Shown here: positions 1 to 32,000 of the stretch, one piece after another
Position numbering within the stretch: the stretch's first letter is position 1
How the letters are laid out: each line of letters opens with the position of its first letter
NCBI RefSeq assembly: GCF_003231495.1
Contig: NZ_PQWO01000012.1
Location: forward strand, 151,310-183,309
Direction of reading: 5' to 3'
Length of the DNA stretch: 32,000 nucleotides
From: Acaryochloris thomasi RCC1774
Lineage (GTDB): Bacteria > Cyanobacteriota > Cyanobacteriia > Thermosynechococcales > Thermosynechococcaceae
The notes under the pieces: model-generated
Seen by the model: only the letters and a program-made list of their open reading frames with translations
The model's database searches: none
Told to the model about the DNA's origin: nothing
Program-made: the position numbers and the translations under genes

Positions 1-222
1 GTTCACCATGCCTAAAAATAATTTAAAGTCAATAATTAAAGGCTCTGTCTAGTAGTGAAGCCAACAGCTCATGGATTTAGGCGACTCAAAAGCCAGATGA
101 CAACTGCTAATATATTGCTTGTCAATTAATCAATACTGCAATCTACAGTACTATTCTATTCCTAGTGTGCACTCTAATCTTTTAAATCGCCAGCTTATGG
201 GTGTGGAAAACACTCTTTTTAC

Positions 223-2829
223 CTATAGCCAATTACCTACCAATATAAAGGGTGCCCAGAAAAAAGGAGCGTCATAATCACTCTCTGACAATAACGATAG
301 CTGAGCTTGTCTGAGGGCTTCAGCTTTAGTGATTCCTGGGATCTTCAGGGACTGATAAAACTGGCGCATGAAGGTTGCTGTTGATTGATCTCGAACGGAC
401 CAAAGCGTTGCCAGTGTGGCACGGGCACCTGAGCGAACGGCCAATCCGGCCAATCCCAGTACCGCTTTGTCGTCTCCCGCTGCTGTTTGACAGGCACTGA
501 GAACTAATAGCTCAATTGCTTGAGAATTTTGTGTTCCCTGTCTAGAAAGCAGTGCACTCAAATCTTGAATATTAAGTCGTCCTTCCCAGGTCAAAAGGAA
601 GGTCTCAGATGCGTTAGAACTAAACTGCCCGTGGGTTGCCAAATGGACAATGCTAGCGGGTTCTTCGGTAACGCGTTCGGCTAATTTCGGTCGCGTAAAG
701 TCTTGATTGAGGAGAGTGGTGCTCGGCAAGTTTTGGGAGAGTTGTTTTAGTTCGGAGGTGACAGCGGGGAGTGCACTAAACCCCTGGTGGGCAAGACTGA
801 CGCCGCCTGTAATTGCGCTGAGTTTAGTATCAGCCAATGGGCGAGGCGCTAACAACTGCAGGCCAGGGGAAAGCGCAAGGCGATACTTTTCAATCAGGTA
901 TTGAGTACCGTCGTGGAGAGCCGCCATCGGAATATTGCGCAGTTCACCGTCGAGAACAAACACTAAGGTTTCAACACCTGCAAAGGCCTGATCGGCTTCA
1001 GCAGAGCGAATCAGTAGATCATACATTTTCTGTGACCGCTGCAGCTGTGCCTCGCTATCATAGGCCAGACTTAAGGATTCTAGGAATGCATCAATTTGTG
1101 TTTCAACGTCAGCTTCAGCGTTGGGGATGCTGTAGTATCGCGGCGGTTGCTGAGGACGAGAGACAATAATAGCCGTCTGTTCAGGCAGGATAATTGAGTA
1201 AACAACGGCTGCGGTCGGATCGATTTGGTCAATTTGTACAGGCTGCAGATCGGCACAGGCTTCCCGGAAGAAGTTATCGAGTTCAGCAAGCTGTAGGGCT
1301 TCAATCAAGGCGCGCGCTTCGATTAAGTTGGCTCGACTGGGCTGTTCTTCTTCTAACAGTAGGGCTACAAGCTCTCGATAGGTAGGTTCAACACTCTCTC
1401 GAAAGGAGAACTGCACCTCTGAACGAATGGTGGCTAAATCGCTACGAAGCTGCTGCAGAGCCTGAGCCGCCTGACGATAGGATGCGATCGCAAGTCCACT
1501 ATTCCCCTGCTGCACCTGGAGTCGCCCCAACTGTGTAGCAGCCTGAGCGGTGATGTCAGTCGCTCTCATGCCTTGGGCACGTGCCAAGCCTTTTTCTGTA
1601 ACACCAATGGCCTGCTGCAATTGCCCCCGATGTCGGTAGAGTTTTCCCTGCTGAACTAAGGTGTGGGCGGCGGCTTGTCCATCCTGTAGTTGATTTGCAT
1701 TAGCAGCGGCCTGCTCTAGCAGTTGCAGGAGAGCATCACTTGATATCGGTGACGGACCGACCTCCCAGGCAAGCGTGGCATTTGCAAAGTTCACTGCACT
1801 GTACACAGCATGACGGCTAGGGGGAAGCCGGGAAATCTGGCGATACAGTTCGGGGACAAGCTGCATCGCTTGCTGCTGTTTTCCAAGTTCAAGATAGAGA
1901 CTCAGCTCATTTAACTGGGCGTCAATCTTCTCCCTCGGCTGAGTCGCTGCCTGAGCAGCCTGCTGGAAGAACTTCAGGGCCGCCTGGGTTTGCTCTAAAC
2001 CATGCATCGTGCTGCCTAGACTCAAGAGAATAGGGCTACTGGAAATTTTTTCTGCCTGTGCAATCGCAAGACTCTGTTCTAGGGCTTGGCGACTTGCTTC
2101 AAAGTCTCCGAGCTTTTGGTAGGCGATTCCTAAACTATGCAGTCCTCGCAGCTTCAATATCGAGTTGGGGGTGCTGTTGATCTGCTGGGTCAAGCCCGTT
2201 AAAAGCGTACGGGTCCGGCGATAAAAACCGAGCTGCTGCCAGGCTTGAGCCTGATTGATCTGAGTCCCTAAAGCACCTTGCGCATCGTTGGCACGCTCAT
2301 AATACTGATGGGCATTGTTCCAGGTTGCGATCGCATCTTCGGCTTTACCTGTAGAAAACTGCAGACTGGCTTTGGTGTTGAGCGTATGGGCCCACAGGAT
2401 CGGCTCTGCAACAGCATTTGATTCTAAGAGGCGTAGACTAGTTGCGATCTCATTTTCAGCAGCTTGCCACTGGGACAATTCTTGATAAGCCAATGACCCA
2501 TAACTCAGACTCAAAGCCTGATTGGCAAAATCTCCCTGGCTAGCATAGGTTTCTGCTGCGGCCTGAAAAGAAGTAGCAGCCTCTGCAAACAACCCGGCGG
2601 AGTAAAGACGCCTTCCCTCTTTTAAAAACTCTTCTTCAGACCGCTCAGTTTCTTTAGTCTGCTGCGCGAGAACAATGAAAGGTTCGGTACCGACAGAAGC
2701 TACCACAGGCTTTGAGGCTACCAGTCCCCCTATCCCCATCCAAATAAACAGCCAGAACAGAAGCGGCTGAGCGACCCTACGCTTAGAGGAATGGCAAACC
2801 CTATCTTTTTGGCTTGTAGAAGCTAACAT
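223..2829 (-). CDS. Membrane-anchored TPR-repeat / CHAT-domain (caspase-like protease fold) protein
   Basis: 868-aa ORF. N-terminal hydrophobic segment LLFWLFIWMGIGGLVA. Long central Ala/Leu/Gln-rich TPR-like helical repeats. The C-terminal ~280 aa carries the CHAT His/Cys dyad contexts HLATHGQF (His733, codon 631-633) and LVLSACQTAAGD (Cys780, codon 490-492). The ATG at 2829 overlaps the upstream gene's stop by 7 nt. Confidence 0.85.
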   Translation of the reverse strand: MLASTSQKDRVCHSSKRRVAQPLLFWLFIWMGIGGLVASKPVVASVGTEPFIVLAQQTKETERSEEEFLKEGRRLYSAGLFAEAATSFQAAAETYASQGDFANQALSLSYGSLAYQELSQWQAAENEIATSLRLLESNAVAEPILWAHTLNTKASLQFSTGKAEDAIATWNNAHQYYERANDAQGALGTQINQAQAWQQLGFYRRTRTLLTGLTQQINSTPNSILKLRGLHSLGIAYQKLGDFEASRQALEQSLAIAQAEKISSSPILLSLGSTMHGLEQTQAALKFFQQAAQAATQPREKIDAQLNELSLYLELGKQQQAMQLVPELYRQISRLPPSRHAVYSAVNFANATLAWEVGPSPISSDALLQLLEQAAANANQLQDGQAAAHTLVQQGKLYRHRGQLQQAIGVTEKGLARAQGMRATDITAQAATQLGRLQVQQGNSGLAIASYRQAAQALQQLRSDLATIRSEVQFSFRESVEPTYRELVALLLEEEQPSRANLIEARALIEALQLAELDNFFREACADLQPVQIDQIDPTAAVVYSIILPEQTAIIVSRPQQPPRYYSIPNAEADVETQIDAFLESLSLAYDSEAQLQRSQKMYDLLIRSAEADQAFAGVETLVFVLDGELRNIPMAALHDGTQYLIEKYRLALSPGLQLLAPRPLADTKLSAITGGVSLAHQGFSALPAVTSELKQLSQNLPSTTLLNQDFTRPKLAERVTEEPASIVHLATHGQFSSNASETFLLTWEGRLNIQDLSALLSRQGTQNSQAIELLVLSACQTAAGDDKAVLGLAGLAVRSGARATLATLWSVRDQSTATFMRQFYQSLKIPGITKAEALRQAQLSLLSESDYDAPFFWAPFILVGNWL

Positions 2830-5063
2830 GTTTGTGCTGCGTCTCCAAGGTCTGCTGAAACTAAGTTCGGTTGATGATTTACAAGCCTCATACGTCCTTG
2901 AGCATCACGGTGCCAGCCTGTTGCTTCTAGTAACGGGGCTGGTGTCACTGGCCTAGTAGCATATTCCTGTGAAGGATACCCTCGCTGCTGCGTCGTGCGA
3001 AAAGCCGAAAGGTCACGCACATCATTCCATAGCTGTGGATTACTCACTAAATCCTGAGGGCTGGAGGGGACACCTCCCCGACCTGCTAATACAAAGCTAT
3101 TGCCTTGCTTGGCTGCACAACCGATAGCAATCTTCTGACTTGGGTCGCTGACGCCTTCAGGCAAGTTGACAAGAGCTGAGTCTGGGTCAGAGACAAGTGT
3201 GTCGATTTCAATGCCTCCAGCAAGTCCAAATTCAGAGCTAGCATCAATATCATTGGTTCCATTACCTGCAATCGCCTGCCGTTCTGCGAAGCCAAACAAA
3301 CCTTGGGTATTAATAGTAATATTGCCCCCCATCCCCTCAAAAGCATTGGCAACGATATTGCTATCTTGACTCGGACTTGCAAAAACAAGACCTGCATCTA
3401 TTGCGATATTGCCGCCATCACCAGTCCCCCCAGCTTCTGCTGTAATCTGACTGTTGTTACTCAGCAGCAGCAGCCCTGAGACTTGCAGATTGATATTGCC
3501 GCCTCTACCAACTTCTGTCTGTGCATTAAGAAGGCCTTGATCAAGAGTTAAGGTATCCGATGTGATGTTGAGAGTGCCTGCGGCTCCAGATCCTGAACTC
3601 GTAACGACAACTTGCGCACCATCTCTGATCGTTAATTGCGGAGTATTGATACTTAAGACTCCACCAGCACCGGAGCCATCAGTTGCAGCGGATAAGTTAC
3701 TTGGTATTGGAACTGGTGAGCCAATACCAGAAATTTCTATCAGCTCAGAGGCGTTAATGACTATATCGCCTGCCTTTCCCTGGCTAAGAGTGCCAGAAGA
3801 GATAAAACCTCCGTTGCGGATGAACAGCTTCTGAGTATCAATCAGGATATCTCCTCCGTTACCAGTTACTGGTGCATTTATTACCTCCTGTTCATCGATA
3901 CCGACTTGCGAGAACAAAGAACTCGGCACACCATCAATTTCAACTGAGTCAGTTGCGAGAACTTCTATATTGCCGCCATTACCAAAATCGGTAGTAGCAT
4001 TGGAGATCTGTGTATTACTTAGGACAATGTGCCGACCTCTGAGTCGAATCGTCCCACCAGCGCCACTAGCATCGATGGAGGCCAGATCGCCAAACAAAGC
4101 TGGAACCACAGAGGGATCGAGAGGACCCAAACGAATATCTTGAAAGCTTTCAACCAAGCTGTAGTCAAGTGCCCACCCTTGATTGACCTCAGTCAAGCCA
4201 ACAAAGCTATTTCTATCAACACTACCAAGCTCAACCCGTCCTCCTAAAGCAGTAAGATGTCCACCTTCAAACATCACCTCCCTCCCGACAAGAACCAACG
4301 CATTACCTGGCCGTACCTGCAAGCCAACTGGATCCCCAGATGGAGCCAAGCCCAGGGGAGATATGTTAGTAATGGGCATTGCATTAGATTGATTGGTGAT
4401 ACCTCCCGGAGCTTCCCCAAACTGCAAGCCAATGGGAGAATTAACTGTCAATAGCGGAGTTGCTTGCGAGGATGCGGCACTAAACACCGTGCCGTCTGCA
4501 AAGGTTAAATCACTAGCAGTAGTTCCAAGGAACGAACCACCAATATCAAGAATTGCATTTGGGCCAAAAATGATACCGTTTGGATTGATCAAAAAAAGAT
4601 TAGTGGCTCCCCCAACCTGCAAAGTGCCATCGATATTGGAAATAGAGCTACCTGTCACCCGGCTGATTATATTTTCGACAGATGTATTGCCAGGCAGACG
4701 AAAATTTGCAACCTCACCCGTACGAATAGAAAATGCCTCAAAACTATGAAATAGATTGCTGCCGCGCTGAATACCACCCGTAATCTCTACCGACGACCCA
4801 GCGGTGCTGACTCGCGTTGACAGTGTACCGTCTGGCGCAGCTTGCGCAGTTGACGGGCAAGCGCCCAGTAAGAGGTTTCCTCCAATACATATCCCGCAAC
4901 ACAGCCAAGAGTGAATCCACTTATTGGCAACACGAACATTACTTAATAGATACACCTTAGTTTCTGTGAGATATTTCTGACAGCTTCCTGGAAGTATACC
5001 CACATTTGTATTTTTGCCAACATTGAGAACAAGGCAGAATCGCAAAACATTGCAAACTTGCAA
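2823..5063 (-). CDS. Filamentous-hemagglutinin-like exoprotein (TPS / haemagglutination-activity domain followed by beta-helix repeats)
   Basis: 746-aa ORF. Residues ~80-190 (nt ~4494-4826) carry TPS-domain hallmarks: NLFHSFEAF, ISRVTG and INPNGIIFG. The rest is periodic G-G-(N/D)-I type repeats (GNGGNIEV, GNGGDILI, GKAGDIVI, GRGGNINL, GDGGNIAI, GMGGNITI). The C-terminal motif is NSFVLAGRGGVPSSP. Signal-like core WLCCGICIGGNLLLGACPSTAQA. The ATG at 5063 is probably too far upstream; an in-frame GTG at 4955 is an alternative start. Confidence 0.85.
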   Translation of the reverse strand: MQVCNVLRFCLVLNVGKNTNVGILPGSCQKYLTETKVYLLSNVRVANKWIHSWLCCGICIGGNLLLGACPSTAQAAPDGTLSTRVSTAGSSVEITGGIQRGSNLFHSFEAFSIRTGEVANFRLPGNTSVENIISRVTGSSISNIDGTLQVGGATNLFLINPNGIIFGPNAILDIGGSFLGTTASDLTFADGTVFSAASSQATPLLTVNSPIGLQFGEAPGGITNQSNAMPITNISPLGLAPSGDPVGLQVRPGNALVLVGREVMFEGGHLTALGGRVELGSVDRNSFVGLTEVNQGWALDYSLVESFQDIRLGPLDPSVVPALFGDLASIDASGAGGTIRLRGRHIVLSNTQISNATTDFGNGGNIEVLATDSVEIDGVPSSLFSQVGIDEQEVINAPVTGNGGDILIDTQKLFIRNGGFISSGTLSQGKAGDIVINASELIEISGIGSPVPIPSNLSAATDGSGAGGVLSINTPQLTIRDGAQVVVTSSGSGAAGTLNITSDTLTLDQGLLNAQTEVGRGGNINLQVSGLLLLSNNSQITAEAGGTGDGGNIAIDAGLVFASPSQDSNIVANAFEGMGGNITINTQGLFGFAERQAIAGNGTNDIDASSEFGLAGGIEIDTLVSDPDSALVNLPEGVSDPSQKIAIGCAAKQGNSFVLAGRGGVPSSPQDLVSNPQLWNDVRDLSAFRTTQQRGYPSQEYATRPVTPAPLLEATGWHRDAQGRMRLVNHQPNLVSADLGDAAQTC

Positions 5064-5102
5064 CGCACAAATACTATTTATCCGCTAGCGCCTTGATTCT
5101 CT

Positions 5103-5150
5103 ACCCAAAAAACAACGTAATAGTGCCGTAAGCCTATTACGTTGTTTTAC
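5103..5150 (-). terminator. Rho-independent terminator downstream of the 69-aa peptide gene
   Basis: Perfect 15-bp inverted repeat AAAACAACGTAATAG (5109-5123) / CTATTACGTTGTTTT (5134-5148) with a 10-nt loop. On the minus strand a T-run follows the stem (plus-strand A-run 5107-5112). It lies ~55 nt after the stop at 5205 and separates that gene from the FHA-like gene. Confidence 0.6.
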
Positions 5151-5204
5151 GTTTCTACTTAGGTATATCGCTTTCTCAACACCCCAAAATCAAGGGCTGG
5201 GCAT

Positions 5205-5414
5205 CTACCAACAAAATCTTCCAATGCCTGCAATTGTAATACAGCGTTGAGGCTCAACAACTCGCTTGATAACATCTTGGCTTTCACTCGAACTCTGCTC
5301 AGCCTGATCAAGCTGAGGCTGAGCTTGAACTTTCTCTGCCATCAGAATTGGGCCAGAAGCAGCAGAGAAGGTCATGGCACTGATCGCTAGGGCCAAGGAG
5401 AATTTAGTTTTCAT
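5205..5414 (-). CDS. Small secreted peptide precursor with C-terminal Cys-loop (hypothetical)
   Basis: 69-aa ORF. AAGGA Shine-Dalgarno-like sequence ~11 nt upstream of the ATG. Signal peptide MKTKFSLALAISAMTFSAASG. Acidic/polar linker. C-terminus CITIAGIGRFCW with two Cys 10 residues apart. Followed by a strong hairpin terminator. Confidence 0.5.
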   Translation of the reverse strand: MKTKFSLALAISAMTFSAASGPILMAEKVQAQPQLDQAEQSSSESQDVIKRVVEPQRCITIAGIGRFCW

Positions 5415-5896
5415 GATGCTTATGAATCCTTAAGTGAATCTACTGAATTCGAACAGATTTAAGTCACTCAAAATTGTTCTGAAAATGAATTCAGAATTTA
5501 TCCCCCAAGAGTTCCCCCATGTGCTAGACCAGCTAGCACTGAACGTCATGCGTAAAACTACGCAAAATGTCAGATAACTAGTTGGAATTGTATAGTAAAA
5601 AGACTAATGTGGCATCCCCCAAACAGGTGAGATGAGATTAGTATGACCATACGTCAAAGTGCCACGTCATTGCTTAGCCTTGAGAAATGTACAAGTTTCC
5701 CACTATTGGAAGTATTTTGACGGCGATTCTTCTATCAGGCTTTGTTGACATCCCTGTCTTTCAAGCTACGGCCTCTAGGTAGTGAAAGACAGAAGATATT
5801 GCTCTATGCGTGTGCTTGCCGCTGGAGTTGCCCTGATGTGTGGACTACGATCCAACTATAATAATCTTTGTCCTATCTCATTAAGAGTCTGCAGCC

Positions 5897-7153
5897 GTGA
5901 CCGTTTCTCCCGTCTCCCCTGCCGCAACATCAAATCCAACTCAACTTCCTGATGCGCTGGGTCGATTTGGTGTATTCGGAGGCAAGTATGTTCCTGAAAC
6001 CTTGATGCCTGCCCTCAGTGAGCTAGAAGAGGCGTTTGAGAAATATCGAGATGATTCTGGCTTTCAAGAGCAGCTCAACGGTCTCCTGAGAGATTATGTC
6101 GGACGGGCCAATCCGCTGTACTTCGCAGAACGTCTGACGGCTCACTATGCACGTCCCGACGGCACAGGACCACAAATTTATCTCAAGCGTGAGGATCTCA
6201 ATCATACGGGTGCTCACAAGATCAACAACGCTCTGGCGCAGGTATTGCTAGCGCAACGAATGGGCAAGCAGCGCATTATTGCAGAAACAGGTGCAGGCCA
6301 ACATGGCGTCGCCACCGCCACTGTCTGTGCTCGATTTGGCTTACAGTGTGTCATCTACATGGGTGTTCAAGACATGGAGCGTCAATCGCTCAACGTGTTT
6401 CGGATGCGTTTGCTAGGAGCAAAGGTCCAACCAGTAGAGGCCGGCACCGGAACGCTCAAGGATGCCACGTCAGAGGCAATTCGTGACTGGGTGACTAACG
6501 TTGAGACCACACACTACATTTTGGGTTCCGTTGCGGGTCCACACCCCTATCCGATGATGGTCCGCGATTTTCATGCGGTCATTGGTCGAGAAACACGGCA
6601 GCAGTGCCAAGAGCACTGGGGTGGATTGCCCGATATCTTGCTGGCCTGCGTCGGTGGTGGCTCCAATGCAATGGGTCTGTTCCATGAGTTTGTTAAGGAC
6701 TCTTCAATCCGCATCATTGGCGTCGAGGCTGCCGGTGAAGGTATTGGCAGCGGACATCATGCCGCGACTCTCACTCAGGGACAGATTGGTGTTCTGCATG
6801 GTGCAATGAGCTATTTACTGCAGGATGATGACGGTCAAGTAGAGGAAGCGCATTCGATTAGTGCCGGGCTAGATTATCCGGGTGTCGGACCGGAGCACAG
6901 CTTTTTGAAAGATAGCGGTCGTGCAGAGTATTTCAGCGTCACCGATGCTGAGGCGATTGCAGCCTTTCAGCGCCTCTCTGAACTAGAGGGGATTATTCCG
7001 GCCCTAGAGACCAGTCATGCGATCGCATATCTTGAAACCCTCTGTCCACAGCTAACAGGCAGCCCGCGCATCGTGATCAACTGTTCAGGCCGGGGGGATA
7101 AAGATGTACAAACCGTGGCCAAATTTCTGGAACATCTCCAGAGCGACACCTAA
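5897..7153 (+). CDS. trpB: Tryptophan synthase beta subunit
   Basis: 418-aa ORF with a GTG start. PLP-lysine motif HTGAHKINN, glycine loop [10 protein letters not shown], and full-length TrpB-like sequence ([16 protein letters not shown], [12 protein letters not shown]). Confidence 0.97.
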
Positions 7154-7172
7154 GATTTAGGCATCACTCGTT

Positions 7173-8909
7173 TTGCAACGCTTGCAGCAGCCTAATCGAT
7201 ACCATCTATTACTTCTCTTGGCATCGATTGTGTTAGGGCTGGGGCTGCGGCTGATAAACCTAACCGATAAATGCCTCTGGACTGATGAGCTGGCAACCTT
7301 AGTTTTCAGCCTCGGGCACAGCTTTTTAAGTATTCCTCTCGATCAGATCATCACATCTGAGACCCTTCTGCAGCCGTTGGTCCCAGATCCTCAGCTCAAC
7401 CTCGGAGGCGTCGTTGAGCATTTACTAGGGGAAAGCAACCATCCGCCCCTCTATTTTTGGCTCACGCATCTGTGGCTGCAGATGTTCCCGACCCCAGACG
7501 GCCTCGTTTCTTTGTGGGGAGCGCGATCTCTCTCGGCCCTATTCGGCACTGCGGCGATTCCGGCCATCTTTTGCCTAGGCTATCTTGCCTTCCGCTCGCT
7601 CTGGATTGCCCAGTTAGCAGCGCTATTAATGGCGACCTCTCCCCTCGCCATTTATCTGGCTCAAGAAGCGCGTCATTACACGCTCCCGATTTTGTGGGTG
7701 ATCGCTTCCCTCGCCTGTTTGATAATCGCCACCCGTGCCCTAGCCGAACGCCGTCCCTTACCCTTGTGGGTGATGCTGGTCTGGATTGTAGTCAATGGAT
7801 TGGGAACAGCATCACACTATTTCTTTAGCCTGACCCTCTGCGCTGAGGGGATTGTTTTGCTCGGTTTAGCAGGTCGACAGATCCAGCAGCAGGCCCTCTC
7901 TACAGACAAAACTCTCAAAGCAAACCGTTCTTTCTGGCAAAAGCATCCACTTCGATCAACGTGGCTGCGAATTGGAGTAGTGGGCGCAGGGACGTTGGCA
8001 AGCTTGGTGGTCTGGCTTCCTTTTCTGCAGGGCGTTCAGGATAGCGAGATCACGCAGTGGATCCATCGGGGCAATCGCGTCGGACTAGAATGGCTCGATC
8101 CGGTTTTGCAAATCCTGGCGGGGGCGAGCACGATGCTCTACATGCTGCCCATCCAGGCGAGCAATGCGCCCCTCAGCGTGGTGTCGTTTGTGGCGCTGGT
8201 GTTGCTAGCGATTTGGACGGGCTTCAAAATTAATCAGGGACTGCGGATTTCTAGCGCCAATGGCTATGCGGTCTGGATTCTAGGTGGGTTTGTTGTCGGT
8301 GCGATCGCAACTTTTTTAATCATCACCTATGGCTTCGAGCGGGAGGTGACCAGTGCCCCGCGCTATCATTTCGTCTTCTTCCCTGCGGTCATACTGCTGA
8401 TTGCCGCTGCATTGGTCCAGCAGTGGTCGCCTTCTCGAGCTGTTTTGAAACAGACGGCCATTATTATTGTCAGCCTCAGTCTACTGGGCGCAATCACCGT
8501 CGTCAGCAACCTCGGCTATCAAAAAACCCATCGTCCCGACATCGTCGCTCAAGCCATTCGAGAAGGCCCCTCCCAACAAAGCCTGATTGTCATCGCCCAT
8601 TCAACCCACGGCCAAACAGGACGAATGATGGCCCTTGCCTGGGACTTTAAACACCGTCCCCTCCAGCCTGCGCCACTTTTTTTAATGGCCCACATCATCG
8701 ACAAGCCAGAATCAGTCCTCATTCCCCTTCAGCATTCGCTGGAACAGATATCAACCCCCATCACACTTTGGCTGCTTGAGTTCAAGGGAGTTCCCGAAGA
8801 CGCACTGCAGGCAACGCTCGCTGCCCATCACTGCCAGCCTCAGCCTCAAGTCAAATCAGCCACAGACGGCTATCGATATCGCATGCATAGATGTAGAGGT
8901 GATCAGTGA
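7173..8909 (+). CDS. Polytopic membrane glycosyltransferase, ArnT/PMT-like (GT39/GT83-type)
   Basis: 578-aa ORF with many hydrophobic helices. The N-terminal region LGLRLINLTDKCLWTDELATLVFSLG...HPPLYFWLTH is typical of cyanobacterial dolichyl-phosphate-mannose-type or ArnT-like transferases. Only near-cognate starts are available (TTG at 7173 or 7182). Confidence 0.7.
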   Translation: MQRLQQPNRYHLLLLLASIVLGLGLRLINLTDKCLWTDELATLVFSLGHSFLSIPLDQIITSETLLQPLVPDPQLNLGGVVEHLLGESNHPPLYFWLTHLWLQMFPTPDGLVSLWGARSLSALFGTAAIPAIFCLGYLAFRSLWIAQLAALLMATSPLAIYLAQEARHYTLPILWVIASLACLIIATRALAERRPLPLWVMLVWIVVNGLGTASHYFFSLTLCAEGIVLLGLAGRQIQQQALSTDKTLKANRSFWQKHPLRSTWLRIGVVGAGTLASLVVWLPFLQGVQDSEITQWIHRGNRVGLEWLDPVLQILAGASTMLYMLPIQASNAPLSVVSFVALVLLAIWTGFKINQGLRISSANGYAVWILGGFVVGAIATFLIITYGFEREVTSAPRYHFVFFPAVILLIAAALVQQWSPSRAVLKQTAIIIVSLSLLGAITVVSNLGYQKTHRPDIVAQAIREGPSQQSLIVIAHSTHGQTGRMMALAWDFKHRPLQPAPLFLMAHIIDKPESVLIPLQHSLEQISTPITLWLLEFKGVPEDALQATLAAHHCQPQPQVKSATDGYRYRMHRCRGDQ

Positions 8910-9131
8910 TAGCTCAATCAGGGGCAGGCTAGGTAAAAGCCAACATCCTGGGCATCATCTGTTAAGCTTTATTAAAAATCAAGACGATTTACTTGTTTTT
9001 TACGTTTATGCCGCATTAGTGGAGATCAAATGATGGCTCATGCTCAACGGTAGCTCGTGCAGGGTCAGTCCAGAGCGAGTTAACCCTGGCAGGTTCTAGC
9101 GGTATTTTTCGGTTGTTGATGATGAGGTTAT

Positions 9132-9707
9132 GTGTTCATGGTTAGTGCCACTCGGCCCACTCCACTCCACACAGTCGATAGTCATTTGTCTGCGACGGAT
9201 CAAGCTTCGCTACTTAATGGTGAGATCTTGATGCAGACGCGTTCCCATAGCCTGATCGGTGCAGGGGTGACGGCTCGAATGTTCTTGCCCACGCCCCGAC
9301 CACAGGCCTGGACACAGCTCACACACTACCCTAGCTGGACTCAATTCTTTCCTGACATCAACCGCAGCGAAGTTCTGTCAACGGTTGACCGCTCGTCCTC
9401 GGTTGAGCATCGACTTCACCAGACGGCTCGGAAGGACTTTTTCCTGCTGGCGGTGCAGGTTGAAATTTATATGAAGGTTACTGAAACCCAGGATCAGCGA
9501 CTTCGCTTTCAGTTCGAACGGGGAAGCTTTAGTGATTTCTCAGCCGATTTGACGCTCCAGGACTACGGCCCCGGAACAATCTTGACCTACTCAGTAGAAG
9601 CTACACCTCTGATTCCGGTCCCGAGTCTTTTCATTCAAGAGGCCATTCGTCACGATTTGCCCAGCAACATGCGGCAGATGCGCCAGGTAATCTGTGCCGC
9701 AGGCTAA
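9132..9707 (+). CDS. SRPBCC-superfamily (cyclase/dehydrase-like) protein
   Basis: 191-aa ORF (GTG at 9132, ATG at 9138). The pattern PRPQAWTQLTHYPSWTQFFPDI and its length fit cyanobacterial SRPBCC/START-like proteins. The family assignment is by recollection only. Confidence 0.6.
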   Translation: MFMVSATRPTPLHTVDSHLSATDQASLLNGEILMQTRSHSLIGAGVTARMFLPTPRPQAWTQLTHYPSWTQFFPDINRSEVLSTVDRSSSVEHRLHQTARKDFFLLAVQVEIYMKVTETQDQRLRFQFERGSFSDFSADLTLQDYGPGTILTYSVEATPLIPVPSLFIQEAIRHDLPSNMRQMRQVICAAG

Positions 9708-9858
9708 TGTATTTTTGTCCTAGCCAGTATGTTTACTCACTCGGCAGGTTAAATTCTGTAAAACCTACGAAAATTTGCTTTCCTGGTCTCGCTCAGGATC
9801 CCTAGAATGAGAGGGACTATCGCAACGGTTAGATTTGCGAATCGCTCGGGATTTCTAT

Positions 9859-10311
9859 ATGACTACTGGAACTGCTTCATCGACAACAGCCGAAGATTAT
9901 GTTGTGGTCGGTCTTGCGACTTGCTTCATCAAGACCGAAGGCAAATTAGAATCGGTCAAAATCATTGAACCGATTCCCTCGGCGGCTCTAGAGGCAATTC
10001 TGAAGGGTATTCCCACCTCCTATGAGATGGCGCTGGGAACAACCTACGGGGCCGTTTTGCAGGGGGATACACCGCAGCAGCCCACACAGTTTCCGGCGGG
10101 AACTCAGTTCTGCGATGAGTTTGTCGAGCGACTGCAGGCCACGGCCCGCAGCTACGCCACTCGGCCAGTGGCAACAAAGCATATTCCCGTTGGCGAGGTT
10201 AAGTCCGACTTCAACTTTTCCACAGAGCGAAAGCGCACGCTGAATTCAGAGCGAATTGTCAGCGCCGAAGATAACGTTAAGCAGCACTCCCATACCCATA
10301 AAGTGCTTTAA
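9859..10311 (+). CDS. Hypothetical protein (resembles conserved cyanobacterial proteins)
   Basis: The ORF track starts at TTG 9835; the ATG at 9859 (MTTGTASS...) is more plausible. Codon usage resembles the neighbouring genes. I recognise no motif. Confidence 0.55.
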   Translation: MTTGTASSTTAEDYVVVGLATCFIKTEGKLESVKIIEPIPSAALEAILKGIPTSYEMALGTTYGAVLQGDTPQQPTQFPAGTQFCDEFVERLQATARSYATRPVATKHIPVGEVKSDFNFSTERKRTLNSERIVSAEDNVKQHSHTHKVL

Positions 10312-10351
10312 GCTAGCGTACGCTCCTCTCTGACAATCCACGATTGAGTTT

Positions 10352-10648
10352 ATGTCTGCAATGTTTTTCTACCTGTGGCAAATGCTGCATCAGTGTTGGC
10401 AGGCGCTTCAGGTGCCGATGTGCTTCATCAGTGCCTGGGGATTGATCCTCTTAATGGGCTGGCGTCTAACGTTGGCAGTGCGTACCGGGGTTTCGGTCTC
10501 TACCCGCCTGCATCAAATTCCCTGCGCAGACTGTCAGTTTTTTACAGGCGATTACCGTTTGAAGTGCACGGTGCATCCTGACACCGCCCTCTCAGAACGA
10601 GCTATTGACTGTAGAGACTTTGAGGTTCATCCGGCCAGCAACTATTGA
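10352..10648 (+). CDS. Small membrane protein with Cys motif (hypothetical)
   Basis: 98-aa ORF. Hydrophobic N-terminal half, then CADCQFFTGDYRLKCTVHP...AIDCRDFE, a possible metal-binding 4-Cys arrangement. Confidence 0.5.
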   Translation: MSAMFFYLWQMLHQCWQALQVPMCFISAWGLILLMGWRLTLAVRTGVSVSTRLHQIPCADCQFFTGDYRLKCTVHPDTALSERAIDCRDFEVHPASNY

Positions 10649-10732
10649 GCGCCAGCATGAATAGGGAACTGTCTCGGGGGCAGCATCTTCAAGAATGTTA
10701 TTACCCCTTCATGACAGTCAGGAGATAGCGCC

Positions 10733-11233
10733 ATGCTCACCCCCATACTGGGCTTCCTGCTTGGGAGCAGCGCGGCCACAGGGCAAGTTGCTGATGTTTG
10801 CGCCTGGACCCAGGAGGGATCGTGGGCCGACTATCAACCCGGGACGCTGCAGAAAATTGAACAGGAACTGGCGCCACCCAAGCCAGAGGGCGTTGGACAA
10901 ACGCCTACAGGGCTACCGGTTAAAGTGACGGTGAACTATAGTGGCGAGTCTCGTCCGGTTTCTGAGGTGAATCGAGATGCGATCGCAACCTTCGCCCAAG
11001 CCAAACAGCCCCCTTCCCAGCCCAACATCACCGAGCTATTCACAAAAGAATTTCGATTCACCGAAGCGGGCAAGGACTACTGGCTACCGCTGCAAAAGCA
11101 AATGATCCCTTTTCTGAATAAAGAACTCTCTAAAGGCGATTCGGTGCAGCTATTGGCGCTATGGATCGGCTACGCCCACCCCCAAGGCGAAGTCAATCAC
11201 ACCTTTTTAGTCAACGAATTTTGCAAGCTCTAG
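10733..11233 (+). CDS. Hypothetical protein with N-terminal signal-like segment
   Basis: 166-aa ORF beginning MLTPILGFLLGSSAATGQ. No recognisable domain. Confidence 0.5.
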   Translation: MLTPILGFLLGSSAATGQVADVCAWTQEGSWADYQPGTLQKIEQELAPPKPEGVGQTPTGLPVKVTVNYSGESRPVSEVNRDAIATFAQAKQPPSQPNITELFTKEFRFTEAGKDYWLPLQKQMIPFLNKELSKGDSVQLLALWIGYAHPQGEVNHTFLVNEFCKL

Positions 11234-11307
11234 CCGTTCCTCTCCCGCTGCTTTGGCGACGCCAAAAGCAAGTAGACTGAGTACTTAAAGAGAAGCTAAG
11301 GGGCCAA

Positions 11308-12213
11308 TTGTCCGTGAATTTTCAGTCCGTTATTGCCAAGCTACACGAATTTTGGGGCGATCGCGGCTGTCTGATTGTCCAGCCCTACGATGTCGAGAAG
11401 GGAGCCGGAACTAAAAGTCCCCACACATTTTTGCGCGCCCTTGGCCCTGAACCCTGGTCCGTGGCCTATGTCGAACCCTGTCGGCGACCTGCAGATGGCC
11501 GCTATGGTGAGAACCCGAATCGCTACCAGTACTACTACCAGTATCAGGTGCTGGTGAAGCCCTCCCCTGACGACATTCAAGATATCTACCTTGATTCGCT
11601 CAGAGCCTTAGGCATTCGCCCCGAAGATCACGACATTCGCTTCGTCGAAGACAACTGGGAAGATGCAGCGGTGGGCGCCTGGGGCGTTGGCTGGGAAGTT
11701 TGGCTCGACGGCATGGAAGTGACTCAGTTCACATACTTTCAGCAGTGCGGTGGATTAGACTGCCGCCCGGTCTCTATTGAGCTAACCTATGGCCTAGAGC
11801 GGCTGACGATGTATCTGCAGGAAGTAGATGCGATCGCAAAAATTGACTGGAACGGTACTCTCACCTACGGCGATGTACACCTGCAGGGCGAAATTGAGCA
11901 GTCCACTTACAACTTCGAGGCTTCCAACCCTGAGCTTCTGTTTCAATTGTTTAGTCTCTACGAGCAAGAAGCCAATCAGCTCTTTGAACGTGAACTCGTT
12001 CTCCCGGCCCTTGACTACGTCCTCAAGTGCTCCCACACCTTCAATTTGTTAGATGCTCGGGGCGTGATTTCAGTTACTGAACGGACCCGCTATATCGCCC
12101 GAATTCGTCAACTGGCACGTCAGGTCGCTCAGCTTTATGTACAGCAGCGCGAAGCCCTTGGTTTTCCACTGCTTGGAAAGGCCGTAGCTGCCCCGGTAGG
12201 AGGTAAACCATGA
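11308..12213 (+). CDS. glyQ: Glycine--tRNA ligase alpha subunit
   Basis: Sequence [32 protein letters not shown]...[11 protein letters not shown]...FNLLDARG is unmistakably GlyQ. The start is either TTG 11308 or GTG 11314, with a purine-rich CTAAGGGG sequence just upstream. Confidence 0.95.
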
Positions 12214-13325
12214 GCTTAGGAAAGTGGCTGGGCCTCGTTGTCCTGCTGGTCTCTCTCTATATTCTTTGGCAGATTCGCCAAGTCCTGCTGCTCTTTTTTA
12301 CCGCCGTCATCTTGGCCTCAGCCCTTAATAGCTTCGTTCTTTACTTAGGCAAGCAGGGCCTCAAACGGAGCTGGGCGGTGGCACTCACCATTGTGCTGGC
12401 GCTGGGGGTAACCTTCCTCTTTTGCCTGCTGGTGATCCCTCCCTTTATCTCTGAGTCACAGCAGTTTTCTGAGTTGGGACCTCAAAGCATGGACCGCATT
12501 GACCAGTGGACTAACTGGCTCGAAGCCCAGGTTCCCGATCAGGCCATTTTAGGCCCCGACGTCTTTGACGCCATCAATACTGTTGTCGATAACCTCACCA
12601 ACGAGATCCCCAACTATGTCAGCGATGTTTTTCGCAACTTTTTGTCGCTATTTTCCAGCTCACTCCTAGTTCTGCTGAATATTCTGCTCATTTTTGTCTT
12701 GACGATCATGCTGCTGGTCGATCCGCACAAGTATCGCAGCATTTTTATTCGGCTGTTTCCTTCTTTTTACCGACGGCGAGCAGACGCGATTCTCACACTC
12801 TGTGACACTGCCCTCGACAGCTGGATCATCGGGATTCTATTCAACATGACTGTGATCGCGATTTGTAGCGGTATTGGTTTGTGGATCCTCGGCGTTAAGC
12901 TGGTGCTAGCCAATGCCTTAATTGCCGGTTTAATGGAGGCAATACCCAATATTGGGCCAACCCTGAGCTTAATTCCACCGATGGCCGTTGCCCTACTAGA
13001 CGCACCCTGGAAAGCCTTAGCGGTCCTGATTTTCTATGTTTTGCTGCAGCAGCTTGAGCAGTATCTGTTAGTGCCAACGGTGATGGCAAAGCAGCTCGAT
13101 CTGCCTCCTGCCGTCACTCTGCTTTCACAAATTATTTTTGCCCTGTTCTTTGGGTTTTTAGGTCTGCTGCTCGCGCTACCCCTCGTGATTGTGGGGCAAA
13201 TTTGGTTCAAAGAAGTCATGGTCAAAGATATCCTAGACCGATGGAAATATTCGCCCCGCGATCCGAAGGCTAAGCACGCTTTTGAAGAGGCAACGCCTCC
13301 CATTGACCGCGAAGCAACAACGTAA
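12210..13325 (+). CDS. AI-2E family (PerM/UPF0118) transporter
   Basis: 371-aa polytopic membrane ORF. Its start overlaps the glyQ stop (ATGA). Family-like motifs [11 protein letters not shown] and [10 protein letters not shown]. Confidence 0.8.
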
Positions 13326-13394
13326 GCCGAGACAAACAGTTGCCAATTGCGGTCAACGCCCAAGATAATAAAATGACGACCGAGGAACAATTTT

Positions 13395-13754
13395 ATGAGC
13401 TTGAATCTTGTTAGTCTGGTGGGCCGTGCAGGCAGAGACCCAGATGTTCGCTACTTCGAGTCAGGGAGCGTGGTCTGCAATCTGACGCTGGCCGTCAATC
13501 GACGCTCAAAGAATGATGAGCCAGACTGGTTTAGCTTAGAAATCTGGGGCAAAACGGCTGAAATTGCGGCTAGCTACGTTCGCAAAGGCAGCTTAATTGG
13601 TGTTACAGGGGCACTCAAGTTCGATCGCTGGCAAGATCGTGGAACAGGCGCTCAACGTTCTAAGCCTGTAATTCGAGTAGACCGCTTAGACCTATTAGGC
13701 TCGAAGCGAGATACTGAGGCCAACGCGGGTAATAGCTACGACGATCAGTTTTAA
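13395..13754 (+). CDS. ssb: Single-stranded DNA-binding protein
   Basis: 119 aa. OB-fold signature NLVSLVGRAGRDPDVRYFESGSVVCNLTLAVNR...DWFSLEIWGKTAE. Acidic C-terminal tip YDDQF. Confidence 0.9.
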   Translation: MSLNLVSLVGRAGRDPDVRYFESGSVVCNLTLAVNRRSKNDEPDWFSLEIWGKTAEIAASYVRKGSLIGVTGALKFDRWQDRGTGAQRSKPVIRVDRLDLLGSKRDTEANAGNSYDDQF

Positions 13755-13759
13755 ACTCC

Positions 13760-14926
13760 TCAACGTACACCCGCAATCGTTCGCTGCCCCAATTGCGTCA
13801 AAACCTGCGGCAGCACAACCGCCACCCAATCAATATCTGCTTCAGTGGTGGCGCGGCCTAGGGTCAGTCGAATGCCTGCCCTCGCTTCTGCATCGCTATA
13901 GCCCATCGCCTTAAGAATAGGGCTAGGGGAAAGAGTTCCACTGTGGCAAGCGGACCCAGCACTAATGGCAATTCCAGCGAGGTTCATCTGCCTAACGATG
14001 GCGCGGCCACTAATGGGAGAATCACCCTGAGGCTGCAGATAGAAACTCGCATGGTGAGGCAGACGCTGCTGTCGATCTCCCGTCACGAATAGTTCAGAGA
14101 TAGGTGAGAGCTGCTCAAATAAACGATCGCGCAGTTTACGCAGACGCTCAGTCTCATGGGCCATATCTTGAGCGGCCAGAGCCGCAGCCACCCCAAACCC
14201 CACCATTGTCGGAACCGCTGGCGTTCCAGAGCGCAATCCTGCTTCTTGACCACCGCCAGTTAGCATCGGAGTGAGTGTGATGCCGGGGCGAACATACAAG
14301 GCACCCGCACCCTGAGGACCATAGAGTTTGTGGCTTGAGAGAGAGAGTAGATCAACGGGTAATGCCTGAACATCAATTGGCAACCGCCCCGCCACCTGCA
14401 CCGCATCGGTATGAAACAAAGCACCGTGATCACGCACAATACGGCCCAGCACTTCAATAGGCTGCAGAGTGCCCACCTCACTTTGCCCATAGATAATTGA
14501 GACGAGAGTCGTGTTGGGCTGTAGTGCTTTTTGCAGCTGCGCTGGGTCAATGAGTCCTTGGCGATTGACCGACAATCGAGTCACCTGCCAGCCCTGTGAT
14601 TCTAGCCACTGGGCACAGTTGGAAACGGCCGAGTGTTCAATGCTTGAGATAATCAGGTGCTGCGGCGTTGTGTACTGATGGGCCACGCCCAACAGCGCCA
14701 GATTATCGGCTTCAGTGCCGCCGGAGGTGAAGGTAAGGGTCTCAGCAGAAGCTCCGATCAGTTCAGCGACTTGGATGCGGGCTTCTTCTAGAGCTGTGGC
14801 GGACCGCTGGCCCCATTGATGCAGACTAGAGGGGTTACCCCACTGATGTTGCCAAAGATTTTGCATGGATGCGATCGCATCTTTACAGCAGGGCGTTGTA
14901 GCACCGTAGTCTAGATAAATTTGCAT
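13760..14926 (-). CDS. Cysteine desulfurase (NifS/IscS-like, class V aminotransferase)
   Basis: 388 aa. PLP-lysine context LSSHKLYGPQG, catalytic Cys context SAGSACHSG, and N-terminus IYLDYGATTP. Confidence 0.9.
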   Translation of the reverse strand: MQIYLDYGATTPCCKDAIASMQNLWQHQWGNPSSLHQWGQRSATALEEARIQVAELIGASAETLTFTSGGTEADNLALLGVAHQYTTPQHLIISSIEHSAVSNCAQWLESQGWQVTRLSVNRQGLIDPAQLQKALQPNTTLVSIIYGQSEVGTLQPIEVLGRIVRDHGALFHTDAVQVAGRLPIDVQALPVDLLSLSSHKLYGPQGAGALYVRPGITLTPMLTGGGQEAGLRSGTPAVPTMVGFGVAAALAAQDMAHETERLRKLRDRLFEQLSPISELFVTGDRQQRLPHHASFYLQPQGDSPISGRAIVRQMNLAGIAISAGSACHSGTLSPSPILKAMGYSDAEARAGIRLTLGRATTEADIDWVAVVLPQVLTQLGQRTIAGVR

Positions 14927-15066
14927 GCCGAGTGATGATGAGTAGAATTACGGTTTTCCCTAATCCGTTGAGCTAGGCCAGAGCGGGTTCAGGCGATACC
15001 ATAAAGATATCAAGCAGACACGCCAGTCTAGTTACCATTTCAACTCAAGGGGTATCATTCATTATC

Positions 15067-15387
15067 ATGAGTTTTTTTGATTCTGATATTGTGCAGCAGG
15101 AAGCCAAAGGCTTGTTCGAAGACTATCAGTCTCTCACGCAGCTTGGGGGTGACTATGGCAAATTCGACCGAGACGGTAAAGTCATCTTCATCAAAAAGAT
15201 GGAAGAAATGATGGACCGCTACCGCATCTTCATGAAGCGTTTTGAACTATCCGATGACTTCATGGCCCAAATGACCGTAGAGCAGCTCAACACGCAGCTA
15301 GGTCAGTTCGGTATGACGCCCCAAAAGATGTTTGACCAAATGAACACAACCTTAGAGCGCATGAAGCGAGAAATTGAAAGTGCTTAG
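15067..15387 (+). CDS. Small conserved cyanobacterial/plastid-lineage protein (DUF1825-like)
   Basis: 106 aa. MSFFDSDIVQQEAKGLFEDYQSL...MDRYRIFMKRFELSDD matches my recollection of the DUF1825 family. Confidence 0.65.
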   Translation: MSFFDSDIVQQEAKGLFEDYQSLTQLGGDYGKFDRDGKVIFIKKMEEMMDRYRIFMKRFELSDDFMAQMTVEQLNTQLGQFGMTPQKMFDQMNTTLERMKREIESA

Positions 15388-15477
15388 CCTAGAGCATACG
15401 CTTTAAAATCCATCGCCAGTCGCAAACTGCCCCAGGCATTCAGGTAAATTGTCAGGGTACGTAAGCGATAAGCAGCT

Positions 15478-16347
15478 ATGGGTCTACTGACAAATTTGAA
15501 CGGGGTGATCTCCGAAACGGCGGAGGTTTCGATCTTAGATCGGGGATTTCTCTACGGTGACAGCATCTACGAAGTCACTCGCACCTTTCAGGGAAGATTG
15601 TTTGGCCTACAGGAACACCTAGATCGCCTGCGTCAGTCAGCCGACTACTTATACCTAGAGATTCCCTGGAGTGATAGCCAGATGCGCGCAGAGATCGAGC
15701 GCACGCTGCAGCAGGCATCTTGGCAGGAATCCTACGTACGGCTTGTGGTGAGTCGAGGTACAGAAGCGACCATTAGCCTGCAGCCCGGTGCAAATCTAAA
15801 GCCCAACTTGCTGATTGTGATCTCTGAAATTTCTCCAGAACCGACGCTTTCGGAAACGGGGCTGCATCTCACAATCGGAGCAAGACGACGCAACGACCCA
15901 CGCGCTCTATCTCCCGCCGCCAAGACAGGGAATTATCTCAACAACATCTTGGCTCTTTTAGAAGCACAGCATCAAGGCGCTGATGATGCCCTAATGCTCA
16001 ATACGCAGGGTCAGATCACAGAAGCCACCACCAGCAATTTTTGGATAGTCAAGGCAGGTGTTGTCTATACACCTCCTGCAGAAGTCGGCATTCTTAAAGG
16101 GATTACCCGACAGTTTCTGCTGCAGATTATGGCCGAACATAATGTTTCCCATCAAGAGCGAGAGCTGCTGCCCACTGATTTAGATGGCATCGAGGAAGCC
16201 TTTCTCAGCTCCTCTGTTCGATTGATTATGCCCGTCAACCACATCGATCGACAGCCGCTCCCCCATTGCCCAGGTGAGATGACGCGATTCCTCTGGGCTG
16301 AATTTCTTAAGCTGATGGCACGGGAGTCCCAAGCCATCTTGGCCTAG
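15478..16347 (+). CDS. Class IV (fold-type IV) PLP aminotransferase, PabC/IlvE-like
   Basis: 289 aa. Motifs RGFLYGDSIYEV, EATTSNFW and GILKGITR. Confidence 0.85.
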   Translation: MGLLTNLNGVISETAEVSILDRGFLYGDSIYEVTRTFQGRLFGLQEHLDRLRQSADYLYLEIPWSDSQMRAEIERTLQQASWQESYVRLVVSRGTEATISLQPGANLKPNLLIVISEISPEPTLSETGLHLTIGARRRNDPRALSPAAKTGNYLNNILALLEAQHQGADDALMLNTQGQITEATTSNFWIVKAGVVYTPPAEVGILKGITRQFLLQIMAEHNVSHQERELLPTDLDGIEEAFLSSSVRLIMPVNHIDRQPLPHCPGEMTRFLWAEFLKLMARESQAILA

Positions 16348-16780
16348 CTCTATCAAGCCTGCGTTTCCGCTCATTTTTTCAGCAATACTTGGAGCGCTGT
16401 AGTGCGAGTCGGAGTGCGGCTAATGACGTAAAAAGCAGCGTTCCTACTCTTGCCACTGCAGCTTCAAATTTGTTATTGAGGAGCGCGCTCTGATTTGTGC
16501 AACTCCGATTAACAGGTATATGTGTACAATTGATGGCGATTAGCTTCAATAGAGTGGGTCCATCATCAATTATTAGGGTTTAATGAGTCGTGTGTGGGCA
16601 ACATCAAAACCAGTGGCTCTTTCTATCTGCTCAGAATTTTGATGGCAAAGGTGAGCGCTAGTGACCGATCGATAAAGAGCGGTTGCTCGCCATAGTCACC
16701 TCGGAGGTTAGCAAAATCCTATAATTTGTGACACTAACTTTGCATTCTGCGATAGTTTAGTCCTATCTCAAGGGGGGGAG

Positions 16781-16786
16781 TATAAT
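16781..16786 (+). promoter_or_regulatory. Candidate -10 box for the coiled-coil gene
   Basis: Perfect TATAAT 27 nt upstream of ATG 16813, with an AGGAGA ribosome-binding site (16803-16808) in between. The -35 region is weak (TTAGTC). A second TATAAT lies at 16720-16725. Confidence 0.35.
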
Positions 16787-16812
16787 ATGGAACGCCTTGG
16801 ACAGGAGACGGC

Positions 16813-18384
16813 ATGAAAGACCTGAAAGATAATAGCATTGTGGATCTTAAGAACGATCCAGAGACAATGCTGGAGAAAATGATTAACCGCAACGTTAAAT
16901 TCCAGGTTGTGGAGTATATTTCAGCCGCAGCGGCTGTCGGTGGCACGATCGCAACTGGTCTCGGTCAGAGTGCGGTGTTTGCAGCAGCTCCTCTCACCTT
17001 TTCGGTGTGTCTTAACCTGCTAAATCGGCGAAACCTCAATCAGCTTACGCGTCAGCGGATGTTTGCAGACACCACGGAGATTCAGAACCTCTTGACCAGC
17101 GATATTCAAGAGTTGAGGGCTGGTTTCCAAGAGCTGCCTGAGGTGCGCGAGGCGATTGATCTGACCGAGATGCAGGCCGCGCTTGCGGCGGTGTCTGAGA
17201 ATGTCTCAGCCCTAGAAGAGAAAGCGCTCGCCCCAGTCAGTGAAACGGGCGAACCACAAACGGCCTTGGCTGCTGATATGGATCAGCTCCGAGCCCACCA
17301 GATTGAGTTAGCTGAAGCCATCGAATCGGTGAAGCAGCAGCTTGCCGATGCGCCTGAAGCAACGGTTGTCGGACCCGATATGAGTGGCGAACTGGCGACA
17401 CTACGGGATGCGATCGCAAACCTAGAGCAGCGCGACAACGGTGCAGAATCCGTACCCAACTTAGAACCACTACGGGCTGAGCTGCAGGCGATGCTCACTC
17501 CCGTACAAACACAGGTTTCGGCTTTAAATGATCGTCTCCACAACCAGCCCGTCGAAGGGGATGCTGAAGGCAGCAGCTTTAACGCTGGATCTTCAGGCCA
17601 GGTGCTAGAGCTACAGGGGCACTTAGAAGGTCTCAATACCAAGGTAGACAACGCTTTTGTTAATCTTTCCGATGAGCTAGCTGCTGTTCGGGGCACCGTG
17701 GAAGGCACTCAAGGGCAGCTTGAAGGTGTCCAGCAGCGGATTACCGATGAAGTGGCTGGGGTACGCGGTGCCGTTGATAACACTCAAAATCAAGTTAACG
17801 ACATTCAGGGACGTATAGAGGGCGTCGGTGGCACCGTCGATAACACCCAAAATCAAATCAATGATATTCAAGGACGCTTAGAAGGCGTCAGTGGTGCTGT
17901 CGATAATACCCAGAATCAAATCAACGAGATTCAGGGACGTCTAGAGGGCGTCGGTGGCGCTGTTGAAAACACCCAGAATCAAATCAATGATATTCAGGGA
18001 CGCCTAGAGGGAGTACAGCAGGGCACAGGCGAACTGCCGACCGAGCAGATTGAAGCTCAAATGCAGACAGCCTTGAACCCGATTAAAGAGCATCTTAATA
18101 ACTTAGATGGCAAGATCGAAGCGATACCCTCTCTTGATCCGGCGGCGATTCAGGGCCAAGGAGAACAGCTGCAGGCGCTGCAGGGGCAGCTTCACAGCAT
18201 GGGCACACGCATCGATAACGTCTCATCTCAGGTTTCCACTGAGATGGCTAATCTGCCGAACCTCGTGGATCAAAAAATCAAAGAAAGCTCAGACTCACGT
18301 CCGCCTTCACCTCCACCTGTCGAGGAGAAGAAGGCGAGCAAACTTTTTGAACTGGATGCGTTGCTGGCAGATCTGGAATCCTAG
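16813..18384 (+). CDS. Membrane-anchored coiled-coil protein with 21-aa tandem repeats (hypothetical)
   Basis: 523 aa. Hydrophobic segment at residues ~33-70 (VEYISAAAAVGGTIATGLGQSAVFAAAPLTFSVCLNLL). The remainder is Q/E/L/A-rich with heptad character. Pro-rich PPSPPPVEEKK lies near the C-terminus. Confidence 0.8.
   Translation: MKDLKDNSIVDLKNDPETMLEKMINRNVKFQVVEYISAAAAVGGTIATGLGQSAVFAAAPLTFSVCLNLLNRRNLNQLTRQRMFADTTEIQNLLTSDIQELRAGFQELPEVREAIDLTEMQAALAAVSENVSALEEKALAPVSETGEPQTALAADMDQLRAHQIELAEAIESVKQQLADAPEATVVGPDMSGELATLRDAIANLEQRDNGAESVPNLEPLRAELQAMLTPVQTQVSALNDRLHNQPVEGDAEGSSFNAGSSGQVLELQGHLEGLNTKVDNAFVNLSDELAAVRGTVEGTQGQLEGVQQRITDEVAGVRGAVDNTQNQVNDIQGRIEGVGGTVDNTQNQINDIQGRLEGVSGAVDNTQNQINEIQGRLEGVGGAVENTQNQINDIQGRLEGVQQGTGELPTEQIEAQMQTALNPIKEHLNNLDGKIEAIPSLDPAAIQGQGEQLQALQGQLHSMGTRIDNVSSQVSTEMANLPNLVDQKIKESSDSRPPSPPPVEEKKASKLFELDALLADLES
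17773..18024 (+). repeat. Four tandem 63-bp (21-codon) repeats inside the coiled-coil gene
   Basis: Units start at 17773, 17836, 17899 and 17962. They encode VDNTQNQVNDIQGRIEGVGGT, VDNTQNQINDIQGRLEGVSGA, VDNTQNQINEIQGRLEGVGGA and VENTQNQINDIQGRLEGVQQG. Degenerate units precede them from ~17686. Confidence 0.9.
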
Positions 18385-18483
18385 CCTCATCAAGGTAAAG
18401 ATGCCGTTATGAAACTTGAGTTCTGAATCTATTCGGAACCCAACATTGCTTACGACCGACTTTAGTTGCTCAGCCTGGGGCGT

Positions 18484-19839
18484 TTAATTGTGGACGACGG
18501 CATCTAGGGTAGGAACAAAGTCGGGGTAGGAGATGGCGGCTGATTCTGCGTGGTGAATCGTGGTAGTGCCGGTGGCGTTGAGAGATGCGATCGCAAAGCT
18601 CATAGCAATACGATGATCACCCCAGCTCTCGACTTCAGTGCCCTGCAGCGGTGTCCCCCCTGTAATATCTAAGCCATCAGGATGCTCACTCACCTGAGCC
18701 CCAAACTTCTGAAGCTGTGTTGCCATTGCCGTGAGGCGATCGCTTTCCTTCACCCGCAGTTCAGCCGCATCTCGAATTACGGTGGTCCCCTCTGCAAACG
18801 CAGCCGCCACCGCCAGCACCGGTATTTCATCAATTAATCGAGGGATAATCGCCCCCTCAATACGACAAGCCTTCAACTTACTGTGGCGAACACGGATATC
18901 AGCCACGGGTTCACCCGCTACAGTCCGCTGGTTCTCCAGGGTAATATCAGCCTCCATCTGCTGCAGCGCCTCTAGCACCCCAGTTCGGGTAGGATTAATG
19001 CCAACATTCTCAATCATCAGGTCTGAATCTGGCACGATGGCGGCCGCCACCATCCAAAAAGCAGCAGAGCTGATATCTCCTGGGACCGTCACGGGCTGCC
19101 CTTTGAGCTGCGCCGGTCCTTTCACCACTACCCGACAGGCTTCAACATCTACTTCCACATCAGCCCCAAAAGCCCGAAACATCCGCTCAGAATGATCGCG
19201 GGACTGGTGTGGCTCAGTTACGATCGTTTCTCCCTCGCACATGAGACCTGCCAGCATCACGCAGGACTTCACCTGCGCCGAGGCAATGGGCGATTGATAG
19301 TGAATCGGCTGCAGCTTTTGACCCTGGATGGCTAGCGGTGCAAACTTGCCCCCCTGCCGTCCCCAAATTTTGGCTCCCATTTGCTCTAGAGGCTTGACCA
19401 CTCTGCCCATGGGACGAGATCGCAACGAATCATCCCCCGTCACTACAAAAAACCGGTCCGTATGGGAGGCCAAAATCCCCAGCATTAGCCTGAGTGTGGT
19501 CCCGGAATTTCCGGCATCTAGCACAGACTCCGGCTCTTGAAGCTGTCCCAAACCAATTCCCTGGACCGTCACTCGCTCTGTATTCAGTTCCGAAATCTGA
19601 GCGCCCATCGCCCGAAAGCAAGCCGCCGTACTGCGAGGGTCTTCGCCCAGCAGCAGTCCCCTAATTTCAGTTTCTCCCGTAGCCAACGCACCGAGCATCA
19701 AAGCGCGGTGAGAAATGGATTTATCTCCAGGGACCCTCACCGTTCCACGAAGACAGATGGGCGTCGCAGAGTGAATTGTCCAGGTTGTTGCCGTTGCGTC
19801 AGCTGCCGGATGGTGCAGTTTGAGAACAGAATCGCTCAT
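18484..19839 (-). CDS. aroA: 3-phosphoshikimate 1-carboxyvinyltransferase (EPSP synthase)
   Basis: Motifs [30 protein letters not shown] and RVKESDRL. The ORF track extends to 19968, but the conserved protein begins at the ATG at 19839 (MSDSVLKL...). Confidence 0.93.
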
Positions 19840-19986
19840 GACTTTCGGACAGAATAGGGCACTTGCCATCCTACTCGGCTCGGCCATCGGCAAGCAAGTC
19901 TCGGCGAAAGTGCAAGGTATAGTAATGAAGCCTGCAGGCCAGATAAAATTACGTCTACACCGCCCCATTCCCCCGACAGAACACGA

Positions 19987-21312
19987 ATGAAAAAAGTCTT
20001 TGTCCTAGATACCAATGTGCTGTTGCACGACCCCGCCGCAATGCATCAGTTTGAGGACAACGACGTGGTGCTGCCGATGACGATTATCGAAGAGCTTGAT
20101 CGCTTCAAAAAACAGCCAGAAGAAACCGGACGCAATGCTCGTCAGGTGTCGCGCGAGCTAGACGGTCTGCGCCAGCAGGGAAATCTATTTGAGGGCATCG
20201 TCCTCGAAGGCGGCGGCAATCTTAGGGTGGCACTCTGCAACCGAGAAACCTTACAGGAACTGCCTCCAGAGCTAGAGCGCGACAGAGGGGATAACTCTAT
20301 TTTGGCAGTGGCGCTAGAGCTGCAGCGCCAGTGTAATTGTCCGTTAGTCTTGGTAAGTAAGGATACGAATCTGCGTCTGAAGGCGGATGCCCTCAGTGTG
20401 GCTGCCGAAGATTACGAAACGGACAAGGTAAATGTTGGCGATCTCTACACCGGCATCTCTGAAGTGATCGTGGATGCCGAGTCCATCAACAATTTGTTTA
20501 AGCAGGGTGGCGTGGATTTAGACGGTCCCTTCTTACCCAACCAGAGCCTAACGCTGGTGGACTCCGTCAATCCAGCTCACACAGCCTTGGCCGTGGTCGA
20601 CGGCCATAGCGGTCAGGTGCAGCCCCTCGCTAAAATTCCCCACGCCGGCATCTCACAAGTGATTCCACGCAACCGAGAGCAGCGCTTTGCGATTGAGCTA
20701 CTGCTGCGCGATTCGATTTCTTTGCTCACGCTGGTAGGCAAGGCAGGCACCGGGAAGACCTTACTTGCGATCGCAGCCGGTCTGCAGCAGGTGGCCGATG
20801 AACAGCGCTACAGTCGCCTATTAATTGCTCGCCCCAATATTCCCATGGGGCGTGACTTAGGCTATCTGCCCGGAGATATTAAAGAGAAGCTAACCCCGTG
20901 GATGCAGCCCCTCTATGACAACTTTGATTTGATCTTTGGCACCCAAGACACCACTGGCCAACCCAGCCACTGGCGGCGTGGCCACGAAGAACTCATGGAG
21001 CAGGGTTTACTGCAAATTGAACCGCTGACCTACATTCGTGGCCGCACGATTCCCAAACAGTTCCTAATCGTAGATGAAGCTCAAAATCTAACCCCCCATG
21101 AAGTCAAAACAATTCTGACCCGTGCGGGCGAGGGAACAAAGGTTGTGCTGACCGGCGACCCTGAACAGATTGACAACCCCTATGTCGATGCAGCCAGCAA
21201 TGGTCTCACCTACGTCGTCGAAAGATTTAAAAAGGAGCCACTCGCGGGGCATGTGACGCTGCATCATGGCGAGCGCTCAATGTTAGCAGAACGAGCCGCC
21301 GCGCTCCTGTAG
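19987..21312 (+). CDS. PhoH-like ATPase with N-terminal PIN domain (PhoH2/YlaK type)
   Basis: 441 aa. PIN-like start [13 protein letters not shown]...TIIEELD, P-loop GKAGTGKT, Walker B IVDEAQN, and GDPEQID. Confidence 0.9.
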
Positions 21313-21317
21313 CGTGA

Positions 21318-21539
21318 TTACGAATAACCTAAAAGCTCAGAAGAAATAAGTTCTTGGAGGTTTTCGTCATCAAACGCTTGGAGAGACATCGCCAGACCGA
21401 TGTGTACCAAGTTGAGGCGCTGTTTCACAGCAGGATCAAGATCTTCAGCAGCTTCTTCAGCACACTCGAGAATAGTTTGGGCCATTTGCAGATTATCTTG
21501 GGTAACGGCTAGGGCTTCTGCTAATAGGGACTCAAGCAT
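21318..21539 (-). CDS. Small acidic hypothetical protein
   Basis: 73-aa ORF, convergent with the PhoH-like gene (5-nt gap). Helical, acidic composition. No motif recognised. Confidence 0.4.
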   Translation of the reverse strand: MLESLLAEALAVTQDNLQMAQTILECAEEAAEDLDPAVKQRLNLVHIGLAMSLQAFDDENLQELISSELLGYS

Positions 21540-21871
21540 GTCGATAGGCTCTCTTGTGAATGTTGTTAGACGGTCTTGGTGACCATATTTCTATGTTCGG
21601 GCGAATCACTAAAAAAAAATACCGGACGATTACTGAATTTTTGAGCGCATTTAACCGACAGCAGCTAGATAAGCCTGTAATTATGCTGAGATGCTGATAG
21701 AAAAACCTTAAGGAAATACAAAGATAGCGCCACACAGCAATCTTACAAAAGCAATAAAGAGGCATTCATATCTGTAAAGTTGCGTAGAGAAACTCTATGT
21801 TTTAGTGACTGTCAATTGCTAACAAAATGCTCTCAAAAGCTATGTCGCGTCAGACAAGGAAAACCTTAGGT

Positions 21872-22159
21872 TCAGGCAATATCATCTGAACGGCGTTTCC
21901 ATGCACCAAAGCGTTCGGCATAGAAGTCTAGTATTTTTTCCAGCTGCTCCTGATCGATCTTTGCAAGACTTTCAGGATGACGAATTCGCAGCCAACCTAC
22001 CTGACTTTGCATATAATCAAATTCTTGGGCATCCTGCGGCAGCAGCTCGGTCTCAACGCTTTCAACCTGACCTAGATGAGCCGCAATTTCACTGTAAACG
22101 GCCAGCGGTAGTTCAGAATATTGAATATCGTATTGTTGCAACGTCACGGATAAGCTCAA
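21872..22159 (-). CDS. Hypothetical protein, co-oriented 9 nt downstream of the LuxR-type regulator
   Basis: 95-aa ORF. The 9-nt gap to the upstream gene suggests one operon. Confidence 0.55.
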   Translation of the reverse strand: MSLSVTLQQYDIQYSELPLAVYSEIAAHLGQVESVETELLPQDAQEFDYMQSQVGWLRIRHPESLAKIDQEQLEKILDFYAERFGAWKRRSDDIA

Positions 22160-22168
22160 TAACTAAGA

Positions 22169-22462
22169 CTAGGACTCAACTCGCGAAGACTCAGAAGCCT
22201 CCATTGAACCATTCGGCAGCAAGCAGCAGTTTACATTATCGAGGCAAACCTTTCCCCACTCTAAGGCCCAGCGAACAAGGGCCACTCTATTCTCAGTCCC
22301 TGTCTTGGTGAGAATATTGCTGATGTGATTGTCTACGGTGCGCTTACTGATCTCTAAGCGCTGCGAAATCTCCTCATTTTTGAGCCCAGAGGACACTAAC
22401 TCGATCACCTGCACCTCACGCTCAGATAGGGCATGACCTGTCTGTAGTTCTCCCGCGCTCAT
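22169..22462 (-). CDS. Stand-alone small LuxR-type HTH regulator (PedR-like)
   Basis: 97 aa. LuxR/GerE HTH LSEREVQVIELVSSGLKNEEISQRLEISKRTVDNHISNILTKTG with no receiver or ligand domain. C-terminal Cys cluster at C73, C79 and C80. Confidence 0.8.
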   Translation of the reverse strand: MSAGELQTGHALSEREVQVIELVSSGLKNEEISQRLEISKRTVDNHISNILTKTGTENRVALVRWALEWGKVCLDNVNCCLLPNGSMEASESSRVES

Positions 22463-22604
22463 ATGTTTACTCTAACCGTGTAGATCTACCTACTAATTCT
22501 AGACCAATTGTCAAAGTTGGGTCGTGTCTTAAGGTCGTCATAAGATCCTCAGCCTGGGACTTGCCGTCTTAGTTGACGCCTAACTCGACTGACTCCTTTG
22601 CGTT

Positions 22605-24212
22605 TCAAGAAACTTGGCCAGACGTAACGGGTGCGATCGCATCTAAGACCAAATCAGGGTGGTCACCATTCACCTGATGCAGATTCCAGCTGTTCTTAAA
22701 CAGCAGCACTGGCCGGTCCCAGCTATCTTTGACCGTAATTGCATTGAAGATACGTCCCACCTTCTCTAACGCGGGCCATCCATCCTTCACCCAGCGGGCC
22801 ACCGTATAGGGCAGCAGCTCTAGGCGAGTTTCAACCCCGTATTCATTTTGCAGCCGGAACTGGACAACTTCGATCTGAAGCTGACCCACCGCCGCCAGAA
22901 TCGGATCGCGCTTAGACTCATCAGCAGAGTACATAATCTGCACCGCCCCTTCTTCTCTCAGCTCGGAGATTCCCTTCTGGAACTGCTTGAACTTAGAGGG
23001 ATTTGGGTTCTTGAGATAGGCAAATAGTTCCGGTGAGAAGCAGGGAATACCGTCGTACTCAAGTTTTTTACCTTGAAAGATAGTGTCGCCGATAGCAAAC
23101 ATGCCTGGATTGTTGAGGCCAATCACGTCCCCAGGATAGGCTTCGTCAATTGAAGCTCGACCTTGGGCAAATAGTTTTTGAGGGCGGGAAAGACGAATCG
23201 TTTTGCCGGTGCGAGCATGGCTGACGGTCATGTCTTTTTCAAACTTACCGGAGCAAACGCGAATGAAAGCGACGCGATCACGATGCTTCGGGTCCATGTT
23301 GGCCTGCAGCTTGAACACGAACCCTGAAAAGTCTTCATAGGTGGGTTCAATATCACCCAACGTACTGTGATAAGCACAGGGCTTCAAAGCGTAGTCCATG
23401 AAGGCTTCTAGGAATAGCTCCACGCCAAAGTTAGTCATGGCACTACCGAAGAAGATCGGCGTCATCAAACCCGCATGAACCATTTCCATATCTAGCTCAG
23501 GACCGAGTTCCTCGATCACCTCTAGCTCGTCTTTGAACTGGAAGTAGAGATCTTGATCTAGTAAATCTTCAATCTTCGGATCACCGATATCGACAATGGT
23601 TGTTTTCGCTTCCCGCCGACCGTGACCGCTGCGCTCAAACAGATGAATTTTGCGACTGCGGCGATCAAAAACACCCTTAAAGCGATCGCCCATCCCAATC
23701 GGCCAGTTCACGGCGTAGGTCTGCAGCTCTAATTCTTGCTCAATCTCGTCCAGTAGCTCCAGCGGCTCTCGGCCGGGTCGGTCGAGCTTGTTGATGAAGG
23801 TAAAGATGGGAAGCGATCGCAACTTACACACTTCAAATAGCTTGCGCGTTTGTGGTTCCAAACCCTTGGCCGCATCTACTAGCATCACAGCATTGTCCGC
23901 CGCCGCTAAGGTTCGGTAGGTATCTTCGCTGAAGTCTTGGTGCCCCGGCGTATCCAACAGATTAATCTGGCAATCCTGATAGGCAAACTGCAGCACCGTC
24001 GAAGTAATGGAGATGCCGCGCTGCTGCTCCATTTCCATCCAGTCAGAGGTCGCATGACGCTGCGCTCGCCGAGCCTTCACGGCTCCAGCTTCATGAATCG
24101 CGCCTCCATAAAGCAAGAGCTTTTCCGTTAGCGTTGTCTTACCCGCGTCCGGGTGCGAAATAATCGCAAAGTTACGGCGACTTTCTACGGCTGTAGCGAG
24201 TTCAGAGGACAT
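22605..24212 (-). CDS. prfC: Peptide chain release factor 3
   Basis: GTPase motifs [20 protein letters not shown] and FINKLDR, with full-length RF3-like sequence. The ORF track extends to TTG 24341; the ATG at 24212 ([22 protein letters not shown]) fits RF3 N-termini. Confidence 0.93.
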
Positions 24213-24619
24213 GCACAAAAAGGAAGGATCAGTGACTTCATTATAGAGTGGGCCTTTGACTTTCAGGGAGCCTAAGGCAAATCCCCACGATTTCACCTTT
24301 CGAGCATCTCGCTCATCCTCTGCTAACCCAATATCTGACAATTACAAGATAAGAACACGAACATCATCGGCCGTATATACGACAAGCTTATTTTGATTAA
24401 GGAAAAATTAATTTTCCCGAAATAAAAAACTTCAAAACCTTAGGTCGTTACGACTGTTATAAAAGTTATTTGTTTTGCCAGATATAAATATTGCGCTCTC
24501 CAAGATTTAAAGACAGAATGAGGATGCGAGATGCTCTATTTTTAATGAATAATAAGAAAGCATTCGGACATGCGGTGGGGCAACGTTCAGATCAAGTTTT
24601 AGAACAGGGGAACCCAATA

Positions 24620-25261
24620 ATGAGAATAATCAGCCCAGGGCTATTATTGGCTCTAGCAAGCGTGCTGGCCGTGGCCACATCCGTCTCTGCAGAAGACAAT
24701 AAGGCCGCTTCATTAGCCCCCAATGGTTCCATTCAGCCTGCAGGGGGGCAGCTTGGTGGCGCTCCCCTTCCTCCGCCGATTAATCATCGTGCATTTCAAA
24801 AGCCAGAACTTTTAGACAACTATGGGTTGATCAAGGGCATTCAAAATGACAAGGTCTCTGTTCGGCTTTTAAATGGAGATATCAAGACGTATCTTCTCGC
24901 TTCAAACACTGTAGGCGCTAAGCTAAGGCGCGGCGGTCTCGTTGGATTTAGGACAAACATCAAGGGAGAAATTACCAGGCTTTCACCCCCTCAAGTTCGC
25001 AAGGTTTATACCGGCACTTTAATCATTGTCGACGGTCAGAAGATCGGCATGGTGACGCCTCAGGGTGACCGCTTCATCACCACATTAGCCAAGAATAAGA
25101 TTGCTCGGATGGGTTTAGCTCCCGGTCAACCCATTAAAATCACCCAATATCGAGGAACGTGGGCCACGAAGGTGTGTCAGCCAGGAGCACTCAATGATGA
25201 TGATTCTTTCCCGATCCTGGCGGAGCAAGGGCGTGGCACTATTATTCCTCAAGAACAGTAG
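24620..25261 (+). CDS. Secreted protein of unknown function, paralog family P (C-terminal ~128-aa module)
   Basis: The ORF track starts at TTG 24491. The ATG at 24620 gives a clean signal peptide, MRIISPGLLLALASVLAVATSVSA, preceded by GGGGA. The C-terminal module (nt ~24809-25192) is ~70% identical by eye to that of the next gene. Confidence 0.75.
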   Translation: MRIISPGLLLALASVLAVATSVSAEDNKAASLAPNGSIQPAGGQLGGAPLPPPINHRAFQKPELLDNYGLIKGIQNDKVSVRLLNGDIKTYLLASNTVGAKLRRGGLVGFRTNIKGEITRLSPPQVRKVYTGTLIIVDGQKIGMVTPQGDRFITTLAKNKIARMGLAPGQPIKITQYRGTWATKVCQPGALNDDDSFPILAEQGRGTIIPQEQ

Positions 25262-25303
25262 TCATTGATTAGAGTTCTGGCTTGATTCAGCGTTAATGAT
25301 TTT

Positions 25304-25345
25304 TGAGACTTCCGCTATGCAAGCATGGTGGAAATCTCAGTTTTA
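25304..25345 (+). terminator. Candidate intrinsic terminator after the 24620 gene
   Basis: Stem TGAGACTTCC (25304-25313) / GGAAATCTCA (25330-25339) with one mismatch, followed by GTTTTA. Confidence 0.35.
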
Positions 25346-25803
25346 GAGGTTGTTATGGAGTTGCGATCGCAATTCCATAAACAACACTCTGCACCAAGCA
25401 ATATCGCCCATCACCTATATCATTCTCAAAATCGAAAATGAGAAATCATTCACCTATACAAAGCAGCTTGTTTTTAACAGCCCTAAATTACCCCTTAGAA
25501 AGGCTCATAAAGGGCTGTTTCCGATCTTAGATTGCAGTCAATACAACATCCGTCTTCTAGAGCCGTCTTCGCAGTGAGCCTGTAAGTCATTTTCTTCTTT
25601 AAATCAGAGAGGGAAGCGGACTCTCGGATGCATGGTATGCAGGCAGAAATTAAATATCGGCAACATATACTACACTCAAAGAAAAATATAGTAGAATAGA
25701 CCAGCGGCCTAAGACCAAGTCAATCAGCATCTAGAGCTTAGTCAGCGCCTTTAAAATATGCCGGGGGGCAGTTAAGAAAAAGCCTTAGATTCAGGTATCC
25801 CCC

Positions 25804-27270
25804 ATGAACAAAAGAATTTACTATACAGCTCTCACACTTGCGATCACGGGAATCTGTACAGCTGCAACAGCTGTCGCCGCCGCAGACGAAAGTATTACCA
25901 CGACTTCTCCATCTCCTATAGATTCTTACGCCGATCAGAATCTTCAGGGAGAGATACTTGTAGCCTCTGCTCCTCTATCAGATGCTGAGACAACAGTTAC
26001 AAGCTACTCTAAGCAGCCTAAGCATTTAGAGGGACCTAATATTCCTCCCCGAGTCTTAGCTTCTCCTGATCTCCAACCTCTCGCAAGACTAGATATTGAA
26101 AAGACGCCTATTACAAATGGAGTAGTAGAAGTTTCTACGTCAAACATTGACTTCTCAGCAACGCTAACCTTCAAACCCTCTGCACAGACAATCGCTGAGA
26201 TCCAGGCACTAGAATCAAAGACATCTCACAGCTTTGACAATAGTGCATCTTTACTGGCTCTGGCTTCAGAAACTGTTGAACCAGCCAACGCAGGCATTAG
26301 GTCACAGGTAGTTGAAACACCAGAGCCTGTTGTACAGAACATCAACTTCCCAACAGCTCCAACATTCACTCCTTCCGCACAGACAATCGCTGAAATTCAA
26401 GCTCCAGAGTTAAAGACATCTCACAGCTTTGATAGCAGTGCATCTTTACTGGCTTTGGCCTCAGAAATCGTTGAAGAAACTAATACTGAGTCCGAGGTGC
26501 TGAAAGATGAAAAAACGGAAGCTGTTGTCTCAGACATTAACTTACCAATAGTTCCAACTTCCTCCGCCATGGCACAAGCCATTCCTGAATTTCAAGCACC
26601 CGCAGTTGAAGCTGACCAATCTGTTGAACATGGTGCTGCATTACTGAGACCTTTAGCACCAGGCCTTACCGCAGAACCTAAACTAGAAAATTCAGCCACC
26701 ATTCAAAGGAATAGTGTTGCAGATGCAGTAGTAGCGCCAGCGCCAAAACAAACACCTACGCTACAAAGCAATCTTGATAGGGCCCCCATAACTCCAAAGT
26801 CATCAGAAATTTTGGATAACTATGGATTAGTCAACTCTATCAAAGGCAATAAAGTCTCGGTTCGTCTCTTAAACGGAAAGAATAAAACCTACTTGCTAGC
26901 TTCTAATTCCGCAGGGAGTCAAATCAGGCGTGGCGGCTTAATGGGTTTTAACACGGATCGCCGAGGTAGAATTACGCGTCTCGCGCCTCCTAAGATCAAA
27001 AAGATTTACCAAGGCACTCTAGTTATCGTGGAAGGGACAAAAATTGGCATGGTGACACCTGAAGGAGAACGTTTTATCACAACGCTTTCGAAGAGAAAGA
27101 TTGCTCACATGGGCCTAGCGCCTGGACAGCCGATCAAGATCACTCAATACAGTGGAACTTGGGCCACAAAAGTTTGCCGTCCGGGAGTATTAAGCGATCG
27201 CCAGATTTCATCTGATGCGATGCAGAGGCAAAGAAATTTCTTGAGGGGTGAAACCTCACCAAAATCTTAA
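25804..27270 (+). CDS. Secreted repeat protein of unknown function, paralog family P
   Basis: 488 aa. Signal peptide MNKRIYYTALTLAITGICTAATAVAA. Three 65-aa repeats in the S/T/P/A/E-rich middle. The C-terminal module (nt ~26809-27192), ILDNYGLVNSIKGNKVSVRLLNG...ITQYSGTWATKVCRPG, is shared with the 24620 gene. Confidence 0.8.
   Translation: MNKRIYYTALTLAITGICTAATAVAAADESITTTSPSPIDSYADQNLQGEILVASAPLSDAETTVTSYSKQPKHLEGPNIPPRVLASPDLQPLARLDIEKTPITNGVVEVSTSNIDFSATLTFKPSAQTIAEIQALESKTSHSFDNSASLLALASETVEPANAGIRSQVVETPEPVVQNINFPTAPTFTPSAQTIAEIQAPELKTSHSFDSSASLLALASEIVEETNTESEVLKDEKTEAVVSDINLPIVPTSSAMAQAIPEFQAPAVEADQSVEHGAALLRPLAPGLTAEPKLENSATIQRNSVADAVVAPAPKQTPTLQSNLDRAPITPKSSEILDNYGLVNSIKGNKVSVRLLNGKNKTYLLASNSAGSQIRRGGLMGFNTDRRGRITRLAPPKIKKIYQGTLVIVEGTKIGMVTPEGERFITTLSKRKIAHMGLAPGQPIKITQYSGTWATKVCRPGVLSDRQISSDAMQRQRNFLRGETSPKS
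26143..26676 (+). repeat. Three tandem 195-bp (65-codon) repeats inside the 25804 gene
   Basis: Units begin at residues N114, N179 and D244. The first is NIDFSATLTFKPSAQTIAEIQALESKTSHSFDNSASLLALASETVE. The second is NINFPTAPTFTPSAQTIAEIQAPELKTSHSFDSSASLLALASEIVE. The third is degenerate: DINLPIVPTSSAMAQAIPEFQAPAVEADQSVEHGAALLRPLA. Confidence 0.75.
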
Positions 27271-27739
27271 GAAATAAAGACCTTAGAGGACGCTCAGAAA
27301 ATCAGCCTAGGAAGTCGGAAAGGCTTTCTAGGCTGACCTATTAAAGAGCAGCAGAGAATCTTTTCTATCACCTCTTTTGATCTTTCAATAGCTAAGTGGC
27401 CCTAGAGATAAAAAACAGCAAAATAACGGCAAAAAGTTTATTTAGGATACAGAATTACCTGATCTTCACCGATGCAGATAAAACAGTAGATCAAGGCTGG
27501 CTAAAAAAGAATGCCTGAGTTGAATTAATCTCCTGAAGCCGGCTCAGATCGCTCTATAGACTTGATATTTCGTCGTTGGTCGATAATCTCTGTAAGTATA
27601 GAAATGACAAAAAAATAATTATAGACACGAAAAAAGCCTGCGCAGACAAGATTTTTACTGTTCTGAAAATCAAGAAAACTTAAGTAAATAGGCCAAGGAA
27701 AGGAAATTCGTATCTTCTTTCTGTATTAATTAACTTGTC

Positions 27740-28141
27740 TTACTTCCCCTCGTATTCAAAGGATTTAATAACGGTAAAATCGTAGGTTACTTTTCCCTTT
27801 GGCAAATCATACTGAAAATCTGAATAGATTTCATTGTAAGCCGCAGCGTACTGTGGCAAAAACAAGTAGTGATAGAATCCTTGGGGAGGGAAGAAACTAG
27901 AGCCAAATCCATTGAGGCCAAACCCAAACCCTCCGGCAGCAAATACATTTCCGGAAAATCCACCCGCTGTAAATGCATTACCGGAAAATCCACCTACAGA
28001 ATTTGCAGGTAGGAAAAATGCCTCGGCAGGCGTTGCCTGAGGAGAAGTAGACTGACCAAAGATAATTTGCGCGTTGGCCCCATTTGTAAACGATGCCAAG
28101 GCCACCGATAGAGTTGTTAACGCAAGTACAGGAACTTTCAT
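27740..28141 (-). CDS. Secreted Gly/Phe-repeat protein (hypothetical)
   Basis: 133 aa. Signal peptide MKVPVLALTTLSVALASFTNGANA. Decapeptide repeats GGFSGNAFTA / GGFSGNVFAA / GGFGFGLNGF (nt ~27902-27994). Aromatic-rich C-terminal part ending VTYDFTVIKSFEYEGK. Confidence 0.65.
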   Translation of the reverse strand: MKVPVLALTTLSVALASFTNGANAQIIFGQSTSPQATPAEAFFLPANSVGGFSGNAFTAGGFSGNVFAAGGFGFGLNGFGSSFFPPQGFYHYLFLPQYAAAYNEIYSDFQYDLPKGKVTYDFTVIKSFEYEGK

Positions 28142-28385
28142 GGGACAAGCCTCACAGCAGAACAGATAGAATAAAGGGCAGAATTATCTTTTCGTTTAGT
28201 AGCTTAATTTATGTAAAAAAGATATAAAGAACATGAAATAATGCCTTTGAGAAGCTGCATCCCTCCCACAAGATATAGCTCCTTTAAAGATATTTGGGCC
28301 ATCTGTGCTTTTCGTCTACTACAACCACGACTGGCACATTGATCAATGTATTCCCAAAGAAAACTACTCAGCGATTGAGCCGAGC

Positions 28386-28832
28386 CTATCTGCCTCGCGG
28401 TCCTACCTGTGGCTCTGGACTACTCCGTCGAGGTCCGCGATCTCCACTGGCACCCGTTGTGACATTGGTTGTATGCACAAAATCAGCATAATCAAAAGAT
28501 TCACTGAATTCGTAGACGGTGGTTGTTAGCCTTTCTCCACGCTCTCTCGTTATAGAGGTATTTATAGTGCCGTTATCAGAAACGGTTGTAGTTGTGGCAC
28601 CATTGGCCCGATTAGAGGTATGACTGGAGTCACGTTGAGAATCAGTGGTGATAGAGAAGCCATTTTCACTCGTTTGTTCCCTTGTCACAACACGGTTGTT
28701 ACGCTCTGCATGCCCCTGTGGGCTGACAACGAAGTTCATCACAGTTGTGCCAGAAGCATTCTGTGCCAGGCTTGGCAATACAAATGTCAAGAGCCAAAAA
28801 GGTGAAAGCACAAGAACATATTTGGGTTTCAT
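28386..28832 (-). CDS. Secreted Thr/Ser/Asn-rich protein, distant member of the GFDF family
   Basis: The ATG at 28832 gives the signal peptide MKPKYVLVLSPFWLLTFVLPSLA; the ORF track starts 18 codons earlier. The segment RERGERLTTTVYEFSESFDYADFVHTTNVTTG aligns by eye with REQGTVLKNTTVRVQESYEFTGFQESHRVTAG of the 29852 gene. Confidence 0.6.
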   Translation of the reverse strand: MKPKYVLVLSPFWLLTFVLPSLAQNASGTTVMNFVVSPQGHAERNNRVVTREQTSENGFSITTDSQRDSSHTSNRANGATTTTVSDNGTINTSITRERGERLTTTVYEFSESFDYADFVHTTNVTTGASGDRGPRRSSPEPQVGPRGR

Positions 28833-28949
28833 ACTAACAATTCTCGCTTTTCGACAGGGTAGGCAGCTACCATTTATAACCATCATCTCTATTCAAGAGT
28901 AAAGAAACATCCCTAACGACAGCTCAACTTAAGCCAAGGATGATTCAGA

Positions 28950-29783
28950 CTACTGCCGTGCTTGAACACTTGATTCCTGAGTGCTAGCCGTTGCGGGTCG
29001 CTGCAGCTGTGCCGGCTGAACTGGTCGCTGCGGCTGAGGTACGGCCTGCTGTTGAACAGGTTGAATGGGCTGGCCTGACTGCTGCTGTACAAAATTTTGA
29101 TTCGTAGCAGACGGCTCATTGATAAGCTGCTCAGCTTGCTGTCGGGAGACGGGCTGGACTTGTTGCTGGCCCGCTTGCTGCTGTCGAGAAACAGGTTGCG
29201 CTTGCTGTTGACCCAGTTGTGGCTGACGGCCTCGGGCATTACGATTATTCTGCTGTGGCGCAGCACCAAATGGGCTGGCACCAGGCTGCGGAACGGTGAC
29301 AGTTGGGCACTCAAGGCCAGCAAGCTGATTAAGATCTTCGTAGCTAATCTTGATTCCAGATTTAATCATTTTGGAATAGTTACTAATGACTAGCAAACAA
29401 GTTTCCAAAGACGCTCTGGCTAATTGTGTCTTTGCATATGCTCGGCAGGTATCTACACCAAATGACTTGGTATAGGTAAATGAGCCACCAATAGAACCTG
29501 TATCGAAGGGACCGATTCCATTACCAAAAGCAGATAGCGCAATACCAGAGCTGGAGCAGTCAGCGATACCATTACCAACAACACTTCTGCCTAGAGGGAA
29601 TGAATTCACTTGTGTATTAACAAGCGATCCCTGCTGGTTTAGATCAACGACAGGATTCGCCGTTGAGTTTGCATTGTTGGGAGCATCAATATTGTTTGTG
29701 GTAGCCTGTGCAGACACTTTCCCTGCAGTACACAATAGCAAGCCAACAACTGAAGCACCCGCCATTAAATGACGATAATTCAT
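28950..29783 (-). CDS. Secreted 4-Cys protein with Q/P-rich C-terminal tail (hypothetical)
   Basis: 277 aa. Signal peptide MNYRHLMAGASVVGLLLCTAGKVSA. The mature N-domain is G/S/N-rich with Cys76, Cys113, Cys129 and Cys159. The tail from residue ~165 (nt 28953-29291) is about one third Gln (36 of ~113 by my count). Confidence 0.7.
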   Translation of the reverse strand: MNYRHLMAGASVVGLLLCTAGKVSAQATTNNIDAPNNANSTANPVVDLNQQGSLVNTQVNSFPLGRSVVGNGIADCSSSGIALSAFGNGIGPFDTGSIGGSFTYTKSFGVDTCRAYAKTQLARASLETCLLVISNYSKMIKSGIKISYEDLNQLAGLECPTVTVPQPGASPFGAAPQQNNRNARGRQPQLGQQQAQPVSRQQQAGQQQVQPVSRQQAEQLINEPSATNQNFVQQQSGQPIQPVQQQAVPQPQRPVQPAQLQRPATASTQESSVQARQ

Positions 29784-29851
29784 TTCATGTTCTCCTAGGC
29801 CAACGATAGGGGCATTAATAAATTTTTGCCCCCCAAATTTCTAAGTGCGGA

Positions 29852-30259
29852 TTAAAAGTCAAACCCGGCTGTAACTCTGTGACTTTCCTGGAAACCAGTA
29901 AACTCATAAGACTCCTGTACACGAACCGTTGTGTTCTTAAGTACAGTGCCTTGCTCCCTGGAATAACTTCTGGATGTAACGTCAAAGTAGGTGTCTTCTT
30001 GGACGTTGCGGCCATCTTCGACGTAGGTAATTGAAGTTTTACCTCGCTCACGCTTTACCGCAAAGGCATCAGCTTCGCGCTCGCCATTATAAACTTCTCT
30101 AACATTGAGCCTAGTTTCTGCCTTGCCATTTGTGATGACCCGCCGACTTTGGCTATTCCCAACATAAGCACTGCCTGCTATTGCTGGCAGTGAAGCTACA
30201 AGCCAAGAGAAACAGATAAGAGGGAGGAATCTACGGCATTTCATTTTAAACACCATCAA
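29852..30259 (-). CDS. Secreted small beta-rich protein, GFDF family (divergent copy)
   Basis: 135 aa; the likely start is the MKCRRF ATG at 30244. Signal peptide ...WLVASLPAIAGSAYVGNS. The C-terminus ESYEFTGFQESHRVTAGFDF matches the two copies downstream in coordinates. Confidence 0.7.
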   Translation of the reverse strand: MMVFKMKCRRFLPLICFSWLVASLPAIAGSAYVGNSQSRRVITNGKAETRLNVREVYNGEREADAFAVKRERGKTSITYVEDGRNVQEDTYFDVTSRSYSREQGTVLKNTTVRVQESYEFTGFQESHRVTAGFDF

Positions 30260-30389
30260 GTTATCAAAACCATCGGGGTGTCACTAAAATGCAATCTAGT
30301 TTGCAAGAATTTACCCCGTACGACTTGTAGGTTAAGCCTCACTGCTCTCAAAGCAAAAAGGCTTAACCCATGAGAGAGAAATACGAAAA

Positions 30390-30815
30390 CTAGAAGTCGA
30401 AACCAGAAGTCACGCGGTGAGTCTTGTCGAAGCCAGAGAAGTCGTAGGACTCATGGACTGCAACATCAGTTGTATTTTTGAAACGACCGTGCTCACTAGA
30501 CCAGCTGCTAACACTAATATCAGCGACATCAACTTCTGAGAAATTAGTCTCACGCCAAGAGCCAGCAACATCACCCTTCTCAGTGTAATCAGTTGTTGTT
30601 ACGCTCCACTCATTCTTCACCGCATCGGAGCCGGCTGAACGAGTCCCTTTATAGACCTCATGCACCTTAACCTTAGTATCTGAATGGCCGTTGTAAGTAT
30701 TCTTTAGGTTGAAGCTGTTCTCAACGTAGGAACTTCCAGCCAAGGAAGGAAGAGCTGCAAAACCTACGAGAATTGCAGAAAGAGGAAGAACTCTTTGAAG
30801 TTTCATAATATTCAC
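30390..30815 (-). CDS. Secreted small beta-rich protein, GFDF family (cassette copy 1)
   Basis: 141 aa. Signal peptide MNIMKLQRVLPLSAILVGFAALPSLAG. About 82% identical (25 mismatches of 141 by my count) to the 31043 copy. Ends FSGFDKTHRVTSGFDF. Confidence 0.8.
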   Translation of the reverse strand: MNIMKLQRVLPLSAILVGFAALPSLAGSSYVENSFNLKNTYNGHSDTKVKVHEVYKGTRSAGSDAVKNEWSVTTTDYTEKGDVAGSWRETNFSEVDVADISVSSWSSEHGRFKNTTDVAVHESYDFSGFDKTHRVTSGFDF

Positions 30816-31042
30816 TACTGAATAACTGCTTTAGAAAATAGAGAAGGGCACGTCGCCTTCACATACACTGATAAACTCAACAGATCTTGACCTGAGCAAT
30901 ATAAGGAATCGCTTTAAATCGGGATTAACCTCAATAGGTAGTTGCAGAAACACTACAGAATCAAGACAATGAACGTCTTAAACTTTTGCTACCTGTTCAA
31001 AACTATCCCGGTATTGCTCAGGCGATATGACTAAAGAATTGC

Positions 31043-31468
31043 TTAGAAGTCGAAGCCAGAAGTCACGCGGTGAGTCTTGTCGAAGCCAGAGAATTGGTAG
31101 GACTCATCCACTGCAACTTTTGTTGAATTAATGAATGCACCGCTTTCCTCGGACCAGCTGCTAACGCTAATATCAGCGACATCAACTTCTGAGAAATTAG
31201 TCTCACGCCAAGAGCCAGCAACATCGCCCTTCTCGTTGTAATCAGTTTTTGTAATACTGTATTCATCCTTGGTCGCATCAGAACCAGCAGAACGAGTACC
31301 CAGATAAAGCTGATTGACATCAACATCAGTTTTAGAATAGCCGTTGTAAGTATTCTTTAGATTGAAGCTGTTCTCAACGTAGGAACTTCCAGCCAAAGAA
31401 GGAAGAGCTGCGAAGCCAACGAGAATTGCAGAAAGAGGAAGAATTCTTTGAATTTTCATGATACTCAC
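31043..31468 (-). CDS. Secreted small beta-rich protein, GFDF family (cassette copy 2)
   Basis: 141 aa. Signal peptide MSIMKIQRILPLSAILVGFAALPSLAG. Same architecture and identical C-terminal 16 aa as copy 1. Confidence 0.8.
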   Translation of the reverse strand: MSIMKIQRILPLSAILVGFAALPSLAGSSYVENSFNLKNTYNGYSKTDVDVNQLYLGTRSAGSDATKDEYSITKTDYNEKGDVAGSWRETNFSEVDVADISVSSWSEESGAFINSTKVAVDESYQFSGFDKTHRVTSGFDF

Positions 31469-31698
31469 TACTAAATGATTGCTAGAGAAAATAGAGCAGG
31501 AAGAAATCTTCCCCTCGAAAATATGGCTAAATCTACAGATTTCAACCTGAGCAATACAAGGAATCGCTTTAAATCAGGATTAGCCTCAATAGGTAGGTAC
31601 AAATAGCACTACAGAGTCAAGGCAATGAGCGCCTTAAACTTTCGCTATCAGTTCAAAACTATCCCGGTATTGTTCAGGCGATATGACTAAAGAATCGC

Positions 31699-31828
31699 TT
31701 AGAAGTCGAAGCCAGAAGTCACGCGGTGAGTCTTGTCGAAGCCAGAGAATTGGTAGGACTCATCCACTGCAACTGTTGTTGAATTATCGAATGAACCGCT
31801 CTCTTTAGACCAGCTGCTAACGCTAATA
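31699..31828 (-). pseudogene. 3' fragment of a third GFDF-family cassette copy
   Basis: Encodes only ...ISVSSWSKESGSFDNSTTVAVDESYQFSGFDKTHRVTSGFDF plus a stop. Homology to copy 2 ends abruptly after 31828. An in-frame TAG lies just upstream, and there is no start codon or signal peptide. Confidence 0.75.
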
Positions 31829-31833
31829 AGTAG

Positions 31834-32000
31834 CTAGGCGGAATTAAACTTAAGACGGTGTACCTTGTATTTGCCCTTTTCACCTCGAGCGGTCATCCCT
31901 TCGATGACGGCAATCGCTAAATCGTACTCATTGCTAAACATCTGCCCCGCTATTTCGTGAGCCTTAAGTTGCCGCCACTGGGTCTCAATGTCATTCAACT
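31834..32000 (-). CDS. 3' end of an unidentified gene running off the window
   Basis: Open frame to the window edge. It encodes ...LNDIETQWRQLKAHEIAGQMFSNEYDLAIAVIEGMTARGEKGKYKVHRLKFNSA with a TAG stop at 31834-31836. It is absent from the ORF track because it is under 60 codons. Family not recognised. Confidence 0.45.
   Translation of the reverse strand, partial: LNDIETQWRQLKAHEIAGQMFSNEYDLAIAVIEGMTARGEKGKYKVHRLKFNSA

Follow-up and report, generated by a model that had tools for sequence, protein, structure and literature searches.

A conserved cassette of signal-peptide proteins beside prfC in Acaryochloris thomasi RCC1774 as a candidate source of envelope, sheath or fibre subunits

Beside the release factor 3 gene of Acaryochloris thomasi RCC1774 lies a run of eight genes (C1752_04103 to 04110), and it raises two questions: was the block acquired or inherited, and what could its products do? 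The window analysed is a stretch of 32,000 nucleotides, of which the block occupies positions 24342–31828. A first-pass annotation, made from the sequence alone, had reported eight intact genes here with no cytoplasmic enzyme, regulator or transporter interleaved; all eight open reading frames are where it had placed them, and nothing else credible lies among them. The features of the locus and its edges are as follows.

22605–24212, minus strand: prfC (release factor 3; Pfam GTP_EFTU, RF3_C, EF-G_D2), the left anchor, outside the system
24620–25261, plus strand: g1, family A, C1752_04103; signal peptide, low-complexity linker, conserved ~140-aa C-terminal domain
25804–27270, plus strand: g2, family A paralog; signal peptide, S/T/A/E/P-rich linker of ~300 aa, family-A C-terminal domain
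27740–28141, minus strand: g3, family B; signal peptide, small aromatic-rich core (FYPPxGFYHY...YDFTVIKSFEY)
28386–28832, minus strand: g4, family C; signal peptide, T/S/N-rich, divergent paralog of family E
28950–29783, minus strand: g5, family D; signal peptide, conserved ~115-aa Gly-rich and helical domain, variable Q/P-rich tail
29852–30259, minus strand: g6, divergent subtype of family E, 40–42% identical to g7 and g8
30390–30806, minus strand: g7, family E, C1752_04109; public record P0002, 138 aa, ATG at 30806
31043–31459, minus strand: g8, family E, C1752_04110; 100% identical to P0001, ATG at 31459
31699–31827, minus strand: 3' remnant of a fourth E-family gene (42 codons plus stop), cut on its 5' side; 90% to g8 residues 100–141 by tblastn
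31834–32000, minus strand: IS630-family transposase gene, 3' end; marks the block's right edge in this genome, outside the system

By sequence comparison the eight genes fall into four unrelated families, A (g1, g2), B (g3), C/E (g4, g6–g8) and D (g5), arranged as E..E-D-C-B, with A divergent on the opposite strand. The two paralog families recognised earlier (g1 with g2, and g6 with g7 and g8) are both real, and g4 is additionally a distant member of the second.

The block had been described as more AT-rich than its surroundings, and the computed values bear this out. GC is 0.442 for 24342–31828 versus 0.511 for 1–24341, and the means for the block genes are 0.463 (GC) and 0.411 (GC3) versus 0.523 and 0.544 for 17 flank genes (Mann-Whitney p=3.5e-5 for GC and 3.5e-4 for GC3). 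The dip is deepened by intergenic DNA, which makes up ~34% of the block at a GC of 0.37–0.43. HIP1 sites had also been reported as scarce: the block has two (25363 and 27194), near the positions first given for them, but the first 24.3 kb holds 15 rather than ~17, the latter being the total for the whole window. With 4.07 sites expected in the block (P=0.19), HIP1 depletion alone is not significant. The window contains no tRNA genes, an Rfam scan across all of it gave no matches, and promoter and terminator scans returned counts not above those in shuffled sequence.

The same genes recur in other genomes. All eight stand after prfC in identical order, g1-g2-g3-g4-g5-g6-g7-g8, in MAG R2_Bin_82_1 (L001/L007), and a Thermosynechococcaceae MAG (L006/L009) has prfC, then A-B-C-D-E-E-E, then argB-trmD; the prfC genes preceding these cassettes are 97% and 92% identical, respectively, to that of A. 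thomasi. A core of E..E-D-C(-B), with or without A, is found at about 20 loci (L010–L025 included), its carriers including A. marina MBIC11017 with three cassettes, Altericista, Lyngbya confervoides BDU141951, and MAGs labelled Limnothrix and Acaryochloridaceae. In L001/7, L004, L006/9, L008 and A. marina L015 the cassette has prfC or argB-trmD, or both, for neighbours; argB-trmD, often found next to the core, flanks the E side in L004, L006/9, L008 and A. marina L015 and L017. No gene family beyond A–E is conserved with the cassette in 21 loci.

Where relatives carry argB-trmD, A. thomasi has the transposase gene at 31834, whose 54-aa fragment matches multi-copy cyanobacterial elements at 55–66% by tblastn, one of which bears the annotation IS630 family transposase. 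This element, the sole mobile one, interrupts the fourth E-family copy; the 96 N-terminal codons missing from the remnant match P0005/C1752_06116, which lies on another contig of the same genome.

These observations bear directly on whether the block is a recently acquired genomic island or a polymorphic secreted effector set. Such an origin would account for GC and GC3 below the flanks, for the IS630 element at the right edge, and for fast protein evolution: dN is 0.09–0.33 for the cassette genes versus 0.02–0.04 for prfC, phoH and gerE, and the cassette proteins evolve 5–15 times faster than those of neighbouring housekeeping genes. However, gene order and position are kept in several genomes that share the prfC and argB-trmD flanks, so that the synteny comparison proposed in the first-pass annotation went against its own term, 'accessory block'. 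Relatives' cassettes are likewise GC-poorer than their flanks in 11 of 13 loci, by 2–10 points (the exceptions are L019, with a dip of 0.9 points, and L023, with none), and the composition therefore belongs to the cassette and is no mark of recent import. Searches of plasmids, phages and viral contigs found no cassette homologs, tRNA and integrase genes are absent, and the IS630 element interrupts a cassette gene rather than bounding an insert. The suggestion of a polymorphic effector set fares no better, there being no toxin, immunity or defence domains (Pfam, NCBIfam, PADLOC) and no linked secretion genes, and dN/dS values of 0.08–0.28 indicate purifying selection. We regard acquisition as an island or effector set as largely refuted and highly improbable. 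Gene order and composition indicate that the block is a vertically inherited, lineage-restricted operon and not a strain-specific foreign island; its low GC reflects the codons of S/T/N/K/Y/F-rich proteins, low GC3 and long AT-rich spacers.

A Sec type I signal peptide had been claimed for every gene, and all eight N-termini do have a basic n-region, an uncharged hydrophobic h-region of at least 10 residues, and small residues at −3/−1 forming a small-x-small cleavage motif; our own heuristic for these features is permissive, and five of 17 flank ORFs pass it too. The predicted motifs, in the order of the list above and with cleavage at the slash, are VSA/E, AVA/A, ANA/Q, SLA/Q, VSA/Q, AIA/G, SLA/G and SLA/G. 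No lipobox Cys, conserved twin-arginine or additional transmembrane segment occurs in any of the eight proteins, the RR of g6 not being kept in its orthologs. Among 93 relatives, 81 have N-termini that the heuristic likewise accepts. A Sec signal peptide in cyanobacteria may also lead to the periplasm or the thylakoid lumen. An oxidising compartment fits the four invariant Cys of family D and the Cys pairs in some E variable loops.

The earlier impression that none of these proteins shows a motif assignable to a known family holds across all of the libraries searched. For the eight proteins and the family alignments, Pfam and NCBIfam gave no match at E<=0.1, and PHROGs and PADLOC scans gave nothing significant; PDB profile searches with families A, B, D, E, and E plus C found nothing below E=0.15, and Foldseek, run on the E and D models, made no assignment. 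No library gives any sign of enzymatic activity in the products. Families A, B, C/E and D are defined by the cassette and are absent from Pfam, NCBIfam and PDB, and a set of 1.84 billion proteins contains only 35 representatives of C/E at 50% identity.

Family A joins g1 (a 100% match to P0013, with a mature pI of 9.95), which is transcribed divergently from the rest of the cassette, to g2, with 55% identity over the C-terminal 190 aa. Its alignment (A3) has 59 invariant columns, and it is cassette-adjacent in seven of 21 loci, the distant L016 and L024 among them. The g2 gene is restricted to A. thomasi RCC1774 and L001/L007, has a dN/dS of 0.28, and repeats a 65-aa (195-nt) unit in its linker, with a tandem repeat at 26182–26565. 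UniRef names g1 as DUF5666 (PF18914), and g1 and g2 do have a secreted, beta-rich C-terminal domain of ~140 aa; they differ in lacking a match to that Pfam model, a PDB relative and an internal repeat in the domain (BLASTP), and with no DUF5666 match at E<=1 among 12 members (g1, g2 and 10 homologs) we take the name as a UniRef label only.

Family B, represented by g3, has 15 invariant columns in its alignment (A5), mainly F/Y/P/G, and a C-terminus of F-x-Y with or without K or EGK. It shows no relation to A, C, D or E in hhalign and no match in the PDB search. The GGF/GNxF repeat insertion of g3 is lineage-specific, a G/F block of ~28 aa found only in the window and L001. Family D has 57 homologs with Cys invariant at C76, C113, C129 and C159 and a tail that is not alignable; mature g5 has a pI of 9.05. 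An AF2 model of D (57 sequences) reaches a mean pLDDT of 56, with only helices 110–141 and 148–155 confident (76–88), and Foldseek, PDB and Pfam are all without a match. Both low-complexity features noted at the outset, the G/F repeats in g3 and the Q/P-rich tail of g5, are real.

C and E are distantly related: hhalign aligns them over 141 columns (probability 98.4%, E=5e-15), and BLASTP of g4 against g7 gives 4e-7. Identities within g6, g7 and g8 range from 40 to 82%, the highest being between g7 and g8. The divergent g6 always adjoins D, with orthologs equally placed in L001, L004, L006 and L008. E genes occur in one to four tandem copies, each with its own upstream region; g7 is one unit of a ~655-nt tandem array in which repeat units D1, D2 and D4 take in upstream regions. 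Aligned upstream regions of E genes are conserved only in a short stretch just before the start codon.

Within the E proteins, an N-terminal segment (SSYVENS.NLKN.FNG) and a C-terminal segment (ESYDFSGFDKTHRVTSGFDF) are conserved around an indel-rich variable loop, with conservation of 0.64–0.80 at the termini versus 0.25–0.47 in the middle. Every listed E sequence has [FY]-x-[FY] at its C-terminus, and most C sequences have F/Y-x-F/Y there; g4 and its orthologs carry the motif internally, with 10–20 residues after it. In their mature form E and C are strongly hydrophilic (GRAVY −0.7 to −1.0), and g4 and g6–g8 have no internal repeats, alignment A6 being a single non-repetitive unit. AF2 on E (13 sequences) gives an all-beta model with long hairpins at low confidence (pLDDT 44.8). 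Two further leads were set aside: P0104, a 496-aa repeat protein, matches the E profile only via a YxFSGF-like motif and is unrelated, and the JGI label of P0010, 'phage-related tail fiber protein', finds no support.

Our tentative reading, whose likelihood we place slightly below even, is that the cassette encodes non-enzymatic proteins that are exported together and serve as subunits of an envelope, sheath or fibre assembly, E being the major subunit and the amplified one. The matrix, sheath, surface or amyloid-like role first suggested for the block is plausible. The products would act jointly outside the cytoplasm, building one envelope or extracellular structure (sheath, matrix or fibre). 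E would be the tandemly amplified major subunit, taken as a polymerising one because its conserved termini surround an indel-rich loop, and C, its diverged paralog, a minor or adaptor subunit. B would be a small aromatic-rich partner; D, whose helical domain would be locked by disulfides and whose Q/P-rich tail is long and variable, a spacer or anchor; and A a basic accessory or assembly factor in some lineages only. The proteins B, g7 and g8 are acidic (pI 4.4–5.2) and A and D basic (pI 9–10), and the two groups may pair electrostatically.

Acaryochloris cells are sheathed according to the genus description, which does not tie the sheath to any protein (PMC6002478). The A. marina locus tags of the cassette drew no hits in the literature. 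Two points weigh on the surface-structure reading: A. thomasi RCC1774 is planktonic in culture, and in none of the loci is the cassette linked to a gene for an outer-membrane translocator, chaperone, usher, sortase or amyloid secretion, which makes crossing of the outer membrane a weak point. Polymerisation through the E terminal strands is conjecture, given the low pLDDT of the E model. In its most specific form, a hitherto undescribed self-assembling surface or sheath heteropolymer specific to the Acaryochloris group, E and C would be joined by their conserved terminal beta-segments and D would act as a tether via its Q/P-rich tail, without a dedicated chaperone, usher or amyloid channel; this form we consider unlikely.

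The signal peptides would also suit soluble periplasmic or thylakoid-lumen proteins (stress, binding or chaperone-like) that are co-regulated and form no polymer or surface layer, and the lack of any linked outer-membrane export or assembly gene and the marked hydrophilicity of mature E and C are consistent with this. Such a role is disfavoured, and to us rather unlikely, because the tandem amplification of E and of the whole cassette in A. marina, the variable core of E between conserved termini, the long disordered Q/P tail of D and the fast protein evolution are more typical of exposed structural proteins. The aromatic-x-aromatic C-termini of E, of most C and, as F-x-Y, of B could instead serve as beta-signals of small BAM-inserted outer-membrane beta proteins, perhaps hetero-oligomeric barrels, and the E model is all-beta with long hairpins; its Foldseek neighbours, beta-pores and FliF rings, are nonetheless meaningless, with E>0.2 on an unusable model, and neither model nor fold matches are significant. 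The mature proteins are moreover only ~105–135 aa long, shorter than the known 8-stranded outer-membrane proteins, and very polar, the motif is internal in g4 and its orthologs, and B extends past it, so that membrane insertion of this kind seems quite improbable.

Donor-strand pilus subunits of the chaperone-usher (Saf-like) type, with machinery encoded elsewhere in the genome, would explain several small tandem paralogous subunits with conserved terminal strands. Among the E members, P0006 reaches 21.3 bits on Pfam Saf-Nte_pilin (E=3e-4; cut-off 25) and matches SafA structures at E=0.003. The structural match drops to E=0.26 without the signal peptide, however, the 30-sequence family profile misses SafA at E<=10, and none of the other 12 members scanned matches Saf-Nte_pilin. 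No PapD-like chaperone or usher lies within ~8–10 kb in any locus, and no chaperone or usher Pfam family is found among the called neighbours in L001, L004 and L006. We attribute the P0006 lead to chance and hold a pilin identity to be very unlikely.

Among the closest known parallels of the cassette are functional-amyloid operons of Gram-negative bacteria, curli (csgBAC/csgDEFG) and Pseudomonas fapA-F, which are likewise clusters of small, Sec-exported, non-enzymatic S/T/N/Q/G-rich proteins; CsgA and CsgB compare with E and C as major subunit and diverged paralog, accompanied by small accessory proteins. The cassette differs from both: it has no sequence or profile similarity to them, its loci have neither an outer-membrane channel of the CsgG or FapF type nor CsgE/F homologs, and E and C have none of the imperfect internal repeats of CsgA and FapC. 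FapA/D/E- or CsgE/F-type accessories were found neither in the block (Pfam, NCBIfam) nor among relatives' neighbours. Chaperone-usher pilins (SafA, PF09460) share tandem paralogous, secreted, beta-rich subunits of ~110–130 aa with conserved terminal segments, but the cassette's single match is below the Pfam cut-off and it has no linked chaperone or usher. The Streptomyces chaplins and rodlins and the biofilm matrix proteins EbfG1–4 of Synechococcus elongatus, also co-encoded small secreted paralogs without enzymes, self-assemble into a surface layer or matrix. They are analogous only: no sequence relation to the cassette was detected, and neither group has a D-like partner with four Cys and a Q/P tail. 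Chaplins are built on hydrophobic domains of ~55 aa, and EbfG proteins carry a double-glycine leader in place of a Sec signal peptide and leave through a dedicated PteB-type exporter.

The low GC that suggested an island is a conserved trait of an inherited operon, as its recurrence in relatives indicates, and this corrected reading calls for caution in composition-based island calling in cyanobacteria. Were the heteropolymer to prove true, Gram-negative surface structures would gain a new principle of assembly, one that draws on four families without known relatives. If the broader reading is correct, the cassette would supply what are, to our knowledge, the first candidates for proteins that make up the envelope or sheath in Acaryochloris and its cyanobacterial relatives.

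All eight open reading frames (g1 to g8) that the first-pass annotation had placed in the block next to prfC (24342-31828) were found at its coordinates, and homology searches identify the window as Acaryochloris thomasi RCC1774, with 100% identity between g1 and C1752_04103 and between g8 and C1752_04110.

Features of the block and its edges (window coordinates)
22605-24212, minus strand: prfC (Pfam)
24620-25261, plus strand: g1, ORF
25804-27270, plus strand: g2, ORF
27740-28141, minus strand: g3, ORF
28386-28832, minus strand: g4, ORF
28950-29783, minus strand: g5, ORF
29852-30259, minus strand: g6, ORF
30390-30806, minus strand: g7, ORF, start as in the public record
31043-31459, minus strand: g8, ORF, start as in the public record
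31699-31827, minus strand: remnant of a fourth E-family gene (third ~655-nt unit), last 42 codons; repeat unit cut short by IS630
31834-32000, minus strand: 3' end of an IS630-family transposase gene, which interrupts the third repeat copy

The block is, as had been judged by eye, more AT-rich than its flanks, with a GC content of 0.442 against 0.511 and a gene GC3 of 0.41 against 0.54 (p=3.5e-4). Intergenic sequence, at a GC of about 0.39, makes up one third of the block. Both HIP1 sites reported in the block are real (25363 and 27194), but 15 sites, not the roughly 17 counted at first, lie in the left 24 kb. The two block sites compare with 4.1 expected (P=0.19), so that HIP1 on its own contributes nothing. 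The whole window has 17 copies of HIP1 (GCGATCGC) against 0.5 expected from shuffles, an abundance typical of many cyanobacterial genomes. A local GC minimum of 0.43 lies at 4.5-6 kb, and the 407-nt spacer between prfC and g1 contains an AT-rich 24-nt overlapping palindrome at 24391-24428. Rfam gave no hits over the entire window.

Each of the eight proteins has a predicted signal peptide, in agreement with the earlier reading: a basic n-region leads into a hydrophobic core free of charges, and a small-x-small cleavage motif follows. None has a lipobox cysteine, a conserved twin-arginine or a further transmembrane segment. These calls come from our own permissive heuristic, and they gain strength because the same N-terminus is recognized, by the same heuristic, in 81 of 93 relatives. 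The proteins likewise still belong to no assignable family: none has a match in Pfam or NCBIfam at E<=0.1, none is placed by PHROGs, PADLOC or PDB sequence profiles, and Foldseek gave no placement for two AF2 models. A UniRef label of 'DUF5666' for g1 was not reproduced.

The block proteins sort into four mutually unrelated families. Family A (g1 and g2) has a common C-terminal domain of ~140 aa with 59 invariant columns in the alignment, and g2 carries an extra linker bearing 65-aa repeats. Family B (g3) has a core rich in aromatics; the G/F repeats of g3 are a ~28-aa insertion seen only in this lineage. Family C/E comprises g4 (C) together with g6, g7 and g8 (E), the two profiles being joined by hhalign with 98.4% probability (E=5e-15), and is rare, with 35 members found by profile search among 1.84 billion representative proteins. 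E proteins, encoded by one to four tandem copies, have conserved N- and C-terminal segments flanking an indel-rich variable loop. Family D (g5) has a conserved Gly-rich and helical domain with four invariant cysteines, followed by a non-alignable Q/P-rich tail; the confident part of its AF2 model is a long helix and a short helix with conserved Cys, with disorder predicted for everything else, tail included. An aromatic-x-aromatic motif closes the sequences of B, E and most C proteins. Members of families A and D have basic isoelectric points (pI 9-10), whereas those of B, g7 and g8 are acidic (4.4-5.2). In four relatives' loci (L015, L017, L020 and L025) the central E loop (columns ~50-90 of the joint C and E alignment) is extended by a lineage-specific insert that carries two cysteines (YCGWGC, VCSSSSRC), a pattern that suggests an exposed disulfide-bonded loop.

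In MAG R2_Bin_82_1 (L001/L007) all eight genes come after prfC, in identical order and orientation, with 55-86% identity between cassette proteins. A Thermosynechococcaceae MAG (L006/L009) reads prfC, A-B-C-D-E-E-E, argB-trmD, and GCA_020357715.1 (L004) reads M20 peptidase, A-B-C-D-E-E, argB-trmD. HMMs of the five families recover an E-D-C core, mostly with B, in all 19 loci scanned (found via family D, one genome per species). Three cassettes are present in A. marina MBIC11017: a tandem pair adjoining argB-trmD (AM1_4110-4113 and AM1_4114-4117), and AM1_4602-4605. The tandem E-D-C-B pair (L015 7370-13388) is almost identical, and the third (L012 7537-9952) is a variant, E-D-C-D', in which D' is a short D paralog without the tail. 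Further carriers are several Acaryochloris and Acaryochloridaceae MAGs, Altericista sp. CCNU0014, Lyngbya confervoides BDU141951, a Limnothrix MAG, and Petrachloros mirabilis, with D at a contig end. All-against-all clustering of neighbours identified no other gene family co-travelling with the cassette. Directly downstream of prfC (21872-22462, minus strand) are a 97-aa regulator of the GerE/LuxR type and an ORF of 95 aa that matches nothing in Pfam; both occupy the same place in L001/L007 and L006/L009 and are not beside the cassette in L004.

Relatives' cassettes are GC-poorer than their flanks by 2-10 points in 11 of 13 loci (the exceptions are L019, 0.9 points, and L023, none), which shows the dip to be inherent in the cassette. 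With this recurrence, the synteny on the prfC and argB-trmD sides, no tRNA in the window, and no plasmid, phage or viral homologs, the proposal of an accessory island is refuted.

The first-pass annotation had asked what normally comes after the block: the sequence beyond 31834 belongs to an insertion element, and argB-trmD is the ancestral neighbour on that side. g7, g8 and the interrupted third copy are repeats of one ~655-nt unit, made up of the gene and the region upstream of it; the 96 N-terminal codons lacking from the third copy are found as C1752_06116 (P0005) on another contig of the same assembly. P0005 stops at ...NFSEVDVAD and the window fragment picks up at ISVSSWS.... That the two halves of this gene, split by the IS630-family element, sit on different contigs suggests either a rearrangement mediated by the IS or contigs joined during assembly at an IS present in several copies.

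Elsewhere in the window, the genes for an 868-aa CHAT+TPR protein (223-2829, minus strand) and for a 746-aa protein bearing a two-partner-secretion (TPS) exoprotein domain (2823-5063, minus strand) overlap by 7 nt. A 578-aa protein with a hydrophobic N-terminal segment and no Pfam match is encoded at 7173-8909 (plus strand). A coiled-coil protein of 523 aa is encoded at 16813-18384 (plus strand), and its ortholog in L001 gives a weak HmpF-like match.

Against their L001 orthologs, all eight genes have dN/dS of 0.08-0.28, and dN is 0.09-0.33 in block genes versus 0.02-0.04 in prfC, phoH and gerE. By these sequence comparisons, the block genes are functional yet fast-evolving. Fast evolution is frequent in exported or exposed proteins.

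The cassette products have predicted signal peptides and no detectable enzyme, are co-inherited in fixed order, and some are disulfide-bearing. We propose, tentatively and at somewhat less than an even chance, that they build an envelope, sheath or fibre assembly, a single structure beyond the cytoplasm of which all would be components; E, with its tandem copies and conserved ends around a variable loop, would be the major subunit. The genus Acaryochloris has been described as sheathed (PMC6002478). The assembly reading is at its weakest on export, since the cassette has no linked gene for outer-membrane export or assembly; the products might instead have a periplasmic or lumenal role, which we consider unlikely, or be small BAM-dependent outer-membrane proteins, which appears less likely again.

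One lone E member, P0006 (L004 8239-8670), has a sub-threshold likeness to the Salmonella chaperone-usher pilin SafA (21.3 bits against Pfam Saf-Nte_pilin, cut-off 25; SafA match E=0.003). The SafA match weakens to E=0.26 without the signal peptide, and SafA is not recovered by a 30-sequence family profile; a chaperone-usher assignment is taken as chance, being signal-peptide-dependent and absent from the family profile.

The cassette has one trait in common with curli/Fap operons, chaperone-usher pili, chaplins/rodlins and the cyanobacterial EbfG matrix proteins: small secreted proteins, paralogous and without enzymatic function, are encoded side by side. It differs from all of them in every membership criterion that could be tested. 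The most fitting description is an 'exported structural protein operon' of an uncharacterised, lineage-restricted type, composed of four families with no known relatives, whose function can now be tested in A. marina.

Follow-up and report, generated by a model that had tools for sequence, protein, structure and literature searches.

Comparison with described systems

The pilin of the Microcystis CT pilus is a 12.3-kDa protein that bears a signal peptide and consists mostly of long beta-hairpins (PMC12397347). The pilin of Microcystis aeruginosa (MrpC / BH695_0841, PDB 9BTQ) belongs to a cyanobacteria-only 'dark' family, has an adjacent pilin-like paralog, and is mis-predicted by AlphaFold (PMC12397347). 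The window analyzed here (the whole stretch of DNA, 32,000 nucleotides from Acaryochloris thomasi RCC1774) contains a gene module with the layout A (1-3 copies)-B-C-D-E, with or without F (1-2 divergent copies, in some genomes), which resembles the CT pilus locus. Both have a signal-peptide-bearing subunit of ~12 kDa dominated by long antiparallel beta-hairpins (predicted for A), both involve a cyanobacteria-only 'dark' family poorly predicted by AlphaFold, and both place the subunit gene next to the genes of a pilin-like paralog and of further beta-rich exported proteins, with no recognized assembly machinery in either case. However, the CT pilin fold comprises two long beta-hairpins and a C-terminal helix-turn-helix, whereas A is predicted to be all-beta in low-confidence models. 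The CT pilus cluster has an O-GlcNAc transferase and an FkbM methyltransferase; the module has neither, and no glycosyltransferase or methyltransferase was found in or beside it in the window. The module occurs in the Acaryochloris/Thermosynechococcaceae clade, whereas CT pili occur in Chroococcales and Nostocales. The A, C, D, and E profiles gave nothing, or noise with E > 1, against all PDB chains (2026 copy, 9BTQ presumed included), and 9BTQ was outside the top 50 Foldseek matches of the low-confidence A model. The module most plausibly encodes the parts of a cell-surface fibre or lattice, which would be an analog and not a homolog of the Microcystis CT pilus.

Curli (csgBAC / csgDEFG) resemble the module in that the gene of a secreted major subunit adjoins that of its minor paralog, several small accessory proteins are exported through Sec, partner genes are divergently transcribed, and an ATPase gene is absent. 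They differ in that A is not a Q/N-rich imperfect-repeat protein and the module has no recognizable outer-membrane channel, curlin repeats, or CsgG/E/F homologs; A, B, C, D, E, and F had no Pfam match, including curlin repeats and CsgG/CsgE/CsgF. Chaperone-usher pilins (Saf, Fim, Pap), like A, are small, T/S/N-rich, exported, and all-beta (predicted for A), with a conserved C-terminal strand of alternating aromatic/hydrophobic residues and an N-terminal strand of alternating hydrophobics, and they are likewise encoded in one operon with a major subunit and minor paralogs. However, the module loci carry no periplasmic chaperone or usher gene, and the PapD-like chaperone/usher Pfam families were absent from the module genes of the window, L001, L002, L009, L014, and L015. 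Among 33 diverse family members searched for pilin domains (Fimbrial, Saf-Nte_pilin, SCPU, and similar), only P0005 matched Saf-Nte_pilin, scoring 21.3 bits where the cutoff requires 25, in an alignment that includes the signal peptide; the other 32 had none.

GFDF genes in the window

Three intact genes and one 40-codon remnant, all on the minus strand, share the C-terminal ending ESY-x-F-x-GF-x-x-x-HRVT-x-GFDF. An earlier note on this DNA had proposed this common ending, and it was confirmed by translation and by scanning all six frames of the window with a regex, which matched exactly four times, only at the 29852, 30390, 31043, and 31699 sites. A1 (30390..30806) has 138 aa from the ATG (MKLQ..), as in the gene call P0001; its ORF (30390-30815) gives 141 aa from a GTG, and the ATG is likely the true start. 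Mature A1 has ~115 aa, 12.8 kDa, and a pI of 5.2. A2 (31043..31459) has 138 aa from the ATG (MKIQ..) within a 141-aa ORF (31043-31468), with its signal peptide junction at ..ALPSLA|GSSYVENS, a mature length of ~115 aa, and a dN/dS of 0.14 against its L001 orthologs. B (29852..30259; 135 aa), which starts MKCRRF.. and ends ..ESYEFTGFQESHRVTAGFDF, is a distinct GFDF subtype with a dN/dS of 0.15. It is always the final GFDF gene upstream of C, a position conserved for the B-type orthologs in L001, L002, L005, and L006.

The 141-aa copies of A1 and A2 are 82% identical, and their identities to B are 44% and 42%. A1 and A2 lie within a tandem repeat of ~655 bp that includes the intergenic region, and their comparison is mosaic, some blocks having a dS of ~0.1 and others of ~0.85-1.0. 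Residues 28-43, 81-105, and 123-141 form the near-identical blocks, and other blocks are diverged. The A-type remnant (31699..31822) retains the final 40 codons and the stop codon by translation; 31699-31833 translates as LLISVSSWSKESGSFDNSTTVAVDESYQFSGFDKTHRVTSGFDF followed by the stop. It has 92% DNA identity to the corresponding part of the 31043 copy plus the spacer downstream of that copy (13 nt differ from A2 in 132 nt). A-gene homology starts only at ~31822; this copy is truncated by an IS630-family insertion sequence, whose end occupies 31823..32000 (minus strand; transposase C-terminus ORF 31834-31998). The element was assigned by tblastn matches to 33 plasmid records from cyanobacteria, among which one carries the annotation 'IS630 family transposase'.

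The diverged paralog D (28386..28832, minus strand; 148 aa) lies in the ORF 28386-28886, with a probable start MKPKYVL at 28832 and a terminator-like hairpin directly 3' of the stop codon (28385-28366). D carries ..VYEFSESFDYADFVHTTNVTTGASGDRGPRR..PRGR, and in this subclade a Gly/Pro/Arg tail stands in place of the C-terminal F-x-F, while the D orthologs of other modules keep the ending H-x-V-x-F-x-F (HEVNFEF, HTVDFSF, YSINFEY). The proposal that this gene is a family member whose tail replaces GFDF holds: the D family aligns full length with the GFDF family (hhalign, probability 97.9%, E 4.5e-13), and the D-type protein P0033 matched the GFDF profile at 6.7e-7 in an exhaustive search. The relation among the GFDF genes and the 28386 gene is, by sequence comparison, paralogy rather than chance. 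The small size and polarity noted before were also borne out, with a mature length of 107-125 aa, a GRAVY of -0.7 to -1.0, and an S+T+N content of 24-37%.

A conserved module of predicted exported proteins

The small secreted proteins had been regarded as a local cluster. The tandem family is indeed there, but it is not free-standing: the GFDF genes are the first genes of the A-B-C-D-E(+/-F) module, which reaches 24491 in the window and recurs in other cyanobacteria, namely Acaryochloris marina, CCMEE 5410, Altericista, and several MAGs. The gene order is repeated in at least nine loci, in different genera and two different chromosomal contexts, and Acaryochloris CCMEE 5410 has the entire A-C-D-E module in tandem duplicate. 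Each module has four to six genes, all with Sec-type signal peptides by inspection, as previously claimed for the small proteins of the local family. Inspection likewise showed an n-h-c signal peptide and an AxA-like site in each of the six protein types, none of which has a second hydrophobic segment or a lipobox conserved across orthologs. Purifying selection acts on every module gene (dN/dS 0.08-0.28). In different genera the locus keeps its place between argB/trmD and prfC (RF3), a stable synteny that indicates vertical inheritance, and no plasmid or phage copies of the module were found. The module is described here as a conserved operon of predicted exported proteins, confined to Acaryochloris-like cyanobacteria.

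The family is tiny, with 30 representatives among 1.84 billion proteins. No described domain family was found: searches of Pfam, NCBIfam, PHROGs, and PADLOC returned no match to the GFDF family, and nothing meaningful came from the PDB sequences. In these sequence searches, the GFDF proteins and all other module members match nothing described and are in this sense 'dark'. An origin as phage-derived, tail-fibre-like proteins would fit the JGI annotation of the homolog P0008 ('phage-related tail fiber protein') and the GIY-YIG ORFs downstream of distant A-like genes on two short metagenome contigs. However, PHROGs gave no match, even for P0008 itself, the A, distant-A, and C profiles found no relative on IMG/VR contigs, a tblastn search of 50,697 phage genomes returned nothing, and the neighbors are housekeeping genes. 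These results effectively refute a phage origin, which we consider scarcely credible.

Conservation and predicted structure

The 33 diverse members show no variation at N33, G43, K67, H133, or the A-G of the signal-peptide junction; conservation is at least 90%, thus nearly invariant, for V31, E108, G128, and V135, and E53, E69, E94, D96, and E122 are commonly conserved. The invariant H133 and the nearly invariant V135 make H-x-V the conserved C-terminal core. The terminal aromatic residue highlighted in the earlier note is present in the window copies, which end in F-D-F, but it does not define the family, as distant members end in ..YTN, ..FSN, ..FAN, or ..STR; the last consensus position is occupied in 25 of the 33 aligned members, 24 of them with F or Y. 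The termini are conserved, and the centre is variable, with indels and occasional Cys pairs. The column profile gives ~6 amphipathic strands per protein, with many conserved polar residues on the same face as hydrophobic ones. The predicted strands are long (~10-18 residues), with conserved Gly turns at G43, G57, G81-85, G110, and G128.

Two AlphaFold runs of A, with 14- and 33-sequence alignments, reached a pLDDT of 46.6 and 55.8. These low-confidence models are all-beta extended hairpins with no globular core and no helix beyond the signal peptide, and only the 70-100 hairpin attains a pLDDT of ~80. The AlphaFold check that had been proposed returned extended hairpins, at a confidence that does not separate a sandwich from a self-assembling subunit. 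The top Foldseek matches were beta-pore-forming toxins; TM-scores in this search were 0.13-0.40, on a model too low in confidence to interpret. Membership in the aerolysin/ETX-MTX2-type toxins was rejected: these have an elongated multi-domain fold of ~250 aa or more with an insertion hairpin, whereas mature A has only ~115 aa and no Pfam match, and the Foldseek matches to the lysenin, aerolysin, and epsilon-toxin pores had TM-scores of 0.13-0.25 and rmsd values of 16-23 A on the low-confidence model.

The toxin matches would agree with small secreted pore-forming or antagonistic effectors (a bacteriocin or conflict payload), for which C, D, and E would be helper or immunity proteins and a neighboring STAND NTPase would sometimes be in control. 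An HTH_VMAP-M9/NB-ARC/NACHT gene adjoins or sits inside the module in L009, L010, and L015, and the paralogs diversified in tandem. We nevertheless judge this reading very improbable: the matches cannot be interpreted at such model confidence, PADLOC had no match, the annotated part of the window has no STAND gene, the synteny of the locus indicates vertical inheritance, with no plasmid or phage copies, dN/dS is well below 1, and a Sec signal by itself is insufficient for toxin exit from a diderm cell.

The beta-signal consensus of outer-membrane proteins is polar-x-G-x-x-aromatic-x-aromatic. A, B, most D orthologs, and E end in aromatic-x-aromatic (..GFDF, ..NFEF, ..SFDY), and R-V-T-S-G-F-D-F of the window copies fits 3 of the 4 constrained positions (aromatics at 0 and -2, polar at -7; the Gly is displaced). 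With the signal peptide and the amphipathic beta-strands, also found in OmpX/Ail/OmpA-type barrels, and with a low-confidence model that looks like the long hairpins of oligomeric beta-barrel pores, this would suit proteins that a C-terminal beta-signal directs to the outer membrane. Such proteins would form an unusually small barrel or, more plausibly, an oligomeric homo- or hetero-barrel to which A, B, D, and E each give hairpins. However, A has only ~6 strands, against at least 8 in classical barrels, it is far more hydrophilic (GRAVY -0.7 to -0.9), and conserved N, E, D, K, and H residues, among them N33, E53, E94/D96, E122, and H133, lie on the would-be lipid-facing hydrophobic faces. The earlier doubt about a classical 8-stranded barrel is supported. 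In addition, 8 of the 33 aligned members lack the terminal aromatic at the last consensus position, window D has its basic Pro/Gly tail there, no Pfam/NCBIfam OMP family matched any of the 33 members even at E <= 10, and the Foldseek scores cannot be interpreted on a model of such low confidence. The proteins are unlikely to be monomeric barrels of the outer membrane, and outer-membrane targeting as a whole seems rather improbable.

The conserved polar residues would fit a soluble periplasmic or secreted monomer, a beta-sandwich or small beta-barrel with a conserved internal polar site. This site might bind a metal or ligand, serve a lectin-like role, or form an autocatalytic Lys-Asn isopeptide cross-link, in which case the module would encode envelope proteins that interact without forming a polymer. 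The invariant N33, K67, and H133 and nearly invariant E108, the many polar residues on the hydrophobic face, a GRAVY of ~-0.8 with an acidic pI, and the lack of recognizable assembly machinery are in line with it. However, a globular domain of 115 aa would have shorter strands than the 13-18 residues seen here, AlphaFold produced no compact fold with either alignment, no known binding or enzyme family matched, and the combination of a tandemly amplified A with its own paralogs B and D is commoner among structural subunits. We hold the soluble monomer to be doubtful, although better placed than the outer-membrane proteins.

A candidate surface polymer

The reading we prefer, plausible though short of probable, sees in A the amplified major subunit, and in B and D the minor subunits, of a polymer in the envelope or outside the cell. 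Of this, the gene content, the paralogy, and the pattern of conservation are shown, and the rest we infer. Pilus and curli loci (pap/fim, csgBA) have a major-subunit gene alongside paralogous minor ones, and A, in 1-3 tandem copies followed by the single-copy paralogs B and D, is arranged similarly. Conserved termini around an indel-bearing variable centre are typical of polymerising subunits. The long strands with Gly turns and the extended hairpins of the low-confidence AlphaFold models, the mosaic of A1 and A2, the signal peptides, recurring gene order, and purifying selection across the module, and the precedent of the CT pilus also point to a polymer.

As proposed, A(n)-B-C-D-E, with F added in some genomes, would specify a fibre, tubule, or lattice, in which the GFDF proteins and D would be Sec-exported all-beta structural subunits of ~12-13 kDa. 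Each protein would cross the inner membrane via Sec and be cleaved at the conserved ..A|G junction. Conservation is highest in two segments, the first strand of the mature protein (G-S-S-Y-V-E-N-S-[FY]-x-[LI]) and the last strands (E-S-Y-x-F-x-G ... H-x-V-x-x-x-F-x-F); these may form the subunit interface through beta-strand pairing, either edge-to-edge or by donor-strand-like exchange. The solvent-exposed parts would be the indel-rich loop 79-91 and the two blocks in which A1 diverges from A2. A would have been amplified via tandem duplication and partly homogenised via gene conversion, B and D would act as single-copy minor subunits (initiator, adaptor, or terminator), and C, E, and F may serve in assembly, anchoring, or capping.

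Counting against a polymer, no outer-membrane channel, usher, secretin, or ATPase was recognizable in the module, which leaves the outer-membrane crossing without explanation. N33, E53, K67, E69, E94, D96, E122, and H133 look buried and would equally suit a ligand, metal, or catalytic site of a soluble protein, and the narrowness of the family makes a niche non-structural role possible. More tentatively than the subunit roles, we suggest that the module may encode a previously undescribed class of cyanobacterial surface appendage or lattice, whose 12-kDa all-beta subunits would strand-pair via the conserved N- and C-terminal segments, with its own non-canonical accessory proteins C, E, and F replacing an usher, secretin, or ATPase. 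If true, the CT pilus would be joined by another 'dark' pilus family, the second and independent of it.

C, E, and F genes

C (28950..29783, minus strand) is a predicted exported protein of 277 aa. The alignment of its homologs shows a conserved ~135-aa domain with 4 invariant Cys, probably a Gly-rich beta part followed by a helical part, and then a variable Q/P-rich low-complexity tail; a disulfide-bonded domain is assumed in the proposed role of C. Its homologs form 36 clusters, all 'hypothetical', including ABW29092 and ABW29096 of Acaryochloris marina MBIC11017. C had no match in Pfam or PDB, and its dN/dS is 0.08.

E (27740..28141, minus strand; 133 aa) is a predicted exported aromatic/Gly-rich protein (23% F/W/Y and 15% Gly) with a PPxGFYHY motif conserved in the alignment of homologs and a dN/dS of 0.08. 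It ends in ..TYDFTVIKSFEY(EGK), with an F-x-Y terminus, and its homology to A and D is not detectable.

F1 (25804..27270, plus strand) is a divergently transcribed, predicted exported protein of 488 aa without a Pfam match. It has a long, repeat-containing, weakly conserved N-terminal part and a conserved C-terminal domain of ~140 aa (..YGLV..VSVR..GTLIIVEG..TQYxGTWATKVC), and its homologs form only 10 clusters, all hypothetical. F adjoins the module in L001, L002, L006, and L007. The shorter paralog F2 (24491..25261, plus strand), called as P0086 (213 aa) on the window's own contig, is 69% identical to the F1 C-terminal domain and has a counterpart in L001 at 6612-7274.

Tandem genes with a shared GFDF ending

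Three intact ORFs and one C-terminal remnant on the minus strand between 29852 and 31833 have the ending ESY[EDQ]F[ST]GF[QD][EK][ST]HRVT[AS]GFDF in common, as the earlier note had claimed. The claim was borne out by the ORFs, their translations, and a six-frame regex scan, in which the GFDF-ending motif occurred four times in the 32-kb window and only at those four sites. Counted from the ATG of 'MK[LI]Q', A2 (31043-31459, -) and A1 (30390-30806, -) are 82% identical, and each lies in a repeat unit of ~655 bp, spacer included. B (29852-30259, -), the third intact GFDF gene, shares 44% identity with A1. The remnant (31699-31822, -) is the leftover of a further repeat unit, truncated by one end of an IS630-family element, and the insertion removed the 5' two-thirds of this A gene. 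The C-terminal end of the IS630-family transposase gene (ORF 31834-31998; element 31823-32000, -) abuts the truncated copy, and the remainder of the element lies past the window end.

Further genes for exported proteins are located beside these copies. C (28950-29783, -), D (28386-28832, -), and E (27740-28141, -) are on the same strand, whereas F1 (25804-27270, +) and its shorter paralog F2 (24491-25261, +) are divergent. By inspection, a canonical n-h-c signal peptide with an AxA-like site is found at the N-terminus of every protein type of this set.

The Rfam scan of the window found no RNA elements, and the counts from the promoter and terminator scan were not above the shuffled expectation. 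The upstream regions of the A genes have in common only a short box immediately before the start codon. Terminator-like hairpins with T-runs were seen at equivalent sites in each repeat unit (31513-31498 and 30860-30843, -), ~30-45 nt upstream of the start codon of the next A gene. These hairpins could dampen read-through from one copy into the next or give structure to the 5' leader.

Conservation of the module across genomes

The local family described in the earlier note was confirmed, and the genome comparison added that the GFDF genes lead a conserved multi-gene module. The order A(n)-B-C-D-E with an adjacent F was also found in a syntenic MAG (L001), in GCA_020357715 (L002), and in a Thermosynechococcaceae MAG (L006), while the L005 contig carries A-A-B-C-D-E up to its end. 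A Limnothrix MAG (L007) has a reduced form. The core A-C-D-E module is present as a second copy elsewhere in the L006 genome (L009, L010), as a tandem duplicate in Acaryochloris sp. CCMEE 5410 (L014), and in Altericista sp. CCNU0014 (L015). The C homologs include ABW29092 and ABW29096 of A. marina MBIC11017 and one Petrachloros mirabilis protein.

In several genomes the module is flanked by argB/trmD and prfC. Searches of IMG/VR, phage genomes, PHROGs, and plasmids found no plasmid, phage, or viral-contig relatives. A phage origin was rejected because IMG/VR, the phage genomes, and PHROGs held no relatives, and a plasmid-borne or mobile element was rejected because of the missing plasmid matches and the synteny of the locus between argB/trmD and prfC. 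The synteny and the lack of such relatives together indicate that the locus is chromosomal and vertically inherited and does not represent a mobile island.

A STAND-type gene (HTH_VMAP-M9 with NB-ARC/NACHT) either immediately precedes the A-C-D-E module or lies within it in the Thermosynechococcaceae MAG (L009, 5515-6987; L010, 233-1705) and in Altericista sp. CCNU0014 (L015, 8289-9782). It may serve as a dedicated regulator or connect the module with conflict systems. The annotated part of the window showed no gene of this type. In the Thermosynechococcaceae MAG, a signal peptidase I gene (Peptidase_S26; L009, 10236-10826, -) is convergent to the second module. It recalls the dedicated SipW of the TasA system; it was seen at one locus type only, and its position is probably a coincidence.

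Paralogy and sequence evolution

The D gene retains a ..ESFDYADF..VTTG core followed by a Gly/Pro/Arg tail, in agreement with the earlier reading. The D-family profile aligned over its full length with the A-family profile (97.9%, E 4.5e-13, hhalign), and the A profile matched the D-type protein P0033 (6.7e-7) in the exhaustive search; by these profile comparisons, D is a true paralog of the A family. The D orthologs in A-C-D-E modules retain an H-x-V-x-F-x-F ending (HEVNFEF, HTVDFSF, YSINFEY), which in the subclade of the window has changed to ..TTGANGDSGPDY or to a basic Pro/Gly tail. B forms a separate orthologous group and is always the last GFDF gene, directly before C.

The divergence between A1 and A2 is uneven. 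Residues 28-43, 81-105, and 123-141 are almost identical, including synonymous sites (dS ~0.1), whereas dS reaches 0.85-1.0 in residues 44-80 and 106-122; the overall dN/dS is 0.33. This mosaic suggests segmental gene conversion between the tandem copies, with two variable cassettes maintained different. All module genes are under purifying selection, with dN/dS of 0.08-0.28 between the window and L001.

A paralogy of E with A or D was unsupported, as hhalign aligned the signal peptides only. The C-termini of E are also aromatic-x-aromatic (..SFDY, ..NFNYK, ..NFVF, ..SFEYEGK). Within E, a tandem 30-nt repeat (27926-27985, -) encodes the Gly/Phe-rich insert GGFSGNAFTAGGFSGNVFAAGGFGFGLNGFG, which the window shares with its closest relative L001 alone; E orthologs elsewhere lack it. 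Cross-genome conservation of F1 is restricted to a C-terminal domain of ~140 aa. In the N-terminal half, where conservation is poor, a repeat of ~45 aa or more is present twice (~26130-26540), ..NI[DN]F..TFxPSAQTIAEIQA.E.KTSHSFD.SASLLALASE.VE...

Conserved residues and predicted fold

Across 33 diverse A-family members, the A-G at the signal-peptide junction, N33, G43, K67, and H133 are invariant, and V31, E108, G128, and V135 are nearly invariant (at least 90% of the members). These positions make H-x-V, not the terminal Phe, the C-terminal signature of the family. The terminal aromatic residue mentioned in the earlier note is present in the GFDF copies of the window and is not family-wide. 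The last consensus position is occupied in 25 of the 33 members, 24 of which have F or Y there, and distant members end in ..YTN, ..FSN, ..FAN, or ..STR.

The alignment column profile shows ~6 amphipathic strands of roughly 10-18 residues each, separated by Gly-containing turns at 42-43, 57-62, 80-90, 109-110, and 128-131. The 80-90 loop is the site of all large indels and has a Cys pair in some members. The conserved polar or charged residues N33, E53, K67/E69, E94/D96, E122, and H133 are on or beside the hydrophobic faces. With a pI of 4.4-6.8, the mature proteins range from acidic to near-neutral; they lack Cys and are very hydrophilic (GRAVY -0.7 to -1.0).

A monomeric outer-membrane barrel, to which the terminal aromatic of the window copies might point, is unlikely, because there are too few strands, the conserved charges would be on the putative lipid face, and the terminal aromatic is not universal. 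The poor fit to a classical barrel suspected in the earlier note is thereby supported by the strand count and by the polar residues on hydrophobic faces. An oligomeric barrel, to which several subunits would contribute hairpins, is conceivable. The structural role discussed below has a serious rival in a soluble beta protein that carries a conserved polar site.

AlphaFold2 on A gave a pLDDT of 46.6 with 14 sequences and 55.8 with 33 sequences. Both models are one or two giant hairpins, with pLDDT of ~80 only at residues 70-100. They ignore the conserved NG and G turns, so the topology was not trusted beyond the 70-100 hairpin, and the predicted beta3-beta4 hairpin is all that we accepted from them. 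Foldseek with the low-confidence A model against the PDB retrieved lysenin, aerolysin, and anthrax-PA pores as well as phage tail knobs (TM 0.13-0.40). These matches were rejected as homology, as they reflect generic 'long hairpin' geometry only.

Database searches

The module proteins had no matches in Pfam, NCBIfam, PHROGs, or PADLOC, and no described domain family was recognized in these scans. When the 33 aligned A-family members were compared one by one with Pfam at E<=10, only scattered sub-threshold matches resulted, to DUF4179 in three members and to Saf-Nte_pilin in one (P0005; 21.3 bits against a cutoff of 25, the aligned part taking in the signal peptide). Single-sequence and profile searches of PDB chain sequences with A, C, D, E, and the F C-terminal domain had no match better than E ~1; the FlgA match of the F domain (E=1.2) was non-significant. 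No description of the module proteins turned up in the literature, searched by accession and topic.

The GFDF family is rare. The word-indexed search of 5.8 billion clusters returned 13 relatives, and the exhaustive HMMER search of 1.84 billion representatives returned 30 at E<=1e-3. Their named sources are Acaryochloris thomasi, Thermosynechococcaceae MAGs, and a Limnothrix MAG. A more distant A-like branch (..AFAG-TSVTNSY....SHTVSSDSF) occurs on short metagenome contigs, and the metagenome scan for such genes gained one short contig. On two contigs (L011, 600-902; L016, marine, 360-962), distant A-like genes are followed by GIY-YIG-type ORFs with the motif ..YVYKITN..YYIG.T..L..R...H. On L016, a C-like protein comes next, apparently without a signal peptide.

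Functional interpretation

We tentatively favor a self-assembling structural role for the module, with the odds somewhat short of even. This preference comes from the operon logic, in which an amplified major subunit is accompanied by the single-copy paralogs B and D and by small exported accessory proteins, and from the conserved termini with a variable center, strands of unusual length, and predictions that gave no compact fold. What weakens the polymer model most is that the module shows no recognizable route across the outer membrane.

The CT pilus of Microcystis offers a precedent by analogy. Its pilin, a 12.3-kDa protein with a signal peptide, consists largely of long beta-hairpins and comes from a dark cluster confined to cyanobacteria; a pilin-like paralog adjoins it, and AlphaFold predicts the pilin wrongly (PMC12397347). 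The likeness is limited to function and architecture: the module proteins have no sequence similarity to the CT pilin, no helix-turn-helix was predicted for A, and the glycosyltransferase and methyltransferase of the CT cluster are absent from the module.

Compared with OMPs, curli, chaperone-usher pilins, beta-pore-forming toxins, and the CT pilin, the proteins could be assigned to none of them. Since the libraries and literature searched also held no description, the module was rated categorically new by exclusion; the novelty rests on this exclusion, not on a demonstrated mechanism, and we infer the function. Should the module build a surface polymer, this would add a pilus- or fiber-type system that is new and without homology to known pilins or assembly machinery.

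Because Acaryochloris and its relatives are epiphytes and biofilm dwellers, adhesion and matrix structures are ecologically important to them. The module is present in the culturable strains Acaryochloris marina MBIC11017, CCMEE 5410, and Altericista CCNU0014. Whatever the function, it is a compact, well-delimited set of six exported families without annotation, all under purifying selection. This dark operon is conserved and experimentally accessible, may encode a new surface structure, and is a clean target for structure determination at a gap in cyanobacterial envelope biology.

Other features of the window

A gene pair unrelated to the GFDF module is located at 223-5063, where a CHAT-domain/TPR protein (223-2829, -) overlaps by 7 nt a TPS two-partner-secretion-domain protein (2823-5063, -). 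A PIN-PhoH fusion ATPase (19987-21312, +) and a 523-aa protein (16813-18384, +) were also observed; the Pfam matches of the latter are many weak ones to coiled-coil families only. The remainder of the window is housekeeping, with glyQ, SSB, an aminotransferase, EPSP synthase, and RF3.

Follow-up and report, generated by a model that had tools for sequence, protein, structure and literature searches.

The window, by which we mean the whole stretch of 32,000 nucleotides from Acaryochloris thomasi RCC1774 analysed here, carries near its right end a genuine head-to-tail array of three gene-plus-spacer cassettes, all read from the minus strand (Table 1). The minus-strand stop codons at 30390-30392 (TAG), 31043-31045 (TAA) and 31699-31701 (TAA) set unit lengths of 653 and 656 bp, and thus three units of ~655 bp. 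This layout had been put forward in the original prediction, and it was borne out by the ORF list, the repeat search and the alignment alike. The self-alignment is periodic: direct repeats have start-to-start spacings of 653, 655 and 656 bp and identities of 81-92%, far above chance level. Aligned globally, units 1 and 2 are 84% identical in their coding sequences (359/426, counted from GTG) and 82% in their spacers, which confirms that the intergenic part was duplicated together with the gene. TRF reported no tandem repeat in the array because the run covered only periods up to 500 (the longest TRF period).

Read in the direction of transcription, the first gene is copy 3, which an IS630-family element interrupts; it is followed by copy 2, copy 1, an older diverged paralogue called div, an unrelated Gln-rich secreted protein and a remote paralogue. 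Copies 1 and 2 are intact ORFs. In the ORF listing these genes have 141 codons from a GTG, as had been proposed; an ATG (MKLQ...) follows three codons later and is conserved in the family, being used in 20 of 20 database homologues and in the GenBank annotation of C1752_04109 and C1752_04110. Because the family start is this ATG, the gene encodes 138 aa, and the spacers, which had been given as ~228 bp, measure 236 and 239 bp. The ends of the array had to be revised as well. The left boundary, which the original prediction had made to coincide with the copy 1 stop codon, is just the edge of the high-identity part, since a 42%-identical paralogue follows, and the right end at 31828 is not an array boundary but an insertion into copy 3.

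Table 1. Coordinates of the array, its neighbours and its spacer elements (positions in the window).
Feature	Position	Strand	Description
Remote family member	28386..28886	-	ORF of 166 aa; likely start MKPKYVL at ~28832, giving ~148 aa
Older diverged paralogue, div	29852..30244	-	130 aa; 42% identity with copy 1
Copy 1-div spacer	30245..30389	-	No homology to spacers 1 and 2; strong hairpin 30330-30369, fold z = -3.6
Copy 1 (b-type)	30390..30806	-	138-aa CDS and TAG stop; C1752_04109 (P0001), 100% match
Spacer 1	30807..31042	-	236 nt, copy 2 stop to copy 1 ATG
Terminator-like hairpin, spacer 1	30843..30860	-	GAAGGCGACGTGCCCTTC then TCTATTTTCT; 37-54 nt upstream of copy 1 ATG
Imperfect inverted repeat, spacer 1	30891..31022	-	~132 nt, long stem-loop; arms CCTGAGCAATA and TATTGCTCAGG
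Copy 2 (a-type; some segments b-like or converted)	31043..31459	-	138-aa CDS and TAA stop; C1752_04110 (P0004)
Spacer 2	31460..31698	-	239 nt, copy 3 stop to copy 2 ATG
Terminator-like hairpin, spacer 2	31498-31513	-	
Inverted repeat, spacer 2	31546-31562 and 31662-31678	-	
Copy 3, 3' fragment	31699..31828	-	Last 42 codons and TAA stop, 130 nt
IS630-family element end	31829..32000	-	Transposase C-terminus ORF 31834-32000, runs off the window
Direct repeat	30391-30690 and 31044-31343		81% identity
Direct repeat	30951-31172 and 31607-31828		92% identity over 222 nt (units 2 and 3)
Direct repeat	30874-30946 and 31529-31601		86% identity

The insertion in the third copy

Similarity to the other units stops at 31828 because an IS630-family element is inserted at a TA inside copy 3. 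When the junction was compared with copy 2, the cut fell at 31828/31829, with the TA at 31827-31828 adjoining the element end. A tblastn search with the transposase C-terminus, which comprises 54 aa only, matched 32 plasmid records, the best of them at 66% identity. Several of these are annotated as IS630 family transposase, and to such cyanobacterial plasmid loci the identity is 55-66%. Pfam and PHROGs gave no match for this very short piece. The likeness to the IS630/Tc1-mariner family consists of this transposase identity and the insertion adjoining a TA, and it concerns the 172 nt of the element that the window covers, a stretch in which neither the far end nor inverted repeats were seen.

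Judging from the sequences, the missing 5' part is most probably represented by P0010 (C1752_06116) on another contig. P0010 ends in ...VADK followed by a stop, and this ending would fit GAT-A|AG-TAG if the same element end (AGTAG...) adjoins the other side of the TA target, which is itself outside the window. The reconstructed copy 3 has 138 aa, of which 123 (89%) are common with copy 2. At the nucleotide level, the fragment in the window is 94% identical to copy 2 and 84% to copy 1; its identity to the two copies of the closest relative, L001, is 86% (L001_a) and 73% (L001_b). Because both halves of copy 3 are still open, the element would have struck recently, and its insertion probably accounts for the contig break in the draft genome.

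Relatives and the history of the copies

Among relatives (loci L001-L012), the number of non-divergent copies varies from 1 to 4, in agreement with the expansion and contraction of the array that had been anticipated. One similar copy is present in L009/L010, two in L001, L002 and L003, and three in the window and in L012; L011 has four family genes (x, a, b and c), and a single copy is found in Acaryochloris marina as well as in four others. The periods of the arrays in relatives are 652, 663/577, 673/572 and 697/704/575 bp. L001, a metagenome-assembled genome, has the layout a-b-div with the 652-bp period, and four further assemblies carry comparable arrays. Orthologues of div occupy the same position in six relatives (L001, L002, L003, L009/L010 and L012). 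In the tree, a single orthologous clade unites the div copies, and the similar copies group by genome. The family is narrow, with 32 clusters at 50% identity among 1.84 billion representatives, and is confined to a few cyanobacterial lineages; a metagenome scan found no relatives.

Between copies 1 and 2, synonymous divergence (dS) amounts to 0.38 overall and is patchy: three segments have values of 0.09-0.23 and two have 0.6-1.0, the segments having been picked after inspection of the data. In the sister genome L001, dS between a and b is at least 0.75 everywhere, thus without patchiness. This difference between a patchy and a uniform pair points to gene conversion in the window lineage, and the mosaic divergence fits the conversion between copies that the original prediction had suggested. 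The longest identical run of copies 1 and 2, 59 nt, has P = 0.0014 under uniform mismatches. A runs test of ‘by-genome’ versus ‘by-position’ informative sites in the 4-sequence alignment showed no significant clustering (P = 0.37). Since this test was non-significant and the dS segments were chosen post hoc, gene conversion between copies 1 and 2 is, on the sequence data, well supported but not proven. Alternatively, the mosaic could stem from a chimera generated by crossover, together with fewer conversion events.

The following course of events would be consistent with these patterns. The common ancestor with L001 may already have carried a-b-div, and unequal homologous exchange in the window lineage would then have given rise to the third cassette. 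Copies 2 and 3 are both a-type, and the stop codons are TAG in copy 1 and L001_b and TAA in copies 2 and 3 and L001_a. Gene conversion would later have made the copies alike over codons 1-40, 78-103 and 121-138, and likewise over the ~160 nt at the start of the spacer, and the variable segments, codons 41-77 and 104-120, would have remained distinct.

Two other accounts of the array had to be weighed. An assembly artefact, i.e. short-read expansion, collapse or a chimera of a repeated gene, is a natural concern in a 20x MiSeq draft made from 160-bp paired reads and left in 72 contigs, the more so as the array adjoins a multicopy IS, a likely assembly break point. However, all three units differ from each other, and their longest exact matches (59 nt between units 1 and 2, 76 nt between 2 and 3, 38 nt between 1 and 3) are each under one read length. 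All copies have retained an open frame, dN/dS of 0.12-0.33 indicates purifying selection overall, and the a-b-div arrangement and the comparable arrays mentioned above come from independent assemblies. An artefact is thus largely refuted, and we regard it as very improbable. The second account is a recent adaptive amplification for dosage, with near-identical cassettes that each bring their own promoter. It would be in line with a spacer duplicated along with the gene and with the rather close copies 2 and 3 (92% over 222 nt, 89% of residues), and tandem dosage arrays do exist in cyanobacteria, e.g. the seven tandem gvpA copies of Anabaena sp. 90 (PMC3542288). Still, the a/b duplication is older than the split from the L001 lineage, where the two-copy state with a ~652-bp period is already found, and the array is therefore not a fresh amplification. 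The divergence of copies 1 and 2, with dS about 1.0 in unconverted segments and 17% of residues differing, is likewise at odds with the recent origin implied in the original prediction. The residue differences among copies (11-17%) are concentrated in two segments; the copies are isoforms and not dosage replicas, and promoter-like matches number 4 against 3.0 +/- 1.9 in shuffled sequence. Amplification for dosage is consequently an improbable explanation.

What we favour is a long-standing tandem paralogue family, for which the locus shows a constant period with intact homologous ORFs, copy-number differences and exchange between copies. With the gvpA type of family it shares head-to-tail gene-plus-spacer units, variable copy number, within-genome similarity above orthologue similarity and mosaic divergence. 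It differs in that the array proteins are unrelated to GvpA (no Pfam match) and are exported instead of cytoplasmic, and in that the copies are diverged isoforms (83-89% of residues), whereas those of gvpA are near-identical dosage copies.

Spacers and candidate RNA elements

The spacers diverge from the orthologous L001 spacer by K of about 0.5 (about 0.56 for spacer 1), close to the synonymous rate of 0.63-0.80, which indicates little overall constraint. Several elements could be distinguished within them. The inverted repeat of spacer 1 contains 11 nt of 100% complementarity (I1) and folds with an MFE of -60.6 kcal/mol (z = -2.6), and its stem is retained in a three-sequence consensus fold. 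Spacer 2, L002, L003 and L012 also have a terminator-like hairpin at this position, though with a different stem sequence. Of 26 upstream regions, 5 contain a hairpin of this kind at -59 to -32, and each of the 5 belongs to an internal copy, compared to 0.85 +/- 0.9 in shuffles; upstream of L001_b the hairpin is absent. The ribosome-binding motif GTCATTCAGTGGTGA (~15-20 nt) is conserved. In an Rfam search of the window region and four related loci at a permissive E-value, neither the spacers nor the leaders of relatives gave a match, and the sole hit was a chance-level snoRNA (18 bits vs a gathering score of 45) inside the copy 2 CDS.

Two further candidates in the spacers were rejected. A small ORF of 40-43 codons on the minus strand is common to both spacers, with a GTG or TTG start; its frame is lost after a 1-nt indel, and in L001 it is closed by a stop. 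An origin of the spacer from the 5' leader of the first gene, or of that leader as a relic of a dead copy, was examined by local alignments with shuffled controls, which were significant only for GTCATTCAGTGGTGA.

The original prediction held that the duplicated unit includes the regulatory region. The co-duplication of the spacer stands, but the sigma-70 matches in the window remain at the background level given above, and the same scan returned none in L002. A promoter within the spacer is thus unproven, and it may be of a type unseen by a scan for the sigma-70 consensus. On such a promoter depends the possibility that each cassette is a transcription unit of its own, in which case the spacer would both terminate the transcript of the upstream copy and supply the next copy with a non-consensus promoter. 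The terminator-like hairpins within the spacers, the strong hairpins after stop codons in relatives and the spacer blocks conserved between the window and L001 would all agree with this. Yet the hairpin lies ~27-37 nt from the next ATG, leaving no room for a promoter after it, no conserved -35/-10 pair is found upstream of it, and the spacer as a whole, with K to L001 near the synonymous rate, is little constrained. Independent units are therefore conceivable, although we consider them doubtful. As to the ~132-nt inverted repeat itself, a MITE remnant in place of a functional RNA structure is suggested by its size and shape, since arms of 11-18 nt around about 100-110 nt are typical of MITEs. 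No further copy was found in the 32-kb window with 3 mismatches allowed, however, a target-site duplication is not evident, and the repeat stands at the orthologous position in the a-b spacer of L001 with partly compensating changes, all of which makes a MITE origin unlikely. We prefer to see the stem-loop, the hairpin and the ribosome-binding motif as candidate intercistronic RNA elements. They might act in partial termination, or as 3'-end or processing structures, and in this way set the relative output per copy.

The protein family and its neighbours

By their sequence, the array proteins (~138 aa) are exported with a Sec-type signal peptide, in which positive charges at the start are followed by ~16 residues of hydrophobic core and by ...LAG|SS. 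Searches of Pfam, NCBIfam, PHROGs and PDB sequences gave no match to them. They are predicted to be all-beta: AlphaFold2, in two runs, produced one very long two-stranded hairpin at low confidence (pLDDT 63-68, pTM 0.27-0.30), and length variation within the family is located at the predicted hairpin tip. The best Foldseek matches are long-hairpin proteins, with TM of 0.2-0.5 and sequence identity of 8-16%. To lysenin and aerolysin pore stems and to podovirus collar or tail-knob proteins the likeness consists of the long beta-hairpin in low-confidence models; the array proteins are 2-5 times smaller than such toxins and without other domains, so that this is a resemblance and not membership. 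An aerolysin/ETX-MTX2/lysenin-type toxin was rejected, the Foldseek TM being about 0.2 over the hairpin only, with no Pfam or PDB sequence match. Almost all family members end in F or Y (..HRVTSGF.F). Compared to outer-membrane beta-barrels recognised by BAM, the aromatic end is present, no barrel is predicted in the low-confidence models, and the glycine spacing at the C-terminus presumably departs from the textbook BAM beta-signal.

The array does not stand alone. The remote member was linked to the family by hhalign (A1 vs A4) with a probability of 98.9% and E = 1.3e-17, and weak tblastn matches occur at its position in L001, L005, L008, L011 and L012. The Gln-rich 277-aa and Gly/Phe-rich 133-aa neighbours were tested and are not members of the family. 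In Acaryochloris and its cyanobacterial relatives, the array belongs to a conserved cluster that includes further secreted proteins without annotation.

A functional analogy, without any claim of homology, is offered by ebfG1-4 of Synechococcus elongatus, four adjacent and co-transcribed genes for small secreted proteins that are required for biofilm formation (PMC4997328). In both cases a cyanobacterium has a group of neighbouring genes for small secreted proteins whose sequences are restricted to certain lineages. EbfG1-4 are partly redundant, and their double-glycine leader is removed by a transporter of the C39 peptidase type, whereas the array family has a classical Sec-type signal with a hydrophobic core; among the neighbours scanned, no gene for a C39-peptidase transporter or peptidase was found near the array. 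The array proteins may be subunits of a cell-envelope or extracellular beta-structure, made in several isoforms, a role that is weakly supported given the low confidence of the models. A more specific proposal is that the array and its conserved downstream partners (the old paralogue, the Gln-rich secreted protein, the remote paralogue and the Gly/Phe-rich secreted protein) form an unrecognised cyanobacterial module. In it, long beta-hairpin subunits would assemble into an oligomeric barrel or fibre, located outside the cell or in the outer membrane, the tandem paralogues would supply exchangeable variants and the intercistronic RNA would set the stoichiometry. We regard this as speculative and rather unlikely.

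Altogether, the locus is most likely an old, diverged paralogue array of a cyanobacterial family, cut by a mobile element and shaped by recombinational turnover, with candidate intercistronic RNA elements. This is an ordinary kind of genome feature, as gain, loss and segment exchange in tandem paralogue arrays are well known, and the value of the locus is modest and descriptive. The split of copy 3 neatly illustrates, on a small scale, how an IS630 insertion divides an array member. Beyond that, the locus defines a small protein family without a Pfam or NCBIfam model and with clear isoform diversification, and if its proteins are indeed subunits of the envelope or matrix, it would provide an entry to the study of the cell surface.

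Geometry and limits of the array

Direct repeats spaced 653, 655 and 656 bp were found in a repeat search of the window, which is the periodicity sought by self-alignment. When units 1 and 2 (gene-plus-spacer cassettes of ~655 bp) were aligned globally, their coding parts were 84% and their spacers 82% identical. The periodic cassette is therefore real, and the head-to-tail units with their three stop codons, as well as the conservation of the spacer between them, were confirmed as predicted. The gene models had to be shortened. The ORF listing gives the predicted 141 codons if counted from a GTG, but the start in the GenBank products of copy 1 (C1752_04109) and copy 2 (C1752_04110) from Acaryochloris thomasi RCC1774 and in 20/20 homologues is an ATG three codons further on. 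Thus, the genes encode 138 aa, and the spacers measure 236 and 239 nt rather than ~228 bp. The coding part of unit 3 consists of just the final 42 codons and the stop.

Coordinates of features in the window and in related loci
Feature	Position	Strand	Remarks
Array stop codons	30390-30392, 31043-31045, 31699-31701	minus
Direct repeat pair	30391-30690 / 31044-31343		81% identity
Direct repeat pair	30874-30946 / 31529-31601		86% identity
Direct repeat pair	30951-31172 / 31607-31828		92% identity
IS630-family element end	31829-32000		inserted at TA within third array gene
Transposase C-terminus ORF	31834-32000	minus	leaves window; 55-66% identity to cyanobacterial plasmid loci
Diverged paralogue (div)	29852-30244		130 aa; directly downstream of copy 1, 42% identical to it
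Remote family member	28386-28886		hhalign probability 98.9%, E = 1.3e-17
277-aa protein	28998-29219 (DNA repeats)		repetitive Gln/Pro-rich tail
Gly/Phe-rich 133-aa protein	27926-27985 (GGFSGN repeats)
488-aa protein	within 25804-29783		two internal ~70-aa repeats, conserved C-terminal domain
Hairpins downstream of last similar copy	window 30330-30369; L003 10437-10470; L012 2011-2032; L009 6505-6536
Upstream conserved block	L001 ~160-300; L002 ~2400-2540; L003 ~9030-9170; L009 ~5700-5840

The span given for the array ends at 31828. Here, compared with copy 2, copy 3 runs ...GCTAACGCTAATA and changes to AGTAGCTAGGCGG... directly after a TA, and several of the plasmid loci matched by the adjoining transposase ORF carry the annotation IS630 family transposase. 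P0010 (C1752_06116), a 97-aa protein on a separate RCC1774 contig, shares its first 96 residues with the N-terminus of a family member and ends in K and a stop. This ending would be the product of GAT-A|AG-TAG, the same element end at the far side of the TA. Joined to the copy 3 fragment, P0010 gives a 138-aa protein with 123/138 residues the same as in copy 2. Taking the junction, the transposase match and the fit of P0010 together, the right edge is an IS630-type insertion at a TA, which splits a third copy that is intact apart from it. The break in the draft assembly probably falls inside this element, and the 5' half of copy 3 is probably on a separate contig for this reason.

The left boundary, predicted at the stop codon of copy 1, could not be maintained, as the family continues downstream with div and, after a secreted Gln-rich protein of 277 aa, with a remote member. 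Neither this 277-aa protein nor the 133-aa protein further downstream showed a relation to the array family. The genes in 25804-29783 encode a series of secreted proteins that are unannotated and match nothing in Pfam, NCBIfam or PHROGs; in L001, the closest related locus, these genes also follow the array in unchanged order. G+C content is 0.41-0.48 in 25-32 kb, below the 0.48-0.55 of 6-21 kb. Strong GC-rich hairpins lie ~20-70 nt past the stop of the last 'similar' copy (array members other than div), before div. Their sequences are unrelated between genera and a T-run is missing in most, yet they resemble 3'-end or terminator structures.

An assembly artefact could in principle produce such an array. 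The RCC1774 genome was assembled from 160-bp paired reads at 20x and comprises 72 contigs (PMC6002478). Against an artefact, the units differ over their whole length, their longest exact matches (59 nt for units 1/2, 76 nt for 2/3 and 38 nt for 1/3) are all shorter than the reads, and independent assemblies have a matching layout. Extra near-identical copies may nevertheless have been collapsed besides the three units.

Copy number and probable exchange between copies

Twelve related loci were compared, the overlapping contigs L009 and L010 being counted as two; L001 comes from a metagenome-assembled genome. Besides div, two similar copies were present in L001 (period 652 bp), L002 (663 and 577 bp) and L003 (673 and 572 bp), three in L012 (697, 704 and 575 bp) and one in L009/L010 (638 bp). 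L011 has four family genes, and A. marina MBIC11017 (AM1_4602), Lyngbya confervoides and three MAGs have a single copy each. In a neighbour-joining tree the div paralogues form one clade, so that the div duplication is old, and the similar copies group by genome. Altogether, the predicted array is real, but it is old and larger than described, and an insertion element sets its right end.

Copy 1 and L001_b have a TAG stop, copies 2 and 3 and L001_a a TAA. The copy 3 fragment is closest to copy 2 (94% identity), followed by L001_a (86%), copy 1 (84%) and L001_b (73%). On these sequence features, copy 1 is tied to L001_b, and copies 2 and 3 to L001_a. In the simplest history, the ancestral array would have been a-b-div (types named after the L001 copies), and the RCC1774 lineage would have gained one further a-type cassette. 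If misaligned copies recombined unequally, the one a-b spacer would be duplicated, which matches the observed spacers.

Between copies 1 and 2, dS was 0.09-0.23 in codons 1-40, 78-103 and 121-138, and 0.6-1.0 in codons 41-77 and 104-120, the two variable segments in which amino-acid replacements gather. As dS of the L001 a-b pair was at least 0.75 in all segments, the low-dS tracts do not come from nucleotide-level constraint. Gene conversion in the RCC1774 genome, or a crossover that left a chimeric product, accounts for them best. Copies 1 and 2 are identical over at most 59 nt in a row, for which P = 0.0014 if mismatches are scattered uniformly. A runs test on the four-sequence alignment was not significant (P = 0.37; 14 informative sites grouped by position, 11 by genome, 6 otherwise), and the predicted gene conversion is consequently well supported, short of proven. 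The general mechanism originally proposed for the array was right. Overall dN/dS of the array copies (0.12-0.33) indicates purifying selection on all of them.

Elements carried by the spacer

Along the alignment of spacer 1 (upstream of copy 1) and spacer 2 (upstream of copy 2), identity was 92% in the first 60 columns, 86% in the following 100, 59% in a 45-column stretch and 81% in the ATG-proximal part. Compared with the orthologous L001 spacer, K was ~0.5, slightly below the synonymous rate of the orthologous genes (0.63-0.80), thus most of the spacer is near neutral, with conserved islands. These islands correspond to the two arms of an imperfect inverted repeat of ~132 nt, CCTGAGCAATAC...GTATTGCTCAGG, found in both spacers and in L001; elsewhere in the 32-kb window there is no further copy. 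Folding z-scores of the spacers were -2.6 and -1.7, and an Rfam search of them gave no match. Small ORFs in the spacers were rejected as genes, as they are not conserved.

In the 45-column stretch of low conservation, a hairpin followed by a T-run lies 37-54 nt upstream of the next ATG, at equal position in both spacers although the stem sequences are unrelated. Under the criteria applied to the two spacers, terminator-like sites at -59 to -32 occurred in 5/26 family-gene upstream regions, against 0.85 +/- 0.9 in shuffles; all five belong to internal copies (window copies 1 and 2, L002_b, L003_b, L012_b). The motif GTCATTCAGTGGTGA stands ahead of most family start codons. We conclude that the cassette brings RNA-structure elements and a translation-initiation region with the gene. 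As for the predicted regulatory region, a promoter in the cassette is putative; promoter-like matches in the spacers were no higher than background. With the hairpin this near to the ATG, too little space is left for a promoter after it. Transcription would rather read through from copy to copy, with attenuation or processing in between.

In four relatives, a strongly conserved non-coding block lies between ~330 and 200 nt ahead of the first gene in the array (..GTTGAC..(17)..CAAGATGAGCA..GCGGGGTT..GTTGCGGGGATAG), followed by hairpins whose stem sequences vary between genomes. Rfam gave no match and a promoter scan no call for the block in these relatives; the equivalent RCC1774 region sits past the insertion sequence, outside the window.

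Protein family and comparison with known arrays

In all family members the N-terminus is positively charged and leads into a hydrophobic core of ~16 residues and then ...LAG|SS; the mature part, ~113 residues long, is rich in Thr/Ser, has conserved Gly turns and ends in a nearly invariant C-terminus (...ESYDFSGFDK.HRVTSGF.F). Sequence searches of Pfam, NCBIfam, PHROGs and PDB returned nothing for the array proteins or their cluster neighbours. An exhaustive profile search of 1.84 billion representatives gave 32 clusters at 50% identity, with proteins of 88-182 aa except for three large repeat proteins; every source-named member was cyanobacterial.

Two AlphaFold2 runs gave a single very long beta-hairpin at low confidence (pLDDT 68 and 63, pTM 0.27 and 0.30). 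Foldseek matched solely long-hairpin subunits of oligomeric barrels (lysenin, aerolysin, podovirus collar and tail proteins; TM 0.2-0.5). In the family alignment (L009 compared with L001/L012, among others), proteins are 130, 138 or 143 aa long, or 151-154 aa in remoter relatives; these length classes differ solely by an indel at one site, columns ~72-95, the predicted hairpin tip, which agrees with a long-hairpin topology. The array proteins are exported, predicted all-beta and probably oligomeric.

In behaviour, the array resembles other tandem paralogue families, among cyanobacteria for example gvpA, present as seven tandem genes in Anabaena sp. 90 (PMC3542288), and ebfG, four co-transcribed genes that encode small secreted biofilm proteins (PMC4997328); no homology to either is claimed. 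The RCC1774 copies are diverged isoforms, not dosage replicas. The array is thus an ordinary kind of feature, and its novelty is limited to the uncharacterised protein family and the gene cluster.

Follow-up and report, generated by a model that had tools for sequence, protein, structure and literature searches.

Towards one end of the DNA analysed here lie tandem gene copies whose proteins are identical over several blocks and diverge in three short, charge-swapped patches, the alternating valines being kept in the first. The question raised by this locus is which process has produced such a mosaic, the original prediction being diversifying selection on a surface concerned with recognition, evasion or specificity. 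The window, that is, the whole stretch of 32,000 nucleotides from Acaryochloris thomasi RCC1774 (contig NZ_PQWO01000012.1), provides the coordinates used throughout. The copies are probably tandem paralogs of an orphan family of Sec-exported hairpin proteins, the mosaic resulting from a two-faced structure together with gene conversion, with the patches under relaxed purifying selection. As an evolutionary finding this is ordinary: a two-faced beta-strand and partial gene conversion can mimic "hypervariable patches", a caution that amino-acid patterns alone do not establish diversifying selection. The greater value lies in the family itself, with its unusual predicted single giant hairpin and one almost invariant face.

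Tandem copies, blocks and patches

Copy 1 (W1, C1752_04109; 30390..30806, minus strand) encodes 138 aa, with 100% identity to P0001, and consists of a Sec signal peptide, MKLQRVLPLSAILVGFAALPSLAG, followed by an all-beta mature chain of ~114 aa (12.8 kDa, pI 5.2) whose variable face is of a basic type. Copy 2 (W2, C1752_04110; 31043..31459, minus strand; 138 aa) is 83% identical to copy 1, its mature chain having a pI of 4.4 and a variable face of an acidic type. The genes lie on the minus strand and start with ATG, which corrects the strand and start first given for them; the starts are almost certainly ATG 30806 and ATG 31459, rather than upstream GTG codons, because MKLQ opens all homologs. 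The GFDF-family copies were confirmed, and two paralogs had been overlooked: the remote one at 28386-28832, described below, and copy 0 (29852..30244, minus strand), a divergent paralog of 130 aa with ~42% identity and the C-terminal AGFDF, which is the ortholog of the L006 134-aa protein and of L001 g3.

Copy 3 (W3) is represented by its 3' part (31699..31828, minus strand; 42 codons and the stop), reading ISVSSWSKESGSFDNSTTVAVDESYQFSGFDKTHRVTSGFDF, which is W2-like with 90% amino-acid identity. It had been taken for a truncated copy, which is right in that only the 3' part is present, but the cause is the insertion of an IS630-family element at a TA (31828/31829) and not deletion. The end of this insertion sequence, with the transposase C-terminus, occupies 31829..32000 (minus strand) and extends past the window edge; its nucleotide sequence is 70.9-75.7% identical to four loci on cyanobacterial plasmids, of which one carries the annotation IS630 family transposase. 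The missing N-terminal half appears, from its sequence, to be P0010/C1752_06116 on another contig, whose C-terminal end reads ...SEVDVAD-K.

The repeat unit is ~654 bp long, gene and upstream spacer together being 83% identical between copies. The spacer of copy 1 (30807..31042, minus strand), which contains a hairpin and T-run at 30843-30860, is 82% identical to that of copy 2 (31460-31698) and is thus part of the homogenised unit. Translation of the minus strand gives every block and patch that had been quoted. In copy 1, patch 1 lies at 30648..30686 (codons 41-53, HSDTKVKVHEVYK), patch 2 at 30582..30620 (codons 63-75) and patch 3 at 30441..30497 (codons 104-122), all on the minus strand; the copy 2 equivalents, 653 nt further on, are 31301-31339, 31235-31273 and 31094-31150, respectively. 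The placement of the differences is indeed non-random, amino-acid as against synonymous differences being enriched in the patches (Fisher p=5e-5).

The predicted hairpin and its two faces

The mature proteins of W1 and W2 differ at 22 positions, all within two predicted strands, and 21 of these 22 have the residue parity that varies family-wide (binomial p=1.1e-5). Across the family, mean entropy by parity is 0.55 versus 2.07 bits (p=2e-11), with a period-2 pattern free of phase slip over residues 28-78 and 89-123, so that the proposal of a beta-strand with one conserved and one variable face has been borne out well beyond these copies. In the AF2 model, of moderate overall quality (mean pLDDT 72.5, pTM 0.27), the protein is a single long antiparallel beta-hairpin, strand 25-80 pairing with 83-137 (pLDDT 70-83 in the strands), with no helix except the signal peptide. 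Moreover, APC-corrected mutual information gives an anti-diagonal peak at i+j=163 (z=3.65), the top covarying pairs being 54-109, 78-85, 55-108, 68-95 and 69-94; this covariation comes from the same shallow alignment (Neff ~37) and is therefore not fully independent of AF2. Together, model and covariation indicate one beta-hairpin of ~50 residue pairs. Length variation is almost all found at the predicted hairpin tip, with indels confined to one site. The register i+j=163 puts patch 1 opposite patch 3 on the same face; the clustering of the variable patches on one face, which had been suggested as a check, thus holds in both the AF2 model and the covariation register.

The conserved-face residues and the termini are invariant family-wide. 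Along strand 1 the conserved face reads S-T-V-V-E-Y-G-R-A-S-A-K..., and along strand 2 F-E-D-A-I...E-G-F-N-T-V-V-E-Y-F; it bears E, R, K, E, E, D, E and E, both faces being polar or charged in character, with neither hydrophobic. As modelled, the predicted two-stranded ribbon of 165-180 Å could not be stable by itself.

Selection, gene conversion and paralog types

The dN/dS ratio was calculated by the NG86 method for each of the six pairs that four genes can form, namely W1, W2 and two relatives, A and B, the latter from a related genome. Omega was 0.15-0.53 in the patches, and 0.24-0.81 in the variable-face codons versus 0-0.06 on the conserved face, with no comparison above 1, these pairwise values being coarse and some pairs having dS near saturation. 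The diversifying selection originally put forward is therefore not what these ratios display, and by the condition for refutation stated along with it this part of the prediction does not hold: positive selection is not demonstrated, and episodic positive selection at single sites is possible.

The synonymous sites point to gene conversion. Between W1 and W2, synonymous differences amount to 8/53 when codons 1-40, 79-103 and 126-138 are taken together and to 19/39 in the remaining codons (p=0.001), a comparison of small counts among four sequences with segment boundaries partly set after viewing the data, whereas in the other five gene pairs they are homogeneous along the gene (p>0.2). With the a-priori split into patches and blocks taken from the original prediction, the counts are 13/27 and 15/67, respectively. 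Furthermore, a Sawyer-type permutation gave p=0.012 for nt 246-293, a candidate conversion tract (30514..30561, minus strand) identical in nucleotides to 31167-31214 of copy 2 and covering 13 consecutive sites at which the four genes vary. Identity of the upstream spacers is 82% between W1 and W2 versus 52-63% in the other pairs, and in block 3 seven family-variable positions are the same in W1 and W2 (chance ~5e-6). The blocks described as invariant are thus identical between copies 1 and 2, but they owe this partly to recent gene conversion and not to function; the invariance of EKGDVAG...SVSSWS is limited to these copies, seven positions of this block being highly variable family-wide. Block 2 (TRSAGSDA) has five synonymous and no non-synonymous differences, and its conservation is therefore selective.

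The patches, for their part, are not hypervariable as had been supposed, their sequences being specific to paralog types that recur in a related genome. TDVDV.QLY is found in W2, W3 and A, and GRFKN...ESYD in W1 and B; patch net charge is +2/+3 in W1/B and -2/-3/-2 in W2/A/W3. For codons 104-125 the W1-B pair has the smallest pN (0.14; other pairs 0.21-0.28), while codons 41-78 barely separate the pairs (W2-A 0.18, W1-B 0.19, W1-A 0.19, W1-W2 0.23), so that the W2-A link depends mainly on the shared motifs. A complementary acidic/basic pairing of paralogs was considered as a general rule and set aside, being seen in the two thomasi-like genomes and not in the Thermosynechococcaceae loci; it is kept as an idea.

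The structural part of the preferred explanation would be that the conserved face is under extreme purifying selection and the opposite face nearly free to vary, so that tolerated substitutions all fall on the free face and yield the alternating look of kept valines and flipped charges. The historical part would be that W1 and W2 derive from two old paralog types, basic (W1, B) and acidic (W2, W3, A), and that recent gene conversion in RCC1774 homogenised three segments, the 5' end together with its upstream spacer, the central block (codons 79-103) and the 3' end, leaving old type-specific sequence only in codons 41-78 and 104-125.

That the patch differences were driven by positive selection for recognition or evasion at an exposed surface is unlikely, in spite of their restriction to the exposed face, of the many charge reversals, each needing 2-3 nucleotide changes per codon, of a variable-face omega of 0.81 between paralogs versus 0.39-0.49 between presumed orthologs, and of the relatives on phage-like contigs, which hint at host-virus interplay. 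Omega stays below 1 in all comparisons, two genomes share patch sequences by type, and divergence in the patch regions is no lower at synonymous than at non-synonymous sites, the regions being therefore old, not fast. It is less probable still that constraint alone, with no gene conversion, keeps the blocks identical through functional invariance: the family-wide invariance of conserved face and termini and the retention of block 2 despite its synonymous changes would fit, but the synonymous sites of the blocks are homogenised in the W1-W2 pair only, the family-variable positions 88-102 are the same in both copies, and non-coding spacers share in the similarity.

A very improbable reading is that these proteins are small monomeric outer-membrane beta-barrels of the OmpX/OmpW kind, with the patches as surface loops or lumen residues. 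The signal peptide, the alternating residues and the C-terminal F/Y-x-F, resembling the OMP beta-signal, recall such proteins, and the aromatic signal (-1, -3) is present as GF[DS]F or GY[SN]F in almost every core member; an aromatic C-terminus by itself is not diagnostic of an outer-membrane beta-barrel. Against it, the conserved face is charged with no hydrophobic counterpart, parity remains constant over 50 residues, covariation favours one hairpin over local hairpins, indels occur at one site only, and no OMP family was matched in Pfam or NCBIfam. Finally, programmed variation by a diversity-generating retroelement, silent cassettes or phase variation could be evoked by the hypervariable-looking patches, the tandem array and the adjoining mobile element. 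It is scarcely credible, given that no reverse transcriptase was found among the subset of window ORFs scanned against Pfam, that tblastn of the window returned the known copies only and no extra cassettes, that all four bases are affected by the differences, and that a second genome has these patch types fixed as well.

Gene module, distribution and possible assembly

Tandem paralogs of a two-faced hairpin remaining the preferred reading, their genomic setting bears on what they may build. The family genes are found always within a module of orphan secreted proteins, with the order A(x1-4)-B-C-D(-E), A being the hairpin-protein copies, which recurs in A. thomasi-like genomes, Thermosynechococcaceae (two loci), A. 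marina and Lyngbya confervoides. In the window, module gene B (28950..29783, minus strand) encodes a secreted protein of 277 aa that combines a conserved 4-Cys domain with a Q/P-rich tail; its AF2 model was unusable (pLDDT 46). Module gene C (28386..28832, minus strand), the remote family paralog, gives 148 aa from MKPKYVL, with the C-terminal motif ...EFSESFDYADFVHTTNVTTG and then a basic tail, and module gene D (27740..28141, minus strand) a secreted, Gly/Phe-rich protein of 133 aa with a conserved FFPPxGFYHY...VTYDFTVIKSFEY motif. Two E genes (24491-25261 and 25804-27270, spanning 24491..27270 on the plus strand) encode secreted proteins with a common C-terminal domain, 53% identical over 206 aligned residues; this domain, including a conserved LDNYGL... 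core of ~135-170 aa, adjoins the module in other genomes. The neighbours of the copies are thus orphan secreted proteins and prfC, with no genes for an assembly or secretion apparatus among them.

Relatives of the family numbered 20 among 5.8e9 clusters and 32 of 1.84e9 representatives, and occurred in 8/185,579 species, all cyanobacteria; some lie on phage-like contigs. The family is thus one of very rare, uncharacterised and unannotated, lineage-restricted secreted proteins of a few cyanobacteria and phage-like contigs, and it belongs to a conserved cluster of five orphan secreted proteins. The module genes had no match in Pfam, NCBIfam, PHROGs, PADLOC, PDB sequences or Rfam; among IMG/VR viral contigs no relatives of the core or of the remote sub-family turned up, and a scan of GenBank phages gave no match. 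Three giant proteins from the representative search, P0036 (EGF and Flg_new_2 repeat domains), P0045 and P0050 (both essentially free of Pfam matches), were judged probable repeat or compositional false positives, and PHROGs lent no support to the designation of P0008 by JGI as a "phage-related tail fiber protein".

Among known systems the closest analogue is the cyanobacterial tubular (CT) pilus of Microcystis aeruginosa, discovered in 2025 and built from long hairpins, whose pilin MrpC (PDB 9BTQ) has a "dark" fold with homologs only in cyanobacteria (PMC12397347). Both proteins are cyanobacterial, Sec-exported, ~12 kDa when mature and lineage-limited, with long beta-hairpins and one exposed S/T-rich sheet surface, and the pairing of a pilin with a pilin-like paralog beside other secreted beta-rich proteins has its parallel in the present cluster. 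The hairpin family is, however, not a member: it has one hairpin versus two in MrpC and lacks the C-terminal helix-turn-helix, the A2 profile gave no match at E<=10 to any PDB chain sequence, MrpC included, 9BTQ was absent from the best 50 Foldseek PDB matches, and a search of the neighbours for transferase domains found no counterpart of the O-GlcNAc transferase and FkbM methyltransferase of the CT pilin cluster. The CT pilus polymerises into an extracellular tubular filament; the hairpin family is known here from genes and single-chain prediction.

The gas vesicle protein GvpA is likewise small and consists mainly of one long beta-hairpin; its subunits polymerise side by side into an uninterrupted antiparallel sheet whose two faces differ chemically (PMC12397347). 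It is, however, cytoplasmic, with flanking helices and a strongly hydrophobic face, whereas in the hairpin family a signal peptide is present, helices are absent and the conserved face is polar and charged; no Pfam match to the Gas_vesicle domain was obtained. Foldseek matched only stem hairpins, those of the beta-pore-forming toxins lysenin (5EC5), aerolysin (5JZT) and anthrax PA (3J9C) and of the phi29/Andhra phage tail knobs (6QZ9/8EGR), with TM-scores of 0.15-0.36, that is, topology-level similarity only. Toxin stems and tail knobs share the very long two-stranded hairpins, which exist only within oligomeric barrels; there, however, the hairpin forms an appendage on a protomer that is large and globular, whereas here it is the whole mature protein, with neither the hydrophobic belt of toxin stems nor a globular receptor-binding or cap domain, and an aerolysin/lysenin-type pore-forming toxin was rejected on these grounds. 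Curli (CsgA/CsgB) resemble the family in having small secreted beta-rich subunits, with a major and a divergent minor paralog together (as the A copies and C), but the antiparallel hairpin is not a beta-solenoid and carries no curlin repeats; curlin/Fap repeats, CsgG/E/F and FapF gave no Pfam or NCBIfam matches in any module gene.

By analogy with the hairpin-built CT pilus and GvpA, the conserved face and the doubly conserved termini might allow many hairpins to pack together into a larger beta assembly, be it sheet, tube or fibre, located in the envelope or extracellularly, with the co-conserved secreted B, C, D and E as putative partners and the variable face as a solvent-exposed surface whose charge would differ between paralogs. 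It is conceivable, if rather doubtful, that the A-B(-C-D-E) module makes a previously unseen cyanobacterial envelope or extracellular polymer, its subunit a lone beta-hairpin packing via one invariant face, with acidic and basic tandem paralogs tuning or alternating the exposed face, and with the A-B pair captured by, or originating in, large cyanophage-like viruses. In the light of the Microcystis pilus the family is a concrete candidate for a further cyanobacterial surface structure that has gone unrecognised, testable in the culturable A. thomasi RCC1774 and A. marina MBIC11017.

Tandem gene copies and their two-faced conservation

The family is represented in the window by two complete minus-strand genes of 138 codons each, copy 1 (W1, 30390-30806, 100% identical to C1752_04109) and copy 2 (W2, 31043-31459, C1752_04110 of Acaryochloris thomasi RCC1774), and by a 42-codon 3' fragment of a third copy on the same strand (W3, 31699-31828). 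Translation reproduced all the identical blocks and divergent patches quoted in the original prediction; judged by its homologs, the true start of W1 and W2 is the ATG giving MKLQ or MKIQ, as in all of them. Gene and upstream spacer together make up a repeat of about 654 bp, over which W1 and W2 share 83% identity. On the minus strand, 37-54 nt before the ATG of each complete gene, lies a G+C-rich hairpin with a T-run behind it (30843-30860 for copy 1, 31498-31513 for copy 2), the stems differing in sequence and keeping their pairing in both; it has no match in Rfam and might act as a terminator between the genes or as part of a 5' leader.

The homology of W3 ends at a TA, and from 31829 onward there follows the terminal part of an IS630-family element (31829-32000, running beyond the window end) inserted at that TA within the third gene copy, which rules out W3 as a deletion product. 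A 97-aa protein encoded on another contig of the same genome (P0010, C1752_06116) ends exactly at the breakpoint, in ...SEVDVAD-K, and most probably represents the remaining half of W3, its contig having been split by the insertion sequence. The RCC1774 assembly is probably broken by the IS630-family insertion sequence in copy 3.

The mature W1 and W2 proteins differ at 22 positions, and 21 of these fall on odd-numbered residues of 41-75 or even-numbered residues of 88-122 (binomial p=1.1e-5), a placement that exceeds chance. These positions are also those variable family-wide, the mean column entropy being 2.07 bits for the variable parity versus 0.55 bits for the other (Mann-Whitney p=2e-11). 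The conserved parity reads as a near-invariant string, STVVEYGRASAKESTT.FEDAI.SSEGF.TVVEYF, in proteins whose overall identity is only 45-50%, and it does not slip across 50 residues; in the termini (27-40 and 123-138) both faces are conserved.

Predicted hairpin structure

AlphaFold2, with a 21-sequence alignment, predicted a signal-peptide helix followed by a single hairpin (E25-80 and E83-137), with a strand pLDDT of 70-83, a mean pLDDT of 72.5 and a pTM of 0.27, a low value expected because the prediction is rod-shaped. The register was checked by APC-corrected mutual information in a 44-sequence alignment, which peaked on the anti-diagonal i+j=163 (z=3.65), with neighbours at 161 and 159; the top covarying pairs were 54-109, 78-85, 55-108, 68-95 and 69-94. 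This register puts the conserved residues, even-numbered in strand 1 and odd-numbered in strand 2, on one face and gives three Gly-aromatic cross-strand pairs (40-123, 54-109 and 38-125), and the length variation of the family falls essentially all at the predicted tip, including a +12 extension in a remote sub-family. The parity without slip, the same-face conserved residues, the Gly-aromatic pairs and the tip indels all agree with the hairpin.

Moreover, patch 1 (41-53) faces patch 3 (110-122) and patch 2 (63-75) faces 88-100 in the same register, so that the variable residues would form one continuous face. The original prediction had seen in patch 1 the pattern of a beta-strand with a conserved inner and a variable exposed face, a reading supported by this clustering in the predicted hairpin. 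Both faces fall short of the hydrophobicity that a membrane would require. Foldseek returned topology-level matches only (TM 0.15-0.36), to long hairpins within oligomeric barrels: lysenin, aerolysin, anthrax PA and the phi29 and Andhra tail knobs.

Origin of the mosaic

The patches had been tentatively attributed to diversifying selection on an exposed surface, which, by the prediction's own account, should raise dN/dS there. Nei-Gojobori omega was calculated for W1, W2 and their orthologs L006-A and L006-B, from a related metagenomic genome with the same gene order. It was 0.15-0.53 in the patches, below 1 in all six pairs, and 0.04-0.11 in the blocks; it was 0.24-0.81 in variable-face codons, a set defined a priori, and 0-0.06 in conserved-face codons. 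The highest variable-face value belonged to the W1-W2 pair (pN 0.41, pS 0.47), non-synonymous change therefore not being above synonymous. Between orthologs omega was about 0.4-0.5, and it exceeded 1 in no codon set or pair of the four genes, episodic selection at single sites being beyond the reach of such pairwise counting. Furthermore, the patches do not qualify as hypervariable if that means a different sequence in every gene, their motifs recurring across the two genomes: W2, W3 and L006-A have TDVDV.Q.Y and ESG.F.NST.VAVDESY in common, and W1 and L006-B SDT.V and GRFKN...ESYD. The net charge of patches 1 and 3 is +2/+3 in W1/L006-B and -2/-3/-2 in W2/L006-A/W3. Shared motifs and type-specific charge thus point to two old paralog types with maintained differences; the patches do not look like an arms-race surface, and diversifying selection is not supported. 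Nor was any machinery for programmed variation found: none of the scanned ORFs encodes a reverse transcriptase, and silent cassettes were likewise missing.

The identity of the blocks is partly a matter of constraint, block 2 (TRSAGSDA) having 5 synonymous and 0 non-synonymous differences. The nucleotide patterns argue that block identity is also partly the product of recent gene conversion between W1 and W2. Their synonymous differences amount to 8/53 in codons 1-40, 79-103 and 126-138 versus 19/39 in codons 41-78 and 104-125 (Fisher p=0.001), a heterogeneity absent from the other five gene pairs (p>0.2), and a Sawyer-type permutation over 140 polymorphic sites gave p=0.012 for 13 successive sites of agreement (nt 246-293). 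W1 and W2 share 82% identity in their upstream spacers, against 52-63% for every other pair, and they agree at seven positions of block 3 whose family entropy is 2-3 bits, with a chance of about 5e-6 for a random family pair. W1 and W2 are each other's nearest in the homogenised segments; in codons 104-125 W1 is nearest L006-B, and in codons 41-78 pN hardly separates the gene pairs. Amino-acid selection is unable to raise dS, and the patch regions are therefore old, not fast. The mosaic is one of ancestry over a two-faced structure; this joint structural and evolutionary explanation is fairly probable, the evolutionary pattern itself being ordinary.

The secreted-protein module and a possible polymer

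The family comprises 20 clusters in 5.8e9 proteins and 32 representatives in 1.84e9, and occurs in 8 of 185,579 species genomes (Acaryochloris, Acaryochloridaceae, Thermosynechococcaceae, Lyngbya confervoides and a 'Limnothrix' MAG), always within a module of secreted orphan proteins. Gene A of this module is the family itself, in 1-4 tandem copies including a divergent subtype (29852-30244); B (28950-29783) encodes 240-277 aa with a 4-Cys domain and a Q/P-rich tail, for which AlphaFold2 gave no usable model (pLDDT 46); C (28386-28832) is a remote paralog of A; D (27740-28141, minus strand) encodes a secreted, Gly/Phe-rich protein of 133 aa with an FFPPxGFYHY motif; and E, often present (24491-25261 and 25804-27270, plus strand), carries an LDNYGL... 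C-terminal domain. The module adjoins prfC in the window and in Thermosynechococcaceae, and is co-directional in L. confervoides. Its proteins have no match in Pfam, NCBIfam, PHROG, PADLOC or PDB, and family and module are uncharacterised and structurally unusual.

The D protein also has GGFSGNAF repeats and, at its C-terminus, a conserved motif, FFPPQGFYHYLFLPQY...VTYDFTVIKSFEYEGK; it matches no family, and has orthologs at the loci L006 and L008 and a D-like counterpart at the equivalent position in L013. The two E proteins share the domain LDNYGL...GTWATKVC.PG (53% identity over 206 aligned residues), which recurs beside the module in other genomes, and within the 488-aa one a stretch of about 45 aa is duplicated (TF.PSAQTIAEIQA.E.KTSHSFD.SASLLALASE). 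L008 (6001-8202), from the same Thermosynechococcaceae MAG as L002, has a diverged second copy of A-B-C-D beside a signal peptidase I gene; thus the whole module, not only gene A, was duplicated.

A Sec-type signal peptide, all-beta composition, two-faced conservation, the hairpin register and the conserved module are established features of the family. The predicted two-stranded ribbon, about 165-180 Å long, would be unable to stand alone, for which reason the invariant face and the doubly conserved termini would be assembly interfaces. Many hairpins might build a sheet, tube or fibre, with C possibly a minor subunit, B, D and E partners, and the variable face an exposed, charge-tunable surface. 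Such a polymer function is conceivable and still doubtful. Its best precedent is the Microcystis CT pilus, whose Sec-exported 12.3 kDa pilin MrpC, a member of a cyanobacteria-only 'dark' cluster, has long hairpins polymerised by lateral antiparallel sheets (PMC12397347); GvpA is a second. Membership in either family failed on every testable point: there is no sequence or fold match, and the W1/W2 family has one hairpin, without helices or transferase genes. The family may therefore 'work like' these proteins, rather than being one of them.

The remote sub-family, found on phage-like contigs (L018 8001-9078, L019 8001-9033, L007 84-902), shows full-length homology (hhalign probability 99.7%, E=3e-25). 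L018 encodes ThyX, RNR, dCMP deaminase, MazG, dNMP kinase and HNH endonucleases, L019 is a related contig, and L007 has a GIY-YIG neighbour. No copies were found in IMG/VR or GenBank phages. Next after the A-like gene, L018 and L019 each have a gene with weak similarity to B (blastp E 2e-4 and 7e-6; hhalign probability 46%), so that viruses, too, seem to carry the A-B pair.

At the opposite end of the window, a gene for a protein with a TPS (two-partner secretion) domain (2823-5063, minus strand) is followed directly downstream by one for a CHAT-domain/TPR protein (223-2829, minus strand), the two making up an unrelated secretion or protease pair. A PIN-PhoH fusion protein (19987-21312, plus strand) is encoded between the EPSP synthase and prfC genes.
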